A stretch of 64,000 nucleotides of DNA. Origin: Fimicolochytrium jonesii. Its lineage: Eukaryota. Shown here in pieces: positions 1 through 64,000 of this stretch (the stretch's first letter is position 1; each line of letters begins with the position of its first letter). Position numbers and translations under genes: made by a program. The notes under the pieces are model-generated. The model did not search any database, was not told the DNA's origin, and worked only from the letters and a program-made list of their open reading frames with translations. Where the stretch lies: the NCBI RefSeq assembly GCF_025526975.1, contig NW_026515682.1, positions 372,001-436,000 of the forward strand. The letters are read 5' to 3'.

Positions 1-274
1 ACCGCGCCAAAAACCGAATGATTCGCTGATATCCAGACCCGCGACCCCATTTTCAAGGGCGTCATCTGTGTTCATCTGCCGGCCTGCCCCCTGAGAATTC
101 GGAACGCATACACGGTTTCGCACTACTACGTAGTTGCAACTACAGTACTTGGGTTTAAAGCTGGTAACACACCAACGCGCATGTTAGCAGATGACAAGTC
201 AACTCCAAGATTCCCCACCCACCACACAAACCCACCCACCAGGACGCAAAATCCCCTCATTCTCTTTCTGAAAA

Positions 275-1806
275 ATGGCAACAGCAACCGCCCCTCCATC
301 CACCGCCCCACCCGGCACACCCCTCCGCCCCGCCCGCGCAACCCCCCCATCCTCCGCCGGCACTCGAACAAGCACTTCCGCACGCCCAAGCAGCTCCCGA
401 GCCAAATCCGCCGGCAAGAACAAGGAGGTTATTCGGAAGACTGAGGAAGCGGAGGAGGGTGGTCGGAAGGGGGTTTGGGAGGTTATTCAGGTGTGTGATA
501 CATGGGGGAGGAGGGTGTGGGATGTTTTGTTTGGGGGAGTCATGGAAGAGGGATGAGAAATTGATAGGTTGCTTTTCCGGTAGGACCGGATTGGTGCACC
601 TCTTACATGGACGTTTCTCACAGCGGCGGACATTACGGCGCTGAACGGGTTTACAGGTCCGGAGGATGTTGTGAGGTTTGTGTCTGCGCTGCAAATTTAC
701 CACTCGGAGGGTTGTATTGTACTGATGGACGTTGTATGGGATGTTTTAGCAAATTCGCACAACTGTTGGGACTAGATGGCGTGCATCGCAAGGATCTGTT
801 TGCGGGGATAAGCGTTATGTTTCATGTTGGGAATTACATGTAAGCTTCAGCTTGTCAACTGCTGCAGCTGGCTGGTCAAACTCCCAGTGTCCATTAATGG
901 ATATCTGATGTTCTCTGTATAGGTATGCAAAGGATAAGGGTTTCACGGACGCAGAAACAGCGGCATTTTGTGCGATATTGAAGACTTGTTTGGAGAATGG
1001 CAGTGAGTACAGACACTCTCCATTCCTTCCTCCCCTGATGCTTCACAGCCCGTACTCACTGCTATCGTATCCACCAGAGCACCTCACCACCCTCGACAAA
1101 GCCCTCACGCACACCCAAGAGCTGCTCATCGCCCACACCGGCTCGGCTTCTCAATCACAGATTCAGTCGACACCAGAAGCACCGACAGGCGAGAAAGCCC
1201 AATGGGAGGTGTTCCGCCCAGAGGTGGTCGACATCATCACCGACTACATTGTCCTCACGTACGTACGGGTTTTATCATAAGCACAATCACATCCATATAT
1301 CAAAATCACAAAAGGCTAAAACTGCTCCAATCAATAGATTTTTGCAGCATTTCCGATTATACCACTACACCCTAACCCACCCTCAACCCCCGCACACAAC
1401 CACCCACACCCTCCACCTCAATGAACCCCCAACCCTCACCCCGCCCACACGCACCGGCAGCGGCTCAAAATCCAGCCGGCCCTCCACCCGTTCCCGCAAA
1501 TCCACCGCCAAACCCCTCGCCACCTGGCCACCCCCCCTCTCCAGCCACCTACCCCTCGCCATCCACGAAGCGCAAAAGGCGGAGCAGGCGCAACGCGAGC
1601 GCGAGCGGATAGCTGCTGAAGCCGCGTTGAGGGAGGAGGAGAGGAAAGCGAGGGAGAACCCGTTTGGGGTACTTGATAATGAGAGTGTTAAGAATGTGGC
1701 GGTGGAGGTTGTGGCGGAGATGCTTGCGGCGGTGGGGAGGGAGGTGGAGGCGAGGTTGGAGGAGGGACGGGGGAGGTTTTTGGAGAGAGTTGGAGGGGTC
1801 AAGTAG
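275..1806 (+). CDS. Multi-exon flagellar C1a-32 / CFAP119 / C8orf74-like protein
   Basis: ATG at 275 and GT..AG introns join exons reading ...AKDKGFTDAETAAFCAILKTCLEN...VFRPEVVDIITDYIVLT|FLQHFRLYHYTLT..., resembling the C1a-32 (CLAMP) family pattern, followed by a coiled-coil C-terminus ending at TAG 1806. Confidence 0.6.
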
Positions 1807-2195
1807 GGATATGTTGAAGGGCTGTTCTGGGGATGTATCGGTGTGTTTTGCGAGATGTGCACCCTTTCAAGATGTAACCATATGTGCACAGCAGGGGAAT
1901 TAGCTGAAAACATAGCTGACTACGCAATCACCTCGGCCGCTCATAAACAATCTCAATCCTCCCCACCCCATCCGGATCAACCTGCGCAACATCCGAATAC
2001 TTCCTCGTCAGCCGCTTCCTCTTCAGGGAATAGCACATCCCCGTCGCACGGAACCCTACAAAACCGCCGTTACAACACACGGCGACTCGGAAGACTCGGA
2101 TATCGACTGGCAACAGCAACTCACCCACACGGCAACGTGCAGTAACTCCCCCACTTTGAGCTTCCCCGACAGCGATTGTTGTGTAGGCCATTGGC

Positions 2196-2855
2196 GTGCA
2201 AGAGATTCCGCCTTTGAAATCGTCGCAAGTAATCGCAATGGTCGGCACTCTGAATTTGGACTGGAATACATTCTACGTGCGAAAGGAGAAGGAGTGGACC
2301 GAGGTGCCCAGGGCGACTGCAGACGAAGTGGCCGCTCGAGGGCCATACGACATTGTCACAGCATGTAATCGCCGGGCTTACTTTCGACGGTACGGAAGCA
2401 CCACACCGCGGCAACCTTTGTGGAAGACCGCCGACAGGGGATTCAAGTTCACTTGCGTCAATTGCAAGATGGAAGTGGATATGGTGAGCAGCGTCAACTC
2501 TTGTCAAGGTCACTTTGACAGATCCGTTGGGGGCCTCCCGTGTGTCGTCTACTACGAGTTTGAGAACGAGGACGGTGAAACACGACCACTGCTCACTTGT
2601 CGGCAGAGCCGGCTGATACGATGGGTGCACACTCGCCCAGCGGGGGACATAGGGGACATCGATGTCCCATGGGACGAATACCTCATACAGCGGGAGGCGG
2701 AGGGTGCGGGCGAGGACGGCGACGATGAGGGAGAGGAGGAAGAACGGGATGCGGTTCCCGCCCCCCTAAGCACGCCCTCAAGTGCGAGTGAGACCGCTGG
2801 ACAAACGCCAATTTTGGGCTCGCCAAACGAAGCCTCCGCTGAAGGCTGCAAGTAA
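2196..2855 (+). CDS. Orphan ORF (about 205-219 aa) with CxxC motif and acidic tail
   Basis: Open frame with protein-like composition (FTCVNCKME; GEDGDDEGEEEERD), first ATG at 2238; no family recognised. Confidence 0.3.
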   Translation: MQEIPPLKSSQVIAMVGTLNLDWNTFYVRKEKEWTEVPRATADEVAARGPYDIVTACNRRAYFRRYGSTTPRQPLWKTADRGFKFTCVNCKMEVDMVSSVNSCQGHFDRSVGGLPCVVYYEFENEDGETRPLLTCRQSRLIRWVHTRPAGDIGDIDVPWDEYLIQREAEGAGEDGDDEGEEEERDAVPAPLSTPSSASETAGQTPILGSPNEASAEGCK

Positions 2856-3252
2856 GTGAGAGAACGAGAGAAACCTGTAGGAGGATACCGACCCTTCCAT
2901 TTTGTCGATGAACGCAGTCTGCGCTTTGTCGATGCTTGAGTTTCGGGGAGCTGGGACAGGCGTGAGGTTTGACATGCACTGCAGGCATGAGGCGTGAGGT
3001 CTGCAGCACATTGGCACAATCGGCCACAAAGGCAAGGGCATCATTCCAGGATGTACCGGAGAGACACAATGTAGCATGTATGTAGCATCCGGACATCTTA
3101 CATATGTGCGGTAATTCCTCGTTCCCACCTCAACTTCGTTGCGGTCGTAGCTAAGTACGCTTGCAATGCTCAATGTCTCGTTTCCTACCATCCCTGCCAG
3201 TTGCGAAGCTCGACAAAAGTCCCGTGGAAGTGGATGCAGCGCCGGAAATCCC

Positions 3253-3359
3253 TTCCAGGGGTTAGGGTTAGGGTTAGGGTTAGGATAACCCTACACTCTT
3301 TCAAAGTGACCTGCCGTTCCAGGGGTTAGGGTTAGGGTTAGGGTTAGGGTAACCCTACA
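3253..3359 (+). repeat. Two 43-bp direct copies of TTCCAGGGG(TTAGGG)4-TAACCCTACA separated by a 21-bp spacer
   Basis: Copy 1 at 3253-3295 and copy 2 at 3317-3359 differ by one base (TTAGGA vs TTAGGG). Confidence 0.95.
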
Positions 3360-3707
3360 AGCCGTCAATAGATCGGTCAACACTCCCTGCATCAACCCCC
3401 TAGCCTTTCACATCCACTCTCGGCATAAGCAAAAACCCGACATACGTTCTTCAACCGAACGGGGTAAGGAGTCCCGAGTAAGAACTGAATGAAAACATGA
3501 GTGTAGAGTTGGCAGAAAGCAGCTTGTTGTTGTTGGATGTCGCGTTGAGCAGCGACGGACGGGCGATGAGGTCCAGGATGAGGTCACACGTCTCCACTCC
3601 ACTGACTCCAGGCGAAACTTGGCAACGAGAGACAAAAACACTGCACACTCCGTCCTCCCGAGTTCTGCGCATACATACAGACAGTACCCTCAGACACTCT
3701 TCTCAGC

Positions 3708-4670
3708 ATGCCGCTCATCTACGCCTTAACCTCCCGGGGCTCCATCATCCTCGCAGAGCATGCTGCGACGACAGGCAACTTCCAGCAGGTCACGCAGCAT
3801 ATCTTGGAGAGGTTGCCCGAGCAGGAGGAGGGAAAGGACGGGGAGACGAGGATGACGTTTGTTTATGATCGGTAAGTTTCGACAAGGAGAGCGGAGGGTT
3901 GGGTACTTTTGACGAGCGAGGGACAGCACTTTGTGGTCCGCATTCGTCCATCCCACCCAGTATCAATATCACACCCACTTGTCGCTGACTCCTACCTCTC
4001 TCCCACCCGCACACAGCTACCTCTTCCACCACTTGACCTCGCATGGCATCACCTTTCTCTGCCTCGCGGACGACGGGTTCGGCCGCCGCATCCCATTCGC
4101 ATTCCTCGAAGACCTCAAGCAGCGGTTCGAGAAGACCTACGGCTTTGAACGGCCAAAGCATGCGATTGCGTATGGGCTGAACGAGTTTTCCAGGGTTATC
4201 CAGGCTCAGATGGTGTGTATCACTACTTCATCAATCTAGTAATTTGAAAGAGCGCTGTATCTCACCCAACCTGTGATTCATAGGAACACTTCAACAACAC
4301 GCCTCAAACCGACCGCTTCCACAACGTACAATCCGAGATCGACGCCGTGCGCGACGTCATGGTCACCAACATCGAAAAAGTGCTCGAGCGCGGGGACAGA
4401 ATTGAGATCCTAGTCGACAAAACCGACACGTTGAACGCGACATCGTTTGCGTTCAAGAAGCGGTCGACGGCGTTGAGGAGGCGGGAGTGGTGGAAGAATA
4501 CAAAGTTGATGGTGCTTATGGGTGTTGGGGTGCTGCTTGTGATTTGGTTTGTGGTCACGGCGAGGTGTGGGTTTACGTTTAGTGATTGCAAGGTGAGGTT
4601 GTTGTGGTTTTGTTCTTTGCTGATTTGTGTGCAGGTTATTCCAACGTCGTCAATCCAATTCCAGGCCTGA
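3708..4670 (+). CDS. VAMP7: Longin R-SNARE VAMP7-like (vesicle-associated membrane protein 7)
   Basis: Longin start MPLIYALTSRGSIILAEH; RRIPFAFLEDLKQRF; synaptobrevin motif VMVTNIEKVLERGDRIEILVDKTDTL...WWKN plus TM helix; short GT-AG introns. Confidence 0.92.
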
Positions 4671-5362
4671 GGAATCCTACATCAATCCCGCTCGACATCC
4701 ACCATCGCCCGATTTTTGTAATCCCATGCGCATCAGCATCCCCGCGCCCATCCCATTGTACATCGCCTCCCTAAGTTTTGAATCTTCGCCAAAACCCCCT
4801 TGCACGATATGTTTCCCTCCCCCGACCGCCATGTTGTTCCACGTTTCCCCCCATATTCCGCCAATGTCCCCCCCCACACATTCCGCCACACATGTACATA
4901 ACAGTTTCGCAGTTTCGACAAATGAATGAGAATTTCGTGTCTATCCAAGTCGTTCGGCGGTATTCGGTCCGATCTCTTTTTTCCTTGTTCTTTTTGTGTG
5001 TGTCATGCACAGAATACAAGTCGTGATAGCCGACATCAAAAAATCTGCAAACGAGTAGACCGCATTCGGGAAACAAAGCGATAAGCCGTGAAGTGTTGGA
5101 TCAGGGCAGTAAAGACTCACTTGCATGGCACCATATCGGTAATACCACCGGTTATTAAGCCCCGCACCAAGCGATTCCAGTGAAAGTCTATATGCATGCC
5201 CGCCCATGGGTGTTTACCTACGTACAATGGCCCCGCACAGCAGAGCAGATACGCAGTACGGCATTCGGATACAGCAAGGTAATGGATGTCCCACTCACTA
5301 GGGATGCAGCAACCGCGTGCGATTTCGAAGTGTCGGCAACCGTTTTTTGGAACGGAGTAGTA

Positions 5363-5394
5363 TAGGGTCCCTAACCTTAACCCTAACCCTAACC
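5363..5394 (-). repeat. Short interstitial telomeric tract (CCCTAA)4, one unit CCTTAA, preceded by an inverted TAGGGT
   Basis: tagggt-ccctaa-ccttaa-ccctaa-ccctaa-cc. Confidence 0.9.
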
Positions 5395-5565
5395 TTTGTA
5401 GGCAAAATTGACGGCGGATTGACAGCATTCGACAAACCAACACGCATGAGGGCGACAACGTTCTCGCTCAAAATGGGATATGGGAGTCGGCAAAATGGAA
5501 GAAGGTTATTGCAATGAATGTGGCGCTGGGTGGGCCGTCTTCCGGCGAGAGCTGATGAGAGGTAT

Positions 5566-6211
5566 GCATAAATAAACATCCCCCCAATGCAGGCACCCCT
5601 CACCTCCAATAGGACACGGAAAGGAAAACGACGGAGGAAGATTACTCCCGCAAGACGAGCTGTGGACATGAAAACCGGATTGACAGCATCGGGGTTGTGG
5701 GATGCATAAACATCCCCAATGGGGGCACTCCTCACCTCCAATAGGACACGGAAAGGGAAACGACGCAGGAAGATTCCACCCGCAAGACGAACTGGAAATG
5801 AAAACCAGATTGACAGCATCGGGGATGTGGGATGCATAAACATCCCCAATGGGGGCACTCCTCACCTCCAATAGGACACGGAGAGGAAAACGACGCAGGA
5901 AGGTTACGCCGGGACGAACTGGACATGAAAACTAGATTGACAGCATCGGGGATGTGGGATGCATAAACATCCTCAATGGGGACTCCTCACCTCCAATAGG
6001 ACACGGAGAGGAAAACGACGCAGGAAGGTTAAGCCGGGACGAACTGGACATGAAAACTAGATTGACAGCATCGGGGATGTGGGATGCATAAACATCCCCA
6101 ATGGGGGCCCTCCGCATCTCCAACCTGACACGGAGAGGAAAACGACGCAGGAAGGTTAAGCCGGGACGAACTGGACATGAAAACCAGATTGACAGCATCA
6201 GGGATGTGGGA
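5566..6211. repeat. Tandem array of 5 units of about 125-132 bp, with a diverged sixth unit near 6300-6420
   Basis: GCATAAACATCC..CTCCAATAGGACACGG..ACGACGCAGGAAG..ATTGACAGCATCGGGGATGTGGGAT recurs; anchor CTCCAA at 5604, 5736, 5866, 5991, 6118 and 6333. Confidence 0.95.
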
Positions 6212-6553
6212 GCAGCTATAGCAGTTGACAACTGTGACGGGCAATGACAGCCTCCCGAGCGGGACAGACTACGTATATGGCTCTATCGTGGAGAGGTTAC
6301 TTATAAACATAGCCATTGCTCACACTTCCCAGCTCCAATAGGACACCGTGGACGAGGAAAAGGAAAGAAACGACACCGGAATATGCAGGGCTACTGAAAT
6401 CGTCACTGGATATGGACGATAGCATAGCATTCGACACCAACAAGATATGCTGGATATGCTGGACCACCATCCAGTCGCCATACCAACGTCTCCATATCCA
6501 CCCACAGGCGATAGGACCCGTCGTCGTCGTCACATATCAACACGCTATGGACC

Positions 6554-6614
6554 TAGCCCATAGCCCATAGCCCATAGCCCATAGCCCATAGCTCACACCC
6601 ATACCCATACCCAT
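6554..6614. repeat. (TAGCCCA)5 and (CCCATA)n microsatellites, telomere-like variants
   Basis: Read directly from the sequence. Confidence 0.9.
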
Positions 6615-6637
6615 CCGCTGCAACAAAAACCTCAACA

Positions 6638-6935
6638 CCTCCTCGCTCGTCAGTCATCCTCGGACTTCGTCGCCATTCCACGCTGACAACCCCTCCTCGC
6701 TCGTCAGTCATCCTCGCCTTCGTCGCCATTCTACCGCATCACCCTGACAACCCCTCGCTCGGCGTCATCCTCGGACTTCCGTCGGCACTCGGACTTCACC
6801 CCTGTCGTCGTCAGCAGGCCCAGGCCATCCCGGGCTCGGATTTCGTCGCCAGTCGGACTTCGTCGGCATTCCACGTGCGCTTACGACCACCTATGCGTCG
6901 TCGGCACCCCTGTCGTCGTCAGCAGGCCCAGGTCG
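6638..6935. repeat. Degenerate short repeats (CCTCGCTCGTCAGTCATCCTCG, CGGACTTCGTCG, CACCCCTGTCGTCGTCAGCAGGCCCAGG x2)
   Basis: Several imperfect direct copies are visible. Confidence 0.8.
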
Positions 6936-7254
6936 GTCATCGTCCTTCTCCCGCCGCGACAAAAACGCGTCACATAATCACCTCGCGTCGCATCCCGCAA
7001 TCCCTTCAGACACCGACAACGCGTTGCCCGCTTAGCATCGTCAGCCAAAGAACACCGGGAACTTCCAGGCCTCCCCTTTCTCATGAATCATCGGCGCATT
7101 TGAAATGCGAGCACGCAATTCCCCTGGATTGCGGGCGCAGTCCTATACTGTGCCACCTTTTGGAAATGAGGTTCTTCCTCGGGATCTCGTTTCCAGAGGG
7201 AGCAGCAGCGAGCAGAGAGAGAGCCGTTGCGGGCGTCCTAGTGAGCCCGAAGTC

Positions 7255-7261
7255 TATAAAA
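7255..7261 (+). promoter_or_regulatory. Candidate TATA box (TATAAAA) upstream of the repeat-rich unit
   Basis: CTATAAAAGG followed by a pyrimidine-rich stretch and TCAGT at about 7301. Confidence 0.45.
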
Positions 7262-7324
7262 GGAGGACCTCGGTTCGCCCTCCCCTCCACTTTTTCCTCA
7301 TCAGTTCCGCACACAACAATCTCC

Positions 7325-7530
7325 TCTACTACTACTACCTCTTCCCTACTACTACCTCTTCTCGACTACTACCTCTTCACTACTACTACCTCTTCTCGAC
7401 TACTACCTCTTCTCGACTACTACCTCTTCGCTACTACTACCTCTTCTCGACTACTACCTCTTCTCGACTACTACCTCTTCGCTACTACTACCTCTTCTCG
7501 ACTACTACCTCTTCTCGACTACTACCTATC
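7325..7530. repeat. CTA-rich minisatellite (CTACTACCTCTTCTCGA / CTACTACCTCTTCG units)
   Basis: Read directly; it produces spurious YYY/TTT-rich ORFs. Confidence 0.95.
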
Positions 7531-7571
7531 GGTCGCTCACGTACTACTACTCTGGCCTACTGCCGACTACA

Positions 7572-8110
7572 ACACAAGATCAACGTCCGCTACCGCTTCG
7601 CCAGCACCCAAGATCAAGATCCGCTATACCGCTTCGCCAGCACCCAAGATCAACGTCCGCTATACCGCTCCGCACCCAAGATCAAGGTCCGCTACCCGCT
7701 TCACCAGCACCCAAGATCAAGGTCCGCTGTACCGCTTCGCCAGCACCCAAGATCAAGGTCCACTACCCGCTTCGCCAGCACACAAGATCAAGGTTCGTCA
7801 TCGTCCGCAATGACCTTAAACTACCACCCTTCATCGACAGTACCGCTTCGCCAGCCACTACCACTACCACCCTTCATCGACGGTACCGCTTCATCAGCAC
7901 ACAAGATCAAGGTCCGTCATCGTCCGCAATGACCTTAACCTACCACCCTTCATCGACGGTACCGCTTCGCCAGCCACTATCACTACCACCCTTCATCGAC
8001 GGTACCGCTTCATCAGCACACAAGATCAAAATCCGTCATCGTCCGCAATGACCTTAAACTACCACCATCGGCGCTCTTCTTCGGTATTATCGGGTCCGAA
8101 ATGACGCTAA
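7572..8110. repeat. Minisatellite TACCGCTTCGCCAGCACCCAAGATCAAGGTCCG grading into an approximately 120-bp higher-order unit (CGTCCGCAATGACCTTAA..CTACCACC at about 7802, 7921 and 8040)
   Basis: Read directly from the sequence. Confidence 0.9.
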
Positions 8111-8618
8111 ACTACGATCATCGGCGCTTCTTCTTCGGTCGGCACTATCGGGTCCGGGAAACTACCATCGGCACTTCTTCTTCGGTCGGCACTCCTTTTC
8201 GGCACTCCTTCGGCACCGTGCTGGGGGAACCACGTGAAACGCCCCGACGTTCCATTCTTTTCTTTTCTTTCCTTTTCTTTTCGTTTCTTCTCGTGCTAAC
8301 TTTCCATTCTTTTCTTTCCTTTCTTTTCGTGCTGGGAGCATGCGTACGTTAAAGGGCCGGTGCTAGGCAACCACAGAAAACGCTTCGTGCTGGTAGGCAT
8401 GCGTACGTTAAAGGGCCGGTGCTGGGCTACCACAGAAAACGCTCCGTGATGGAAGACACACGTTAAATAGCCCGCGTAATGGGCGTTATGAACCTGGAAT
8501 GTGATTGAAATCAACGCAAAGCGACCGTGACACTCGGTGGCTACCTTCGGGTAGACAGGGCAGGGGCTGGTGATGAGAGTGGTGAGGTGAGTTACGTGCT
8601 GTGAAATACAAGAATCAC

Positions 8619-8966
8619 GTATATCGACTGACGATCTGGTTATTAGTTGTCTTTTCTTTACCGTCGGCGCTCTTCTTCGGCACTCTTCTTCGGTCCACTG
8701 GTTAGTTATCTCATCTTAGGAAATCGTGACTGATTCTTGTATATCGACTGACGATCTGGTTATTAGTTGTCTTTTCTTTACCGTCGGCGCTCTTCTTCGG
8801 CACTCTTCTTCGGTCCACTGGCTAGTTATCTCATCTTATAAAATCGTGACTGATTCTTGTATATCGACTGAGGATCTGGTTATTAGTTGTCTTTTCTTTA
8901 CCGTCGGCGCTCTTCTTCGGCACTCTTCTTCGGTCCACTGGTTAGTTATCTCACCTTATGAAATCG
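8619..8966 (+). repeat. Three near-identical tandem units with exact 120-bp period
   Basis: GTATATCGACTGACGATCTGGTTATTAGTTGTCTTTTC... starts at 8619, 8739 and 8859. Confidence 0.97.
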
Positions 8967-8974
8967 CAATCCTC

Positions 8975-9356
8975 TTCGGTCGGGTCCGAAATGACGTTAA
9001 ACTACCATCGGCACTCCTTCGGCACTCCTTCGGCGCTCCTTCGGCACTCCTTCGGCACTTCTTCGGTTCGGTCGGGTCCGAAATGACGTTAAACTACCAT
9101 CGGCACTCCTCGGCACTCCTTCGGTTCGGTCGGGTCCGAAATGACGTTAAACTACCATCGGCACTCCTTCGGTTCGGTCGGGTCCGAAATGACGTTAAAC
9201 TACCATCGGCACGTCCGAAATGACGTTAAACTACGATCGGCACGTGGAAGTGGAAGAAACACGTTAACCAGCCCGTGGACGTGGACGACACGTTAACCAG
9301 CCCGTGGAAGTGGAAAAACACGTTAACCAGCCCGTGATCAGGAAAACCACGTTAAA
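8975..9356. repeat. About 45-bp units (TCGGGTCCGAAATGACGTTAAACTACCATCGGCAC) followed by about 30-bp units (CGTGGAAGTGGAA..ACACGTTAACCAGCC)
   Basis: Read directly from the sequence. Confidence 0.93.
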
Positions 9357-9481
9357 CGACCCGCGTAATGGGCGTTATGAACCTGGAATGTGATGAAATC
9401 AACGCAAAGCGACCGTGACACTCGGTGGCCATGGAAGGATCGCTGGGCGACTCCATGGACAGGGAATGTGGACAGGGCGAC

Positions 9482-9870
9482 TCTTGAGGTATGTATTTGA
9501 TCATCATCGTCGCCGTCGTGATCTTCACTGCTCTTCAACATTCATTGATATCGTCTTCTGCTTCTCTATTAGATGAGAGTGATGACGAGGATCTTGAGGT
9601 ATGTATTTGATCATCATCGTCGCCGTTGCGGATCATCACTCGTCTTCTGCTTCTCCATTAGATGAGAGTGATGACGAGGATCTTGAGGTATGTATTTGAT
9701 CGTCATCGTCGCCGTCGCACTGCTCTTCAACATTCATTGATATCGTCTTCTGCTTCTCTATTAGATGAGAGTGATGACGAGGATCTTGAGGTATGTTTTT
9801 GATCATCATCGTCGCCGTCGCACTGCTCTTCACTGCTCTTCAACATTCATTGATATCGTCTTCTGCTTCT
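9482..9870 (+). repeat. Four tandem units of 89-110 bp (TCTTGAGGTATGT...TTAGATGAGAGTGATGACGAGGA)
   Basis: TCTTGAGGTATGT at 9482, 9592, 9681 and 9784. Confidence 0.95.
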
Positions 9871-10438
9871 CGTCTTCAGGAGCTAGAGGACGCTAGAGGA
9901 CGCCGAAATCGACATCGAGAACTTCATCGAGGAAGCCGGCGAGAACGACATCGACGAGGCCGCGGAGCAAGACGTCAAGGAGCTAAGGTAAATATCATCA
10001 TTGTCTGCTTTGATCACTGTTCGAAATCCGCTAACACTCGTCGTCGTCCATAGAAGCCACCGGACACGCAGGAACTACCATCGGCACGTCAACGACCATC
10101 GGCACGTTAAACGACTGTCGGCACATTGAACGACCATCGGCACTCTTCTTCGGCACTCTTTTTCGTTTCGGCACCACCCTTCTTCGCTCGTGCTGGGCAC
10201 CCACGTTAAAAGGCCCAAGCGAAGCGACCGTTCTTCTCGGTGGCTCCCTCGGGAGACAATCGTGCTGGGAGCATGCGTACGTTAAAGGGCCGGTGCTGGG
10301 CAACCACATTAAACGCTCTGGAATGTGAGAATCAACGCGAAGCGACCGTTATACTCGGTGGCTCCCTCGGGAGACAAGTAATGGGACGGGAATGACTCGT
10401 ATATATCTCTCTTGTACTATATTATAATACTATCTTTC

Positions 10439-10444
10439 AATAAA
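10439..10444 (+). terminator. Candidate polyadenylation signal AATAAA in an AT-rich patch ending the repeat block
   Basis: TATATATCTC...TATTATAATACTATCTTTCAATAAAAA. Confidence 0.35.
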
Positions 10445-10973
10445 AACTACTTTTGAACTATACTACTTGCTCTGCTTCGTGCGCTCTTCGAAAAATGGCT
10501 TGCAAACTATTCTACTTCTCCCTCCTGTTGTGGGTGCAGGTTAGGGTGTGTGCGTCACGCGCTTCAGAGTGGAAAGGACGACGGCTTCGCACGGCTGTAT
10601 GTACCCCCATTTTTCTACAAGTTGCCTTCATCGGCGACGCCTCAGGCAGAGGTACAATGATGTGGAGTACTGTACAGTATATGTATGTGACTGCGTTTGT
10701 CTCGCCGTGGCCAGAGGTGCGGTACCGGATGCTTGGAATGCTTGGTGTCGGGCACTTTCTTATTCATTGTCCTTGGTAGTCGCTGGTCGCGTCGCGGGGG
10801 GGTGGGGGGGGGGGGGGGGCCGGCTTGGAAGTCAAGTGACGCATACTGTACGTATAAATAGCTGCGCGTCGTCGGGCAGAACACCTTTTTCCTCCAGCAT
10901 CTCAGCATTTCAAGACCAAGATTCCGTGGCCCATTCCCAGATTCCGTTGCCCATTCCCAATTACACTAGAAGA

Positions 10974-11151
10974 AGTTATGACCACTGCCGGCACGGCCAG
11001 GCGTGATTGTTAACTATCTTCTGGTGCGTCTGGTGAATGGTGAATGGTGAATGGTTAATGGTGAAGCTACCTCGGCTCTCGCTCAGACTCTCGCTCCACA
11101 TCCGATGAACAGTTATGACCACTGCCGGCACGGCCAGGCGTGATTGTTAAC
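10974..11151. repeat. 41-bp direct repeat AGTTATGACCACTGCCGGCACGGCCAGGCGTGATTGTTAAC (10974-11014 and 11111-11151)
   Basis: Two identical copies flank a (GGTGAAT)n microsatellite. Confidence 0.95.
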
Positions 11152-11799
11152 CCTACTTCTGTGTTGGAGGTGCTGTGTTCTGCACTCCGGCCCGTCGGCC
11201 ACGGTCGCTTCTGCGTCCGCCACCGCTACGACCACTGATACGGTTACTTCGACTGAGCCCAGGTCCGCGGTGACTGAGCCTACCAAAAACAAGGTCATTC
11301 GGGTCAGATCGGTTGCCTCTGCTACCTCGGTCGAACTTCCTCCGGTTACCTCTGTGCCTGAACAGGCGGTCACCTCTATTTCTATTCCACTGCCTCTTTT
11401 TCCCACGTCGGTTCCGCCGCCTCCCCCGGTTTTCCCCTGCCCTATCCGCCGCTCTTCCCGAACCCGTACGTCGCCGGCATCCCCACGCTTGGCGCTTCCG
11501 TCGCGCCCTTCTCCCTGCAGCACCCAGGGAACCACCCGACCGCCCCGGCGTGCAGACCTACGGGCAAACTCACTGGATATCGGCGCCGAGGAGCCCCTGT
11601 ATCAAGCGATAGTTTCCTTTGGTATGCTTTCTGATAAATGTTACGGTCGCCTGCATTTTGTTTTTGCTAACGCACGCACGCAACTTGGAACCTCCCGTAC
11701 ATTCACCAGAATAACGTCCATCGCCTACATAACAACCCATGGAGACCGAAGGTAGGTTCTCGAGCAGGGAGGGAGCAGCGGGGAGATGAGGAAATGGGG

Positions 11800-12020
11800 T
11801 ACCCTGCCCAGATGGTTTCGCGCATATGGCGTATCCAGCCACTGTCAGCAGCCCCCGGGTTGGCGCATATGACGTATCCACTCAGGGGAGAAAGGAGAAG
11901 AGAGAGAGAGAGGGAGAGAGTGAGCGAGAGCGCGAGAGAGAGCGGACTATACCCTACCAGATGGTTTCGCGCATATGGCGTATGCACCTGGGGGATGAGG
12001 GAGAGGGAGAGAGAGAGCAG
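11800..12020. repeat. Duplicated TACCCT..CCAGATGGTTTCGCGCATATGGCGTAT block with GA microsatellites
   Basis: Copies at about 11800 and 11950, each followed by (GA)n-rich runs. Confidence 0.85.
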
Positions 12021-12148
12021 AGGCGCGCCCTTTTGGATTCCGCTGTCTGTCGTCGCACAAATGGTGGTAGAAGGCAAATCTCATTGGCGTCGTGGGCTAA
12101 CCCTGTCGGTGAATATCCTTGGGACATGTTCCACCCAATACTCCCGAG

Positions 12149-12302
12149 ACCCGAGTTAGGGTTGGGGTTAGGGTTAGGTTAGGGTTAGGGTTAGGGTTAG
12201 GGTTAGGGTTAGGGTTTACCCGAGTTAGGGTTGGGGTTAGGTTCGACAGAGTCGCGGTCAAATTGAGGCGCCATTAGGGTTAGGGTAACATTAGGGTTAG
12301 GG
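12149..12302 (+). repeat. Interstitial telomeric cluster: about 10 TTAGGG units (12156-12214) plus shorter tracts
   Basis: ACCCGAGTTAGGGTTGGGGTTAGG occurs twice (about 12149 and 12218); CATTAGGGTTAGGGTA occurs twice (12272-12304). Confidence 0.97.
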
Positions 12303-13449
12303 TACTCTTACGCTCAAGCTCGGCCTTACAGCCTTCACGCTCGGCCTTACAGCTTCACGCTCTCAGCGCCGTGGTTTGCCATTTGGTACGGCTGGGTAGG
12401 CACTACTACCCCAGCATTCATTTCCCACAAATACTCATCATCCAAAAAACGAATCATGGCTCGAGTCCTGCAACATAGGGCACTCAACTCTCCTTCTTCC
12501 CCTTATGCAGATACCGATAGACGTACAGTACATGTGCAGTATTCGTGTTCGAACCGGAGATGAGATATGGTGGGTGATCAGAGGAGGCTTTGCGACAAAG
12601 CGACAAACCGGAGATGGAACGGAAACAGGATGGTTGGACGGAAAGGGGAGGAGAGGAGTGATGGTGGAGGAGAGGAGAGGTAGCTGGCAGGTCGTGCCGG
12701 GACTCCAGGACTCCCGCACTTGCAGAACATTCCCACTTGCACATCCTCACGCACATCCTCACGCTGGTCTCTTGTTTTACAGCCTAAGCGACGAAACGAA
12801 TCTGAAGGGGAGGGGAAACGGACAAAGCGGGCGACAGCGGTACACGGATTCAGTCGTTTTAATACACTTCTGAAGCAAGATGCAGTCGGAATCATCTCAC
12901 GCTTCAATCTCAACGTCGAATCCGCGGAGGAATATGCCACAACAATTGCGCACCCGACACAAACCGTATCCGGTGGATAAACGCCCGACGAAAACATCTA
13001 TATGACCAGCTCGGAGCGGGAGAGAAGGGGCCGATCGAAGGGATTCCGTTGTCCCCAACTCCAACTCCAACACCAGCCCATGCCCTCGACGCATTACTGA
13101 GCGCCTGATCTATGTATTATAGACGACATTTTTGCTCCGGTTCTCCCAAATGACCCTCTCGCTATGCGGCCCGGGGCGCGGATCCACCAGTTTGTTGACA
13201 AGGCTGCATGGGCACAGAACCGGGAAGGAGATCACCAGCCCACGCCAACACCTGGCCCAACCCACACTACCACACCCAGCGCCATCTCAAACCCCGGCAT
13301 CGGCGGAGTTGACAACGGCGGCGGTGGAGTTGAAATCATGGCAGACAGCCGCGGCGGCGTTGAAATCATGGCAGACAGCGGCGGCGGTGGTGGAGTTCAA
13401 ATCGTGGCAGGCAGGGACGGCGGCGGTGGAGTTGAAATCGTGGCAGGCA

Positions 13450-14060
13450 GCGATTTCCAAAGTGTCAAAATGGCACGGAGATTCAATGTACCTATTCCGT
13501 TTGTTCCGGTAAGAAAAGTTACTTAAGTTACTAAAGTTACCGTACTTAACTAAACCAACTTTCCTTTTTTTTTTGTTTTATGTTCAGCGGTCTATCGATG
13601 TTGCAGAGTACAACGTACTGCTATTCCCAACAAACCCAGATAATCTGCACTGGGTCCTGTTTGCAATACTCGTCGCCCAAGTCCGCAAAACCCCTGGGCC
13701 CCCCTGGTTCGTCATTAACCAGACACGAAAACGTATCCCTCGTTTTATTTGACTCAAAGCCTCGCCCGAACGACCACGACTACGTTGATAAGATGGCCAA
13801 TATAGGCTCCCTCTTGTGGGATTGGTGCATTACGGCCACTGAAGTCCCGCTCAATCACACACCGACGCCGACACCGACGGTTGACGCCCTCTTCACGCCT
13901 CGACAGCGCGACGACCATAACTGTGGGACATTTGTGTGCATGATGGCTGATGCCATTGCACGTGGTGCCGTGGGTGAGGTTACCGAATCATGGGTCAATA
14001 CGCAGACCGCCGTCAATGCCCGCCATACCATCATCGCGCTGAGCATCGTGTTGGCCATGT
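13450..14060 (+). pseudogene. Frameshifted Ulp1/SENP-type (C48) cysteine protease remnant, probably transposon-borne
   Basis: After an intron (GTAAGA 13509..TTCAG 13587), frame 1 reads IDVAEYNVLLFPTNPDNLHWVLFAILV (His at 13648). Frame 2 continues VLFDSKP...TPRQRDDHNCGTFVCMMADAI (Cys at 13922). The H-D-C triad and oxyanion Q are split by a frameshift. Confidence 0.8.
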
Positions 14061-14259
14061 TTCTTCACGATGGTGATGCTCATCAGTATACGGATGTGAC
14101 GAAGTGCTAGAGATGGAAGATGCAGATGCCGGGATGGAAGGTGCAGAGATGTCGGCGTAGGAGGAGGTGCAGAAGGGGGTGCAGAAGGGTGTTGTGCCGA
14201 AAGATGCGAGCTCCTAGTTGTGATAGGGGTAGAGTATAGTATATTATACGTATAGTACG

Positions 14260-14552
14260 CGCCTTCAGCTGAGTCGTGCTTCAAGTGGTGCTTCAATGGT
14301 CACTCAATCATGGATAGACGACTTCTTGAACACGGCGCCCTCCAAGGACGGCTGCTTTCAGGGAGTACTCTTCCTTCTGGGCCTGTCGCAACTGCTCGGG
14401 TGCATATTCAAGTGGGAGAAATGCTCACTCACTCCATCCCAACACGTACAGCACATCGGCTGGAATTCATCGTGAGGGGCATTTCTATACGTTTTTCGAT
14501 GGACGGCCACTCTATATACGGTCAGACCATCGTCGGCTACTTCCGATCTCGT
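14260..14552 (+). mobile_element. DIRS/Ngaro-like (tyrosine-recombinase retrotransposon) reverse transcriptase and RNase H remnant
   Basis: 14296-14475 translates MVTQSWIDDFLNTAPSKDGCFQGVLFLLGLSQLLGCIFKWEKCSLTPSQHVQHIGW (xxDD motif plus K..L.PSQ...IG typical of DIRS RT). It is followed by HFYTFFDGRPLYIRSD / QTIVGYFR in adjacent frames (RNase H SDN.T.V.Y-like). The ORF is too short to appear in the ORF track. Confidence 0.72.
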
Positions 14553-14784
14553 GCACAATACAGATGACGATATGATGACCTGAGGGACGATTCTGACATG
14601 GGATGTCTTGTTGACGGAGTTGGATACATTCATCCCACGCGGGGCGAGGACGCTGTATAGTAGGAATGGTGTGGGTTTGATGGGGGCGTGGGTAGATATT
14701 GTATAGCAAGGCCGGGGGGATAGGCGGAAACATCAATTGAACCATGAGATGGAAAAAGGAGAACGTCGGTGAACGACCAGCTGG

Positions 14785-15015
14785 GAAACTCCCCTCGTAA
14801 AGCCCTGAGTAAAGCCCAGTTCGCAGCGCAAGAACGCGACCTCTTCGCTCTGGACCTCCTTCTCGCCAACCGCCATTGCGACATCGACCTGCTCACATTT
14901 CCACACCACACACTTACAACACCTCCGGCAGCTACAGCAGCCTTCCCTAGTGGCTGGACTTCGGCTCCCCACTCTTCTTTTCGCTTTTGAGTTACTGTGG
15001 ACCTGGGAATCACCA
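14785..15015 (+). mobile_element. Heavily eroded Ty3/gypsy-like RNase H remnant
   Basis: RKALSKAQFAAQERDLFAL...LLANRHCDI, then WLDF and PGN in shifted frames, echo the LS.AQ.NY...ERELLA / RW..FL / PG..N motifs. Confidence 0.45.
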
Positions 15016-16139
15016 TGCAAAGGTGTACAATGGTCATGGCGGTCCCGTGCGCATTCCAACACTCCATCTTCGGCATGAGCTCACTCGTTGGGGAGGCAGA
15101 TGGTGCCCCACTGCGAGTCGCCCTCGGTGCTCCTACACGCCTTGCAAGGCACGACGTTTCTGGATGCTGCAGAGGTTCCCCTTGCTTGTCTCGGAACCCC
15201 ACCTACCAGTTCGTCGCTACCTGCACGTCGTCCGAAGCCGTCGGCTTTAGCTGCGCGTCGTCGGCAATGCGCAGAAGTGTTCTCCCACTGTCCCATTCGG
15301 CTCACTGCAACAAGGATCTACGGGTAAGCTTTATCACTTGAACTGGGTAACAGGGTGCCATCGCCTCATTGTTTCCTACCTCATTGTTCCTACTACGTAG
15401 CCACAAACAAGCGGAAACGAGACAACAAAGAGAACACGGCAGTCGATGGAGGTTGGTGTGTCCATTCCATTGAATTATCCGGCTGTAGGGCCGTAGGCTG
15501 GTGTGGTGTGGTGTGGTAAATATCGTACAGTGGGTCAATGGCTCACCCAACGCATCAACCAGAGACAACACCATTCCGCCGGAGTACGCTGGAGAAACGA
15601 TGGCTCAACAACCTCCAACTGAAAGCACTCTGCAAAACCGAGCAAAACCGCACCTGTCACGCCTCCGTCGCTCTGCATTCAGCGTTCCGCTCTCGACTTC
15701 ACGATCGCTTGAGGCTGATTGTTTTGGGCCGTCCTCGCGATCGTTTGCCATCCACCACAACCGCGATCGCTTGAGGCTGTTTGTTTGGGCCGTCCTCGCG
15801 ATCGTGTGCATCTCATTGAATTTATGCGGCGATCTTTTCCGGCACATCCTTTATCTAATCCGCTCCCTCGGCCGATCCCTCTGCATCGTCGAAACCTGCA
15901 CGTCGTCAGAAGAATTATGACCACGCGTGATTGTCATCTCTTCTGGTAAAGGGAGAATGGAACTCGACTCTTGCTCAGAAACATACTCCGCACCGAGCAA
16001 AACCGCACCTGTCACGCTAAGAGCTGGAACCATGGACCCGCATCATCCGAACCATGCTTCCCATTGGCCACGCTTCCCATTGGCCACCGCTGCCCCAGTC
16101 TCGAGCGTCGTTGCCCACGCTTCCCATTGGCCCAGCGCA

Positions 16140-16600
16140 TGTAACCCTAACTGTAAGTCATTTTGCGTGGAAGGCTGTTATATCGCGTGGAAGGCTATTG
16201 ACTCGCACATTTACAGGGTAACCCTAACCCTCAGTTACGGTACGGGTATTAGGGGAAGGCTGTAACCCTAACTGGAAGTTATTTCGCGCGGGAGGCTGTT
16301 ATATCGCGTGGAAGGCTATTGACTCGCATATTTACAGGGTAACCCTAACCCTCAGTTACGGTACGGGTATTAGGGGAAGGCTGTAACCCTAACTGGAAGT
16401 TATTTCGCGCGGGAGGCTGTTATATCGCGTGGAAGGCTATTGACTAGCACATTTACAGGGTAACCCTAACCCTCAGTTATGGTACGGGTATTAGGGGAAG
16501 GCTGTACCCCTAACCGCTGTGTTGTACACAACAAACCCTAACCCTCAGTTACGGTACGGGTATTCCGCGAAGGCTGTAACCCTAACTCGAAGTTATTTTG
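16140..16600. repeat. Tandem array of 121-bp units (3 full plus partial copies) containing telomere-like TAACCCTAAC and AGGGTAACCCTAACCCT
   Basis: TGTAACCCTAACT at 16140, 16261 and 16382, variant at 16503, partial copy at 16575. Confidence 0.97.
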
Positions 16601-17054
16601 CGCGGAAGGCTGCGCACGGAAGGCTATTTATTATAGTCGATGCAGGGCCGTTATTCGAGCGCGCCCAACCCAACCCAACCCTGCACTGATCTTGGCTGTG
16701 CTGGAGCGAGAAACTGACCTGCCGAGGCGGCAACGCCGTTGAGCTCCAGTAGGATGTATACGATAAAATCTCCGAGAGTTTGAAAGAGCGCCGGTTCAAG
16801 TTCCGGATGTCAGGCTCATATTGGGATGCAAGGAAGGCCACCGTTCTTGTCGGCAAGGCCATGCAGATCTGCGGCATGCTCACCGATGTCGACGAAGGCT
16901 ACGGGTGAAAGCTACTGTATGAAGCTCAAAAAAATCCATCTATCTACAAGAAAACGCACACTGAGGGGTATCAAAATCTCTTCCCATCCACCACCTACAT
17001 AGAACCCAAAATATCAAAAGCAGCCCTCCAACCGCCCCCAACCCCCCTCCCCAT

Positions 17055-20000
17055 CTACCCAAACAGCGTCTTCAACTCCTCAATCCTCCCCCTCTTCTCC
17101 TCCTCCTTCCTCTTCGCCGCCGCCCCCACCGTCCCACCACTCCCTGCACTCGCACCACCAACTTCACCCTCCCCAATAGCCCACTTAGTCAGCACCGTCT
17201 TGCGCTCTTGGATCGTAAGCATCTTCTCCTCGACGGTGTCACGCATGACGAACCGTTTGACAGTGACGGGGCGGGTTTGGCCGATGCGGTGGACGCGGTC
17301 GATAGTTTGGGATTCTACGGGGGCCTATGGTGCGTTGCAAAGCGATTGCGAAACGGGAAACCTGTGTGTTAGATAGCAGCTAACGGAGAGAGATACTTGC
17401 TGTCCAATGGAGGAGATGCGAGGGGGGTTGAAACAATACTTACATTCCACCACGGCTCCATGATAACCACAAAACTCGCCCTCACAAGGTTCAACCCCAC
17501 CCCCGCGCTCCTCATGCTCGCCAACAACACCCTACATTCCCCCGCATCCCCTTCATCACTCGCAAACCTCCGCAACGTCGCCTCCCGTTCCCTCTGACTC
17601 ATCGTCCCATCCAGTCTACAAAACCCAAACCCATGTTCCTGTAACACAATCTCGCAGAGGTTGAGCATGGATGTGAACTGTGAGAAGACGACTGTTTTTA
17701 CGTCGGGTTGCGTGGTGCGGAGGTGGGTGAGGTGGTGGATTAGGGTGAGAAGTTTTGTGGAGGCGTGGAAGTGGCGGCGGAGGGTTATTGTGTGGGTTGG
17801 TAGAGGTGGTGGTGGGGATGTGATGATGGTGTCCGAGTCGGTTTTGCCGTTTTCCTTGTTATCATCTACCAAAGTCGTCGACGATTGCTTCCCATCCGTT
17901 TGAGTGTCCCCCGCGCTGACAGCAGTTGCAGCGGGCGCACTCGGCGCCCTAACAATATCCAACAAGTCCTCTTCCCTGAACTCCTTCCTGCAAATCGGAC
18001 ACTCGCCCTTCTCGCCCATCTGCTCGCGTTTCTGGAGGTATCCGACGATGCACTCGAAGCAGCTCATGTGCAGGCAGGGGAAGAGGGTTGGCTGGACCAT
18101 CAGGTCGAAGCAGATCGGGCACGAGGAGTCGTCGTCTTCTTGGGAGGGGCTGGTGCCGTTAAGGGGGGATTTGCCGGCTTGTGCAAGGCGTTGGAAGACG
18201 GTGTCGACGTAGGTATCGCGGTCGGATGTACCGGTGGTGCTGCTGTTCCCATCCAACCCATTTTGGAACCGTTTGATCAACGCATCGATGTCCATATCCG
18301 ACCCATCTGCACTACTCGTCGACGCCGACGCAGCAGCGTTCCCTTTCCCCAACGCCAACTCCGGATGCAAGCAACACTGCCTCAGCCTCGTCAGCATCTG
18401 AAACACATGCGCCCAATGGCTGAGAACGCTGCCTGCCGCGCAGAACGCCGAGAACTGCGTTTTAGATTTCGTAAACAGTGCCGTGTAGATATCGCGCTCC
18501 TCTTTTGTGAAATCGAGGTATTCGGTCTCTACCGTTTTGGGCGGGAGTTCCACGATCGGTCGGCCTTCGGGTCCCACTCGCGTTGTTTTCTGGCGACGGA
18601 GGACGAGCGGTTCCAAAACCGATTGGACTACGTTCAAAGCTTTTGGGTCCTTATTGGCAAAGGGTACGGTGATGAACTGTCGCCAGAAGGAGTAGTTCCC
18701 CCACGGCTCGATGCGGAGAAAATGCACCAGGGAGAATAAGTCCTCGAGCCGGTTCTGGATGGGCGTGCCGGTAACGCACCACCGACGTCGCGCGTCGATC
18801 TTGTGGCAGGATTTGGCGGTGGCGGTTTGCTGGTTTTTGATCCAGTGCGCTTCGTCCAGCACGACTCGGAACCATTGCACGCCGAATATCAGCGAGGCGC
18901 GCTTGTTGGTTTTCACTGTTGCTTGCCATTCGCTCGCGACGACTCCGTAGGTTGTGATGACGACATCGGGTGCGTCTTTAGATGTCAGATCCGAGATTTT
19001 CAATGACCGTTCTGTACCGTAGAAAACGGCGTGAGATAATGTCCCCGGCCTGAAGCGTTCCGTGACCTCATCGCGCCACTGGGACAGAAGGGACAGCGGG
19101 CACACGACCAGCGTTGCCCGGCTTGACGGAAGTACAGAGTCCGTCGAGTTCCCCTTGGCAGCATACCGCGCAAACGGTTGGAACTGGTTCGTCCAACTCG
19201 ACTGCCCCATCTCTTCCTGCGTCGGTCGATTTGTGTGTATGAGAGCAAGGGTCTCGAGCGTTTTGCCGAGTCCCATCTCGTCGGCAAGGATTCCTGCCCG
19301 AGTGCGGTCGGCGGCGCTTGGGAAGCGTGTTTGCATCTCGCCGGTGTATGGGTTTAAGTAGATCTTCTGTGGATGAGCCTCGCACTGGTTTCCCGGACTT
19401 GGAAGGGCGTACTCTTCCCACAGGGGATGTATTGAATGCGAGTCCGAATCTACTTGAAGGTTTTCTTTCGCCGCCATCCAGGATAGGGCCTGTACCATTG
19501 ATTGAGAGAGCAATAATGTCAGTCTTGCACCAGGGATGTCATCACGTTCAGACAAACATCAAACATACCTGCTTTTGATACCCCCTCAAGTCAATAACCA
19601 ACCCCTCCTTCGGCTCCATCTCCTGCACATCCTCAAAACCTCTCGCCTTCTCATACAAAACCTCCACCTGATCCTCCTCCAGCTCCTTCTCATCCTCCAC
19701 CGCGTCCTCACCCGGCACCGCGCCACCACTCGACGCAGCATCCACCGCAGCATCCTCCTTCAACCCAGCCTCAGCGGGGTCAAACGGCCGCAACCCAAGC
19801 ATCTTGAATAACGTCAACAGCGCAATCTTGCGATCCTTGATCGTCTGGTCCTGGGTATCCTCATCGTCGGCCGACGCCACGGTCATAAACGCCTTCTTAG
19901 TGAAGAAGATGCGGAGCTGCAGGATAATATCGCACAGCAGTGTGAGTGAGGGTGGGGCTGAGACGACCGTGCCGCGGATGACGATGACGTCCATCTCGAC

Positions 20001-20513
20001 CAGCTTGCCGAGCACCTTCGCGTCGTCTTTGGACATCTTGGCGACCTCTTTGCCGCCGGCCCGGATGCGCGTGATGGGCCCTCTGGGTGTTTTGGACGCG
20101 CGTGGGTATCTTTTGGACGTCGGTTGGGCCGAGTAGACGGTCTTATGGTCGATCGTCTCGATTTCGTCTCCGTCTCGTAGCTGGTTGGGCCCCCGGATGG
20201 TCGCAAGGGCTACCAGTATCACGTCGCCTGCATACTTCAACTCCCCGTCCGGATGCGGCGACCCGGCCCCACCGGCTGCTTTCACCCGCTTCACATCCCT
20301 CGTCCCCATCGCCGCATCCTCCTCCGCCTTCCGCTTCACCCCGGCGTCGGCCGCCTGTATCGCAAGTCGTTGGTATTTGCCTGGGTTCTCGAAATATAAA
20401 TGACATGCTCGTGATAGGTCGCCTTTGGACTCGGCGAGCAGGACGCCGAGTGACATGGAGGGGACTTCGTCGCCGAGGATGCCGCGGAGGGAGGCGAAAT
20501 CTGGTTGTGTCAT
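17055..20513 (-). CDS. RAD5: DNA repair protein Rad5 (HIRAN-like region, SNF2 helicase, RING finger)
   Basis: [76 protein letters not shown]; last exon [30 protein letters not shown]; introns near 19500-19568 and 17325-17440. Confidence 0.95.
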
Positions 20514-21559
20514 TGTTTGCGGTTGGTTGCTAAGTTGCAGTATCGTTTCAAGCAATGGCCGTGGGAACTTGGTGGACTGGAGGCGACGAGGGTGGAGTGG
20601 AGAAGTCTCAAAGCTCCAGCCAGACCTGTGGGTATTCCCCGGGAGCGCAGCTTTCCTATCTAGTACTATCTAGGAGGTGCTATTCCAGCACTTTGCCCTG
20701 CGATAACCTCTACCATTTGCAAATGGGGATAGTTTGAGGTCTACGCTAAGCACAGCATGAATTTGCAACAAGTCCGAAAGCGCCTCGTTTGACAAATTGC
20801 GTCCGGAAAGGGAAGCCAGACAGAGGCGACTGCCAAACGCGTCACTCCAATCCTACGAGTTGGGAAGGAAGCGACAACCACATAGCCCGGCAACATGAGA
20901 GTAAGCTTCTGACGGTCGAGCTTCTGCGCACGTTGAGCGTGAGGAGCGGGGAACGAGGCAGGCAAGGCATTGGGCTTTCGTCCACAGAGCACATGCCCTC
21001 AAGTTGTTAAGCAAGAAGACAATTTTCCAAAGTAGTTGTAATAGACACAGATATTATGTAGATATCTACATATTAGACAAAGCATTTGATACGTACAATA
21101 CATGCAATTGATACCGCACTAAGATTGCCACGCCGATATTGAACGGCATCCTACTCCGCCATCCTACTCTGCCTTCGTGCCTTCATCGCATCCTCCAGCT
21201 TCATCGCATCAATAAACTTCCTCTCCTTATCCTCAGATTTCATCTCCTCGAATTTACCGCCCATTACCGGGGATCTTTACTGGGGAATACACTACATATG
21301 CCGGAAACTACACATCGGCTTGACATTGGTTGGACGGGATGGGGCGAGGGGAGGGGGTTGTGCATGCCATAGCACAGTGTGTGGAGGCTGAGGGTGACAC
21401 CCGACAAGCCGGCGGCGGCGCAATCAGATCCTCCCCACTGTCGTTGTAGGCGGCGGCGGTCCAGTCGGCGGTGGAACCTAAAGCAGCAAAAGAGAGCACA
21501 ATCAACAAATGATGTATTTTAGAACTACAATAAAACCCGAAGAATGCTCGCCCGGGTTT

Positions 21560-21665
21560 CCTCGAGTTCCAGTCTCATATCCTCTAAACTTGTATGCTTT
21601 GTATGAAAGATCTGCTTTCCACCGGTCCAGTTGTCTGCAGCGTGTGTGAATCCGCACAGAAAGGT
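21560..21665 (-). mobile_element. Ty1/copia integrase C-terminal (SH3-like) remnant
   Basis: YLSVRIH...WKADLSYKAYKFRGYETGTRG resembles the copia Y.HIP...K.LD.KA.K..FIGY..G.KG pattern. Confidence 0.5.
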
Positions 21666-21714
21666 ACCGCTGGTTGTTGCTCTTACTTGTTACAAGGCTG
21701 GCCACGGCGGCGTC

Positions 21715-21867
21715 TGTCATGGGATTAGGGTTAGGGATTAGGGTTATCAACCCTAATCCCCAACCTCACAACCCTAACCCAGTGATAACCCTAATCCCCA
21801 ACCCTAACCCCAACCTCACAACCCTAACCCGGTGATAACCCTAATCCCCAACCCTAATCCCATGACA
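21715..21867. repeat. 153-bp telomeric palindrome: 35-bp inverted repeats built from TTAGGG variants around CCCTAA-variant direct repeats
   Basis: Left arm TGTCATGGGATTAGGGTTAGGGATTAGGGTTATCA (21715-21749) and right arm TGATAACCCTAATCCCCAACCCTAATCCCATGACA (21833-21867) differ by one mismatch. Confidence 0.95.
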
Positions 21868-21964
21868 AAGTCCGCCTGTGAAGGCACCTCTCCACATTGC
21901 GCTCTGGACGAGGAACGTAGTCCTCAAGAGTCTATGGACGAGGAGGAGGTTGCGAGGAGGTTGC

Positions 21965-22085
21965 TTAGTATTGCGGAACGTTTCAATCGAACTGTCATGG
22001 ATCAAGTTCGTGCAATAATGTGCATGAGTAACATTCCTGAGAATCTCTGGAATGAAATAGCTGTCTTGGTATGTGCATCAATGAA
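21965..22085 (+). mobile_element. Ty1/copia integrase core remnant
   Basis: SIAERFNRTVMDQVRAIMCMSNIPENLWNEIA matches the copia G.AER.NRT....R.ML..S.LP..LW.EA motif. Confidence 0.85.
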
Positions 22086-22322
22086 TGCACGGAAAGCTCT
22101 CCCATAGGAAGAGTTAGATATATATGTCTATAAAGGTGATGCAGGATATGGAGGCGTATGTAAGAGCGACGTAGTTTATGGGGGGTGGAGGAATCTGCCA
22201 AAAACGAAGGCCAGGGGGGTGGGGTCTATGGAGATTGATTAGGGGGGGTTGGCGCTATGAACTAGCGAGACTATGGGGGTCACCGCCCCCGAGATTGCGT
22301 GGGGTAGCATCGGTCGGTACCT

Positions 22323-25300
22323 TCACTTCCGCACAGGACTAACAACTCTCGCCGGCGCACTATCCGCCCGTCCCAAAACCCTCTCCACCTTCTCCCGCTC
22401 CAGACTCCCCATCCTCACCGTGTTCCCCCTCTGCATACCCCCAGGGAACCTCACATCCACATCCTCTCCCTCCTCCGCCTTGGGTGACCCGACGGGGTGT
22501 CTCGTTGTGATTAGACCTGTGCCGTGGGGGATGGGTACTGCACTTGGATGTGTGGGGGAGGTGGTATGGGCGTTTGCGGTCCCGTTATGTTGATGGAAGT
22601 GTTCATCGTCCTCATCATCTGTAAACTCGTCCTCGTCAAGGTCCTCGTCGTCATACATATCCTCGTCCTCATACGCCTCTTCGTCGTCCGTGAACTCGTC
22701 CTCGTCTTCATCGTATTCTTCATCTGACGCCGGTTTCGCCAAATTCTTTCCCTGCTTCTTCCCATTCTTGTTATTGTTGATGTTGGGGGGTTTGCCACCC
22801 TTCTTGCCACCCCCCCTCCTCCCCCTCCCCGCCGCATCGACGTCCGCGTCATCAACATCCGGCAACTCAATCTTGGGTAAATCCGACTTCCAGAAATTCC
22901 AATCGTTGAAATCCGAGACGGTCACTTTCTCCTGTCCGATCGGCGGGAAGATCTGGTCGACCAGATCATTCAGCTTGATATACGAGCTCTTATAATTCGC
23001 AAGCAGCTCCAATTTGATCTCGCCCGTCGAATCGATCGTGAATATTCGACTACTGGGTACATCAACCGAGCGATAACTCAGCGCATCAGTGATCCGGTTC
23101 CCAAAGCCCGCGTAAAAGGGTGTCCGATCGACAAAGAGGCGTTTGATATCGCGCAGACAGGCCATTTTGAATTCCTCGGGTTTGCGGAGGATGACTTCGC
23201 GGTGGAAGGAGGCGAAGAGACGGTCGGGGGACATGATGACGGGGCCTTCGGGGAGCTGGTGGCCGTTCTGTTCGATTTTGGAGAGATATTCGCGGGTTGC
23301 GCCGGCCTATACAATGTTTCAAGAAAAAGTTAGGTATCGCACAGTCTCCCTCGAACCACGCACCAGCATGTTTCAACTAACCTGCCCAATAGCCCGACTA
23401 GTCAAATACAAAATATGATACCCATTCTTCCTTATATTGGTATACAAGCTCGCAATCCCCGAATGCGTCCAATCCTTCCCCACCATCGTAAAAATATGCC
23501 CGAGTGCATCGGATTTGGTGATGGTGCCGTCGATGTCGGAGATGACGATGTTGCAGTTGTGGTCGTAGAGGAAGAGCTTGGCGGAGACGGAGGCTGCCGA
23601 CTGCGAGACGGTGAAGGTGATGGTGTTTGGGCCGGGTTGGAGGTTTAGTTGTTTCTGTGGGGATAATCGAAATCAGCACATATTCATAGTGTCTCGGGGG
23701 TGGAGGTAAGGGATTTGACAAGAACATACCAACTGCTCCGAAGTCAACCGCAAAGATTTCGCAAAATGCATCGGGAACGACCGCTGCTCCTCCAGCTGCT
23801 CCTTCAATTTATCGGTCGGCGCCGCCGGCGTCTGGTTCGGCTCCTTCATCGGGCCTTCGTCTTCTGCGCTGATCTGGGCCGTGGGGGATGGTGGCGTCGG
23901 ACTGTTGCCGTTGAGGTCTTTGGGTTCCGGGGAGGATTTGCTTTTGTCTTTCTCGTCCTGTGGTGAGAATATCGTGTTACTAAACTGATCGTCTCGGAGG
24001 AAACGGACAAGGGTCTGTTTACTCTATCACCCACCGAGCCATTGTTATCCTTACTGCCCCTAGTCCACCACGTCTTAAACTGATTAAAGCTATACCGCCT
24101 ATTATCCGGCGAAAGCCCCGGCCTCGAATGCGCGCGGACGAGCTTCCTAACCAGATCCTCGGGCAACGGTTTCTTGAACGCCAAATTCGACATGATCATC
24201 GGTCCCGCGACCGCCCAGTTGAAGTAATGCCCGTTAATCCGCAGCGTGAGTGATGTGTCGGCGAACAATTCGGGGGTTTTGGCAAACGCCTCGTACCCGA
24301 CCACGTTCTTGTTGAACAGCTCGTCGGCGTCCCGCGGGCGAAGGGAAATGACGCGGTCGTAGGGTACCATAGAGATCTCCAGCTCGACGTCGTGGTTGAA
24401 GGCGACGCTGAGGCCTTCGCCGGGGGTGTAGGTGTCGCCGCCGTTGGGCTGGTCAAGGTTGTCTTTGGAGGGGGAGTCGGGGTTGGGGGTTGAGATGGGG
24501 GAGTGGGTGCGGGGGTTATTTTCGTCGGGGAGGCCAGCGAGGTAGTTGTTGACTTTTTCGTCGACGGACATGTTCGTGAGGCGGGGTTGCGAGTCTGCGT
24601 CGAGGGGTTCGCCGCCGTCGCCTTTGAGCAGCTTTTTCTCCCCTTCGTTCTGAGCACCGCTCCATCTCCAGCCCCACCCTTTCCCACCCTTCTTCCCGTT
24701 CTTGGCATTCACGGAAGCGTTGTAGTCGGCATACTCCACCTCCGTATCACTCAGAGGGCCCGTGTTTGCCCGTTTCAGGATATAGGAGGAGTTGAGCGCG
24801 CTCTCGTCGACCGAGTCGAGGGGTGCGCTGGCGTCTTCGCCGCCGCCGCCGCGCATGCCCACAGAGCTGGAGCGAGTATGGCTGCCGCGCCGGCGTTCTT
24901 GGTATTCGGAGGTGACGGGGTAGGAGATCGAGTGGAAGAGTTTGGGCTTTTCGGAGCCGGTTGGACTGAATTCTTGGTCGGAGGGGGTTGCTGGGGTGAT
25001 TAGCGTCTTTTCGGTGGGGCTGTCGATTGGTTCTGCAAATACAAAAAATCAGTTTCGATATGTATGGAACATGGACTCAGCCACGGCTCTTTAACGTACC
25101 AGGCTGTAGTGACGAAACCGACAGATCCTCCGCCTCCCTCACAGCCGGTTTCACCTGTCCATCGTCCACCACTGCGCCCTTCCCAGGCCTCACATCATCC
25201 TCCGTCTTCCTCGGCTCGGGCATCCCGGGCAATGACGTCTCCACAATCCCCTGCGCGCTCGGATTCTTATCCGTATCCGCCTGCTTCATCCCGACCAGAT

Positions 25301-26801
25301 TCGCATCATGCGCAAAGGATTTGATCACGTCCTCTGCGTCGATTGGGAGCTCCGAGGGGGGTTTGTCTGATACGACGGCTGAGGGAGGGCCGTGTCCGTC
25401 TTTCGTGGGGGATTCGGATGGGGTGGCGTGCGTGTCTTCGCCGAGACCAGCACTGCTGGGTGTTCGCTTACGTGGGGCGGCTGGAGCGCTGAGGTGGTGA
25501 TTCGCAGCGGCATCATGGATCGCTTCATTGCTCCCCCTTACCGCGCTGGGTTTGCGGTCACGTTTGCTTTGGATCATACCCACCAGCCGCGCGTCCTGCT
25601 CGAAGCGTTGGACGACGTCGTCGGCGTCTATGGGCCGATCGGAGCGATTGGCGGAAGAGATGGTGGAGCCGATGGTTGTGTCGGGTTTGCCGTGGTGCTC
25701 GGTGGGGACTTGGAGGGCGTCGCCGGTGGGTGAGGCTTCGGGGTACTCGTCTTCCTCAATGTCCGAGTTGTGGGCGCTCACATATCCGTTTGCTCGTGTG
25801 GGACTGAAAAGATCGTTCTCGTCTCCGGGAGAATTCAAATCGAATGGTTCCATGGGGGCCTGAAATCGGGAAATCGGGAAGAAAATATCAATCGCGAGGG
25901 ACCCCAAAAAAAACCGAGAACAAAAACAAGGAATCTGCCGCCAGTAGGGTTCGAAGTCGGGTCCATCCCCCATTGATCCTTGCTGTCCGAAGGCTCAAGA
26001 TCGGATGGTTGGGCGACGGATGGTTAAGCGGCGGATGAACGACACCCTGCTCACTCCGCTCGCGACGAGGATGACGGACTGTGGTGGGCAGGAGTGTAGC
26101 TCGCTTCCCTCGCTAAAAAGATCTCACGCTCGCTGACGCTCGCTAAGAGCCGTGGTTAGGGGAAGCATTGCGCCTTTGGCGCAATGTGGCTCGCTCCGCT
26201 GGCGCTTCACTTTCGCTCGCGGAAGGCGTTCGGCTCCTAGTTCGCCTGCCTCAAGCATCCCTGCACCTCGCTGCGCTCATTGCAGTCCGCATTCGCTCCA
26301 GGTCCCCCCACCGGCTCCTTTGCACGAATCAAGCGCTCGCTATTGCTCGGTCACTCCGCTCGGCGGCTCACTCACGTACCTCACCCTCCTCAGCATGTTG
26401 AATTGGACTCGTGGCATATTCACTTGGCACGGGATTCTCCGTCTCCACAACAAAGAACGCCTCCCCAGCCTCGCCCAATTTCATGAGTAAATCAGCGGGC
26501 TTCCCATTGATCGTCACCGTAATCGCCTTATCGTGGGGCCTGAGTAGCTTGAGTTTCCCAAATCTGACATGAAAGGGCGAACAGACCAATTCACCGTCGC
26601 CGTGTTTGATGACGAGGACGTCGATAGCACCCGAGAGAGTTGAAGGGTTGACCTCGTTGTAGAAGGAGTTTACGGCGGAGACTGCGGAGACTACCTGGGA
26701 TTCGGGGAGGGAGGTGAGGTCGAGGTTGAGATACGTTTTGGGGAATGGGAGTGAAGTGAAAAACGAACCTTGCCGGCCGCAAAGGCCACCATAGAGGTCA
26801 T
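22323..26801 (-). CDS. PAH1: Lipin / phosphatidate phosphatase Pah1 (Ned1/Smp2)
   Basis: N-LIP NPSTLSGAIDVLVI..CSPFHVRFGKL; C-LIP IVISDIDGTITKSDALGH, YLTSRAIGQA, FHREVILRKPEEFKMACL, FYAGFGNRITDALSYRSV; inferred start MTSMVAFAAGK|VVSAVS; exact 3' end uncertain. Confidence 0.95.
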
Positions 26802-27509
26802 GGTTGGTAGCTAGTGGTTGTGGGTTCACCACGAAGTCCGAGAGAGAATAGGCCAACCCTTCCGTGCAGCAGAGTGGGATGTGCGCTCAGAAAGCGAATT
26901 TCGACCCCAAAGCAATGCTTCTTTGTCGTGTGCAAACTCCAGTACCAAAATGTCAAATTGCGTAGTGAGCGAGTTGCCCGAGTAAGCGCCGTTGAACGCC
27001 GTGACGTCGATAGTTCCGTTGCTCGTTCAGCCCCGACTCTATGTCCCAAGAGTGTTCACTGTGGAGGACGTTGGATATATGGAATAGAGTATATCTTTCG
27101 GGGATGGGGGGGCTTTTGCCGAGTTCCGTTTCTTTTGCCAGTCGGTCGAATGTGCGATGGATGACACAACGAAGCGCTCTCTGACAATCCCGTCCTCATA
27201 TGGCAATGACCCGCGGAAGAACGCCGGGCGGCCAGCCAGACACGGGCTCAGCAGCAAGAGGTTGCGAAGAACCGGCGGCGAACAGCGCAAAAAGAGTACT
27301 TGACGATATGAAAAGAGGGAGGTCGCACAGGCGCGCACACGACGGAACCAACCCGCTCGCCCCCTTCCTTCCGGCCTCCGACGAACATGTGCAAGTCTGG
27401 CGAAACAAAACAGTTGGCGACCCCACACTCTCATCTCAGATCTGTACCTGTACATTTTGACGCGGAGACAAAAAACACAGATACATCTCTTGCCCACTTG
27501 CGTATGATA

Positions 27510-27517
27510 TCACGTGA
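27510..27517. promoter_or_regulatory. Palindromic E-box TCACGTGA in the divergent PAH1/DBP9 promoter
   Basis: Exact bHLH-type palindrome about 90 bp upstream of the DBP9 ATG; function inferred only. Confidence 0.4.
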
Positions 27518-27605
27518 CGCAAGGGATTAAATGATGTTGGCGGACCTTGGCCATCGAGGTGCGTTTTTCAGGACAACTCGCTTTACAGGCATACCGCACG
27601 TAGCA

Positions 27606-29774
27606 ATGGCCGCCTCAGCAACTGCACCACAGGCTATTGCAAGCGACCTGCTGGATACAGAGTCGGCGGGCTTTGCCTCGCTGGACCTGGAGCCTCGCCT
27701 CTTGCGCGCAATAGCAAAACTTGGTTACAGCCATCCAACCCTGGTACAGTCGAATGCTATCCCGCTGGCGCTACAAGGCAAGGACATTCTCGCTCGTGCT
27801 CGGACAGGGTCAGGGAAAACAGGTGCCTATTGCATACCTGTGGTCCAAAAAATTCTACTCGCCAAAGAAGGCGGCAGGACGGGAGCCGCGACACGAGCAT
27901 TATTGTTGGTACCGACTCGGGAATTGGCGGAACAGGTACATAGAACGGTCAAGGACTTGACGGCCTATTGTGCAAAGGAAGTCGTTTCTGTCAGCTTGGC
28001 GACGAGTGACCAGTCTGCTGCGAATCATAGGTAAGGCCGTTCGTGCTAACACTTTCTCGCAGGTGGGCCCAGAGCTAACAGAGAACTCTTGTAGGGCCAT
28101 TCTGGCTGAAAAGCCCGACATTGTGATAGCGACTCCCAGCAAGATTCTCGCACAACTGGAGGCCGGAAATCTTGTGCTCAGGGAAACCTTGGAGTCTCTG
28201 GTCATCGACGAAGCAGATTTGATCTTGTCTTACGGCTACGATGAAGATGTGCGGAAAGTTTTGGAACACTTGCCGAATATTTATCAAAGCTATTTGATGA
28301 GTGCAACCATGTCTGATGTGAGTTCTTGTTGCTACGTCGGGCTCCCTTTACTTCTAGTCGAACTAACTGGCCAACGACAATCAGGACGTGGACGCATTGA
28401 AACAACTCATCCTCCGCAATCCCGCAATCCTTAAACTCTCTGAAGCGCCAAATGCGAACGAGTCGCAGCTTACGCAATACTCCGTGGCATGCACCGACTC
28501 CGACAAATTCCTGCTGACCTACTTCATCCTGAAACTGCGGATTCATCCATTTGGCACGGGAAAGTGCATCATCTTTGTCAACGATATCGACCGTTGCTAC
28601 AAGCTGAAGCTGTTCTTGGAGCAATTCGGAATCAAATGCTGCACTCTGAACTCGTCGCTGCCTTTGAAAAGCCGGTACCATATTGTTCAGGAATTCAACC
28701 GTGGGGTGTACGACTATGTCATTGCGACGGACGAAGGCGGTATCCTGGATGACGAGAAGGATGTTGATGAGGAAGTTGAGGATGAAGACGAATCGACCGA
28801 TAAAGCAGCGGAAGAGGAAACCGCCGTGAATGACGCGGAGGCTGATGGTAACGAAAAGGCAGCAGAGGCCGTTAATGCCAAAAAACGGCCCGCCCCATCC
28901 TCCTCATCAACAAAGTCCTCAAAAAAGCACAAAACCAACCCGACAGACCTCGAATACGGCGTCTCCCGCGGTATCGACTTCCAGAACGTTCAATCCGTCA
29001 TGAACTTTGATCTCCCAACCACATCCCGGTCCTACATGCACCGCGTCGGTCGTACCGCCCGTGGAGTGGGTTCAAAAGGATGGGCCTTGTCGTTCGTCAC
29101 ACCGGAGGATGATACTACCATCGAGCCCCTGCGCAAGAAGAAGCGGAAACAGCAGGAGATTGTGCAGAAGAAACCGCCAAACGATCAGAAAGTGTTTGAG
29201 AGGATACAGAAGAAGCAGACGGCGATGGGAAGGGAGGTCAAGCCGTATACGTTCGATATGAAGCAGGTGGAAGGTTTTAGGTATCGCGCGGAGGATGCGC
29301 TGAGGGCGGTGACGAGGACGGCGGTGAAGGAAGCTAGGATGAAGGAGTTGAAGATTGAGATTTTGAACAGTGAGAAGTTGAAGGTTTGTCTCTCAGCTTT
29401 CTTTCAGATGGACCATGCATGCCCTTGCTCTTGTGTCGGTAGAACCTCCAACTCACGAATGAATTCCCCGTCAGGCCCACTTCGAAGACAATCCAACAGA
29501 TCTCCACGCCCTGCGGCACGATAAACCCCTCCACCCCGCCCGCGTCCAACAACACATGAAGCACGTCCCCGACTACTTACACCCCAAAAAGGGCGGAGCA
29601 AACACGACACCCAGTGGGAATGTGCCCTTCAGAATGGCGAACAACAGGAGAGGTGGGCGTGGAGGACGGGGAGGACGAGGAGGACGGGGAGGGAGAGGCG
29701 GTCGGGGCGGGGCTGGCTCTGCTAGGAAATCGGATCCGTTGAAGAGTTTTACGTACACTGGACCCGCTGTGTAG
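27606..29774 (+). CDS. DBP9: ATP-dependent DEAD-box RNA helicase Dbp9/DDX56
   Basis: [97 protein letters not shown]. Confidence 0.96.
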
Positions 29775-30317
29775 TTCGGGTTGTTTGGGGAGAGGAGCGG
29801 GCTGTGGAGGCGTAGGCATAGGCGTAGGTAGTTTTGCGCAGGCAGAATATTTAGACGTCCTTGGGTACATCACATCTTTATCATTATTCACCATCGAGTC
29901 TTTTTGCACAAATCATAGTGTGTATTCAGTAATACAGTATTCTCAGAAAAGCACTGAGACCGGCAAACATCTGACAAGGTGCTCCCACAAGAAACATAAC
30001 AGCACGGGAACTCGGAACATCAACGTGTGCGTCGTCCAAAGACAACAATATCCTGTTCGTATGTACACATGCCAAAATTACGACTCGCAACCAGACCCTC
30101 AACCTTCTCCCAAGGACGGTGATCCAGCTCTTCTCTGCCCGGACCATACGTGCGCCCGTGATGAGCAGCACGGTGATTCCATTACCTCCCCATGCCGCGC
30201 GGGTTGGTCGGCGTCCATGCAGACTGGGGAGGGCTTATCCTAGGCATGCGTGTGTCACCACCATGACCCCTAACTAGGCGGCACCACCCATCCAAACACC
30301 CTCTCCTTCGCATGTCA

Positions 30318-33300
30318 TCACTCCTCATGCAATCCCCACAAAACCTCACTAGCCAACCGTTCAACCTCCCCATCGCCAACCCCATCCGTCACAATCTCCA
30401 CAAAAAGCCGTTCATGCTTCGCCAACGCAGGTCGACATCCCCTCACCGAGCTGAACTCCGCCAGCGTGCGCATACACCGCTGGCTGATGCTCGCTGTAGC
30501 CATTTGCGAGACGCCGCGGGTTGATTGTGGTAGTGTGAGGGAAGGGTGCAGGTCTGATGAAGGCGGTATGGAAAGACGGAGCATGAGGGTGATAAAACCG
30601 GGGATGTGGACGAGGCGGAGTTTGATGGAGTCATTGGATTGGGTGAGATTGTGCAGTGCGATGCTGGCCATTTCCCAGCTCGCGAGGTCTTCGGGAGTGG
30701 CGTCCATCTTGAGGCCGTCGGTGGGTAATGCGAGCAAGAGTCGTTCGCAGAGAAGCGCTAGTTTATCCAAATCCGTCTCCGCGGCGAGATCCGCGTTCTG
30801 GTAAGTCAATGTGACCTTCGCCAAGGCTTCGAGAGCAGGGAAGGCGTACGGCGTGTCCAGATCGTCCAAGAAGTCAGACAACACGTCCAAAATGATCTGG
30901 ACCGAATCGCCTACCGGGAAACTGATCCGCCCACCAATGTTCGACAAGATTATCAAGGCGTTCTTTCGGTGCTCCAGCGCCGCCGACGCGCCGCGCGTTT
31001 CGCCAGTTTGGATGGTGAGCATCTTCTGCAATGTTTCCAAAAAGATCTTATCCCCAGCCATCGTCAACCCGACCTCGCCGAAACTGATATTCCTCAAAAT
31101 CATGCTCCCCACCAAAGCACGATCCTCATCTGCGTCCATGACGTCAAACGTCCGTTTCTTTCGCTTGCCGACTCGCAAATGCTCCTGCCCGATTGTGGAG
31201 GCAAGAGACCGGTAGCCCTGCGGTGAATCGGGAACCTCGCAGCTTTCCATCCACGATGTCACCAAGTGGCAGATGACCCATAATAATTCAGGGCAGTCCT
31301 GAAGTGGTATCTTCAACCCGCTTTTCTTGCTCGACGCAACCAGCAATAAATCCAGCGCCCATCGAATCTCATGCTCAATCCCACTCCTCAGCGACATCTC
31401 CAGCCTGCGGAGGTCGACCTGTCCACCGTAAAACGCTTTCGTAGGCGCAAGAACGTTGGGGACCGCGCCCTTAAAATCCAACCCTCCATACGACTCGACT
31501 ATCCGCACTTGCGGTTCAAAAACCGGTTTTCGTGGCGGTGGCGCTGGTTCTGGCGGTAACTCAACCACCGGAGCCGGGATGCTGTGCTGCTTCTGATGCA
31601 ATAAATTATTCGACGGCTGCTGCATCCCGTCCCTGTGCATTGGCTGCCCCAGGTCTATCCCACCCTGCATGCTCTGGTGGTATTGAGCTGAAGACATGTG
31701 CGCGGGACCGACATTGGGGAAGTTGTGATGTTGTCTCTGCGGAGGCGCCTGCATTTCGGACGGGTTAGGGACCATCTGATGCATCTGAGATTGCATTCGA
31801 TGTTGTTGCGGGTGGGGGGGTTGCATGGATTGTTGAGCGACCGCATAAGGCGGCAGCCGATTGGTTGGCGTTCCAGGTACACCCAGCATCGCTGGGCGGT
31901 GAGGCTGTGGGGATCAAATCAAACGTCAGAAAACATGCCACACATTTTCACTAAATAATCTAGCCTTACCGAAGAAGACATATCCGATTTATCACTAAAA
32001 GCAGTATTCAAGTTCCTCGGCATCTGAACCTTCCCAGCCGCCTTATCCAGACTCAACTGCGGATACGTCGCATTCTCATACGCATGCAACAGATTCATGT
32101 AATTCTTCTTGAGCGAGGACGGTGCATTCGAATGTCCTGCGTAGCCCAGCCTCTCCGCAATAATCCTCCATCTGCGGTCGTGCGTGATGTGGTCGTATCC
32201 ACCGCCTTCCACCACCGTGTGAAAGAGGGCGTACATGTCGACCGGTTTGCCCGCGACGTGGGGTATGCGTTGAAGTGGGTGTTTGATGTAGTCCATATAC
32301 TGCTTATACCGGGCCATCCAAGCGTCCACGTCTGCTTGCCTGATGGTTGGAGGTCGCCCGCCTGCCATTTGCATCCCTGAAGGAAGGGCGTTTGTACTCA
32401 GCGGACTCCCCGCACCGTATGAGGGCGGCCCGGGCCGTGGTCGCTGACCTGCAGCAGAGTTGGCAGCATGTGCGACGTGGTTTCCGCCTCCATGCGTTGG
32501 ACCAAGTTGCGAGTATGAAACCGGCTGCTGCGGTATCCCATACATGTTTTGTTGCGAGACCGGTACCGACATTCGCTGAAACTGCTCCGGTCGACTCGTC
32601 CCGGAAGGGGACTGGCTCATTGTCTGTCCACTACCATCCGCCACGCTGGTTGGCCACCCTGGCGCCCATTGACCAGCCGGTCGTTGGAAGCGCAAAGCGT
32701 CCTGCGCAGCCATCGCTTCTGACATCGGGGGATTCGAACCATATCGAGCGCCGTCCATCATTCCAGGCGGTTTCGCGTGCTGTTGCTGGGTCTTTGAAGT
32801 TTGATTAGCACGGGGGTCAACCCCTGGTGGAAAGTGCGGGTCGGGTTGACCCTGATACGCGAGTTGCGAAGGCGGCCGCGGTGGAGTTTCCCGCGATCGC
32901 GCTCTCAGCGAGTCCTGCACGTGTGACTGCAGCTGCTTGCTTTGCTCTTGTACTGACTGCAGATACCGTTGAAACTCCACCGTCTTCTCTTCCGGCATCT
33001 CCTGACCATCCTGTGTGTTGTTTGAAGGTTGGTGCCTCTGATGCTGCGGTTCAAAACTGTTGGCCGCTGCGCCTTGAGGCATCGGCTCCGCAGGAGGTAT
33101 AGAAGCCAACCTCCGCGCAGGCGATCCCTCCACGGATGCAGAATGTTGGTTGCCATGCGTTATAGATGAACCAGAGTCTTTCCGCACTCGTTTTGGGGCC
33201 GGTGGTTTCAGCTGGATAGGCTGCGTCCTTGCTTGTTCCGCCAGGTACGTCGTCCACGTCATTTTTGCGTTGATGCCGCCATCGACCGGGTTATCAGGCG

Positions 33301-34615
33301 GCGGTAGGGGCAGGGGTAGCTGGTTTGGGTATCTTTGATTGGTATTGTATTGCGCATCGGGTTGTTGCTGCTGGACTGCAGGAATTTGCCGAGACTGCGG
33401 TTGTGTATGCTGTTGTTGTGCCCCTGGTTGCGGTATATGTGGTGGTGCGGCTAAGTGAGGAACAACAACGGAAACGCCTGCGGTCGGGATTTGCGGCGTC
33501 GTTGACGGTTGAGAATTCGCAATCGCTGCGCTAGATGCTGATGGCATCCCATAGCTAGCTGCAGGTGTGGTTTCTGCTTGCCCCCTAGGCCCAGAGGCGC
33601 CATTACCCAGATTGCTGACCCCAGCCGGCCACTGACCCATCGCTCCTCGTGAAGCGGTATTTACGTTCCATCCGCTTGGGATTGATGTAGGTGGTTGCTG
33701 GGCAACAATTCGCGATCCCGCAGGAAAAGCATTCGGTGGATACGATGGGGCTTGAATGTTCGAACTTCCTCCAGTGGGAGGTACCAGCGCTTGCGAGCGT
33801 CCAATTCCGGGATAAAATTGCCCTCCCACGATGTTCGCCCTATTCGGATCGTTCTGCAACTGATTGAAAGACGCTCCTTGTCGCGCTGCTTGCAGTTGAG
33901 ACGCAATTTGTGCCTGCTGTTGCTGCTGCTGCATTATTCTCAACTGCTGCTGTTGCTGAAAGAGCGCCGCCTGGTTGAACAGCGCATAATCGACATTGCC
34001 ATATGCATTGTTCGTCGCCGTGGGAGCACCGGCGAATTGGCCTCCTCTCTGTTGCTGCATCGCGTGGATCGCGTTCCCACCAACACCCAAGTTCCCAGGT
34101 GCCGACGTTCCCAGCATGGGTATTGGACCTGCCGCACCCAAGTTATGTGGCTTGCTTTGGGTATAAGGATTGCTGAACTTTGACTGGTCTAGAGCAGGCA
34201 TACCAGACGCTCCGGGAAGGAACTGCCCTGCCCCGGGCGGGCGACCGAAAAAACCCCTTGCCGGCTGCTGTTGTTGGTGCTGTCCTGGCAGTTGTTGTGG
34301 ATGTTGCTGGTGCGCGTGCTGTTGGTGCTGTTGGTGCGAGGCAGCCGACAACTGATGCTGGTGTAGTTGCGGGATTTGCTGTGATTGCTGCACTTGCTGT
34401 TGCTGATTTTGCTGTTGCGGTGGCGGTGGCTGCTGTTTGTTTGTGCTTTGAGGATTATGATGTTGCTGCATTGGGGTTTCCCGTTCCCCCTGCTCAGCCA
34501 GCAGAGGGTTTTGCGAGTTCTTCGTAGTGAGGCGACTTTGGTGGTGGTTGTTGTTGTTGTGGTGGTGCTGCTCAGGAGAACCCTTACCCAGCATAGTATT
34601 TCGTGGGAAAAACAC
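30318..34615 (-). CDS. SWI1: SWI/SNF subunit Swi1/ARID1-like (Q-rich N-terminus, ARID domain, BAF250-like C-terminal region)
   Basis: ARID PHVAGKPVDMYALFHTVVEGGGYDHIT..WRIIAERLG..LKKNYMNLLHAYE; C-terminal LRRLEMSLRSGIEHEIRWALDLL; intron at about 31905-31969. Confidence 0.8.
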
Positions 34616-35339
34616 CCTTCTATCTAGTACACAGCAGCAACCAATAAGTTACACAGTACGAGGGCGAGCCTGGCCTGAGGCCACGCCCGGAGAGCGGACA
34701 CAGATTGGCGGCCACTCGAGAAAAACTGCAAGCGAGCTGAGCCCACCTTTTGCGATTGCTGGGTGGGGGGCGTGCTGGACCCTTGCCGGTGGTGCTTTGC
34801 CGGGTTGCTCTACTCTTTTTGGCCTCCTCCGACCCACGGCGTGCTTAGTGGCTGGCAGGCAGTTAGTGGTGGTTGGTTGGTCCCTGTGCTGTATTGTTTG
34901 GGGCTGCTGCTAAACGGGGGGTGGGGGACCCATGAGTTGCTACGTAGTACGTAATGCTTGGCTGGCTGCATGTGCACGACGATGGGCCCGGCGGACCCGA
35001 CGGAGCGGTTGGCTGCTTGTGCGACCTTGTTACTAACATCTGCCTCCGTTTCTGGAACGCGCTCGTCAACCACAGTCGAAATACTGTCATTCCCTTGCAA
35101 ATTCATCATATATCTGCTTCACTGCCTCTTAATCTCGCTTGTGTCTGTGGACGCTTTCACTGTCGCTTTTGTTAGTGTGTTTCGACGGCTTGTCCAGCCG
35201 AGTCTGCGTGGGAACATTGGCGTGGGAAAATTGTGGTTTCTCGGTGTATTCGCCAGAATCAGACCAAGCCCCTCCATTCTGAAGCCAACAAAGGGGTGAT
35301 ACTGCCAGCAAGAACCGCCAGTGACTACACTGAAGCACT

Positions 35340-38300
35340 ATGAGTGGGCTTCCATCTGACGCTGAGGTAGAACAGATCATTCGGGATGAGCTATCAGCCT
35401 TGGAGGTATGGAATATCGACTCCCATTACCATCTGCGGGGTTCAATCTGACACTTCTCTATGCTTCGTGATCTGAACGGAACAGCTCGACGAAGATGAGG
35501 ATCATGCCGAGAATAATGACGTTTCCACCGAAGAAAAGGTCGATGTGGGCGAAGGTTCCTCAACATTGGAAGTAGGTCGTCTAAACCTGCGTCTGGCTGA
35601 CGACTTCCAGCGTCCGCCATACGCGTCCTTGCTAACGTCTTCTCTGTGTAGAAACTCGAGTCATGGGTCGATCTGATGCAAGCTGCTAGCCGTCCGCAAG
35701 ATGCCCTGGACGATTCCGCAACAACGCAGGCCTTCGTAGGGTACATCACAAGGGAAGAAGAGGCGTAAGCAACTGTATTTGCTTTTGATACTCTACCCCC
35801 CCCCCCCCCCACATCGGTTCCAACTACAGTTTTGCACTAGGTTGGTCAATGTAGGTTGAAAAAATGAGCCTCTGTACGACACATCGTCCTGATTCTCACG
35901 CAGCTCGCAGACATTGATCGGGAGCTGGAGGTGGCGGAGGCTGAACTTCAGAAACGACTGAGGTAACGATTATATCAAAGAGTCCGAGCGGGTGCAAACA
36001 TCTCAGTCATACATGCCCTTTGCAGCAACCTAGATGAAAGCGAAGCTGCAGCAGCGCTTGTCCTCTCCAACCTGCAGGTGGAAGCACAGCAGAATGGGCT
36101 CATTTCAGCTGAAGACGCAGCGGACATTGATTTGGAAAAAAGTACGCCAATGCCGGCGGAAATGCCATCGGTGGAGTCGCCTGAAATTGTACCCAAGCCT
36201 GGCATCTTCGTCAGGGCAGTATCACCACCTAAATCTGCTGCAAGCGGGCTGACTGAGGAGGTGAGAGTGCGAAAAATCATATTTTTCACGATGCCGGGCT
36301 ATTGATAATCCATTCCTATCACACAGGCAAGAACACTGCAACAGCCCGAATCGCAACAACCCGAAAGCCTCTCTCTAGAAGACGAGCACGAATACCTTCT
36401 CAAAAGAAAACGAGAAGAAGCCGGCGAACAATCCGCCCTCCAGTTCCGCATCGACCAGCTCCAAGCCAGAAGCACCGCCCTGACCCGCGCAATCCGACAA
36501 CACAAGCAGGAAACCCGCGAAGCCGACGAAAAAGCGAAAGTGCTGACGAATTGGTTCGCTAATACCGGGAAAGTTGCTTTTGATAAGGAGAAAGATAGGA
36601 CCGCGGCGTTGATGGTGCGGGTGCGGAAACTCATGGAGGAGCTTGAGCAGGAACAAAATAAGCTTCAGGCGAAGATTGCAGCTGAAGAGCCTAATAGGCT
36701 GCGGCTGGAGGTGGAGCGGAATGGCTATGTCGAGAGTATTCGGAAACTCACGGGGAAGGAGGCTACGTTGAATGAGGAGCTGGTCATCCTTCAAGCGGAA
36801 CTGGAGAAACAGGAGAACATCCTCGAGGATAAAAAAGCTTTGAGGGATAAGCGGATCCTGGAACATATGGAGGAACTGGATGCGGCTCGCAAGCGGGATT
36901 TGGAGCTTTTGCTTGATTCGTTACGAAGACAAGTGGGTCCGAGTAGGGAATCTACCACGGATCACCTTCAGGATCTTGTGATGTTGGATTTGACGGGCAA
37001 CGGGCTCGAAAGGGTATTCATCGTGCCGTATGTATTTGACGTAAGACATCGACTTAGATCCTGCCTGATGTAGATCCCCAACGTAACCCAAGCGCCTAAG
37101 ATCCGCCGTGTAGTCCTCGATCATAACGACATTGCCGATGTGAAAGATCTTAAACCGTTGAAAGAGCTGAAGTTCTTGAGCTTGCAGGTGAGTTATGCGT
37201 TTGACCTCTCCTCTCTGACTGCAGACATACCTCATGCCCAAGTTTTTTTTTTGCAGGACAACAAATGCAGTAATCTCGACATCGCCTGGTTCACCGATCT
37301 ACGGGTCCTGGACGCCGCCAAGAACCGCTTAACAGAAATCCAGGTATTGTCTCGGGCCTGTCCCTCACCCCTTAACCACCTCGCTCACAAGCCCCACCAC
37401 ACAGATCGGCCAAAACGACGAAATCAACCGCCTCCGCATGCTCATCTACGTCGACCTATCCGACAACCGCCTCAGCAACCCTTCACTAAGCCTCTCCCAT
37501 TCGAAGCTGCTCCAACATCTCAATTTGTCGAATAACTGTTTTATGGACTTTCCGGAGGTTCCTAATGACTTGCTTTGTGAGCTTGTTATTAGTGGGAATA
37601 GTATCAGGTAAGTTGGTGATCTTGTGCGGTGTTTGAAAGAGCGGGGCCTGACTTGTGACTGGCTAGAGCGTTGTCGTTGAAGCAATGGTCGCCGGCTTTG
37701 CGGGTTCTCGAAGCTGCGTCGAATAATATACAATCCTGCGATCCGGTCGCGATTGCGATGTGCCCGTTTCTGAGGGAGATTGATCTTTCGAATAACTTGA
37801 TCACTGGTAAGGATACCATGAGATAGGGCTTCTGAACGATGAGGAAGCAATCTAATTGAAAGCCATCCATGAACGCAGACTTTCCGTCGCTGTATGCCCT
37901 TGCGGTATGCCGAGACCTTGAGATTCTGACCCTGGACGGGACTCCAATCATCAGAACAATGAACTTCAATAGAGCTGTCGCCGCGCTATTTCCCAAGTTG
38001 AAGGTAAGAGACCTCATCACAGTAGATGGAAGATATGCCGCTCGTGACTAAATGCTCTATGTAGATGCTGAACGGCAAACCGATATCAGGAATCGCCAGA
38101 GAAATGGGACGAACTAAAATTGCCGCATATCCTTCCGGACATGCGATCAAGTGGTGTCGCCTGGCGGTGGACTACTTGTATGCTTTTTTGATGGATGAGC
38201 ACAGGTATTGTTGCGTTCCTGGCCTCATGACTCTAGGCTTGAGAGCCTATCAATCATTTCGCCTTTCTAGGAAAGAGGAAAGCATCAGATCACTCGGAGA

Positions 38301-40624
38301 TTGGAAAGCTATGGAGCAAGCGCACGAGCGGGTATGTAACATCTTCATCCACATATCACCCCATCTCCCAAAACCTTACCATCCCCAACCAGAACATCGC
38401 AAACTCCCTCGGCCCGCGTTACAGACCCTACCTCCGCTACCTCTATTCCAAACAATCCGAGAGCGACACCACCACAGACGCAGAAGTCCAAGAACAGCGC
38501 GTAGACTGGCTCGCAGCGTTATTGCAGCAGAATGCGTCGGAGTTTGATCGGATGAAGAAGAGTCGGGAGCCTAGCTCGTCAGTTTACCTTCGATTCTTGC
38601 GATGGAGTACTGCGGTCACTGACGCTCATTGTCTTTCAGTGATTTGGCTTTGGCCGGTTGCATCGATGATTTGGAGTATCAAATCAAGCTGCACTCAATC
38701 ATTGTAACTCAAGCGATGTGGCGTGGACGGAGAGAGCGGCGACGGAAATTGAAGAAGAGCGGAGGTAAAGCAATGTGCAGATGTCCACCTGCCAAGCAGA
38801 TTTGCGAAGAAACATTCTATTTTTATAGCGTCAAGGATGCTCCAAAAGTGGTGGAAGCTATGCCTGGCGCAAAAGGAAGAAGCCGCGCGGAAGAATCAGG
38901 CTGCGGGTGCCATTCAGAAAGTTTGGAAAGGTAAAAAATCGGTTTTCTTCAATCGGGCACGGAACATATTGCTTATGCTTGCTATAGAGTACTCGCGAAA
39001 GAAGAGATCGAAACCACGTTCCCTTTACCACCCGTCACCGGTGGATAGAGTTTCTCGGGCGCGGACTCCAGTCCCGGCAACTGCACCAGCTCCAGCTCAA
39101 CAGCCACCGCCGCCAAAGATGACTGTAGAACCGAGCGGAATATCCGTTGAGGATACGGAGGATGACGATTTAGAGAATGGTATGTGAAATACTACAGCGA
39201 CATGAGGCTACAATATGCGCGAAATGAAATGCAGACCTTGAATGTACACTCCCATTCCAGATGCGGCAATAGAGGAGTGGTTGGATGATCTCGATCAGGC
39301 CCGAGAGACCTTCCTCGGGAAGGATACTGAAGATTACCATTTTGAGGAGAAGCCACAACCGGTCCCATCTGTTCGGCGAGCGGACTCGAAGGAGGAATCT
39401 TTCCTCAAGCAACAGGTGAGAATATGACGCCCGATCCGCATGTATCGTTTATGTGTACTTATAGCATGCACTCCACACCAGTTTGCAGAAATGCAAAAAA
39501 GCCCCAACTTCCCCAACACTATCAAGCCCAACAGCCCCATTCGCAACCTCCTTCTAAGCAGAGGCATGGTCGGCACATCATCCGCCGGTCACGGCACCTT
39601 TGGCAAATTCCAGCAATCAGACCCCGAAGACTCTCAATCAGATCTCAGCCAGTCCGGGTTGACCTCAGCGATGCTCGTGTCGCGACGGCTTGGGAACGCA
39701 CGGGATAGCGATCTGGCGATTAATGCGTGGATGGGGACGTCTGATGTGGCGAGGCCTCGGTCCCATCGTAGTCGGGAATCTGCGCATGATGAGCAGGGAC
39801 GGGGGAGGTCCGCGCACGATGAGCATGGACGGGGGAGGTCGCAGCTTGGGCATAGACAAGGGGATGGGCATAGCGTGCATGGGATCCGTGAACACGGTGA
39901 GGACGGTAGGCCGGTCGAGGAAGTGTATCATCCGGCGCAGGAAGAGGAGAGCGGGTGGAACTTGACGACGGAACTTTCCAAAACGCTTCTTGGGCGGAAG
40001 CTCGCACGGAATTCGAAGATGAGCCGAAAGTCGGAAAGGCGGGAGCAACTCAAAGGTACGCATTTGCTGCAACTGTCTGACCGCGCAGTCCCTTCCTCAC
40101 ATTTGTCATCATCAAGATCCAATGGAACGTCTCCGAACTCATCAAGCCGTTGCAAAAGACTCCCGACTGAAGGACGCAGCGGCAAGTAGAGGATACATGA
40201 GAGCTACCACGTATGAATGGGACATTAAGCGAGGCTATCAGCCACATCGGGAGACGGTGAGAAGCATACCTCATCGTTTGCCGCCAATATATCAGCCGAC
40301 GGTATATCAGGATGTGCTGCGTGCTCAGGCGGGTAGGTGCCATTCAATTGTCTAACCTTGGCACAACACGTGTAATCAATGCTCTTTCCTAATTGTCCAG
40401 CCGGGAGCCCTACGCTCCTAATCAACAATTACGTAGCCAGCAAGCTCATGGGCGGACCAACTCCAAGAACTCCCGGCGTGAAAATCTCTCCCATGGCATT
40501 CCCATCCGACCCAGAGCTGGAACAATTCCAAAACCACACCGTTCCCCCACAAGGCCAAGAACCATATACCCATCGAGATCTATATTATGCGTTTGATCAC
40601 TCATCCTACGTGCCCACATCATAG
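35340..40624 (+). CDS. Multi-exon coiled-coil, leucine-rich-repeat and IQ-motif protein (LRRIQ1-like)
   Basis: LRR motifs LVMLDLTGNGL, LKELKFLSLQ, LRVLDAAKNRL, LEILTLDGTP; IQ-like QAMWRGRRERR, IQKVWKG; many short introns; boundaries approximate. Confidence 0.65.
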
Positions 40625-40682
40625 CGTGTTCTATTCTCATTTGTACATTAAGAGCATCTATAGCCAAGCTTTTCTACCTGAT

Positions 40683-41357
40683 CTAAAACTTCCGACCTGA
40701 AGGGCCCTTTCCCTGCACCCATAGGACCTCAGACAAGGGTACATCGTATTCGTCTTCTATTCGTCCCACAAACGGTGCGTGCTTGCGCGAGGCATGAGCG
40801 CTGGCTGGCCTTCGTTTGGAAACCGATTGCATTTCGTGCATTGGGGGGTTTTTTGGTTTCACCGAAGGCAAGTCAGGGGAGAAGACCCTTTTGCGGAGTT
40901 GAGCTGCATGCTTTTCCATTATCGAGACTCGCGAGGTGTCGGACTTCCTGGCTGCTGCACTCGTATGATGTACCGGAGCGCTCTGTGCTCTCGGCGCCTT
41001 CGGGGGCCGATCCATTTCCGTGGAAACAGACACGCTCTGCTGCTTGTTCTCATCCACCTCCGCGACAGTTCTCGAGACAGTTTGACAGCTCCGAATCTTC
41101 GCCGTCTGCGGTCTCGCCGTTCGGGGCCGCGGGAGCAGTAACTTGGGCGACGGATCACCCGTCGAGTATCGACTAATCCGTGCATAGATGTTCTTTTTTT
41201 CTCGCACGCTGAGCGCGGCCGGCCCTGTGTCGGCGCATCCTTCGCCTTCTGCTACCTCCACGGCCAGCGAGTTGTCCGCCAGGTGCTGGATAAGGAGCTC
41301 TGAGGCTGTGGGGCGTCGTGCGTGGATACGTAGTGATTGAACGTAAGTCGATGTCAT
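40683..41357 (-). CDS. Hypothetical basic protein, 224 aa
   Basis: ATG-initiated single ORF filling the gap between neighbouring genes; RPQTAK and RPASA motifs; no family recognised. Confidence 0.55.
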   Translation of the reverse strand: MTSTYVQSLRIHARRPTASELLIQHLADNSLAVEVAEGEGCADTGPAALSVREKKNIYARISRYSTGDPSPKLLLPRPRTARPQTAKIRSCQTVSRTVAEVDENKQQSVSVSTEMDRPPKAPRAQSAPVHHTSAAARKSDTSRVSIMEKHAAQLRKRVFSPDLPSVKPKNPPMHEMQSVSKRRPASAHASRKHAPFVGRIEDEYDVPLSEVLWVQGKGPSGRKF

Positions 41358-41625
41358 GGAGAAGAGGATGCGTATGGAATAATTTCCATCAGTATCAGTA
41401 TCAGCGGAGGATGCGCTGTCGAATTATGGCCCAGGTCTGTGACGTTTTGGAACTTCTTGCCTGGGAACATCCCAGTGTTTATAAAGGAACACATCCCCCC
41501 CCCCCCCCCCCCCCCCCCAAACCCACTCTCAGTTGTGAAGAGAGGACAACAGCCAGCGGAACTTGCGAGCTTGGTTTTATTTATCCAGTCAGGTGTCTGA
41601 TTGGTTCCCCTCTTTACTTTTTGTA

Positions 41626-43692
41626 ATGTCTTCACGGCCGGAGGACTTGAGCGTGCAGAGGAGGCTAGCACTCGTAGCCCTCGGGGTATTTGCCAGTCTC
41701 TCCACTGCGGGGATTATATTTGGGTTTCAGTCGCTCCGACCAGCCTTACTGAAGAGCGGTGTATATGCAAATTTGTGCAGTAATGCTTCGACGATCGCTG
41801 GTGATCAGGAGGTGAGGGGCCTGAAGACCACAACAGGGTTCGAGGGAACATTTCTCATACGGACCTTTGACTTTGCAGCCCTGCATACCACAGCTACTGC
41901 GTCTGAATCTCATGTTTACGGTGGCAAGCACTGGAGCAAACTTGGCGTCCTTGCCTATCGGCTTAGGCTTGGACCGCTACGGCCCACGGAAAACTGTGTT
42001 TGCGGGCTGCGTCCTTTGCTTCCTAGGGAGCCTGTTGTTTGGGATCAGTTCAACTGCTTTCGATGGATATCTCACCGGGTACGTCAGGATGGTGAGATAG
42101 AGAGTACCGAAACGACACATCCCTAATTTGCAATGAAGATATCTGTTACTTGGCGTAGGAGGGCCCTTTTGCTTCATTGGCGTAAGTTTCAGTTCGGCAA
42201 GCATATGCAATAGGTGATTGGAGGGTCTCACTGCCTGCCTTGCAACAGTCTCTTCACATTAGCGGCGCTTTTCCCGCGTATTCTGGACTCATCATGGCCG
42301 CGTTGACCGGCGCATTTGATGCGTCCTCGTCCGTTTTCTTCTTTTTTGCGGTGCGTTTGCATACTATGGCTGGAATGCCGTCGCTCAAAAGCCATCTGGC
42401 GACCTCCCAATCTCGTTCCTCCTTTTCTTTCCTAGCTGCTTTTCAAGACAATCAAAGGACCGATTCAAACGTACTTCCTGTTCTACAGCATAATCCCCAT
42501 CCTGATTGCGGTCATGGCGGCATTTCTTATGCCCCGGTCTTCTTTTGGCGGGAAGCTTCCAGACGAGACGGATGGGGATGAGGAAGACCTGATAGCGAGC
42601 GAGGGACGGGAGACTGATCCTCTGCTGCCAAACCTTACCGCGGATGGTGAGGCAGCTCCCGTCTTGATGGAAACTGACGGTCTGCTATGCCGCCAATTGA
42701 GGAGTTGGGAATATGGGTAAGGCCGGACCACTGAAGAAGGGAATAGGGGCCGGTGCTAACCCAAAACATCTCGACAGAGGAATCCTTCTGGCGATGTGTT
42801 TATTCATGTTGCGGCTCAACTTCTACATGTCGTCAATCCGCGAGCAAATCGTGGATCTGAGTGGCCTACCGGCGAAGGATCCAAAAGGTGCGAAAGCGAG
42901 AGATTCAGGGGGCCCAACTTACCCACTATATCGATTCCAATTGCTCTCAGTCGAGACCTTGGTCTCTTTCTTCAATGTAGCTCTACCCGCTGCGGGCATC
43001 ATTTGCATCGTCCCTATTGGATACCTGCTGGATCGCAAGTCGTTCGCAATTAGTTTCGGCGTTCTTTGGGTATTTGGAATGACCTTTGGTGCATTAGCGT
43101 ATGTGGAAAATGCCGTGCCCTCATCTCTTACCGGCCGGGACAACCGTAATTAATTGTTTTCGATTATAGATTGACTCCAAATCTTCTACTGTAATATCTG
43201 ACAGGTGAGTTGCCAGATATTGTCAATCCCAAAACCGATGATTATGTGGACTTATCAATGTTCGTTTCTAGTAAACATATTCGTCGTAATGCGAATTCTA
43301 CTTTACAGTGTTGCAAATGATTTTTGTGCGAAAACGTATGTCTACGGTTACTACGCCTACGTGAGCATCTTTCATCTGTCTTTCGCGATCGTAATCCATG
43401 CTTCCTCAGGTTTGGTTTCGTCACCTTCGGAAGGCTCTATGGTATTCTGAACACTGCTGCTGGGCTATGCAATCTTCTGCAGGTATGACTCTTTGTTGTA
43501 TCGAGCCTCCGAGTCCAAATTAACGCGATGCTGGTTGCGCCCTGTGGTCAGTATGTTCTGTCGTACATTGCGCTGGACGTGATGCACGGCCGATTTTGGG
43601 CAGTCAACACGGTATTGTTGCTGGTTACCGGAATCGGTGTTGGTTGGTTCCCGATCTTCCTTTCGAAAAAGGCCGGAAATGAAGTTGTTTGA
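41626..43692 (+). CDS. MFS transporter, FMP42 / SLC43 (LAT3-like) family
   Basis: AGIIFGFQSLRPALLKSGVYANLC; QLLRLNLMFTVA; GLGLDRYGPR; LIMAALTGAFDASS; MLRLNFY; FGFVTFGRLYG; many introns. Confidence 0.85.
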
Positions 43693-43789
43693 GGAGGGTC
43701 GTCGCATGTGAACACGAGTCATTTCCATTCGGACAATGGACGTAATCCGAGTCGAACGGCTGCGCTGCATGGAATCGGCCCGCATTTCC

Positions 43790-45148
43790 TCACACTACGA
43801 TGAAGGGCTTGATTTTCTGTTGTATTTCCGTTTCCAAGTCTTCCTTCATCGCACGCATCTCTTTCCTAAACTCTTCGACAAGAATCTTCCTGGTGGACTC
43901 TCGATTCCGGCGCTCTTCCTCGCGATTTGAGACGACAATACTCGAAAGGACTTTGAGGGAACGAACAACTTCTCTCGTCTCTGACGCGCGGGCTGACGTG
44001 TATTCATGAAACATTTCTCGCAGCCCTGCGTCCGTCGCATGTATGCCGTGCTCGATGGCGTCAATCCGCTCATGCTGCGAAGCCAACGTGGCGGAAAGCT
44101 CTTCGACTCGACGTTGCAATTGCTCCGTAGTTGCCCGTACTTCCTGCTCCAGCACCGCCCTTTTCGTTGCTGTTTCGGTGCGCATTTCAGTAATGATGCC
44201 GTCACAATGTGCCACTGCCCTTCCGATCTCGTCGTGCAGTGCCTGCGACACGGTCTTTACGAACCCCTCAGTTTTTTCCCACAACTCGGCCGTCACCCGC
44301 GGTTCCAGCGCTCCAAGGGTAGACTGCGCTCGCCCGACTTCTCCTCTGAGTTCTTCGATCTCCCTTTGCACGCGCTCGGCAGTCCCGCCAATCCGGCCGA
44401 CGATCTCCCCAAAACCGGCACCTGACAACTCGGTCTTGATCAGTTCGGCCGTTTCGTGTCGGGCGGCTTCAATGGCTGAGGAGAGGAGTCGTTGGGCGTT
44501 GGAGGACTGTTGGGCGGCATGTTGGTGGAGCATGTCTAGAACGTGGGAGGTAGTCTCGCGTTCGTGCTGGAGGTGGGAAAGGATTCCATTGGTTTGGGCG
44601 TCGGTTTGGGACATGAGCGTGCGGAGGAAATGAAAATGGTCTTCGAACAATCTGTGCGTAAGGTTCGATTATTGATGACTGAAGAAAGCCCACTCGAAGA
44701 AACTTGACAAGGTTTCTTTGACGTACCTGTTTGTCACCCGGTCATCCCTCCCCATAACAGCCTCCTGCATCCGATAAGATTGCCCAAGCGCTCCATGCAA
44801 CCTCGCAGTCTCCACACTAAGCTCCCGTTGCGACCGTTCGCTTTCCGTCAGCCTCTCATGCAACCGCTGCATCTCGCGTTCCTGCGTCGCGGAAACGAAG
44901 GATTGCATGCGATTACGCGAGGGAGCGTCGTCGTCGTCCCATGATGAGCGCCGGGGTCGGCGTGTGGTTGTGAGGGCAAGCGGATACGATTCGGGTGGTG
45001 GAGACATGGCCGGCACAGGCTGCTGCATGTTGTGACGTGCTCGTGGATCGTGAGGATACATGTCATACTGATTGTCGTTCGAGCCGTCAGAGTATCGCTG
45101 ATTGCGGTAGCCGATCGGAGGAAGAGGTGGCGTGGGTGGTGTAATCAT
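43790..45148 (-). CDS. Coiled-coil protein of unknown function
   Basis: MITPPTPPLPP... exon joined by an intron (about 44650-44725) to a long heptad-rich ORF; 3' end uncertain. Confidence 0.6.
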
Positions 45149-45479
45149 TGCGATTCTTTTGAGGGATTGGAGTAGATTGGACTGCTGATAGTACACGCTA
45201 CACAAATGGGATGCGTTATTCAGAAACAGTAAGCCGGCCAGCCAATGGTGGACAGCGACGGTTACAAAATGACAGCTATCAACGGTGGAAGATGTGCTTA
45301 CGTGTTGTTTCCCTGTCAGAAAGCACGAAAACTGACGGTTTTTCGCCAGTGCGCCGTGGGCAAGTTTTGCCAATCCACCTCTTTCGAGAGTTTGACTGTC
45401 TATCGGATTTCCTGAGGACAACAAAACTAGTCCTCACATCAGGCTTTTGCGCTGTTGCCCGAGCCATGAACTATCGGAA

Positions 45480-45790
45480 ATGAGCGTCAAACTCCTACCG
45501 GGAAGGAGACCCATACGGATACTTTTCGAATTTCTGGAGATCGACGGAGTCGATTACGGAACACTATTTCCAGGCCATGAAGTTCAAAACGATAGATCCG
45601 GCATTCATGGAAACCGTGCGGTTAGCAAAGTCGCCCAGCGAAGCTGCACGGCTCGATCGAACGAGGAGTCATAAAAGACGCAGTGATGAGGAAGGCGTTG
45701 CGGGCAAAGTTTACTCAACATCCGAAGTTCAAGGTCTCGTTGTTGGAGACGGGGGAAGCCAAGTTGGTGGAACACACGAAGAGCTGTACT
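45480..45790 (+). pseudogene. NADAR (YbiA-like N-glycosidase) pseudogene
   Basis: Fragments YREGDPYGYFSNFW / EIDGVDY / EHYFQAMKF / KDAVMRKALRAKFTQHPKFKVSLLETGEAKLVEHT lie in shifting frames; the expected D..WG motif is absent. Confidence 0.85.
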
Positions 45791-46444
45791 TCCTATTTCT
45801 ACATATACTTTGTAGGCCTCTCATCTACATGGGAGAGTCGTAAAGAAAATCGTTCAAAAATGCATACGGGGAAAACTGAAGCTGGGGTGTTACAAACAGA
45901 CTCGAACCGCCCTCAAGCATGGCCACTCACTGTGGCGAATAATGGGAACAAACGTATTAGCCAATCAGTGGAAGCGGCGATGGAAGAATTGTCCTTAGAA
46001 CGAGTTGTAAAATAAGCTTCAGCTTGTTGCGCTTCCTTCCAGCGCACTGACAGGGTTAATTAACGAAAACATTCCAAGTGACAGCATCTCCGCATGGCAT
46101 GATGGCGGAACCGACACGCCGGTTGCATTCAGACCGCCGCATATAGCCCACACCTGGAAAGCCCCCCAACTATCGTCAGCCAAGCTAATCTGTGCTTGTA
46201 TACCGACGGCATCTCATCGTAGAATACCTGCAGCTGCAGCGAAAGCTTGCTTACGCCTGGGCTGCTCGTATCCCGCTGCGTTCGCTACCGCCTGACAGCC
46301 GATTGCCCCCAAGTTCGGCAGTGAGGAATTATCAACATTCTGTTTTCATACTGACCGAATCTTGGGATTTCAACTCATCTCTGATACCCGCACGCACTGT
46401 CACCTCATCGCAACTTCAATCGACCGTAGGGAAAGTTTCCCAGC

Positions 46445-49400
46445 ATGCAGCGTCACCAGCGCCACTCGCAAGCCCAGCAGAACGGGTTTATCTCTGAACC
46501 TGTCTTTGGCGGCGGTCAGCCTCAACAACAGCCATATGGTGCGGACCCCTTTGCGCCTTCCGGGGGATATTCAGACCCTTTCCAGCAGAATTTTCCTGCG
46601 CCGGAACAACAGCGTCAACACCAGCAAAATGGCTCCTATGGATATCAGTCTCAGTCGTACGAGCACACACAGAGTCCGCCGCGGCCTAGCCTTGGATATG
46701 GCACCACTAATGCGAGCGGGGATACTTCAAGCCTGTTTGGATCCAATGCTCAAAGTATGTGTTGTACCTGTGGATACTTTGCGCAATTTATGCTTCAGCG
46801 AACATAACCCAACCATTTACTCTAGCTGGATTGGCAAATGGACGCGATCCTTTTGCCGCACCTGTACAATATGGTCAACCTCCGTCTGTCGCACACCCCT
46901 CATCGTCCACCGGAGCGGCATTCAAGTCACGAGCAGGCTCTCTCGTCCCCTCATACAACGATCCCGTCAACAATGCCACTACGGCGACGGCATCCTTCTT
47001 TGATGAATTCGGCGTAGCTGACGCAGCGCAGCCTAGTCCGGGAAATACTCGCAGCAAGAAGATCATGGATGTGTTTGATTTTGGAGCAGCCGCGAAGCCT
47101 CTACAAGCCCCGAAAGCATCCGTCGCGGCGAAACCGGCTCCTGGCGCTATACCTCCCAGAGCCCCGCCCGTAGCGAATAGTCAGTCCTCGGGCCACCGCG
47201 GACCGTCGCACGAGCAGCCAACGGCGACTCAAATCAAGGCTTCACCTCAGCCACCAGGCGGGAGAAGAATAAGCAACTCGAGCTCATCATCTCATCATGT
47301 TTACCCTCCACCGCCAATGACGGATGTTTTCGAGAATGCCGTGAACACCAAGCAGACGGAGTCGTGGAACCACAGCGGCTCCATGCCGGCATCTCGAGCT
47401 GCATCGCGAAAACCCTCAGCTGTGGCTATTGCTGACACAGGAAGGGGACAGGAGCCGAATGCGAACTTGTCAGTCAATCTCTCGAAAGGTACCTCGCAAA
47501 ATTTCTCGCGAGCGGCGTCCGCGTCGGAGTTCGGGATGGGTGGTGTTCAGAATCCTGCGAGCGCATGGCAAACCACCAACGCTTCCCACAATGCATCGCG
47601 GAAGCCTTCAGCTGTCGACGTCTTCCCTACCTCCGAACAGAGGCCAACTGCACATATTGAGCAGAACACTGAGGAAGCGCGACAAGAGTCTGATGAAAAT
47701 ACTGGCTTTGCTGGGTTCGGGCAACAGGCGATTTCTGTCGAGCCTTTCGGGTGGGGAGATAATACGGCGGGAGGCAACGCTTCATCTGATGCAGCAATAC
47801 ACTCTGGCAATACTCACTATGGAGGGGACGATTTCGGGTTAGCCTCTGGTGGAGGTCAACAAGCTGCCCCTTTCGCCGTCGAAATGCCCCCCGTTGATCC
47901 GCACCCGTCTACAACGCTGCGTCGAGAGCAACCTGCTGCTGTCAGTGACTCCTTCGGCGCTCCGCCACCCATTGAAATGCATTCGTCTACAACGCAGTCT
48001 GAACAGCAGCCTGCCGCTTTCAAGGACCCCTCCGGCGCTCCGCCATCCGACTCGTTTACAAAGCAGTCCCAAGAGCATCCTCCTGCTTCCAATGACCCCT
48101 TCGGTGCTCCGCCACCGGTTGGCAGAGCTCCTTCAGCCCGGGCCTTCGGTAATACGGCATCCTCTGGTGATCATACAAGCGTTCAACCACCTTTTACGCA
48201 GACTGCTTCGACCACAAACCTGACTACGGAACAATTACACCCAGCGGAACCTCCAAAGGCGCCCACTTCCGTTCAATCTACACCGGCGCCTTCTGCTTTG
48301 CCCCCACCTCCGAAGTCAGGGAACTCTACTGCAACTCCACAGCCCACTGTAGCTGTTCCGCTTCCACCTTCTTCTTTAGCGAAGCCCGTCGATGTTCCTA
48401 CCCAGGAGACCGAGGGTGAGGCCGCTCCACCAGTTGGAGCTCCGGAACCCACGCCAACATCAAAGGCACATAATATCTCCCCACCATCAGCCAAGCCGAA
48501 GAACCCAGTCGCTCAGAAAGCCAAGCCAGTCACGCGCGGACTCGATAATGAAAAGCTGAATGCGATGAAGCTGTGGGACTGGGCACAGAAGCCAACAAAG
48601 TCCGGGTCCGGACAACAGGCCTCCACAGCTGGTAGCGTGTCCCCGGCGGCGCCGCCGAGCGTCGGTTCATCAACTCAGGAGCATCATGGGGTGAAGGAGG
48701 CTACGGCATCGAGTAGTGCACCTTCTTCGACTGTACCACTTCAGTCACAAGCACCTCCTACCAACACCACTAACTTTGCAGTAGACGACGTCTTCAAGGC
48801 TGAGCAATCTCCACGGTCTCAACCGGAAGATCTCGGCGACCCGAGAGCCGAGTTCGAAGCAAATACTACACAAACAACTCAGCCCGCTGCGGATTTCAAC
48901 GAGTTCAATTCAGGAGAAAATGTCAGTTCGCATCATCAAGTGGACCAGGGTCTATTTGACACGGCCTCGGAGCCCGCTCCAACTGAAAGTACCCTTGCTC
49001 CGCCGCAAAGCTCTTACGATGCATTTGTTTCTCAGCCATTGCATGGCGATGCTTTGGGCTATGGACAGTACAATTTCGCAGGTACTGGCATTGCGGACGT
49101 GCAGTCTGGTTCAGGCGAGGAAACCTCTGACTCGACCTGGGACACCTTAGGCGACTTTGCGGCCACTGGCTTTGCTGGTTATGGAAACAACAACGACTTC
49201 GGGTCCACTCCTCTCGTCGATAGTAGTTCCGTCGAGCAGCAAACAACCGCTCATGAGGAGACTCAGCCGCCTACTGATCAGTACCAGCAGGAACAACCAT
49301 ATACGAATTACGCTGGTGCTGGTGACGGCGAGAAAATTGGCGCTCCACACGATCCTTTCGATTTCAGCGGTGCTACACAAGCCGATGAACCAGCGAAGAC

Positions 49401-52400
49401 AGCCGACAGTCTCTTTGGTAACGGCGAGTGGAATCACGTAACCGATTTTGGCAACGTGCACCCGGAAACAAAAGTGTCCCAAGATGACCTGCCTCTAAAC
49501 ACTTTCGCCGCTCCTCCAGCTGCATCTACCGAACTTTTTGCTGCGGTGCCACAACCATCGTCCGAGCTTCCACAAGAGGCCAACTTTGTCTCGCCGGACT
49601 TTGCGGGCTTTGGCCAGCCATCCTCTGACCCGTTCGCCTTTGCGGGAACGCAGTCAGCATTTGATGCTCGAAACCCGGTGTCTGAGCAAGCACAGCAGCC
49701 TCAAGCTGAACTTTCGCAGATTGGCGATACTATCATGGACCATTCGTTTGGAGGGTACGACCAGTCCTTCGGTGGATTTGGGCACAGCTACGACCAGTCG
49801 TATGACCAAAGTCAGCAGTATCCGGCGGAAGGGCGAAACACTAGTGGTGACAACACGGCTGCGTTGTATGGGAATGATCATTACGGAGAAGGGGGTTTCG
49901 CGAGCCAAGACCAGGCTGCGCCACAGGATGCGTCTGCGCACGATTCATTTGCGTTCACGCAGAACGCGCAAAGATATGAGTACGACCGGCAAGGTTACGA
50001 GCAACAACCGACCGAGCAACAACCGACCGAGCCATCGCAGTCTCCTGTCCAACAGCAGCAACCCGACGCTGCCTTCCTTGCTGATGCCGCTGGTCAGTCG
50101 TCGACCGCGCAAAACATCTATGACTACAGTTACACCGGATATGAACAGTATCCGTCCTACGACAACCAGTCAGTCAACGCTCCGCCTACCTTCTCTACTC
50201 CGGCACCTACGCAAGATGGTGGTCCACCCCAGGACAATGCGTTCCCGGCTGCAGAGCAAACCAACAACTACGCCAGTGATGCGTACTACGGAACCGGATA
50301 TGGTGATGCAGGGGCGACCGGTCATTTTGAGAGTCAGGCGGCGGTAGTCGACCCGAATGGAAGTTTCGCGGCAGCGGACTACTCGCAAGGGTATGATGCC
50401 AACCACTCGGCTTATGGCGCGAATGATGGCACCCCGCAGTATGACGCCAGTCAGGCTCAGTATGGTGCGGGAGACGGCACGCACCAGTACGATAGAGCCA
50501 CGTACAATGCTGAGGGTGCTTTTGCAGCGGGCCAGGATTACGCATACGGCAACGACCAATACGGACAGCAATATCCGCCGCCGCAGGATGCGACTGCTAC
50601 GTCAACCCCACCGCCCACCTCTAAAGCCGATGATCAGTTGAACGCGGGCAACAATACGTACCCTGAGCTAAAGCCGGCGACTTCGAACACGTCCGTGAAC
50701 GCACTTCCTTCTCATCCAATGTCGCCTGAATTCGACGGTCGCAGTAGCGTTAGCGTCAACAGCAGTGCTTCCAATGTTCTGGAGTACATCGCGTGTCCGA
50801 AATGCTCGAAGCGAAACGACTCTGAATGCAACTTCTGCGGAAAGTGCGGCACAAACCTGTCTGGTTTGCCTGTCGTCAATGCTCGCAACGCCGCGGGACC
50901 TGGCGCCGTTTCCCTTGACAGTTTCAGTCAGGCTTTCAGACAGTACGGTGCGCCCACTGAAGTGCCGGGCAGGGTTTCCAGCACTGGCCCGAGGATGTCA
51001 ACCCCGGCCATTGTCGATCGTAATAATGTGGCTGGAGTAGCTTTGGCCCCACCGCCTATGAACACTTCTCCGGGAGGTGTACTCACGCCAAACATCCGTG
51101 GCGGCCCGAAACGTAGCAGAACTCCAGGGTACCATCCGGCAAGTGCCCCGCTGGAGACCTCCCCCACCACTCTCGCGTACCAAGCGACGGATGCGTCAGC
51201 AGCGTACCCACAGCAACCGTTTCAGCTTTCGCAGCAGCAGATGGGAAGAGCCTCGCCAGTTCCGGCGTACCCAGTGCAACAAGCTGCACCTGCCGAACCC
51301 GCAGGTTTTGAGGACCCTCTAGGTCGCCACCGTGGCCATTGCGTTGCGGTATTCGGACCAAACGGGAAACTGTTCACTACCTTCCCGCAACGTCAGACGC
51401 GGTACGTCACGGACGCATACGGGCGCCCCTCGGTGGTGCAGAAGACGTACCCCGGAACGGTCTCCATCACGCCCATGTCTCAGGTGGTTAACCCGGCCGT
51501 CATCGAAGGTTACAAGAGCCATCCTGGCCCGTTGATTGGTGGAAAGTCGAAGGTGAAGAAGAAGGACGTGGTCAAATTTGTTGAGGAGATGGTCAACGTT
51601 GTTACTACGGAGAAGCGGTTCCTCCAGGATGCCGCGAGTGTTAAAGCTAGGGACAGTGGATTCATCACTGAGGATGAGCAGAACGCGGTTTCCGAGAAGG
51701 AGGATGAGGAGCTCACGCTTAGCCTGTTGAAGCTGATTGTGGAGAACGATGGTCCTGTTGTTTCTCCGATCAGCAACCCGGCAGGAGACGCGTCGGTCAA
51801 GAAGGTCATGCAGCTGCTCAGCCCTGCTGACAACGCCACCGCTCTTCAGAATGGACGACATGTTGATCAGATTCTTGGCGCTCTTCTTTCCTCTGACAAG
51901 GATGCAGCCGTCAACGCAGCTGTTGCTGGAGGGTTGTGGTCACATGCGCTCTTGATTGCCAGTAACGTCAGCAAAGACAAATACCGCGACGTGGTAACTC
52001 AGTTCTTGAGGAATGAGTTTACCGATGCTGCTAGCGCTACCTCACGGACGGGCAACCTGGGAGGGGCGGGTGAAAAGAGCGAGTCTGCCGCGCTGAGATT
52101 CCTGTACGGATTATTTGGTGGCCTCGCTCCTCAAGTCATCGATGACTTCTTGCCGGTGTTCGACGGAACGCGCCCGGCTGCTTCGGTCGCTACATTGGAC
52201 AAATGGCGGGAAGTTGTCTGTTTGATCTTGGCTAATCGCACTCCGGGAGACCTGAACGTGGTCGCTGCACTTGGTGATCGGCTGAAAGCACAGAACCGGA
52301 ACAGCGCTGCGGAGTTTTGCTACTTGTTGGCGAGCATACCAGGAATGTTCAACGGTATCGATGCTCCGAACGGTCGTGTCGTACTTCTCGGATCCGACCA

Positions 52401-55340
52401 CATCAAGAACCCGTCCGCTTTCTTCCTCTCGTCTACTGCGCTTCGCAAAACGGAAATCTTGGAATTTGCCCAAACCCAGCACAACTCGGCTGGCATCTCG
52501 AACAGCATGCCTCACTTGCAAGCGTACAAAGTGCAATTTGCGTCCGTTCTCGCCGACATTGGCTTAGTCGACCAAGCGACCAAATACTGCGATGGCATCG
52601 AGTCTGTTGTCAAGCAGTACGCCAAGGGAAGTCCTTACTTCCATCGCACTTTTGGCCTCGCTCTGGGAACTTTGAGTGCTCGATTAGCCGCCGCAAAGGA
52701 AGGTCCCGGGGCGTTGAGCGGTGCGGCCGCGGCCGGAAAGGAAGGGTCCAGCTGGCTCAGCAAGCTTGGAAGCCTTGGGGCTCGGGGTGTTGAGAAGCTC
52801 ATGAACAACGCCCTTGGCGAAGCCGATGTTAGGCCCTCCAGCCCAAGCAACAGCCTTCTCACTCCAGCAGCTGTCGCAGACGGCCGATTCACTCCTGGAC
52901 CGAGCTCGGCCCCTATTCAAGGAAGCCCTCTCGCTGGCAACGCTGGCCCCGGTTTCGAACGCCCCGGATCCACTCCGCTGCTGAACGATACCGCGTCCTT
53001 CTCGCAACTTGCACAGGCTCCACAATTCCAGTCGGCCGGAAGTCCCAATCGATTTGCGGCCGCGACATCTCAGACCGGAGCATCCTACGGTCAAAGCTAC
53101 CAGGCGTCCGATGACCTGGGCTATGCAAGTCAAAACGCATACTCGACCGCCGAAACCACCACTTATCCCGCGTACGATCAGAATACCACGTTCGGCGCCG
53201 ATCAAGCTCAATACGCAGCAGACCCAAGCGGCCAGCAGTATGCGGATGGCAATCAATATGGAGATTACGGTGCTAGCGGACAGGAGACACAAGGCCAGTA
53301 TGACCAACAACAGTATCAGCAATATGGCGAAGCCCCGCAACAACCAGGGCAGGATCAGCTGCAAAGTTGGGATGGCGCGTATGGCCAAACCGGATACGAG
53401 CAGCAGTTGCCAGAGGGCCAGCAATATGATCCGAACTCGTATCAAAACGGGTACGGACCGGCGGAAGGTGGCGAGGCCCATAGCCAGCAAGCAAATGCAA
53501 ATGCGTATGGCGAAGGCGGCTTTGAAGGTAATCAACAAGGGTACGGTGATCAAGCCTATGGGCAATATGGGGCCGACCAGGATCAAAATCCCAACGCGAG
53601 CGGATTTGCGGATTACGGCGAGGGGCAAAATCAAGCTCAGTATGGATATGAGGGTGGTGACGCACAAGATCCGAACATCCAACAGGCCTATGGAGATTAC
53701 GGGTACGGTTATCCCACCGCCGACCAACAACAGTACGGTGCTGTTGAAGGTACTGAGAGCTACGGCGATCAACAAGCAAACAACTATGGCACTGGTTTCG
53801 GAGCCGATCCTCAATATGCCCAGCAACAGGGTGGCTTTGACTCGTATGGCCAGCAGCAGCAAGCCGATGCGGGTGCGCACGACTACGGGACCGACGAAAC
53901 CGCCGCCCTGCAGGACCCTGCACCGCAACCTCCTCCTCCGGCATGGGGCCAGTCGTATTACGACAGCGTGAATGCCCCGCCTCCTGATGCTGAAGGCGAC
54001 AGCAGCTATGCTGACGAGAAAGTTGGAAGTCAGGCTGCCGTTACCGGGCCAAGCGAGGAGGATGATCTGGGGCTGGGCAACAAGACCCGCGGAAAGGGCA
54101 AGAAGGCCGACGCGGCCGGTCCTCCACCCACGGCAGGAAAGGGAAAGGCAGCAGCCATGCCGGACAGTGGAAACAAGGATGACAAGAAATCCGATGATGG
54201 GAAAGACAAGTCTAAAGACGACAAAGACGCCAAAGACAAAGACTCGAAAGCCCCGCAGAAGGGCCTGTTTTCCGCCTTTGGGTCTTTGTTCGGTGGTCGC
54301 AAGCGAGGCAGCAGCAGCGATGATATCAGCGCTGGCGCCAAGGACGCCGCCGGAGGTCCTGTGAAGGCCAATTTGGGAGAAAAGAGCGCGTTCTACTACG
54401 ATGAAAAGAAGAAGAAGTGGGTCAATAAGAACAACGCTGCGGATGATGACGACGAGCCGGAGTTGAAGCCTCCACCCATCGGTATGCCGTCTCCAGCGCT
54501 GCCCAGAACATCCACGCCAGGTGAGTTGTGGGCCCCTCGTATACGTTGCAAGCAATTGTTCATTTATTTGACCATTTCTCAATTTACCTCAAACAGGAGC
54601 TGGTCCGCCTTCCAGTTCCAGTCAGATCTCACCCACTGACAGCGGAGCGCCATCGCCTGCATTGGACGGTGCTCCATTCAGTGGATCAGGTGGCAAGCGC
54701 CGCGGAGCCCGCAACAAGTATGTGGACATCTTTAACCCGGACTCTGGGAAGAACTCGCCTTCCACATCCATGTCGTTCATTCCACCGGCCGGAATTACGG
54801 GAACACCGAAGATTTTGAAGGTTCGTTTGATAGTCTTCATAAGCATGCGGGAGTCCAGGGCATGATTTTACTTACTCTTGTTTCCGGTAGCCTGCAACGA
54901 TGAACCGAAACACCACATTCTCGCACTTCGGTCAACCTGCGCCAGGCGGTGTTGTCGCGTCCGACCCGAACAACAAACCAATTCCGGCCTCTGCACTAGC
55001 CACTGCCGGAAAGGAAGGACCTCAACAAGCCCGCGGCGCACGGCCACCACCGCAACCCACCCAACCCGTCCGCGCAAACACCACAGCCGTCCCAGCTTCC
55101 CACTTCCAGAGACCACCCGCCCTCCCACAATCGCGCCCTATACCACCCCAAGCGCAGGGCCGCAGCTTGGTCAGCGGGCCGGGAGTCAACCGGCCCACGG
55201 CACAACCGAGACGGACATCGGAAACGGGGCCTGATCGGAGGTATGGTGCTTTGTCGCCTAAGGCGTCGCATATGTCGATGGCTGGGCAAGCTGGCGCCGG
55301 TGCGGTGCAGAAACAAGGAGCGCCGCCCGCTGATTTTTAG
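46445..55340 (+). CDS. SEC16: COPII coat assembly scaffold Sec16
   Basis: Central conserved domain HCVAVFGPNGKL, LWSHALLIAS, KWREVVCLILANR, AAEFCYLL, TEILEFA, PHLQAYK..LADIG; C-terminal FYYDEKKKKWVNK and ARNKYVDIF; long disordered flanks. Confidence 0.92.
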
Positions 55341-55951
55341 AGATGTGAAGTAGACGAGGGGTCCTCATATAGTGAGTGGTGATGGTGTGTGCACATCGTC
55401 GACATTTTGGGAAGATGCATATCTAGTTGTTGGGGTGCGCCGTCTAAGACGAGTATTACGGTCTATGTCACCTCAAATAAGGAGGGGGAAACCGGAAAAC
55501 CGCAAACTGTCTCTTATAGATCTCCATAGCTCATAATCTTTTCTCATGTCATTCTATGCATTGTGGCTTCTAATCTGAACATCATCGTTTCAAAAACACC
55601 CAGCCTTTTCTCATATTTGTTTGTTGACAGCGAGCCCGACGCGGATTTCGACAGGGACGTCGTTTCTTTCGTTCCACAAATGCCGCAAACTCGTAGTAAC
55701 TATGATCTGACGACGGATGGAACTTGGCCGTTCGCCGTCGACTTGGCATTCTCGCTGTGTGTACAGTACATATGTACAGTAGGCTCGCTATGTGTATACA
55801 GTATACTGTATAAGCACGGGCGGGCTTCCAAAAAGCACAGCCTTGTATACATACGATGTAAGTGCAGCCCTTCATCACAACGCTTCTTCTCCACTAGCTA
55901 TCGCACTTCCGCACCCAACCCCGGGGAACAACATTCGCATAAAGAACCATC

Positions 55952-56551
55952 ATGCCTCTGATCGGCATCGGCTCCCACGTCAACAGCACCCACGACAAAA
56001 CCTACACCCGCGTCGTCAAAGAGTACACCCTCAAAGACGTCCGCGCCGTGCACCTACCCGAGCGCAACACCCTCGTCGTATCCGGGTCCGTGCACCTCTA
56101 CGTGAAAACCTTCCTCGTCGCCTTCTTTGTCGTTGCCGAAGGCAAACTTCTGCGTCCGGGTGAAACCACCATCGTGCCGCGTACAACCACCCGCGGGGCG
56201 ACCCAGTCGGTGTCGGCGGACAGGGATGTAGGTGCGCAGGTGCTGTGGATGCGGGATCCTGCCGGTGCCGTTCGGAAACCGGAGGATACGGGGAATCTTT
56301 TTGTGAGTCCTAGGAACTGCTCGTTGGACCCGTTTGATTGGGTGTTTGGGTTTGAGATTGAGCTGGAGGTGTCCGAGGGCTGGACCCCCGATGAGGAGCA
56401 GAGGGTGTTTGTGAGGGCGACCGTGCAACGGGCTCTGCAGTCGGATGGGAATTATGAGTGTCACAAGGTGGTTCATGTGGAAGCGCACGGCGGCGAGGTT
56501 TTACCGTCGTACACTGAGATAGTAGGTGCAGCCGCCGTCCAGGACGTGTAG
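55952..56551 (+). CDS. Hypothetical intronless 199-aa protein, beta-rich, with a C-terminal LPSY motif
   Basis: Clean ATG-TAG ORF with coding-like codon pattern; no family recognised. Confidence 0.65.
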   Translation: MPLIGIGSHVNSTHDKTYTRVVKEYTLKDVRAVHLPERNTLVVSGSVHLYVKTFLVAFFVVAEGKLLRPGETTIVPRTTTRGATQSVSADRDVGAQVLWMRDPAGAVRKPEDTGNLFVSPRNCSLDPFDWVFGFEIELEVSEGWTPDEEQRVFVRATVQRALQSDGNYECHKVVHVEAHGGEVLPSYTEIVGAAAVQDV

Positions 56552-57346
56552 ATGGTGCGGCAGTCGATCACTGAGTAGCAGAGATATCGAAGGCTTGCGT
56601 TTTCTTTCTGCGCACTTTGGGACTTTGGCGTACTTGGGGTTTTTGGTGTAAAAGATGGTGTGTTTCTGTAGTGTGCTCTGTACTGTACTACCACTTGGCT
56701 ACCATCGTGTCGATAATTTATTATACGCACTGTACTCTGGTTGCTCAACTCCAGAATGTTTTTGGTCCTTTTTAATCTAACCGTTCAGTCGTCTAGTAGG
56801 ATGTGATCGGAACCCGCGCTGCCATATATGGTGGGGCACCCTATGAGACGTCGGAGCAGCCATGGCCCATGGCCATTTTATGCCTTGCACACAGGTCCCG
56901 TTTCCTATCTTGCACGCCCAAACAAAAAGGCGATGAACCATACCGTATGGTCATGAAATCACATCAAATTCACATCTTTCTGCTTCCATCTCGCAAATTA
57001 CAGAAGGGGCGGGCACCTCAGAGACCCAGCCTCGCAAGTAAAAGAAAATACATCCCCCAGGCATACATGCCCTCCTACTCGCGCTTCCCCCTCTTTCCTC
57101 ACCGCCCGAATCAAAGAAACCCTCAAAATGCAACAAAAAAAGGGGGCAAAGGCCACAAAACCTTATCAACGCAAAAGCTCTGCCATCCCAAAGTCTCCGG
57201 TGGTCGGTTTTGCATCCCGCTTCCGGCGCACCATCCCCCACATCGACCCCACATCGCTATAACGCCCTGGCATATTATCACAGAGCGGAAAGCGCCATCC
57301 CATCAACCACCAAAGATGTTATCACCACTCTTACATTCCTATCTCT

Positions 57347-59353
57347 TCAGATGCCCGACGCAGAGTCCTCCGTCGTGACCGCCGATGCGACAGGGTTGGC
57401 GTCCACATCCATCTTGTCCTGCTCATCAGCGGCCGGGTGATGGGGTTGCTTGACCGGACTTGCGGCAGACGGTTTGACCGGGGACGTTGCAGGCTTAATT
57501 GGGGACGACGCCTGTTTGACGGGCGACGCGGGGGCATTTACGGGTGAGGTAGCGGGCTTTGTAGGGGAGGCAGGGGCGTGCGCTTTGGTTGGGGACGCGG
57601 AGGCCGGTTTGGTTGGGGACGCTGCTGCGGTGGCGGACTTTGTTGGGGATGGAGGGAGGGTGATTCGCTGTTTGTTGGGCGAGCCGGTGGCGGGAGACTC
57701 AGGGTGGTCCTGCGTCTTTGGTGATTGTGGGTTGGCCTTTTTCGGGCTTTTGGCGTCTTGTGCAATGTCCATGGCCGTTCCCTCGTTTTCCCTCTCATCA
57801 GATGCTGGCTTGGGTTCCTCTGCATGGTCTCCGTTTACTTTCGAGTCGTCGCCTTCTTCGCCAGGGCCATCACCGGAAGCGGAAGCGGGCGCATCGGTTG
57901 ACTCCAAGTTGAACTGGGTTCTGAGCTTGTTCATCAGTTCCAATGATTTGGAGACAATTTGGTACTTGTCCTCGGGAATATGCAGCTTGGTAACGTGCTT
58001 AACGACTTTGCCCGCCTTGCTTTCCTGTTGAGGGTGGAGGAATGGACAAATGAAAGTCAGTATAGATCCTCACGCTATGGATCGGACCTTGTGACACATT
58101 TTGTACCTTGATGAGCGGTAAGGTCAAAGGAAACTCGTCGAGCTCCCCGATCAGATCAGCAACAGCCTGGTACTCGTCGTCCTGATGGGAAAGCAAAAGA
58201 CGAGGTCAATCTTCCATTTCCGCACACGAATCCCGATAAAGTGATGAACATACCTCGACTGTTTCAGGCTCTGCCTTGATCTTCTTCATGAATGTCTGCA
58301 GCTTTTGCCTGATCTTGAGTAACCTCTCTGACGAGCGAGATGTTATGAATTCCAGATGGTGATATGCATGTCAAGCGAATGCGACTGATCCGCAAGACAA
58401 ATGGGACGTACTGAGAGCCTTCTCCTTAGCGTATTCTTCATTATCAGCCTTCTTGTGGTGTTTTCTTGTTCCCTCCGACTCGTCTCCCGATCCGTCGCCT
58501 TTGACGCGCTTTCTACGCTTTCGCTCGGACTTGGGCTACGATGGAGACATTGTATAAGCGAGAGATTCACCACACATCGAAACGTTCCCGCTGTGAGCTC
58601 CGCAAACGCACCTCATCGTCATCACCAGAATCCGCCACATTTCGGCTCTTCGCTCTCTTGGCGGAACTTCCTTCGGTTCGCTTTCTCTTGCCAACACTCT
58701 CACTTGGCGTCTCTGGTGCCTCCGACTTTCGCTTCTTCTTGTGGCTTACAGGGTCCCCACCAGATGATTTACGCCTGCTAGGAGTTTTCGCTTTCGTTTC
58801 AATGGCGGCGGCCGCATGGCGCGCTCGTGCCTCTGCCACCTCCCGAACCACACGTTCCGGATCTTCAGCTTCTCCCATCGCTCGGTGGAACATAGCCATT
58901 TTCTTCTTTCTTCCAAGTTCGTCTTTGTGCTCGTGGAAGTCTCTCAATTGGTCGGGGGCGATCCATCCGCTTTTGGAGAAATGAATGCCATGATGAGTCT
59001 CGAGAAGAGGTTTCCCGCAGTCATATCAGAAACGAGAGTACTTACTAGTTTCGCGAACCAAAAAAGAACACGGGGATCGACTTGGGTGCCTTCTCCCTCA
59101 ACACGTCCTCCGGCAAATCATGCTCGTCTTCGATCTGACGGGAACTATAAGCCAACGGTATACGTAGTGCTCGTGTTCCAAATGATGTTTTCCCTACCCT
59201 AGAAGGCCACCAGGAGTGTCCCTTCATTTTGGACCAGACGATGGCCCCTGTAGGAAATGTTGTGGGCCCATCTGCAGGGGCTGGAGTCGTCGGTTCCACC
59301 TCTGGCTTCGGCGCCTCTACAGCCTGCGTCGTGTTGTCATCATCGACATCCAT
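57347..59353 (-). CDS. PWWP-domain chromatin protein with SP-repeat C-terminal tail
   Basis: FPTGAIVWSKMKGHSWWPSR|..IPVFFFGSRN; basic central region; ASPTK/ASPVK repeats; several introns. Confidence 0.8.
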
Positions 59354-60016
59354 GGTGTTGCTGGAAAGGTCAGGAAGATAATCGCACATGATCAGTACTT
59401 GTAGATCGCCACCAAGAAACACGCGGAGGAAAAAGGCGACATTCGAGCAGGGCTCAGCAACCAAGGACAATGAAGATAAAGGGTTCCCCGTGCCATACCT
59501 GAAGAAAGCTTACGGCTACAGACGCGGCTATGGGCAGCTGGTGGGTGGTATGCAGTTAGGTTCTGGCAGGTAGAGCGGGTCGCATCTGCTCGGAATGCAC
59601 AGGGTCTTCACCAGAGGTGTTCGGGAAGTGACACGGCTTTCGGACACGCGCGGTCGCGTGGGATCACATGACGTGCACGCATTTATTTGACAACCTTGCT
59701 CGACACCTCTCACCTCGAGTGGGACTCTTGCAAAGCCCTGTGCCATTTGTGAATCGCCCATTCCCACCGGAACATTGCTGCAGCCCTCAGAAACTCCCTT
59801 GACCTGACCTGGCCTGCGCTTAACCCACTTTCCTTGTGTCCCGTAGTCGCTCTGCCTGCCCTCGTTCTCACTGTGTTGTCGGCTCCACCATTTGCCCCCA
59901 CGTTGTCACTCACTCCTACAGAGTGTCCCCCCCACGCGTCCCTGCCATCCCGGACGACGACCGCTACTTCGCTCAGCCAGCCACACCTGTATACTAAAGC
60001 GACGGTGGTTTCGATA

Positions 60017-62600
60017 ATGGGACTTGCTCGTCTCACCGTGGTGCCAGTACCCTTTTCCGATGGTACAACCGAAACTCTCCCGGAACAAATCGTAGAAAGT
60101 CTCGAAGACTATAGCGCCGCAAACCCAGACGCGGATCTCAGATCGGTCTATGAATGGGCTAAAGCAACTGCCCTGGCGAGCTTCATAAAAAGATGCTCAG
60201 AGCATTTGAAGACAGTGTATTCAGAGAACCCGTCAAAGTGCCCCGGTGTTCCTGCGGGGACTACCGCTATCGAGTTTGATCCGGACGCTGTCTTGAGGAC
60301 CTTGCCAGATGGGTACAATCTTCTGAATCTGCATCGGAAGGATACTCATGGAAAAGACGGGAAGTTGCAGAGGCCCGATCCGTACCTCTTTGGGCATCCC
60401 AGGTTGGTATAGGGGGAGGTTGATTCGCGGAAGGGACCCCGAGCGGAGTCAATCCCAACATCTTTCCTGACCAGTGTCTCGTTGTAGTGGAAGCAAATTC
60501 CGAAGTTCGCCCGAGTTTTACCCACATCTTACATGGCTGGTCCTTAGCGACAACCACGATCCGGCGGAGTGCACATGCAAATACTGCCCTTCATGGGCGA
60601 AACGATTGTCGATTCTCACAGCTGAAGGGTTGCCCATCACCCCACGCAGAGCGCGCGCGCCTCGAAGGTCCGACGGGAGAAGTGCTACGAACTCTCCCTT
60701 GCCATCGTCACAACCCAATTCGACGCAGGTCTCGCCAAAACGAAGGATATCGGAGGTGGCTGGTTCCCAGGAGTCCGAGCCTACATCTACCCCGACTGGT
60801 TTACCAGCCAAGAAAAAGGCAAAGAAATCCAGCGCCGTGACAGATAACGATGTCGTGATAGTCGACGATGTCATTGCTGTTGACGACGAAGAACCGGCTC
60901 CATCACAGACCCTATCGCAAAAGGCTAAGAAATCCGCGCTGGCTGCTGCGCTAGCTAAGCGTGCGGGGTTGATGAATGTCGGGGTTGATTCTTCTCCGAG
61001 TGATCGACCCAAAGGTACCCCGAGTGTCGCGCATCGCGGGAGTCTGTCAACCGACCGGAAAGGCAAATCGACCGATCCGTTCGCCAAGGATGGTCCTCAA
61101 CCAGGACTTGTAAACATACCAGTATTGAAGTCGTTCCCGGAAGGCCCAGGAAGAGCGTCTTCTTCGCAAACCTCCCAAGCGCGCTCGAGCCAAGGCATGC
61201 AGAAGGTGGATATCCCTACTCTCGATGGGTTTCCTGGGATGCGACCGGCTTCTACAAAGAAGGCGGCTCCGCCGCTACAGCTTAAGGAGAAAAAGAAAAC
61301 GCCGGCAAGTGCGCCACAGACCAAATCAAGTAGTGTCAAGAAGCCGGCCACAAAAGTGGCTCGGCTCGCATCAAACAACGCCAATGTGGCTCAACCACAA
61401 CCTCAACAACCAGCGCAGCAGGCACCGCAACCGGCGCTTCCTGTTCTCCCGGCCACTCTCTACGACCCGCGAAGTGGACCGATACCCAAACCGCACAAAC
61501 CGGAGCCGATCTACCGCGTCGGCGAAGTGGTCTGGGTGCAGGCGTATTTGATGCTCAAGACCAACTCAACCACGCTCCCCATCCGCGGCAACAGTCAGGT
61601 CCATAGCATCGATATCGGCTGCTTACAGGACAAACTGGTGTATTGGCCGGGCGTGATCTGTTCGGTTCATTCAACCGAAAAGACGAAGAATAAGGCTGCC
61701 GAGATGGCTGCCGAGAACGATCAAGTCTTTAAGAAGGTTCTTGTTCCACCATTGTTCTTCCATGCTACACTTCCTGCCGGTGCTAGTCCTCAAGTGCCCA
61801 TCGCGACTGTAACGCCTACCCACACCTTCAACGACCTTAATGCCCTCACCGAGTATGATGCACGAGGCTACGTTGTCCGTTTGCTGAATGTGACCCCGAG
61901 TTCTCCGGGAGCGCTTACCACGATTATGGAACAATATCTCCGGCCTTTTGCGGGATACGTCCTCCCACGGCACCTGCGGTTCAATCCCAACGTTCTATCG
62001 CGGCTGAGACAGGCGATCACGGCCTCCGATCCGCTGCTCATGAATTACCTCCTCGTCGTGAACAAGACATACGATTACGCCCGAAGTCGAGTCAGCATCG
62101 TGAAGAAGTTACCACATCCATCAACTGGCATGGGCAACGGGTCGACCCAACATCCCATCATAGAAACGGTCCAAATCGGCGCGGAACATTTAACCCTCGG
62201 CGACCTCGTCCGCATCAACCTCCCCGTCCCGCCCCGGCCCGGCCCCAACGGCGCAACCGCGCAAGCAACACTCAACATCCGCGTCGCGCGTCTCGTCGCC
62301 ATCCACCACGCGGGTACACCCACCGACCCGGTCACGCTCGGTCTAAAACCGTACGTTGCGCGTGACGCCAAGTTCCCGTATGATATCAGCCACGCGACAT
62401 TGGGGATGCGCAACGGGAAGTGGGTCATTTTTGGGGCTGGTGGGGAGGGGAAGTTTGGCGGGGTGGTGGAGCCTGAGGTGGTGATTGGGGTTGACCAGGT
62501 GGTGGGGAGGTTTTATCCCCGGTTGACGGGGGTGGATGGGTGGGTGGGCCCGAGGAGAAATGATGGGAGGGTTGCGGCTGAGCCGGAGGAACTGGTGTGA
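60017..62600 (+). CDS. Clr2-like (cryptic loci regulator 2) transcriptional silencing protein
   Basis: FSDG..LPDGYNL..RPDPYLFGHP|SGSKFRSSPEFYPHLTWL..CTCKYC matches the Clr2 N-terminal pattern; YRVGEVVWV..YWPGVI and IGAEHLTLGDLVRI..VVGRFY match C-terminal motifs. Confidence 0.75.
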
Positions 62601-63294
62601 GTTTTGGAAGAAAGGAAGTGAACGTTATGATTGGCATGGGTATGGGAACATGGATAGGACCCTTGAGGAAGACGTGGGGATTGAAGCGTTACCTGATGGC
62701 TCGCGAGAAGCAAAATAATGCCCCCTCTGTCGGAATCCTTCTAGTATAGACAGATCCTAGGCACCAAAATTACTGCAGGTCCAGAGTAGGGGAGGCCTCG
62801 ATGCCCGGCTTGTAAACAATATGTAGGCCCACGTTTTACCACGATGTCCGTCCGTCAATCTCCGAGCGGCGTATGGTTGCTTCCGTGGAAAGTAAACTAG
62901 AGTTCTACAGGTTCAGCTAAGCGAACGGGTCTTGTCTGAGGATGTTCTAGTCTTCACCACATCTAAACCCCGCACTCAACTACGGCTCCTAGCCTCTCGT
63001 CTGCGAGTTTTAATGCCCCTCTCTGCCGCATCCCCGCCTGTTTGCTCTTAAACCCCACTTCCGGGCCCTCGGACAGCTTATCGAGCCGCCCGACCTCCCG
63101 TCTTATTGAATGGAACATGGATGTGATTCCGAGAAAGCCGGCTGTTCGTTTGATGCGGTTGGAAATCTGCTGTCCTTCCTATCGTTACCCGCTGGACGTA
63201 ACACCATCAATAATCCGCTCCTCACGTCTGCGAACCTCAACCCATCCATCATATCGAATCTCAACTTCCATACTTCACAACCCCACATCCCCAC

Positions 63295-63846
63295 TCACTC
63301 CCTAACCAACGCAACCCCGTTGATACAATACCGTTCCCCAGTCGGCATCGGCCCATCCCTAAACACATGCCCCAAATGTGAGTGGCATTTCGCACACACG
63401 ACCTCTGTCGCGCGCATCAGGCCTTGCCAATCGGGTCGGGTGTGTATCGCCGCTGCCAGTGGTGATCGCCCATCTGAATCTATTGATGAAGTTGGAAGCG
63501 TCGCAGGCTGGTAGAACGACGGCCACCCCGTCCGGCTATCGAACTGAGCGGCGGATTCAAAGACGGGGTGGTTGCAGGCTTTGCAGCGGTATAAATGGTT
63601 ATCGTCGGCATCAGTTGGTTGTTTGTGGGCATATGGGGATGTGAATGGAACTTCCGTGCCTTTTTTGCGAAGGACGTTGTATTCTGCGGGTGTGAGGGAG
63701 TTTTTCCACTCGGCTTCGTTTCGTGTGAAGGCGGGCGATGCGCGGGTTTGTGTGGGCGAGCGACGGGGGGAGAGGAGGGTGTAGGTTGCTGCGGAGGCGG
63801 TGAGGATGGCGGCGCTGGAGAGCAGGAGTTTGGTTTGGCGGTGCAT
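63295..63846 (-). CDS. msrB: Peptide methionine-R-sulfoxide reductase MsrB
   Basis: LTPAEYNVLRKKGTEVPF, YRCKAC, FDSRTGWPSF, EVVCAKCHSHLGHVFRDGP, RYCING; N-terminal targeting-like peptide. Confidence 0.96.
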   Translation of the reverse strand: MHRQTKLLLSSAAILTASAATYTLLSPRRSPTQTRASPAFTRNEAEWKNSLTPAEYNVLRKKGTEVPFTSPYAHKQPTDADDNHLYRCKACNHPVFESAAQFDSRTGWPSFYQPATLPTSSIDSDGRSPLAAAIHTRPDWQGLMRATEVVCAKCHSHLGHVFRDGPMPTGERYCINGVALVRE

Positions 63847-64000
63847 GTTGTTCGTATGGAGTATCTATTGTAGACGAGATGGATCAGACTTATTAAAGCC
63901 TGCGCAACGCTCACGTGATGAAACCCACGTGATGGAACGCTTTCTCGGACGCTCTTTTGGCCACCTGTACCGTACAGTACACCCTTCTGGTACTACTGTA

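Follow-up and report, generated by a model that had tools for sequence, protein, structure and literature searches.

Telomere-like tracts in and around a repeat island of Fimicolochytrium jonesii and their possible origin in decayed DNA transposons

Five TTAGGG-type tracts (sites S1 to S5) occur in the first 22 kb of the 64,000-nucleotide stretch of Fimicolochytrium jonesii DNA analyzed here (the window), and they raise the question of whether chromosome ends were once joined or healed at these places or whether telomere-like motifs arrived there within mobile elements. Chytrids have been reported to contain few DNA transposons (PMC5751038). A literature search, which covered few subscription papers or Repbase-type entries, found nothing on TTAGGG-bearing elements with terminal inverted repeats (TIRs) or on chytrid interstitial telomeric tracts.

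Number and setting of the tracts

The existence of the five tracts was confirmed, and their repeats greatly exceed what chance would give. At positions 1-22,000 the hexamers TTAGGG and CCCTAA occur 51 times, compared with 11.0 ± 3.2 in 100 third-order Markov simulations, and 14 double hexamers are present, none having appeared in any of the 100 simulations. All five tracts, as well as the junction strings quoted for them in an earlier note on this DNA, were recovered at the coordinates given there. The absence of tracts from the remainder of the window, also described in that note, was confirmed, positions 22,001-64,000 containing seven hexamers (5.4 expected) and no double hexamer. The two parts of the window have nearly the same amount of ORF-free DNA (13,185 and 13,689 bases), so that this clustering does not merely reflect non-coding space; it is modest, with P = 0.028 for five independent sites and 0.12 for three. 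The longest perfect hexamer runs are three and four units at S1, two at S2, six at S3 and two at S5, and S4 is without two adjacent perfect hexamers. The mis-joining of telomeric reads into repeats by the assembly is scarcely credible as their source, as the tracts are short, diverged and interleaved with unique sequence, and recur in units of 64 and 121 bp that differ at single points, a pattern not generated by mis-joins.

The tracts are arranged around a repeat island (5400..16700, unstranded), in which 3,298 of 11,300 bases belong to tandem arrays and no conserved host gene was found. To its left, a VAMP7-type SNARE gene (Longin + Synaptobrevin; 3708..4670, + strand) lies between S1 and S2, and to its right a RAD5-type SNF2/RING helicase gene (17055..20513, - strand) lies between S4 and S5. 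To the left of S1 is an orphan gene (2238..2855, + strand) that is 100% identical to F. jonesii EV422DRAFT_92613 and has a weak resemblance to a BED finger (Atlas). The suggestion that every tract borders junk DNA applies to S2 and S4, at the left and right edges of the island, the latter ∼430 bp from the RAD5 stop; S3 is internal to the island, and S1 and S5 occupy gene spacers of 850 bp and 1.8 kb, respectively, S1 being 350 bp upstream of the VAMP7 start.

Whatever their origin, the tracts might have been selected as putative binding sites for Tbf1/TRF-type Myb proteins, forming nucleosome-free boundaries or promoter elements that would shield VAMP7 and RAD5 from the heterochromatin of the island. 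The positions of S2 and S4 at both island edges and the bracketing of VAMP7 by S1 and S2 in inverted orientation would suit such a role, and Tbf1 sites in yeast are described as anti-silencing and insulator elements (PMC6410037). However, S3 lies in the middle of the island, the ends of elements fall at island borders by construction, and the relevant part of PMC7952879 reports Tay1 proper from Ascomycota and Basidiomycota only, leaving chytrids unmentioned. A boundary function is regarded as quite unlikely.

Structure of the sites and their junctions

Each tract had been described as switching from the G strand to the C strand. When full TTAGGG units within 60 nt to the left of the junction and full CCCTAA units within 60 nt to its right were counted, the results were 4/0 at S1, 0/3 at S2, 7/0 at S3, 0/2 at S4 and 3/4 at S5, so that a head-to-head arrangement exists at one of the five sites only. 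S1 (3250..3359, + strand) consists of two copies, S1a and S1b, 64 bp apart, each with approximately four GGGTTA repeats and then a short tail, ACCCTAC; it is of the G strand only, with no full CCCTAA after the turn. S2 (5361..5395, - strand) is a single inverted copy of the same motif, with four units and one mismatch, such that the same repeat number and the same tail are found at S1a, S1b and, inverted, S2. S3 (12149..12302, + strand) is a G-strand tract of 10.5 units with 24-nt and 17-nt direct duplications and without a C-strand part; its apparent switch is the ACCC that opens the second copy of the 24-nt direct repeat (12149-12172 = 12218-12241), after which the G-strand repeats resume. 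S4 (16140..16628, - strand) is a 121-bp satellite of 3.1 copies plus a partial copy, each unit of which has two AACCCTAA motifs, one of them inside the palindromic turn. As four different architectures are spread over the five sites, the proposal of one process for all of them was too strong.

The short palindromic turn itself is widespread, being present in at least 114 metagenome loci that form at least 88 unrelated clusters. Among the 88 clusters listed, 62 have at least three hexamers near the turn; non-telomeric inverted repeats bracket it in 11 at a level above the 99th percentile of 1,000 controls (five of them above the control maximum), and in the other 77 the turn is not bracketed by TIRs. 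Three of these loci (L015, L068 and L118) are TIR elements of 216-264 bp, that of L015 interrupting a reverse-transcriptase frame. None of the fetched metagenome loci has non-telomeric flanks in common with the window. Examples of the turn are found in mini-transposons, in intron-like tracts and in small viral genomes, so that a TTAGGG-to-CCCTA turn is insufficient by itself as a mark of chromosome fusion or of telomerase healing.

The end-to-end fusion or fold-back that the junctions had been taken to signify is not supported at the five sites, given hexamers on one side only at four of the five junctions, tract orientations that run G, C, G, C and a turn that is common in unrelated eukaryotic DNA. 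S5, where G-strand units are followed by C-strand units, is the one site of the form expected from true fusions or relic subtelomeres; however, the tracts have just 2-10 units, the sites are separated by ordinary housekeeping genes, and the arms of S5 agree in their non-telomeric ends, whereas no such agreement is required between the ends of two different chromosomes. Such an origin is extremely improbable. A subtelomeric position of the region within its contig of 700,724 bp was likewise not supported, the tract orientations alternating.

Alternatively, the tracts may be short interstitial telomeric sequences (ITS) left by telomerase repair of breaks in fragile, transposon-rich DNA and later duplicated locally, with the inverted arm of S5 as a repair-associated inverted duplication. 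By the working definition of short ITS given in PMC7215372 (at least four units, with under one mismatch for each unit), S1a, S1b, S2 and S3 qualify, with 4.3, 4.7, 4.3 and 10.5 copies, while S4 fails and S5 is degenerate; S3, with six perfect units, is the purest. The same source describes an ITS insertion in the horse in which inversion and inverted duplication gave head-to-head stretches without fusion. Furthermore, no target-site duplication (TSD) was found around any pair of sites, apart from matches consisting of the repeats themselves. However, the units of S4 and S5 are variants, which as such would not be copied from a telomerase template, the tract density within 19 kb is very high, and tails and flanks are common to several sites. 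A 9-mer is common to the S1b tail and the outer flank of S2 (chance 0.0023, post hoc), an anchored 5' flank to S1a and the S4 unit (p 0.001 per pair, or ∼0.05 when corrected for 55 pairs), and a 14-mer to the outer flank of S2 and the adjoining 127-bp satellite (5572..6211, unstranded, five copies; 4 of 500 controls). The similarities between flanks extend over few letters and were in part selected with hindsight; they nevertheless argue against independent telomerase additions, which would not give common non-telomeric letters. Repair by telomerase is considered possible but doubtful.

Local alignment of 14 flank segments with the whole window revealed no dispersed copy above shuffled controls, the matches being the S4 array itself and an adjoining 16-bp tandem. 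A second tail-like motif, noticed by eye at 2052, was not supported.

Site 5 and the case for decayed transposons

S5 (21703..21880, unstranded) is a mini-element of 171-178 bp with 44-nt TIRs at 21706-21749 and 21833-21876, which are 91% complementary and can be extended to CAC..GTG with one gap. It is composed partly of variant telomere units, contains an internal 50-bp duplication and folds into a hairpin with z = -9.9, none of 200 shuffles folding as well. Being short, non-coding and bounded by TIRs, it agrees with the description of a MITE. Its inner boundary reads TGTCA, which fits TGTNR, and the inverted repeat runs 9-12 nt further out. S5 was also considered as a solo LTR and rejected as such, since the inverted repeat greatly exceeds the ends of LTRs in length and the 5-bp flanks match at 3/5 positions only; by eye, neither a primer-binding site nor a polypurine tract was seen in its sequence. 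This rejection draws on the general features of LTRs. Beside S5 is a probable relic of a Ty1/copia-type integrase (21958..22060, + strand), a weak assignment for which the sole PDB match is the Ty1 integrase 7z0h_W (E 0.081), with no Pfam integrase match.

Within the island, a broken copy of an Ulp1/C48-protease gene (12619..14110, + strand), with frameshifts and two internal gaps, is located between S3 and S4. It belongs to a dispersed family, with eight annotated relatives, all labelled F. jonesii, on six other contigs as told apart by their lengths; no locus of the family occurred in the metagenome or viral contigs searched, and the relative P0005 had no usable match in Atlas. A longer, transposase-fused form of the relative P0004 was sought with its N-terminal 150 residues and found in 0 of 161 candidates, which is weak evidence. 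Beyond hexamers, no TIR joins S3 to S4 or S2 to S3, and the Ulp1 copy therefore cannot be tied to S2, S3 or S4. A long TIR pair suspected by eye at 10535/16686 was not supported.

The 120-130 bp tandem units, of which the island has several, bring to mind telomere-targeting, endonuclease-deficient Penelope-like elements of the Terminon/Athena type, which are described as having short telomeric stretches and forming tandem arrays (PMC6431247), and the tracts could be remnants or short derivatives of these. However, no reverse transcriptase was found among 133 scanned ORFs (29 + 104), and scans of the region with Rfam, for tRNAs and for hammerheads were all blank, Rfam returning four chance-level matches with no ribozyme and a loose core scan no hammerhead. 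A Penelope-like origin is very improbable.

On balance, and with some reserve, we incline to the explanation that the five tracts are telomere-like motifs which make up the terminal or subterminal repeats of a number of non-autonomous DNA transposons, now decayed, in and around the repeat island, the 'inverted junction' being a palindrome of 9-13 bp that forms part of the element motif rather than a point of fusion. This explanation is suggested by the long TIRs of S5 and its folding beyond that of shuffles; by the non-telomeric letters common to S1a/S1b/S2, to S1a/S4 and to S2 and the 127-bp satellite; by the context of a dispersed Ulp1 family and a weak copia integrase relic; by the frequency of the turn elsewhere, including in TIR elements; and by the density of four qualifying tracts in 9 kb, compared with 229 short ITS given for the entire human genome (PMC7215372). 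Mobile elements ending in telomere-like sequence had been one of the options of the earlier note, and this option fits best, with S5 and the flank letters common to S1, S2 and perhaps S4 in its favor, if not as a single process. The telomere-like motifs would have travelled with the elements by transposition instead of being added singly by telomerase at each spot, and slippage and local duplication may subsequently have enlarged the tracts and satellites. The elements may keep TTAGGG motifs as putative sites for host telomere-repeat Myb proteins, which could open or shield their ends. If copies are found genome-wide, chytrids would gain a telomere-motif element family and, with it, a direct test of such ends as chromatin boundaries.

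Several results of the searches made stand against the transposon explanation. No TSD was found at S5 when all boundaries with complementary termini were scanned, except for a 2-bp AT at an inner boundary; no transposase occurs among the 133 ORFs; the 64-kb window contains no second copy of S5, and none of 23 viral-contig matches to an S5 15-mer extends (best 28/44); and neither the window outside the array nor the fetched metagenome loci have a second copy of the S4 unit.

A bolder reading, which we judge to be unlikely, is that Fimicolochytrium harbors a family of DNA transposons, as yet undescribed, that bear telomere repeats and form a fungal counterpart to the TBEs of ciliates, with an Ulp1 SUMO protease, TTAGGG ends and the palindromic turn. 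Its ends would recruit the host telomere-repeat Myb protein and so insulate nearby genes, VAMP7 and RAD5 among them, and this design of ends would have arisen repeatedly across eukaryotes.

Comparison with known systems

The marks of Terminons and other endonuclease-deficient Penelope-like elements, namely a hammerhead beside reverse-complement telomeric repeats and a reverse-transcriptase ORF, were not found in the scanned region. Ginger1 and Mutator elements are known to carry Ulp1 as a passenger (PMC2836005), and the present locus resembles them in this domain and in the dispersal of the family. The termini of Ginger1 read TGTNR, as does the inner boundary of S5, beyond which its inverted repeat continues. 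Unlike in those elements as described there, S5 has no CCGG, CCGT or ACGG TSD, neither a Gypsy-type integrase nor a Mutator transposase was found, and RAD5 lies in the 7.6 kb that separate the Ulp1 copy from S5.

Four tracts obey the length and purity rule of mammalian short ITS (PMC7215372, PMC6410037), for which head-to-head stretches are likewise on record without fusion. However, mammalian short ITS are defined in PMC7215372 by insertion relative to an empty site, whereas the tracts here are classed by length and purity; they are also far denser, and several lie inside larger repeat units. The TBEs of Oxytricha (Tc1/mariner) are DNA transposons with the host telomere repeat in their TIRs, in which they are similar to S5; their TIRs begin with the repeat and enclose three ORFs, a transposase among them, and the TSD is ANT (PMC4724952), none of which was seen here.

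The MITE-like TIR mini-elements L015, L068 and L118 have no sequence homology to S5, which is known from one copy and without a TSD. They are, like S5, short and non-coding, with long TIRs, a telomere-like tract and the same palindromic turn, the difference being that the telomere-like units of S5 are within the TIR itself and not in a central spacer.

The five telomere-type tracts

Five TTAGGG-type tracts, S1 (3250-3359), S2 (5361-5395), S3 (12149-12302), S4 (16140-16628) and S5 (21703-21880), are genuine, the first 22,000 bases containing 51 TTAGGG/CCCTAA hexamers against 11.0 ± 3.2 expected (100 simulations) and 14 double hexamers against 0 in 100 simulations; that they represent an artefact is unlikely. 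The 22-64 kb part is free of such tracts, as had been noted earlier, with background hexamers (seven; 5.4 expected) and no doubles. Because ORF-free DNA is similar in the two parts (13,185 bases in 1-22 kb and 13,689 bases in 22-64 kb), the clustering of the tracts is suggestive (P 0.028 if the five sites are independent, 0.12 if there are three).

The five sites have four different architectures. S1 consists of two copies, S1a and S1b, 64 bp apart, each with about four GGGTTA units and a short tail, and S2 is the inverted S1 motif, identical to S1 in unit number and tail. S3 is a G-strand tract carrying two small direct duplications, S4 a satellite whose 121-bp unit holds two AACCCTAA motifs, and S5 an element of 171-178 bp with 44-nt inverted arms (91%), non-telomeric ends included, an internal 50-bp duplication and a hairpin fold of z = -9.9. 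Short flanks are common to S1, S2 and possibly S4: a 9-mer in the outer flank of S2 recurs in the S1b tail (a post hoc match with a chance of 0.0023), and the S4 unit and S1a have similar 5' flanks (p 0.001 per pair, among 55 pairs). A 14-mer of the S2 outer flank also occurs in the 127-bp satellite next to it (4/500 controls).

The earlier note claimed a switch from G strand to C strand at every site; the tracts it described are real, whereas the switch is present at only one of the five, S5. Full hexamers within 60 nt to the left and right of the supposed junction number 4/0 at S1, 0/3 at S2, 7/0 at S3, 0/2 at S4 and 3/4 at S5. The 'junction' of S1, S2 and S4 is a 9-13 bp palindrome terminating a tract of single orientation, and that of S3 is the first letters of a 24-nt direct duplication.

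The turn in other DNA

A 19-letter pattern of this palindromic turn, taken from S1b and S4, was run on metagenome loci and matched at least 114. Among the matches listed, 88 clusters remained after removal of 26 redundant loci. Because chance would give about 6 matches per 1e11 uniform bases and three or more hexamers lie nearby in 62 of these 88, most of the matches listed are real telomere-like tracts. In the same set, the tract continues on both sides of the turn in 18 clusters and ends in a CTAACCAG-type motif in 25, mostly GC-rich (e.g. L019, L030 and L080), and 11 clusters lie between inverted repeats of non-telomeric sequence that exceed the 99th percentile of controls (in five, also the control maximum). 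To judge from their sequence, the head-to-head tracts with CTAACCAG-type ends look like entire introns. Pervasive interstitial TTAGGG is reported in a coccolithophore (PMC13518057). Three loci (L015, L068 and L118) are elements of 216-264 bp with terminal inverted repeats (TIRs); that of L015, at about 940-1140 with a central head-to-head telomere-like tract, is inserted in a LINE-type reverse-transcriptase frame (RVT_1, E 2.2e-6, downstream part).

No non-telomeric sequence is common to the window and the turn loci among the matches listed, and these loci are therefore analogues, not homologues. Since the turn is so widespread, it is a common motif and not by itself evidence of fusion; with a strand switch at S5 alone, a reading of the tracts as marks of chromosome fusion is unsupported, and such an origin is unlikely.

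Three viral contigs of 2.1-2.2 kb also contain a (TTAGGG)n tract with the turn (L001 1026-1044, L002 1422-1495 and L003 1448-1466). In L002 the tract sits between two parts of a geminivirus-type Rep (Gemini_AL1, E 9.4e-10), at the expected place of an intron, and the flanks of L001 and L003 are similar by eye to those of L002. Six AT-rich metagenome loci (L010, L018, L024, L042, L055 and L109) have CCMGTAAGGTG-like letters after the turn and differing outer flanks, a likeness that suggests that other eukaryotes have a dispersed repeat family.

Genes and transposon-like debris around the tracts

The window is DNA of a chytrid. Within 1-24 kb there are VAMP7 (3708-4670), a CLAMP flagellar gene, RAD5, which runs on the minus strand from 20513 to 17055, and a lipin gene that ends at 22323; a repeat island of 11 kb occupies about 5400-16700. 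In the same part, a single-copy orphan gene (2238-2855), whose ORF (2238-2852) is 100% identical to a Fimicolochytrium jonesii protein and has a CxxC..H motif, could be transposon-derived; in the Atlas its neighbours, at 0.92-0.93, are BED-finger clusters, with a recognition value under the bar. Two G3-run microsatellites of the island, (TAGCCCA)9 at 6554-6614 and (CCCAA)3.6 at 16664-16681, can match, on the minus strand, a G-quadruplex pattern. The stretch 7250-10450, with no Pfam match, has a TATA-like site, then tandem arrays with units of 17, 36, 119, 120, 48 and 103 bp, then an AT-rich end, and looks like one transcription unit, or one element, that has decayed.

A Ulp1/C48 protease gene (12619-14110) is situated between S3 and S4, the domain being under the Pfam cut-off in the window copy (E 0.0055) and above it in the relative P0001. 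The window copy has frameshifts, lacks P0004 residues 233-434 and another block, and is about 80-90% identical over the best segments to its relatives, eight of which are annotated, all labelled F. jonesii and spread over six other contigs, as told apart by their lengths; these genes are a dispersed family in decay. Ginger1 and Mutator elements are reported to carry Ulp1 as a passenger (PMC2836005). Adjoining S5, a short frame at 21958-22060 is a probable Ty1/copia integrase relic, its sole PDB match being Ty1 integrase (7z0h_W, E 0.081) and its motif spacing one that we take to be copia-type. That the tracts are Penelope-like remnants (PMC6431247) is unlikely, as no reverse transcriptase was found among the 133 ORFs scanned and no hammerhead ribozyme in ribozyme scans of the region.

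Origin of the tracts and known elements

Among the origins offered in the earlier note, a mobile element is judged the most likely, from the TIR anatomy of S5, the flanks common to S1, S2 and possibly S4, and the surrounding transposon-like debris. On balance, we favour the view that the motifs stem from decayed non-autonomous DNA transposons, in which they formed the terminal or subterminal repeats; they would have been copied as parts of these elements, and slippage and local duplication would then have amplified them. Against this, no target-site duplication was found for S5 or any pair of sites, no transposase among the 133 ORFs, and no dispersed copies of 14 flank segments in the window by sensitive alignment. 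Because no target-site duplication was found, and with copies counted within the window only, S5 is not filed as a MITE.

The main alternative, insertion of telomeric repeats at breaks by telomerase, is doubtful: four tracts satisfy the rule for short interstitial telomeric sequences, and one such sequence in the horse is reported to have acquired head-to-head stretches via inverted duplication without fusion, but four lie in 9 kb here, against 229 across the entire human genome (PMC7215372). A boundary role, which would fit either origin, seems quite improbable; there is a reported precedent in yeast (PMC6410037). Tay1 proper is, in the text cited, not reported beyond Ascomycota and Basidiomycota (PMC7952879).

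Chytrids are reported to hold few DNA transposons (PMC5751038), and a literature search of limited coverage found no paper on telomere-motif TIR elements in this group. By membership tests, the window elements do not qualify as TBE, Ginger1 or Terminon. In their manner of working, the window tracts resemble telomere-motif TIR elements; the named case of these is the TBEs of Oxytricha (PMC4724952).

What the first reader, a model, noticed from the sequence alone, without database searches (positions are those of the whole stretch)
7255..10444. Candidate spliced, repeat-built long non-coding transcript (TATA to AATAAA, about 3.2 kb)
Seen: TATAAAA at 7255 and AATAAA at 10439 bracket the mosaic of minisatellites. 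Plus-strand intron-like elements of host size lie between them, for example GTGAGT 8587..CTGAC..TAG 8646 and GTAAAT about 9988..CTAAC..CATAG about 10053. There is no credible long ORF. Inference: this is either a Pol II transcript made of modular repeats (a scaffold lncRNA or small-RNA precursor) or a dead gene undergoing runaway internal duplication.
Basis: partly seen in the sequence, partly recalled or inferred. Interest (0 to 1): 0.7.

Follow-up and report, generated by a model that had tools for sequence, protein, structure and literature searches.

The report
Viral RNA roadblocks in fungal chromosome
A gene-like stretch of a chytrid fungus chromosome carries 19 copies, all on one strand, of two short motifs also found in viruses; one is known to stop RNA-degrading enzymes, so the stretch likely makes a spliced non-coding RNA that would resist decay, which is untested.

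Summary
The unit holds nine copies of the coremin (xrRNA-C) motif, which stalls Xrn1 in plant and fungal RNA viruses. It also holds ten copies of a compact pseudoknot-type motif also found in viral contigs. All are on the + strand, in predicted exons, and none occurs elsewhere in the 64 kb. One copy type matches 32 viral contigs exactly over 22 nt; a shifted control matches none. The host is the chytrid Fimicolochytrium jonesii or a very near relative. Best reading: a spliced RNA polymerase II non-coding RNA, next to a decayed mobile element, on which Xrn1 would stall repeatedly and leave stable nested RNAs. Against it: no expression data; most copies lack the second hairpin that BNYVV needs in vitro; several are predicted to misfold. 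This scan noted coremin-like motifs before in phages and giant viruses; my look-ups found none in a eukaryotic chromosome. A 2021 review says xrRNAs were known only from viruses.

The parts
7255..7261 (+). TATA box, followed by a pyrimidine-rich tract and an initiator-like TCAGT at 7301
   Evidence: sequence; function inferred
7328..7527 (+). 17-nt minisatellite, 11.6 copies; AUG-free leader (first ATG after the TATA is at 7810)
7572..7794 (+). 35/36-nt array; by eye its core resembles a decayed coremin hairpin
   Evidence: resemblance by eye only
7803..7824 (+). coremin copy, loop CGCAAU, 33.3 bits
7922..7943 (+). coremin copy with A17C in the invariant spacer, probably inactive, 25.2 bits
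   Evidence: another change at this position (A17U) abolishes resistance in PMC6546385
8041..8062 (+). coremin copy, loop CGCAAU, 33.3 bits
8094..8115 (+). coremin copy, loop CGAAAU, 33.8 bits
8217..8474 (+). six pseudoknot-type units starting at 8218, 8329, 8360, 8387, 8419, 8446 (second stem of 4-5 bp in three of them), interrupted by a pyrimidine tract at 8250-8325
   Evidence: fold predicted
8498..8560 (+). multi-hairpin domain H, copy 1; unexplained
8587..8646 (+). predicted intron I1, 60 nt, GTGAGT..CTGAC..TAG
8701..8766 (+). predicted intron I2, 66 nt, in the 120-nt array; the next repeat (8821-8886) has a GC donor and an altered branch site; a donor at 8941 has no nearby acceptor
8984..9234 (+). 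five identical coremin copies at 8984, 9076, 9134, 9182, 9213 (loop CGAAAU, 36.4 bits each); this 22-mer is the exact match to 32 viral contigs
9243..9362 (+). three degenerate 29/30-nt hairpin-plus-spacer units, then a pseudoknot-type unit at 9334 that has no second stem
9384..9465 (+). domain H, copy 2; its last arm is a different, longer hairpin
9489..9879 (+). four duplicated predicted introns with GTATGT donors (9489-9572, 9599-9661, 9688-9764, 9791-9879), separated by three 26-nt exons; 9599-9661 lacks a clear branch site
9880..9987 (+). predicted exon that reads as an acidic peptide in one frame, behind an in-frame stop and without a start codon; possible coding relic
9988..10053 (+). 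predicted intron I9, 66 nt, GTAAAT..CTAAC..TAG
10073..10143 (+). decayed coremin-spacer repeats (19-nt period) without the conserved first hairpin
10189..10318 (+). three pseudoknot-type units at 10190 (9 predicted pairs, near-identical to viral locus L232), 10262 and 10293, with a partial domain H at 10217-10258
10319..10378 (+). domain H, copy 3
10401..10460 (+). predicted 3' end: TA-rich element, AATAAA at 10439, then a U-rich tail
13119..14110 (+). context: frameshifted, internally deleted Ulp1 (Peptidase_C48) relic of a dispersed family

Best explanation
The unit is a triplicated array of 19 virus-type motifs (9 coremin, 10 pseudoknot-type), all on the + strand between a TATA box and AATAAA, and is likely transcribed and spliced into a non-coding RNA on which the 5'-3' exonuclease Xrn1 would stall repeatedly. 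Shown: motif identity, copy number, strand, and promoter, intron and poly(A) consensus sequences. Inferred, step 1: RNA polymerase II starts about 45 nt after the TATA box (or after the one at 6302) and makes an RNA of about 2.6-2.7 kb once spliced. Step 2: scanning ribosomes would be blocked, since coremins stall scanning in vitro and the first four AUGs lie inside coremins, so the RNA would stay untranslated. Step 3: after decapping, Xrn1 would stop one base before each folded copy and leave nested, polyadenylated RNAs with a shared 3' end (predicted about 2.2, 1.9, 1.1-0.9 and 0.3 kb). Step 4, the weakest: many roadblocks in series would make the RNA long-lived and tie up the nuclease, as a decoy serving the mobile element beside it, or the host if since co-opted. 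The motifs were most likely captured from a virus and then amplified inside a spliced gene.
For: Exact 22-nt match to 32 viral contigs and 6 prokaryotic genome contigs, most with flanks unrelated to each other; a shifted 22-mer from the same repeat matches 0. The published descriptor finds 8 copies, all +, all inside the unit; 5 of 2000 unit shuffles give one. A profile from 62 viral copies scores 9 window copies at 25-36 bits, with nothing else at 8 bits or more on either strand. Both loops in the window, CGAAAU and CGCAAU, resisted Xrn1 in vitro in PMC10520033 and are the two commonest 6-nt loops in viruses (20 and 18 of 101). Three of the four substitutions among copies fall at tolerated positions and recur in viral arrays. 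Pseudoknot motif: a search that fixed only the second stem, the 3' half of the first stem and the A tract found the missing GTG in 6 of 17 distinct viral hits (0.8 expected, p = 8e-5); the window holds 10 copies, all +, none elsewhere. Introns: 6 on +, 0 on -. All motifs lie in predicted exons. Domain H keeps its last hairpin although the arm sequence differs between copies. A public + strand gene model overlaps the 5' part.
Against: Only 1 of 9 coremin copies has a second hairpin of -1 kcal/mol or better directly downstream, and BNYVV needs one in vitro; however, only 16 of 61 natural copies with loops of 6 nt or more have one. After 5' trimming, 6 of 9 copies have a predicted first-hairpin probability below 0.2 (24 of 61 natural copies do); by eye, a flanking TCGG can pair with the motif. 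One copy has A17C and others have decayed. Covariation among five pseudoknot copies is not above shuffles (105 of 500). The 3-of-4 tolerated substitutions are weak evidence (about 0.08 by my hand estimate). Domain H folds no better than shuffles (z -0.97 to 0.06). The neighbouring Ulp1 gene is dead. No paralogue or orthologue of the unit turned up among annotated proteins. The decoy role has no direct support.
Confidence: 0.5

Rival explanations
1. Neutral relic: a virus-derived fragment carrying one coremin, one pseudoknot and domain H landed in a decaying mobile-element gene and was multiplied by slippage and segmental duplication. Any transcript is noise and the motifs do nothing.
For: Mosaic of non-triplet arrays. 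Five identical coremin copies point to recent duplication. Decayed copies at 7922, 9243-9331 and 10073-10143. Missing second hairpins and competing pairing. Frameshifted, deleted Ulp1 relic 2.7 kb downstream. Other tandem arrays nearby that lack the motif (5572-6211, 16140-16514). This species carries a giant-virus capsid relic (PMC13533422).
Against: Promoter, introns and poly(A) signals are intact together. Among five distinct copies the motif is 93% identical and ungapped flanks 30-35% (indels inflate this contrast). The second stem is kept in five diverged pseudoknot copies (94% of cells paired). Domain H swaps an arm and keeps the pairing.
Confidence: 0.3
2. Translational control: the unit is an mRNA, or the long 3' UTR of the upstream reading frame that starts at 6893, and the motifs act as in viral UTRs, by stalling ribosomes, shifting frames or protecting a downstream cistron.
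For: A public model predicts a 334-aa protein from 6893-7932 with a 35-nt GT..AG gap. Coremins stall scanning and promote -1 frameshifting in vitro. In several RNA-virus loci the motif lies 11-43 nt after a stop. A 152-174-aa ORF starts at 8573 once I1 and I2 are spliced.
Against: That protein runs through 17-nt repeats that cycle through frames and has no Pfam match; it was the only hit of the search with this frame. The 35-nt gap equals one repeat unit. Most array periods are not multiples of three.
Confidence: 0.12
3. DNA-level repeats: the shared core is a binding site for a transposase or host factor, as in subterminal repeats of DNA transposons, and the likeness to coremin is incidental.
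For: The interval holds TTAGGG clusters and a Ulp1 relic of the kind that DNA transposons carry (the transposon link is recalled).
Against: The exact 22-mer occurs in contigs encoding RNA-virus polymerases or capsids (8 of 19 ORFs scanned). It is sense to the nearest upstream ORF in 31 of 31 loci. A second, independent viral motif occurs with it. No terminal inverted repeats were found.
Confidence: 0.05

Closest known systems
Coremin motif / xrRNA-C of BNYVV RNA3, cucumoviruses, hypoviruses, chrysoviruses and others (PMC6546385, PMC10520033)
   Same: 3-bp first hairpin closed by C-G, YGNNAD loop, conserved spacer core AACUA; both loops were tested as resistant; tandem repeats of the motif also occur in viruses.
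   Different: It sits in nuclear chromosomal DNA between VAMP7 and a RAD5-like helicase gene, in predicted exons of an intron-bearing unit; nine copies; second hairpin mostly absent; activity untested.
Watson-Crick coremin, xrRNA-WCC (PMC10321173), and small luteoviral-type H-pseudoknots
   Same: Short first stem, loop pairing with bases after an A-rich linker, similar size.
   Different: The window units have a C or C-U first loop and a 4-5-bp second stem, where xrRNA-WCC needs G5 and a 3-bp stem. Their closest matches are uncharacterised viral motifs (L218, L225, L232, L234, L238). [quoted passage not shown]
Flavivirus sfRNA
   Same: Non-coding RNAs made by incomplete Xrn1 decay at xrRNAs (PMC8374639); tandem xrRNAs and repression of Xrn1 are recalled, not from a call.
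   Different: Different fold, made from a viral genome, two to four elements (recalled) against 19 here.
Ulp1-carrying DNA transposons (Mutator/Kaonashi, Zisupton/KDZ; recalled)
   Same: A Peptidase_C48 gene with three related annotated copies on two other contigs; the two found by the search are 85-86% identical to the query.
   Different: No transposase, terminal repeats or target duplication found; whether the RNA unit belongs to the element is unknown.

Membership tests
Coremin / xrRNA-C | First hairpin of 3-4 bp with a C-G or U-A loop-closing pair | tested here: met
   9 of 9 copies by sequence; predicted folding in context is poor for 6 of 9
Coremin / xrRNA-C | Loop consensus YGAD or YGNNAD | tested here: met
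   9 of 9: CGAAAU x6 and CGCAAU x3, both resistant in the BNYVV context
Coremin / xrRNA-C | 10-nt spacer with A16-A20 intact | tested here: met
   8 of 9; copy 7922 has A17C
Coremin / xrRNA-C | Second hairpin (2 bp or more, stable) directly after the spacer | tested here: inconclusive
   1 of 9 at -1 kcal/mol or better, 2 of 9 below 0, and weak 2-5-bp stems possible in 7 of 8. Only 16 of 61 natural copies with loops of 6 nt or more pass the same test, so it separates poorly.
Coremin / xrRNA-C | Stalls Xrn1 one base upstream of the first hairpin | not testable with these tools
   needs an in vitro decay assay
xrRNA-WCC | G at position 5, 4-nt loop, 3-bp Watson-Crick second stem with G8-C18 | tested here: not met
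   Window units have C or A at the loop start, longer loops and 4-5-bp second stems. Not filed as members; they may work alike.
Compact viral H-type pseudoknot of L218/L225/L232/L234/L238 | GTG-[C/A]T start, first stem, A-tract linker, second stem of 4 bp or more | tested here: met
   10 copies fit the first three features and 5 of 10 the fourth; the descriptor was drawn partly from these copies
Spliced RNA polymerase II lncRNA | Promoter, intron and poly(A) consensus on one strand; no conserved ORF | tested here: met
Spliced RNA polymerase II lncRNA | Transcript detected and spliced | not testable with these tools
   no run was listed for this DNA
Ulp1-carrying DNA transposon | Transposase gene, terminal inverted repeats, target-site duplication | tested here: not met
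   No Pfam transposase among the stop-to-stop frames of 55 aa or more scanned from 4.7-17 kb; no terminal repeats
Ulp1-carrying DNA transposon | Dispersed copies and an empty site in relatives | tested here: inconclusive
   Three related Ulp1 proteins on two other contigs; the genome is not held

The most novel reading that the evidence does not exclude
This is a functional cellular xrRNA gene: a nuclear, spliced, polyadenylated RNA built from about 19 captured viral exonuclease roadblocks of two kinds plus an unknown multi-hairpin domain. It yields a ladder of decay-proof RNAs and works as an RNA-only decoy of Xrn1 or Rat1.
Probability: 0.3. Interest if true: 0.9.

Novelty: new variant of a known kind. 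Interest (0 to 1): 0.77.

Why it matters
A 2021 review states that xrRNAs had been characterised only in viruses and asks whether eukaryotic genomes or lncRNAs contain them (PMC8374639). This locus is a concrete candidate with motifs of a tested type, and a short in vitro assay can settle its activity. If it is active in cells, it shows a eukaryote or its mobile element turning a viral anti-decay device into a multi-copy non-coding RNA, and it supplies natural variants for a motif whose structure was unsolved in the papers read. If it is inactive, it still records capture and amplification of viral RNA structures in a fungal chromosome.

Tried and rejected
Expression: no sequencing run was listed for 3400-12100; this is no evidence either way. 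No whole genome is held, so copy number, element ends and synteny stay open.

Rfam: 0 matches at gathering score in the window; 4 weak matches at E 0.47-3.2 in 5400-12100, among them C/D snoRNA models far below their cut-offs, rejected. Pistol and hatchet ribozymes were considered from recall because they share a hairpin followed by an A tract; Rfam gave no hit for them.

Proteins: no Pfam family for the unit's frames. The 167-aa frame at 8720-9220 gave 7 repeat-type hits of no clear relation. The frame at 11144-11620 gave none. The acidic exon was too short to search, so a parent gene was not tested. P0012, a metagenome protein with five repeats resembling a translated coremin hairpin, has no relative in viral contigs.

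DNA searches: the exact CGCAAU/C12 variant matched 0 viral contigs, though each of its two differences occurs separately in viral copies. Domain H matched 0 viral contigs, and the 6 of 241 loci with a 12-nt match do not share its layout. The tandem-core scan of metagenomes gave 52 loci, mostly an unrelated palindromic repeat; none resembles the window beyond the motif.

Terminal inverted repeats: none. The first pair count used a mis-indexed structure and was replaced.

Literature: searches returned 0 papers; searches listed no report of a cellular coremin. The library lacks most subscription papers and matches terms literally. No supplements were read; those of PMC10520033 and PMC10321173 may hold further variants bearing on the second-hairpin and pseudoknot claims.
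Full report
Setting. The window is fungal nuclear DNA. It encodes Sec16, an ARID protein, a RAD5-like helicase, lipin and Clr2, and a synaptobrevin (VAMP7-like by my reading) and a flagellar CLAMP protein. The finding lies in a 12-kb interval without conserved genes, between the synaptobrevin gene (ending near 4670) and the helicase gene (ending near 17000). Protein P0004, annotated in the chytrid Fimicolochytrium jonesii, equals the translation of 6893-7932 once a 35-nt gap is removed, which can be placed as GT..AG at 7687-7721. The window is therefore this species or a very near relative. No whole genome is held and no sequencing run was listed.

Observation. All quoted motifs are at the stated coordinates. 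Eight intron-like segments can be drawn on +. A stricter scan keeps 6 on + and 0 on -, against a mean of 0.13 in 1000 shuffles, none reaching 3; duplication reduces these to about three independent origins. The donor pattern occurs 7 times on + and 0 on -, against 1.1 expected from the rest of the window. The TATA box is followed by an initiator-like TCAGT at 7301, and AATAAA lies between TA-rich and U-rich tracts. The longest ATG ORF in 256 splice combinations is 174 aa, and no frame has a Pfam match. Self-alignment shows three modules offset by about 0.9 kb.

First motif: coremin. A 22-mer repeated five times at 8984-9234 matches 32 viral contigs exactly; apart from a few groups of related contigs the flanks are unrelated, and none resembles the window beyond the motif. 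It also matches 6 prokaryotic genome contigs. A shifted 22-mer from the same repeat matches none. The motif is the 6-nt-loop form of the coremin (xrRNA-C) element. Its published requirements are a 3-4-bp hairpin, a YGAD or YGNNAD loop, a spacer with A16-A20 intact, and a second hairpin. I read PMC6546385 parts 1-2 of 4 and PMC10520033 parts 1-4 of 6. Loops CGAAAU and CGCAAU were both resistant to Xrn1 in the BNYVV context, and CGAAAU also stalled scanning ribosomes.

Coremin counts. The published descriptor finds 8 copies in the window, all on + and all inside the unit; 5 of 2000 unit shuffles and 2 of 100 window shuffles give one. Loops were CGAA in 39, CGAAAU in 20 and CGCAAU in 18, none had 5 nt, and 96 of 101 fit YG..AD. 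All 44 variant copies near these hits lie on the same strand, several with compensated stems, and they include the window's spacer variants. In the 38 exact-match loci, some of them redundant, the motif is sense to the nearest upstream ORF in 31 of 31 and to the nearest downstream ORF in 30 of 32. Of 19 ORFs scanned from these loci, 8 are RNA-virus polymerases or capsids, so the motif works as RNA. A profile from 62 viral copies (69 candidates, 7 dropped as duplicate registers or odd loops) scores nine window copies at 25-36 bits and nothing else at 8 bits or more.

Second motif: a compact pseudoknot type. A generic descriptor finds 6 hits in the unit on + and 0 on -, against 0.73 in 200 shuffles; four of the 6 belong to this motif. 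As an independent test I searched viral contigs with only the second stem, the 3' half of the first stem and the A tract. The unspecified GTG appeared in 6 of 17 distinct hits (0.8 expected, p = 8e-5), five of them with the same C/A-T linker, and L232 is nearly identical to the copy at 10189. The resulting descriptor finds 10 copies in the unit and none elsewhere; 5 have a second stem of 4-5 bp (partly circular). Across those five, 94% of cells pair and one pair changes on both sides, which is not above shuffles (105 of 500). [quoted passage not shown] Their role as roadblocks is therefore a guess from their likeness to, and company with, the coremins.

Third element: domain H. It closes each module (8498, 9384, 10319, and a partial copy at 10217). 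One stem is constant while its 7-nt loop varies, and the last arm is a hairpin in each copy although its sequence differs. It folds no better than shuffles, has no Rfam match and was not found in viral contigs. It is unexplained.

Layout. The order is four coremins, six pseudoknot units and H; introns; five coremins, one pseudoknot unit and H; introns; decayed coremin spacers, three pseudoknot units and H copies; poly(A) signal. All motifs lie in predicted exons, provided the orphan donor at 8941 is unused. The first ATG after the TATA box is at 7810, and the first four ATGs lie inside coremins.

Evidence against activity. Only copy 9182 has a second hairpin of -1 kcal/mol or better. The same test passes 25 of 37 natural 4-nt-loop copies but only 16 of 61 with longer loops. 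Six of nine copies have a predicted first-hairpin probability below 0.2 after trimming, against 24 of 61 natural copies; the model ignores tertiary contacts. Copy 7922 has A17C. The neighbouring Ulp1 gene is frameshifted and lacks about 200 codons relative to P0002; three related proteins lie on two other contigs, which suggests a mobile family. No transposase or terminal repeat was found. Protein searches found no second copy of the unit. From recall of how such gene models are numbered, the low number of P0004 may mark a transcript-derived model; I could not check this, and its start at 6893 would place the 5' end upstream of 7255.

Mechanism. Most likely (0.5) the unit is a spliced non-coding RNA on which Xrn1 stalls at some of the copies and leaves nested stable RNAs. 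Shown: motifs, polarity and signals. Inferred: transcription (my estimate about 0.65), stalling in cells (about 0.5) and a decoy role (about 0.25). The main rival is a neutral, amplified relic (0.3). A viral origin is plausible: the motif occurs in RNA viruses, phage-like contigs and a giant-virus contig (L011), and this species carries a giant-virus capsid gene relic (PMC13533422, passages). No donor was identified.

Novelty. The motif is known. PMC8374639 (2021, passages) says xrRNAs had been characterised only in viruses and names eukaryotic genomes and lncRNAs as places to look. PMC12397905 (2025, passages) does not mention coremin by name. My paper searches listed no cellular coremin, within a library that lacks most subscription papers. 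Earlier notes of this scan report coremin-like motifs in phages and giant viruses (consulted after I had identified the motif); three look-ups by words and two by sequence found none for a eukaryotic chromosome. Verdict: a new variant of a known kind, interest 0.77.

Noticed in passing
window 5572-6211: A five-copy 127-nt array. Each unit has a potential pseudoknot with up to 5 + 7 pairs, and a stretch homologous to the TATAAA region at 6302, so it may be duplicated promoter DNA or a further structured RNA.
   Followed up: partly
window 10853-11760: A second TATA-led unit with a Pro/Ser/Thr-rich stop-free frame of 203 codons and an intron-like segment at 11622-11709; no homologue found. By eye 15914-15960 resembles its start.
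   Followed up: partly
window 3259-3350, 5369-5394, 12155-12304, 16140-16600, 21721-21862: Interstitial TTAGGG clusters, often back to back; those at 5369 and 12155 bracket the repeat-rich region in opposite orientation.
   Followed up: no
window 6965 and 7019: Two ACGCGT sites (MCB-like, name recalled) 240-290 nt upstream of the TATA box, of 7 in the window.
   Followed up: no
L007, L012, L016, L023, L024, L028, L092 and similar loci: In these phage-like and Limosilactobacillus contigs the coremin follows tRNA or tRNA-like sequence on the same strand, usually without a second hairpin; it may block bacterial 5'-3' decay.
   Followed up: partly
L001:3025-3086: The Rfam GP20-b motif lies directly after a coremin and fits a compact H-type pseudoknot, the same pairing of motifs as in the window.
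   Followed up: no
L054, - strand, about 100-610: A metagenome contig with about seven coremin copies, most directly after the stop of a PA14-domain ORF; cellular or viral origin unknown.
   Followed up: partly
L077 and L088: A eukaryote-like repeat mosaic on a contig with a copia gag relic, holding four tandem coremin-like copies with an 8-nt loop that breaks the YG rule; possibly a second chromosomal array.
   Followed up: partly
P0012: A metagenome protein with five repeats that read like a translated coremin hairpin with a changed spacer; its DNA could not be fetched.
   Followed up: partly

What the first reader, a model, noticed from the sequence alone, without database searches (positions are those of the whole stretch)
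21560..22085. Telomeric palindrome sitting between two copia fragments that point away from it
Seen: a 153-bp element has 35-bp inverted arms made of TTAGGG variants, with weaker symmetry extending to GGCGG/CCGCC. A copia integrase core fragment lies to its right on +, and a copia SH3-like fragment lies to its left on -. In an intact copia these two parts are adjacent and co-oriented. Inference: a broken, inverted retroelement was rejoined through telomeric sequence (a fusion-like scar), or a telomere-derived MITE inserted here. I found no obvious target-site duplication.
Basis: partly seen in the sequence, partly recalled or inferred. Interest (0 to 1): 0.7.

Follow-up and report, generated by a model that had tools for sequence, protein, structure and literature searches.

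The report
Telomere-like repeat patch with mirrored end
In a chytrid fungus, a short patch of telomere-like repeats carries a 35-base mirror copy of its own end, likely made by a local DNA-copying slip, beside one small leftover piece of a retrotransposon; the claimed second piece did not hold up, so this looks ordinary.

Summary
The palindrome is real: 21715-21749 pairs with 21833-21867 at 34 of 35 positions. It is lopsided: the right side is a 50-nt degenerate telomere-like unit in 2.3 copies, and the left arm mirrors its last 35 nt. The right fragment is a real copia integrase relic (21970-22071, 68% identical to a chromodomain-carrying copia of Powellomyces hirtus). The left 'SH3' fragment is not established: no Pfam, homologue or Atlas hit, and scores near the range of random window segments (best case 2 of 59). 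So 'two halves of one broken copia' loses its basis. Both arms carry the same non-telomeric variants, so they were copied from one template, not added separately by telomerase. No independent target-site duplication exists. Best reading (0.45): a short degenerate interstitial telomeric array that gained an inverted templated copy by template switching (2-nt inner microhomology, 6/9 outer match). Close rival (0.35): a non-autonomous transposon with telomere-like arms. No genome or reads were available, so copy number, empty site and assembly accuracy are untested. The host is a Powellomycetaceae chytrid; four other telomere-like tracts lie in the window. Interest is low.

The parts
21715..21749 (+). 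Left arm, G-rich on +; reverse complement of 21833-21867 with one mismatch
21748..21867 (-). Degenerate telomere-like array, G-rich on -; 50-nt unit in 2.3 copies, including the right arm 21833-21867
21748..21749 (.). Inner head-to-head junction; these 2 nt belong to both the left arm and the array (microhomology)
   Evidence: sequence; unit register
21706..21714 (+). Left outer 9 nt, complementary to 21868-21876 at 6 of 9
   Evidence: about 1% of random pairs
21868..21876 (+). Right outer 9 nt, partner of 21706-21714
21877..21969 (+). Spacer with short local duplications; holds an in-frame SPQE motif (21919-21930) that may be the upstream integrase motif split off by an insertion; not supported by profile score
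21970..22071 (+). Relic of a Ty1/copia integrase core end (34 codons, no stop); closest to a chromodomain-carrying copia of Powellomyces hirtus (P0126, 68%)
21556..21669 (-).
19569..20513 (-). First exon of the flanking Rad5-type helicase gene (context)
   Evidence: 100% identical over 315 aa to P0001, named Fimicolochytrium jonesii by its source
22323..23306 (-). Last exon frame of the flanking lipin gene (context)
   Evidence: LNS2 E 3.4e-51

Best explanation
This is a short, degenerate telomere-like array between two ordinary genes, whose last 35 bases were likely copied once in mirror orientation to its left edge by a template switch during replication or repair; the copia integrase scrap beside it is probably a bystander. 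SHOWN: the array (50-nt unit, 2.3 copies); the 35-nt inverted copy, 83 nt from its template; a 2-nt overlap at the inner junction; a 6-of-9 match just outside the arms; G-quadruplex-type motifs on the array's G-rich strand. INFERRED: a rightward-moving strand stalled at the array's left edge. It paired through the imperfect GGCGG match with the opposite strand just beyond the array, copied 35 nt backwards, and returned at the 2-nt microhomology. No function is proposed beyond that of any short interstitial telomeric sequence.
For: Asymmetry: the left arm equals only the outer 35 nt of a 120-nt array. Both arms share the same variants, so one template. The layout fits the published signature of microhomology-mediated templated insertions: an inverted copy of a template within 100 bp, flanked by microhomology or microhomeology of 2-12 bp (PMC8421209, passages). 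The outer 6/9 match, about 1% by chance, is what such a switch needs. No independent target-site duplication. The other four telomere-like tracts also show small head-to-head turns. Weak and post hoc: two opposite-strand patch pairs in the left flank (2% of 300 Markov simulations reach two), and more short local duplications in these flanks than in five of six other non-coding stretches.
Against: The copy ends almost exactly at the array's outer edge and gives TG...CA termini, which a transposon explains more simply. The one arm mismatch has the more telomere-like base on the left, so a later change must be assumed. The origin of the array itself is not explained. The shared turn motif in other tracts could equally mark a repeat family. 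Patch pairs also occur in background (19 listed in 47 kb, including these). No empty allele or reads were seen.
Confidence: 0.45

Rival explanations
1. A non-autonomous DNA transposon (MITE-like, or an internal-deletion derivative of a foldback-type element) whose inverted ends are built from inward-facing telomere-like repeats; one arm later expanded or the middle was deleted at the 2-nt microhomology.
For: 153 bp, non-coding, intergenic, 34/35 inverted arms, TG...CA ends. Both ends coincide with the edge of telomere-like sequence. Other telomere-like tracts in the window share a TAGGGT-A-ACCCTA-type turn (6 matches against 0.23 expected). They lie in or near a gene-poor repeat region with a weak Ulp1/C48 hit (E 0.0055, below cut-off).
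Against: No independent target-site duplication: the 5-mers flanking the 153-bp unit match at 3 of 5. The CATG/AT repeat is forced by the symmetry. The AAGGC pair (21694-21698 / 21881-21885) is offset, and 70% of 500 random boxes hold such a match. No second copy in 64 kb or in the collections scanned, which hold few fungal genomes. The arm's non-telomeric end occurs at no other tract.
Confidence: 0.35
2. One reading: one copia element was broken, inverted and rejoined through telomeric repeats added at both broken ends, or two chromosome ends fused here.
For: The orientation is that of fusion-type interstitial telomeric sequence (PMC6410037, passages). Head-to-head tracts at repaired breaks are known (3 of 41 loci in PMC8537989, passages). 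One real copia fragment is adjacent. A 9-mer at the arm end recurs inside the integrase fragment (2% of random 9-mers recur within 400 nt).
Against: The second copia fragment is not established. The arms share non-telomeric variants, which separate telomerase additions would not give. Symmetry stops after 44 nt, and intact-looking host genes lie about 0.5 and 1.2 kb away.
Confidence: 0.07
3. The variant unit is a reverse-transcribed copy of the telomerase RNA template with its flanks (TERC-ITS-like), later duplicated.
For: The unit holds TAACCCTAA, recalled as the template of filamentous-fungal telomerase RNA (no call), with fixed flanks repeated in each copy. Insertion of template-adjacent telomerase RNA is described in vertebrates (PMC8537989, passages).
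Against: No chytrid telomerase RNA sequence was available; Rfam gave only four sub-threshold hairpin matches. Ordinary decay and duplication explain the variants.
Confidence: 0.04
4. Assembly or amplification artefact (a fold-back chimera).
For: Inverted copies are a recalled artefact type; no reads could be laid.
Against: The copy is only 35-44 nt and differs from its template at 1 of 35 and 3 of 9 positions. The tandem copies differ from each other, and the flanking genes read normally.
Confidence: 0.05

Closest known systems
Microhomology-mediated templated insertions (MMB-TI; PMC8421209, passages read)
   Same: Short inverted copy of a template within 100 bp, with microhomology at the inner junction and an imperfect match at the outer one.
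   Different: Here the template is a telomere-like array, and no reference allele without the insertion was available, so the event is inferred from layout alone.
Short and fusion-type interstitial telomeric sequences (PMC6410037, PMC8537989, passages read)
   Same: Internal TTAGGG-derived repeats, here head-to-head. TTAGGG is the telomere repeat reported for two Batrachochytrium species (PMC11797018, PMC9926174, passages); not checked for this host.
   Different: Strongly degenerate with a 50-nt higher-order unit; both sides share one variant pattern; no subtelomeric flanks.
MITEs and other non-autonomous inverted-repeat transposons (general features recalled)
   Same: Short, non-coding, terminal inverted repeats, intergenic.
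   Different: No independent target-site duplication; interior made only of arm-type repeats; copy number unknown.
Telomere-bearing elements (TBE) of Oxytricha (PMC4724952, passages read)
   Same: Telomeric repeats inside terminal inverted repeats.
   Different: TBE ends start with the C-rich strand, have an ANT duplication and encode three proteins. Here the G-rich strand starts each end, there is no ANT duplication and no transposase.
Chromodomain-carrying Ty1/copia of Powellomyces hirtus (P0126) and P0139-P0146
   Same: The 34-codon integrase relic matches P0126 at 68% and four of the five next-best pairwise hits are of this group.
   Different: Only this stretch survives; no SH3, chromodomain or RT match nearby.

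Membership tests
Templated inverted insertion (MMB-TI type) | Inverted copy of a template within about 100 bp | tested here: met
   Arms 83 nt apart, 34 of 35 match
Templated inverted insertion (MMB-TI type) | Microhomology at both junctions | tested here: inconclusive
   Inner junction 2 nt; outer 6 of 9, with 3 mismatches in the 4 positions next to the arm
Templated inverted insertion (MMB-TI type) | Reference allele lacking only the inserted copy | not testable with these tools
   No genome; no runs listed
MITE / non-autonomous TIR transposon | Terminal inverted repeats on a short non-coding unit | tested here: met
   153 bp, 35-nt arms
MITE / non-autonomous TIR transposon | Target-site duplication | tested here: not met
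   No independent direct repeat at a symmetric boundary; CATG/AT is forced by symmetry; offset AAGGC at chance level
MITE / non-autonomous TIR transposon | Many dispersed copies | not testable with these tools
   None in 64 kb; genome not held
Fusion-type interstitial telomeric sequence | Head-to-head TTAGGG then CCCTAA orientation | tested here: met
   3 G-strand then 7 C-strand hexamers
Fusion-type interstitial telomeric sequence | Two independently made telomeric tracts with subtelomeric flanks | tested here: not met
   Arms share one variant pattern; Rad5 and lipin genes flank within about 1.2 and 0.5 kb
Fusion-type interstitial telomeric sequence | Synteny break against relatives | not testable with these tools
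   No fungal genomes searchable here
Telomere-bearing elements (TBE) | C-rich telomeric repeat at the outer 5' end, ANT duplication, transposase ORFs | tested here: not met
   Opposite polarity, no ANT at the boundaries examined, no such ORF (definition)
Solo LTR | TG...CA ends | tested here: met
   21715 and 21867
Solo LTR | 5-bp target-site duplication (as for copia families in PMC6875170, passage) | tested here: not met
   Flanking 5-mers match at 3 of 5
Ty1/copia relic, right fragment | Similarity to the copia integrase core end | tested here: met
Ty1/copia relic, left fragment | Similarity to copia SH3 (PF25597), to the family's chromodomain, or to upstream integrase | tested here: inconclusive
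   No significant score; weakest null fraction 2 of 59, post hoc
TERC-ITS | Flanking sequence matches the host's telomerase RNA | not testable with these tools
   No chytrid telomerase RNA at hand; Rfam only sub-threshold hairpins

The most novel reading that the evidence does not exclude
The unit is one copy of an undescribed chytrid family of non-autonomous transposons whose ends are inward-facing telomere-like arrays (the reverse polarity of ciliate TBEs). The family would also account for the other telomere-like tracts with hairpin turns in this window, and it would seed interstitial telomeric sequence between genes.
Probability: 0.2. Interest if true: 0.45.

Novelty: new member of a known kind. 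Interest (0 to 1): 0.2.

Why it matters
On the best reading it matters little: one more short interstitial telomere-like array with a local inverted duplication. It removes the basis for the striking 'retroelement broken and rejoined through telomeres' story. If genome-wide copies turn up, it would define a fungal transposon family that spreads telomere-like repeats; that would matter for telomere calling and repeat annotation in chytrid genomes. Paper searches listed no such fungal family (1 and 2 papers, listings only), which is weak evidence of absence.

Tried and rejected
Whole genome: not held.

Copies elsewhere: the metagenome scan gave 2 loci, both the same unrelated sequence with only the 21-mer in common. 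Viral contigs gave 0 for two patterns and no integrase relative. Prokaryote genomes gave 0 and then 12 bacterial short-repeat loci, none sharing the flanks.

Left fragment as SH3, chromodomain or upstream integrase: not significant. The family-SH3 scan failed through an indexing slip and was redone.

Extending the integrase upstream across the spacer, or across the element removed in silico, gave no gain in score. An SPQE motif in frame (12 of 7110 windows hold such a motif) is noted but unproven.

ATGs at both arm ends open 81- and 72-codon frames; neither exact protein is in the collection, and their coding score was no better than background in a rough, overfitted model. Rfam: 4 hairpin matches, all far below gathering score. 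PDB: one integrase at E 0.07. An inverted relation between the 12.2-kb and 16.2-kb tracts beyond plain hexamers was not found. Earlier scan notes: nothing for this genome or for the full stretch; one unrelated bacterial note for the short unit.

Papers: only passages were read (PMC11797018, PMC9926174, PMC6410037, PMC4724952, PMC8421209, PMC7736798, PMC8537989, PMC6875170). No supplements were opened; repeat libraries in supplements of chytrid genome papers could bear on the transposon reading.

Full report
Setting. The window comes from a chytrid fungus. The first exon of the gene left of the finding is 100% identical over 315 residues to a Rad5-type protein that its source names Fimicolochytrium jonesii (family Powellomycetaceae). 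The finding lies in a 1.8-kb gap between that gene's start (20513) and the end of a lipin gene (22323; LNS2 E 3.4e-51). No genome was held and no sequencing run was listed, so all structural conclusions rest on this one sequence.

The palindrome. It is real. Arms 21706-21749 and 21833-21876 are 91% complementary and head the list of 209 inverted pairs in the window. The strand folds at -41.6 kcal/mol, better than all 200 shuffles. The inner 35 nt match at 34 of 35. Beyond them three of four positions mismatch and then five match; 6 of 9 is reached by about 1% of random pairs. The unit is lopsided. The right part, 21748-21862, is a 50-nt degenerate telomere-like unit in 2.3 copies, and the left arm is the reverse complement of its outermost 35 nt. 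The two bases at 21748-21749 belong to both. Both arms carry the same departures from plain TTAGGG, so they descend from one template. G-quadruplex-type motifs are present on the G-rich strands (predicted only). TTAGGG is the telomere repeat reported for two Batrachochytrium species (passages); I could not check it for this host.

Target-site duplication. None is independent of the symmetry. The 5-mers beside the 153-bp unit match at 3 of 5. A CATG (or AT) repeat at 21718-21721 and 21861-21864 follows from a self-complementary word inside inverted arms. An AAGGC pair is offset by a few bases, and 70% of 500 random boxes of the same size hold a 5-bp match.

The right fragment. 21970-22071 encodes 34 residues of a Ty1/copia integrase core end. 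Of 18 phmmer hits, 15 carry copia-type domains and 3 are repetitive proteins. The highest identity is P0126 from Powellomyces hirtus, 68% over 34 residues. It belongs to a group of nine proteins with a chromodomain between SH3 and RT. A profile of that group scores the fragment at E 3.9e-13 and nothing else in the window below 2.7. The match does not extend upstream, with or without the palindrome removed in silico. An in-frame SPQE motif at 21919-21930 may be the upstream motif split off by an insertion (12 of 7110 windows hold such a motif), but the profile score does not support it.

The left fragment. I could not establish it as copia. Pfam, a homologue search and the Atlas found nothing (the last two are weak negatives). 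With frameshift-tolerant alignment it scored 13.6 bits against the family's own SH3 (14% of 59 random segments as high), 12.6 against the chromodomain (7%) and 14.0 against a general copia SH3 profile (2 of 59). It is post hoc, one of six tests on this flank, and not among the top 12 in the window. Against 125 copia proteins its best pairwise hit was to RT and was matched by 17% of 572 random tile-strands; its SH3 alignment scored below the null mean. A piece of the same element should resemble the family about as well as the integrase relic does, and it does not.

Context. Four other telomere-like tracts lie at about 3258-3360, 5360-5395, 12155-12300 and 16140-16590. Each shows a small head-to-head turn, with 6 matches to one turn motif against 0.23 expected. 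None shares the arm's non-telomeric end. So head-to-head telomere-like sequence is not unique to this site.

Mechanism. The layout fits the described signature of microhomology-mediated templated insertions: an inverted copy of a template within 100 bp with short, often imperfect, matches at the junctions (PMC8421209, passages). Interstitial telomeric sequence is reported to disrupt break-induced replication in yeast (PMC7736798, listing and passages). I infer that a strand arriving from the left stalled at the array, paired through the outer imperfect match with the opposite strand just past the array, copied 35 nt backwards and returned at the 2-nt overlap (0.45). Weak post-hoc hints of local patchwork are two opposite-strand patch pairs in the left flank (2% of 300 simulations; such pairs also occur in background) and a 9-mer shared between the arm end and the integrase relic (2% by chance). 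Against it: the copy ends at the array's edge with TG...CA termini, and the array's origin is unexplained. A non-autonomous transposon with telomere-like arms explains those points but lacks a target-site duplication and any second copy (0.35). Telomerase-RNA read-through, as in TERC-ITS (PMC8537989, passages), and an assembly artefact are not excluded but have no positive evidence (0.04, 0.05).

Comparison and novelty. It works like a templated inverted insertion in a short interstitial telomeric array; membership cannot be closed without an empty allele. It is not a TBE (opposite polarity, no ANT duplication, no ORFs) and fails the duplication test for MITEs and solo LTRs. Earlier scan notes on rotifer head-to-head scars pointed me to the TERC-ITS paper; I did not check their claims, and their two-end capping model does not fit the shared variants here. 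Searches listed no fungal transposon family with such arms (listings only). Verdict: real, partly misread, a new member of a known kind, interest 0.2.

Noticed in passing
P0126, P0139-P0146 (relatives of window 21970-22071): A group of Ty1/copia polyproteins with a chromodomain (PF00385) between the SH3 domain and RT; P0126, from the chytrid Powellomyces hirtus, also has a Ty3-type capsid hit (E 3.8e-5). One search (copia, chromodomain, Spizellomyces) listed no paper and one search listed four, none on this by title. Chromodomain copia in oomycetes is recalled, not checked. Possibly a better lead than the palindrome.
   Followed up: partly
window 3253-3360, 5360-5395, 12155-12300, 16140-16590: Four further telomere-like tracts, each with a small head-to-head turn. 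The 3.3-kb and 5.4-kb tracts face each other as an inverted pair around a longin/VAMP7-like gene (gene name recalled from the sequence, no call); the 16-kb tract sits in a 121-nt tandem.
   Followed up: partly
window 5400-16700: Gene-poor stretch dense in tandem repeats, with a weak Ulp1/C48 protease hit at 13550-14107 (E 0.0055, below cut-off); it may be a decayed DNA transposon region.
   Followed up: partly
window 21154-21527 (-): Possible small gene or pseudogene: two frames with GC3 0.68 and the best relative coding scores in the gap, and an intron-like 21479-21527; no Pfam or Atlas hit for the frames tried.
   Followed up: partly
window 17061-17440 (-): The database Rad5 model P0001 appears to run into an intron and stop early; orthologues P0002 and P0003 continue at 17324-17061.
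   Followed up: no
window 21862-22104 (+) and 21505-21720 (-): Each arm ends in an outward-facing ATG that opens an 81- or 72-codon frame; the right one is in frame with the integrase relic. Neither protein is in the collection.
   Followed up: yes
L003, L006, L009, L010, L013, L014: Rumen-type bacterial genomes carry short G-rich heptamer repeats, in five of these six followed by a C-rich tract; unrelated to this element.
   Followed up: no
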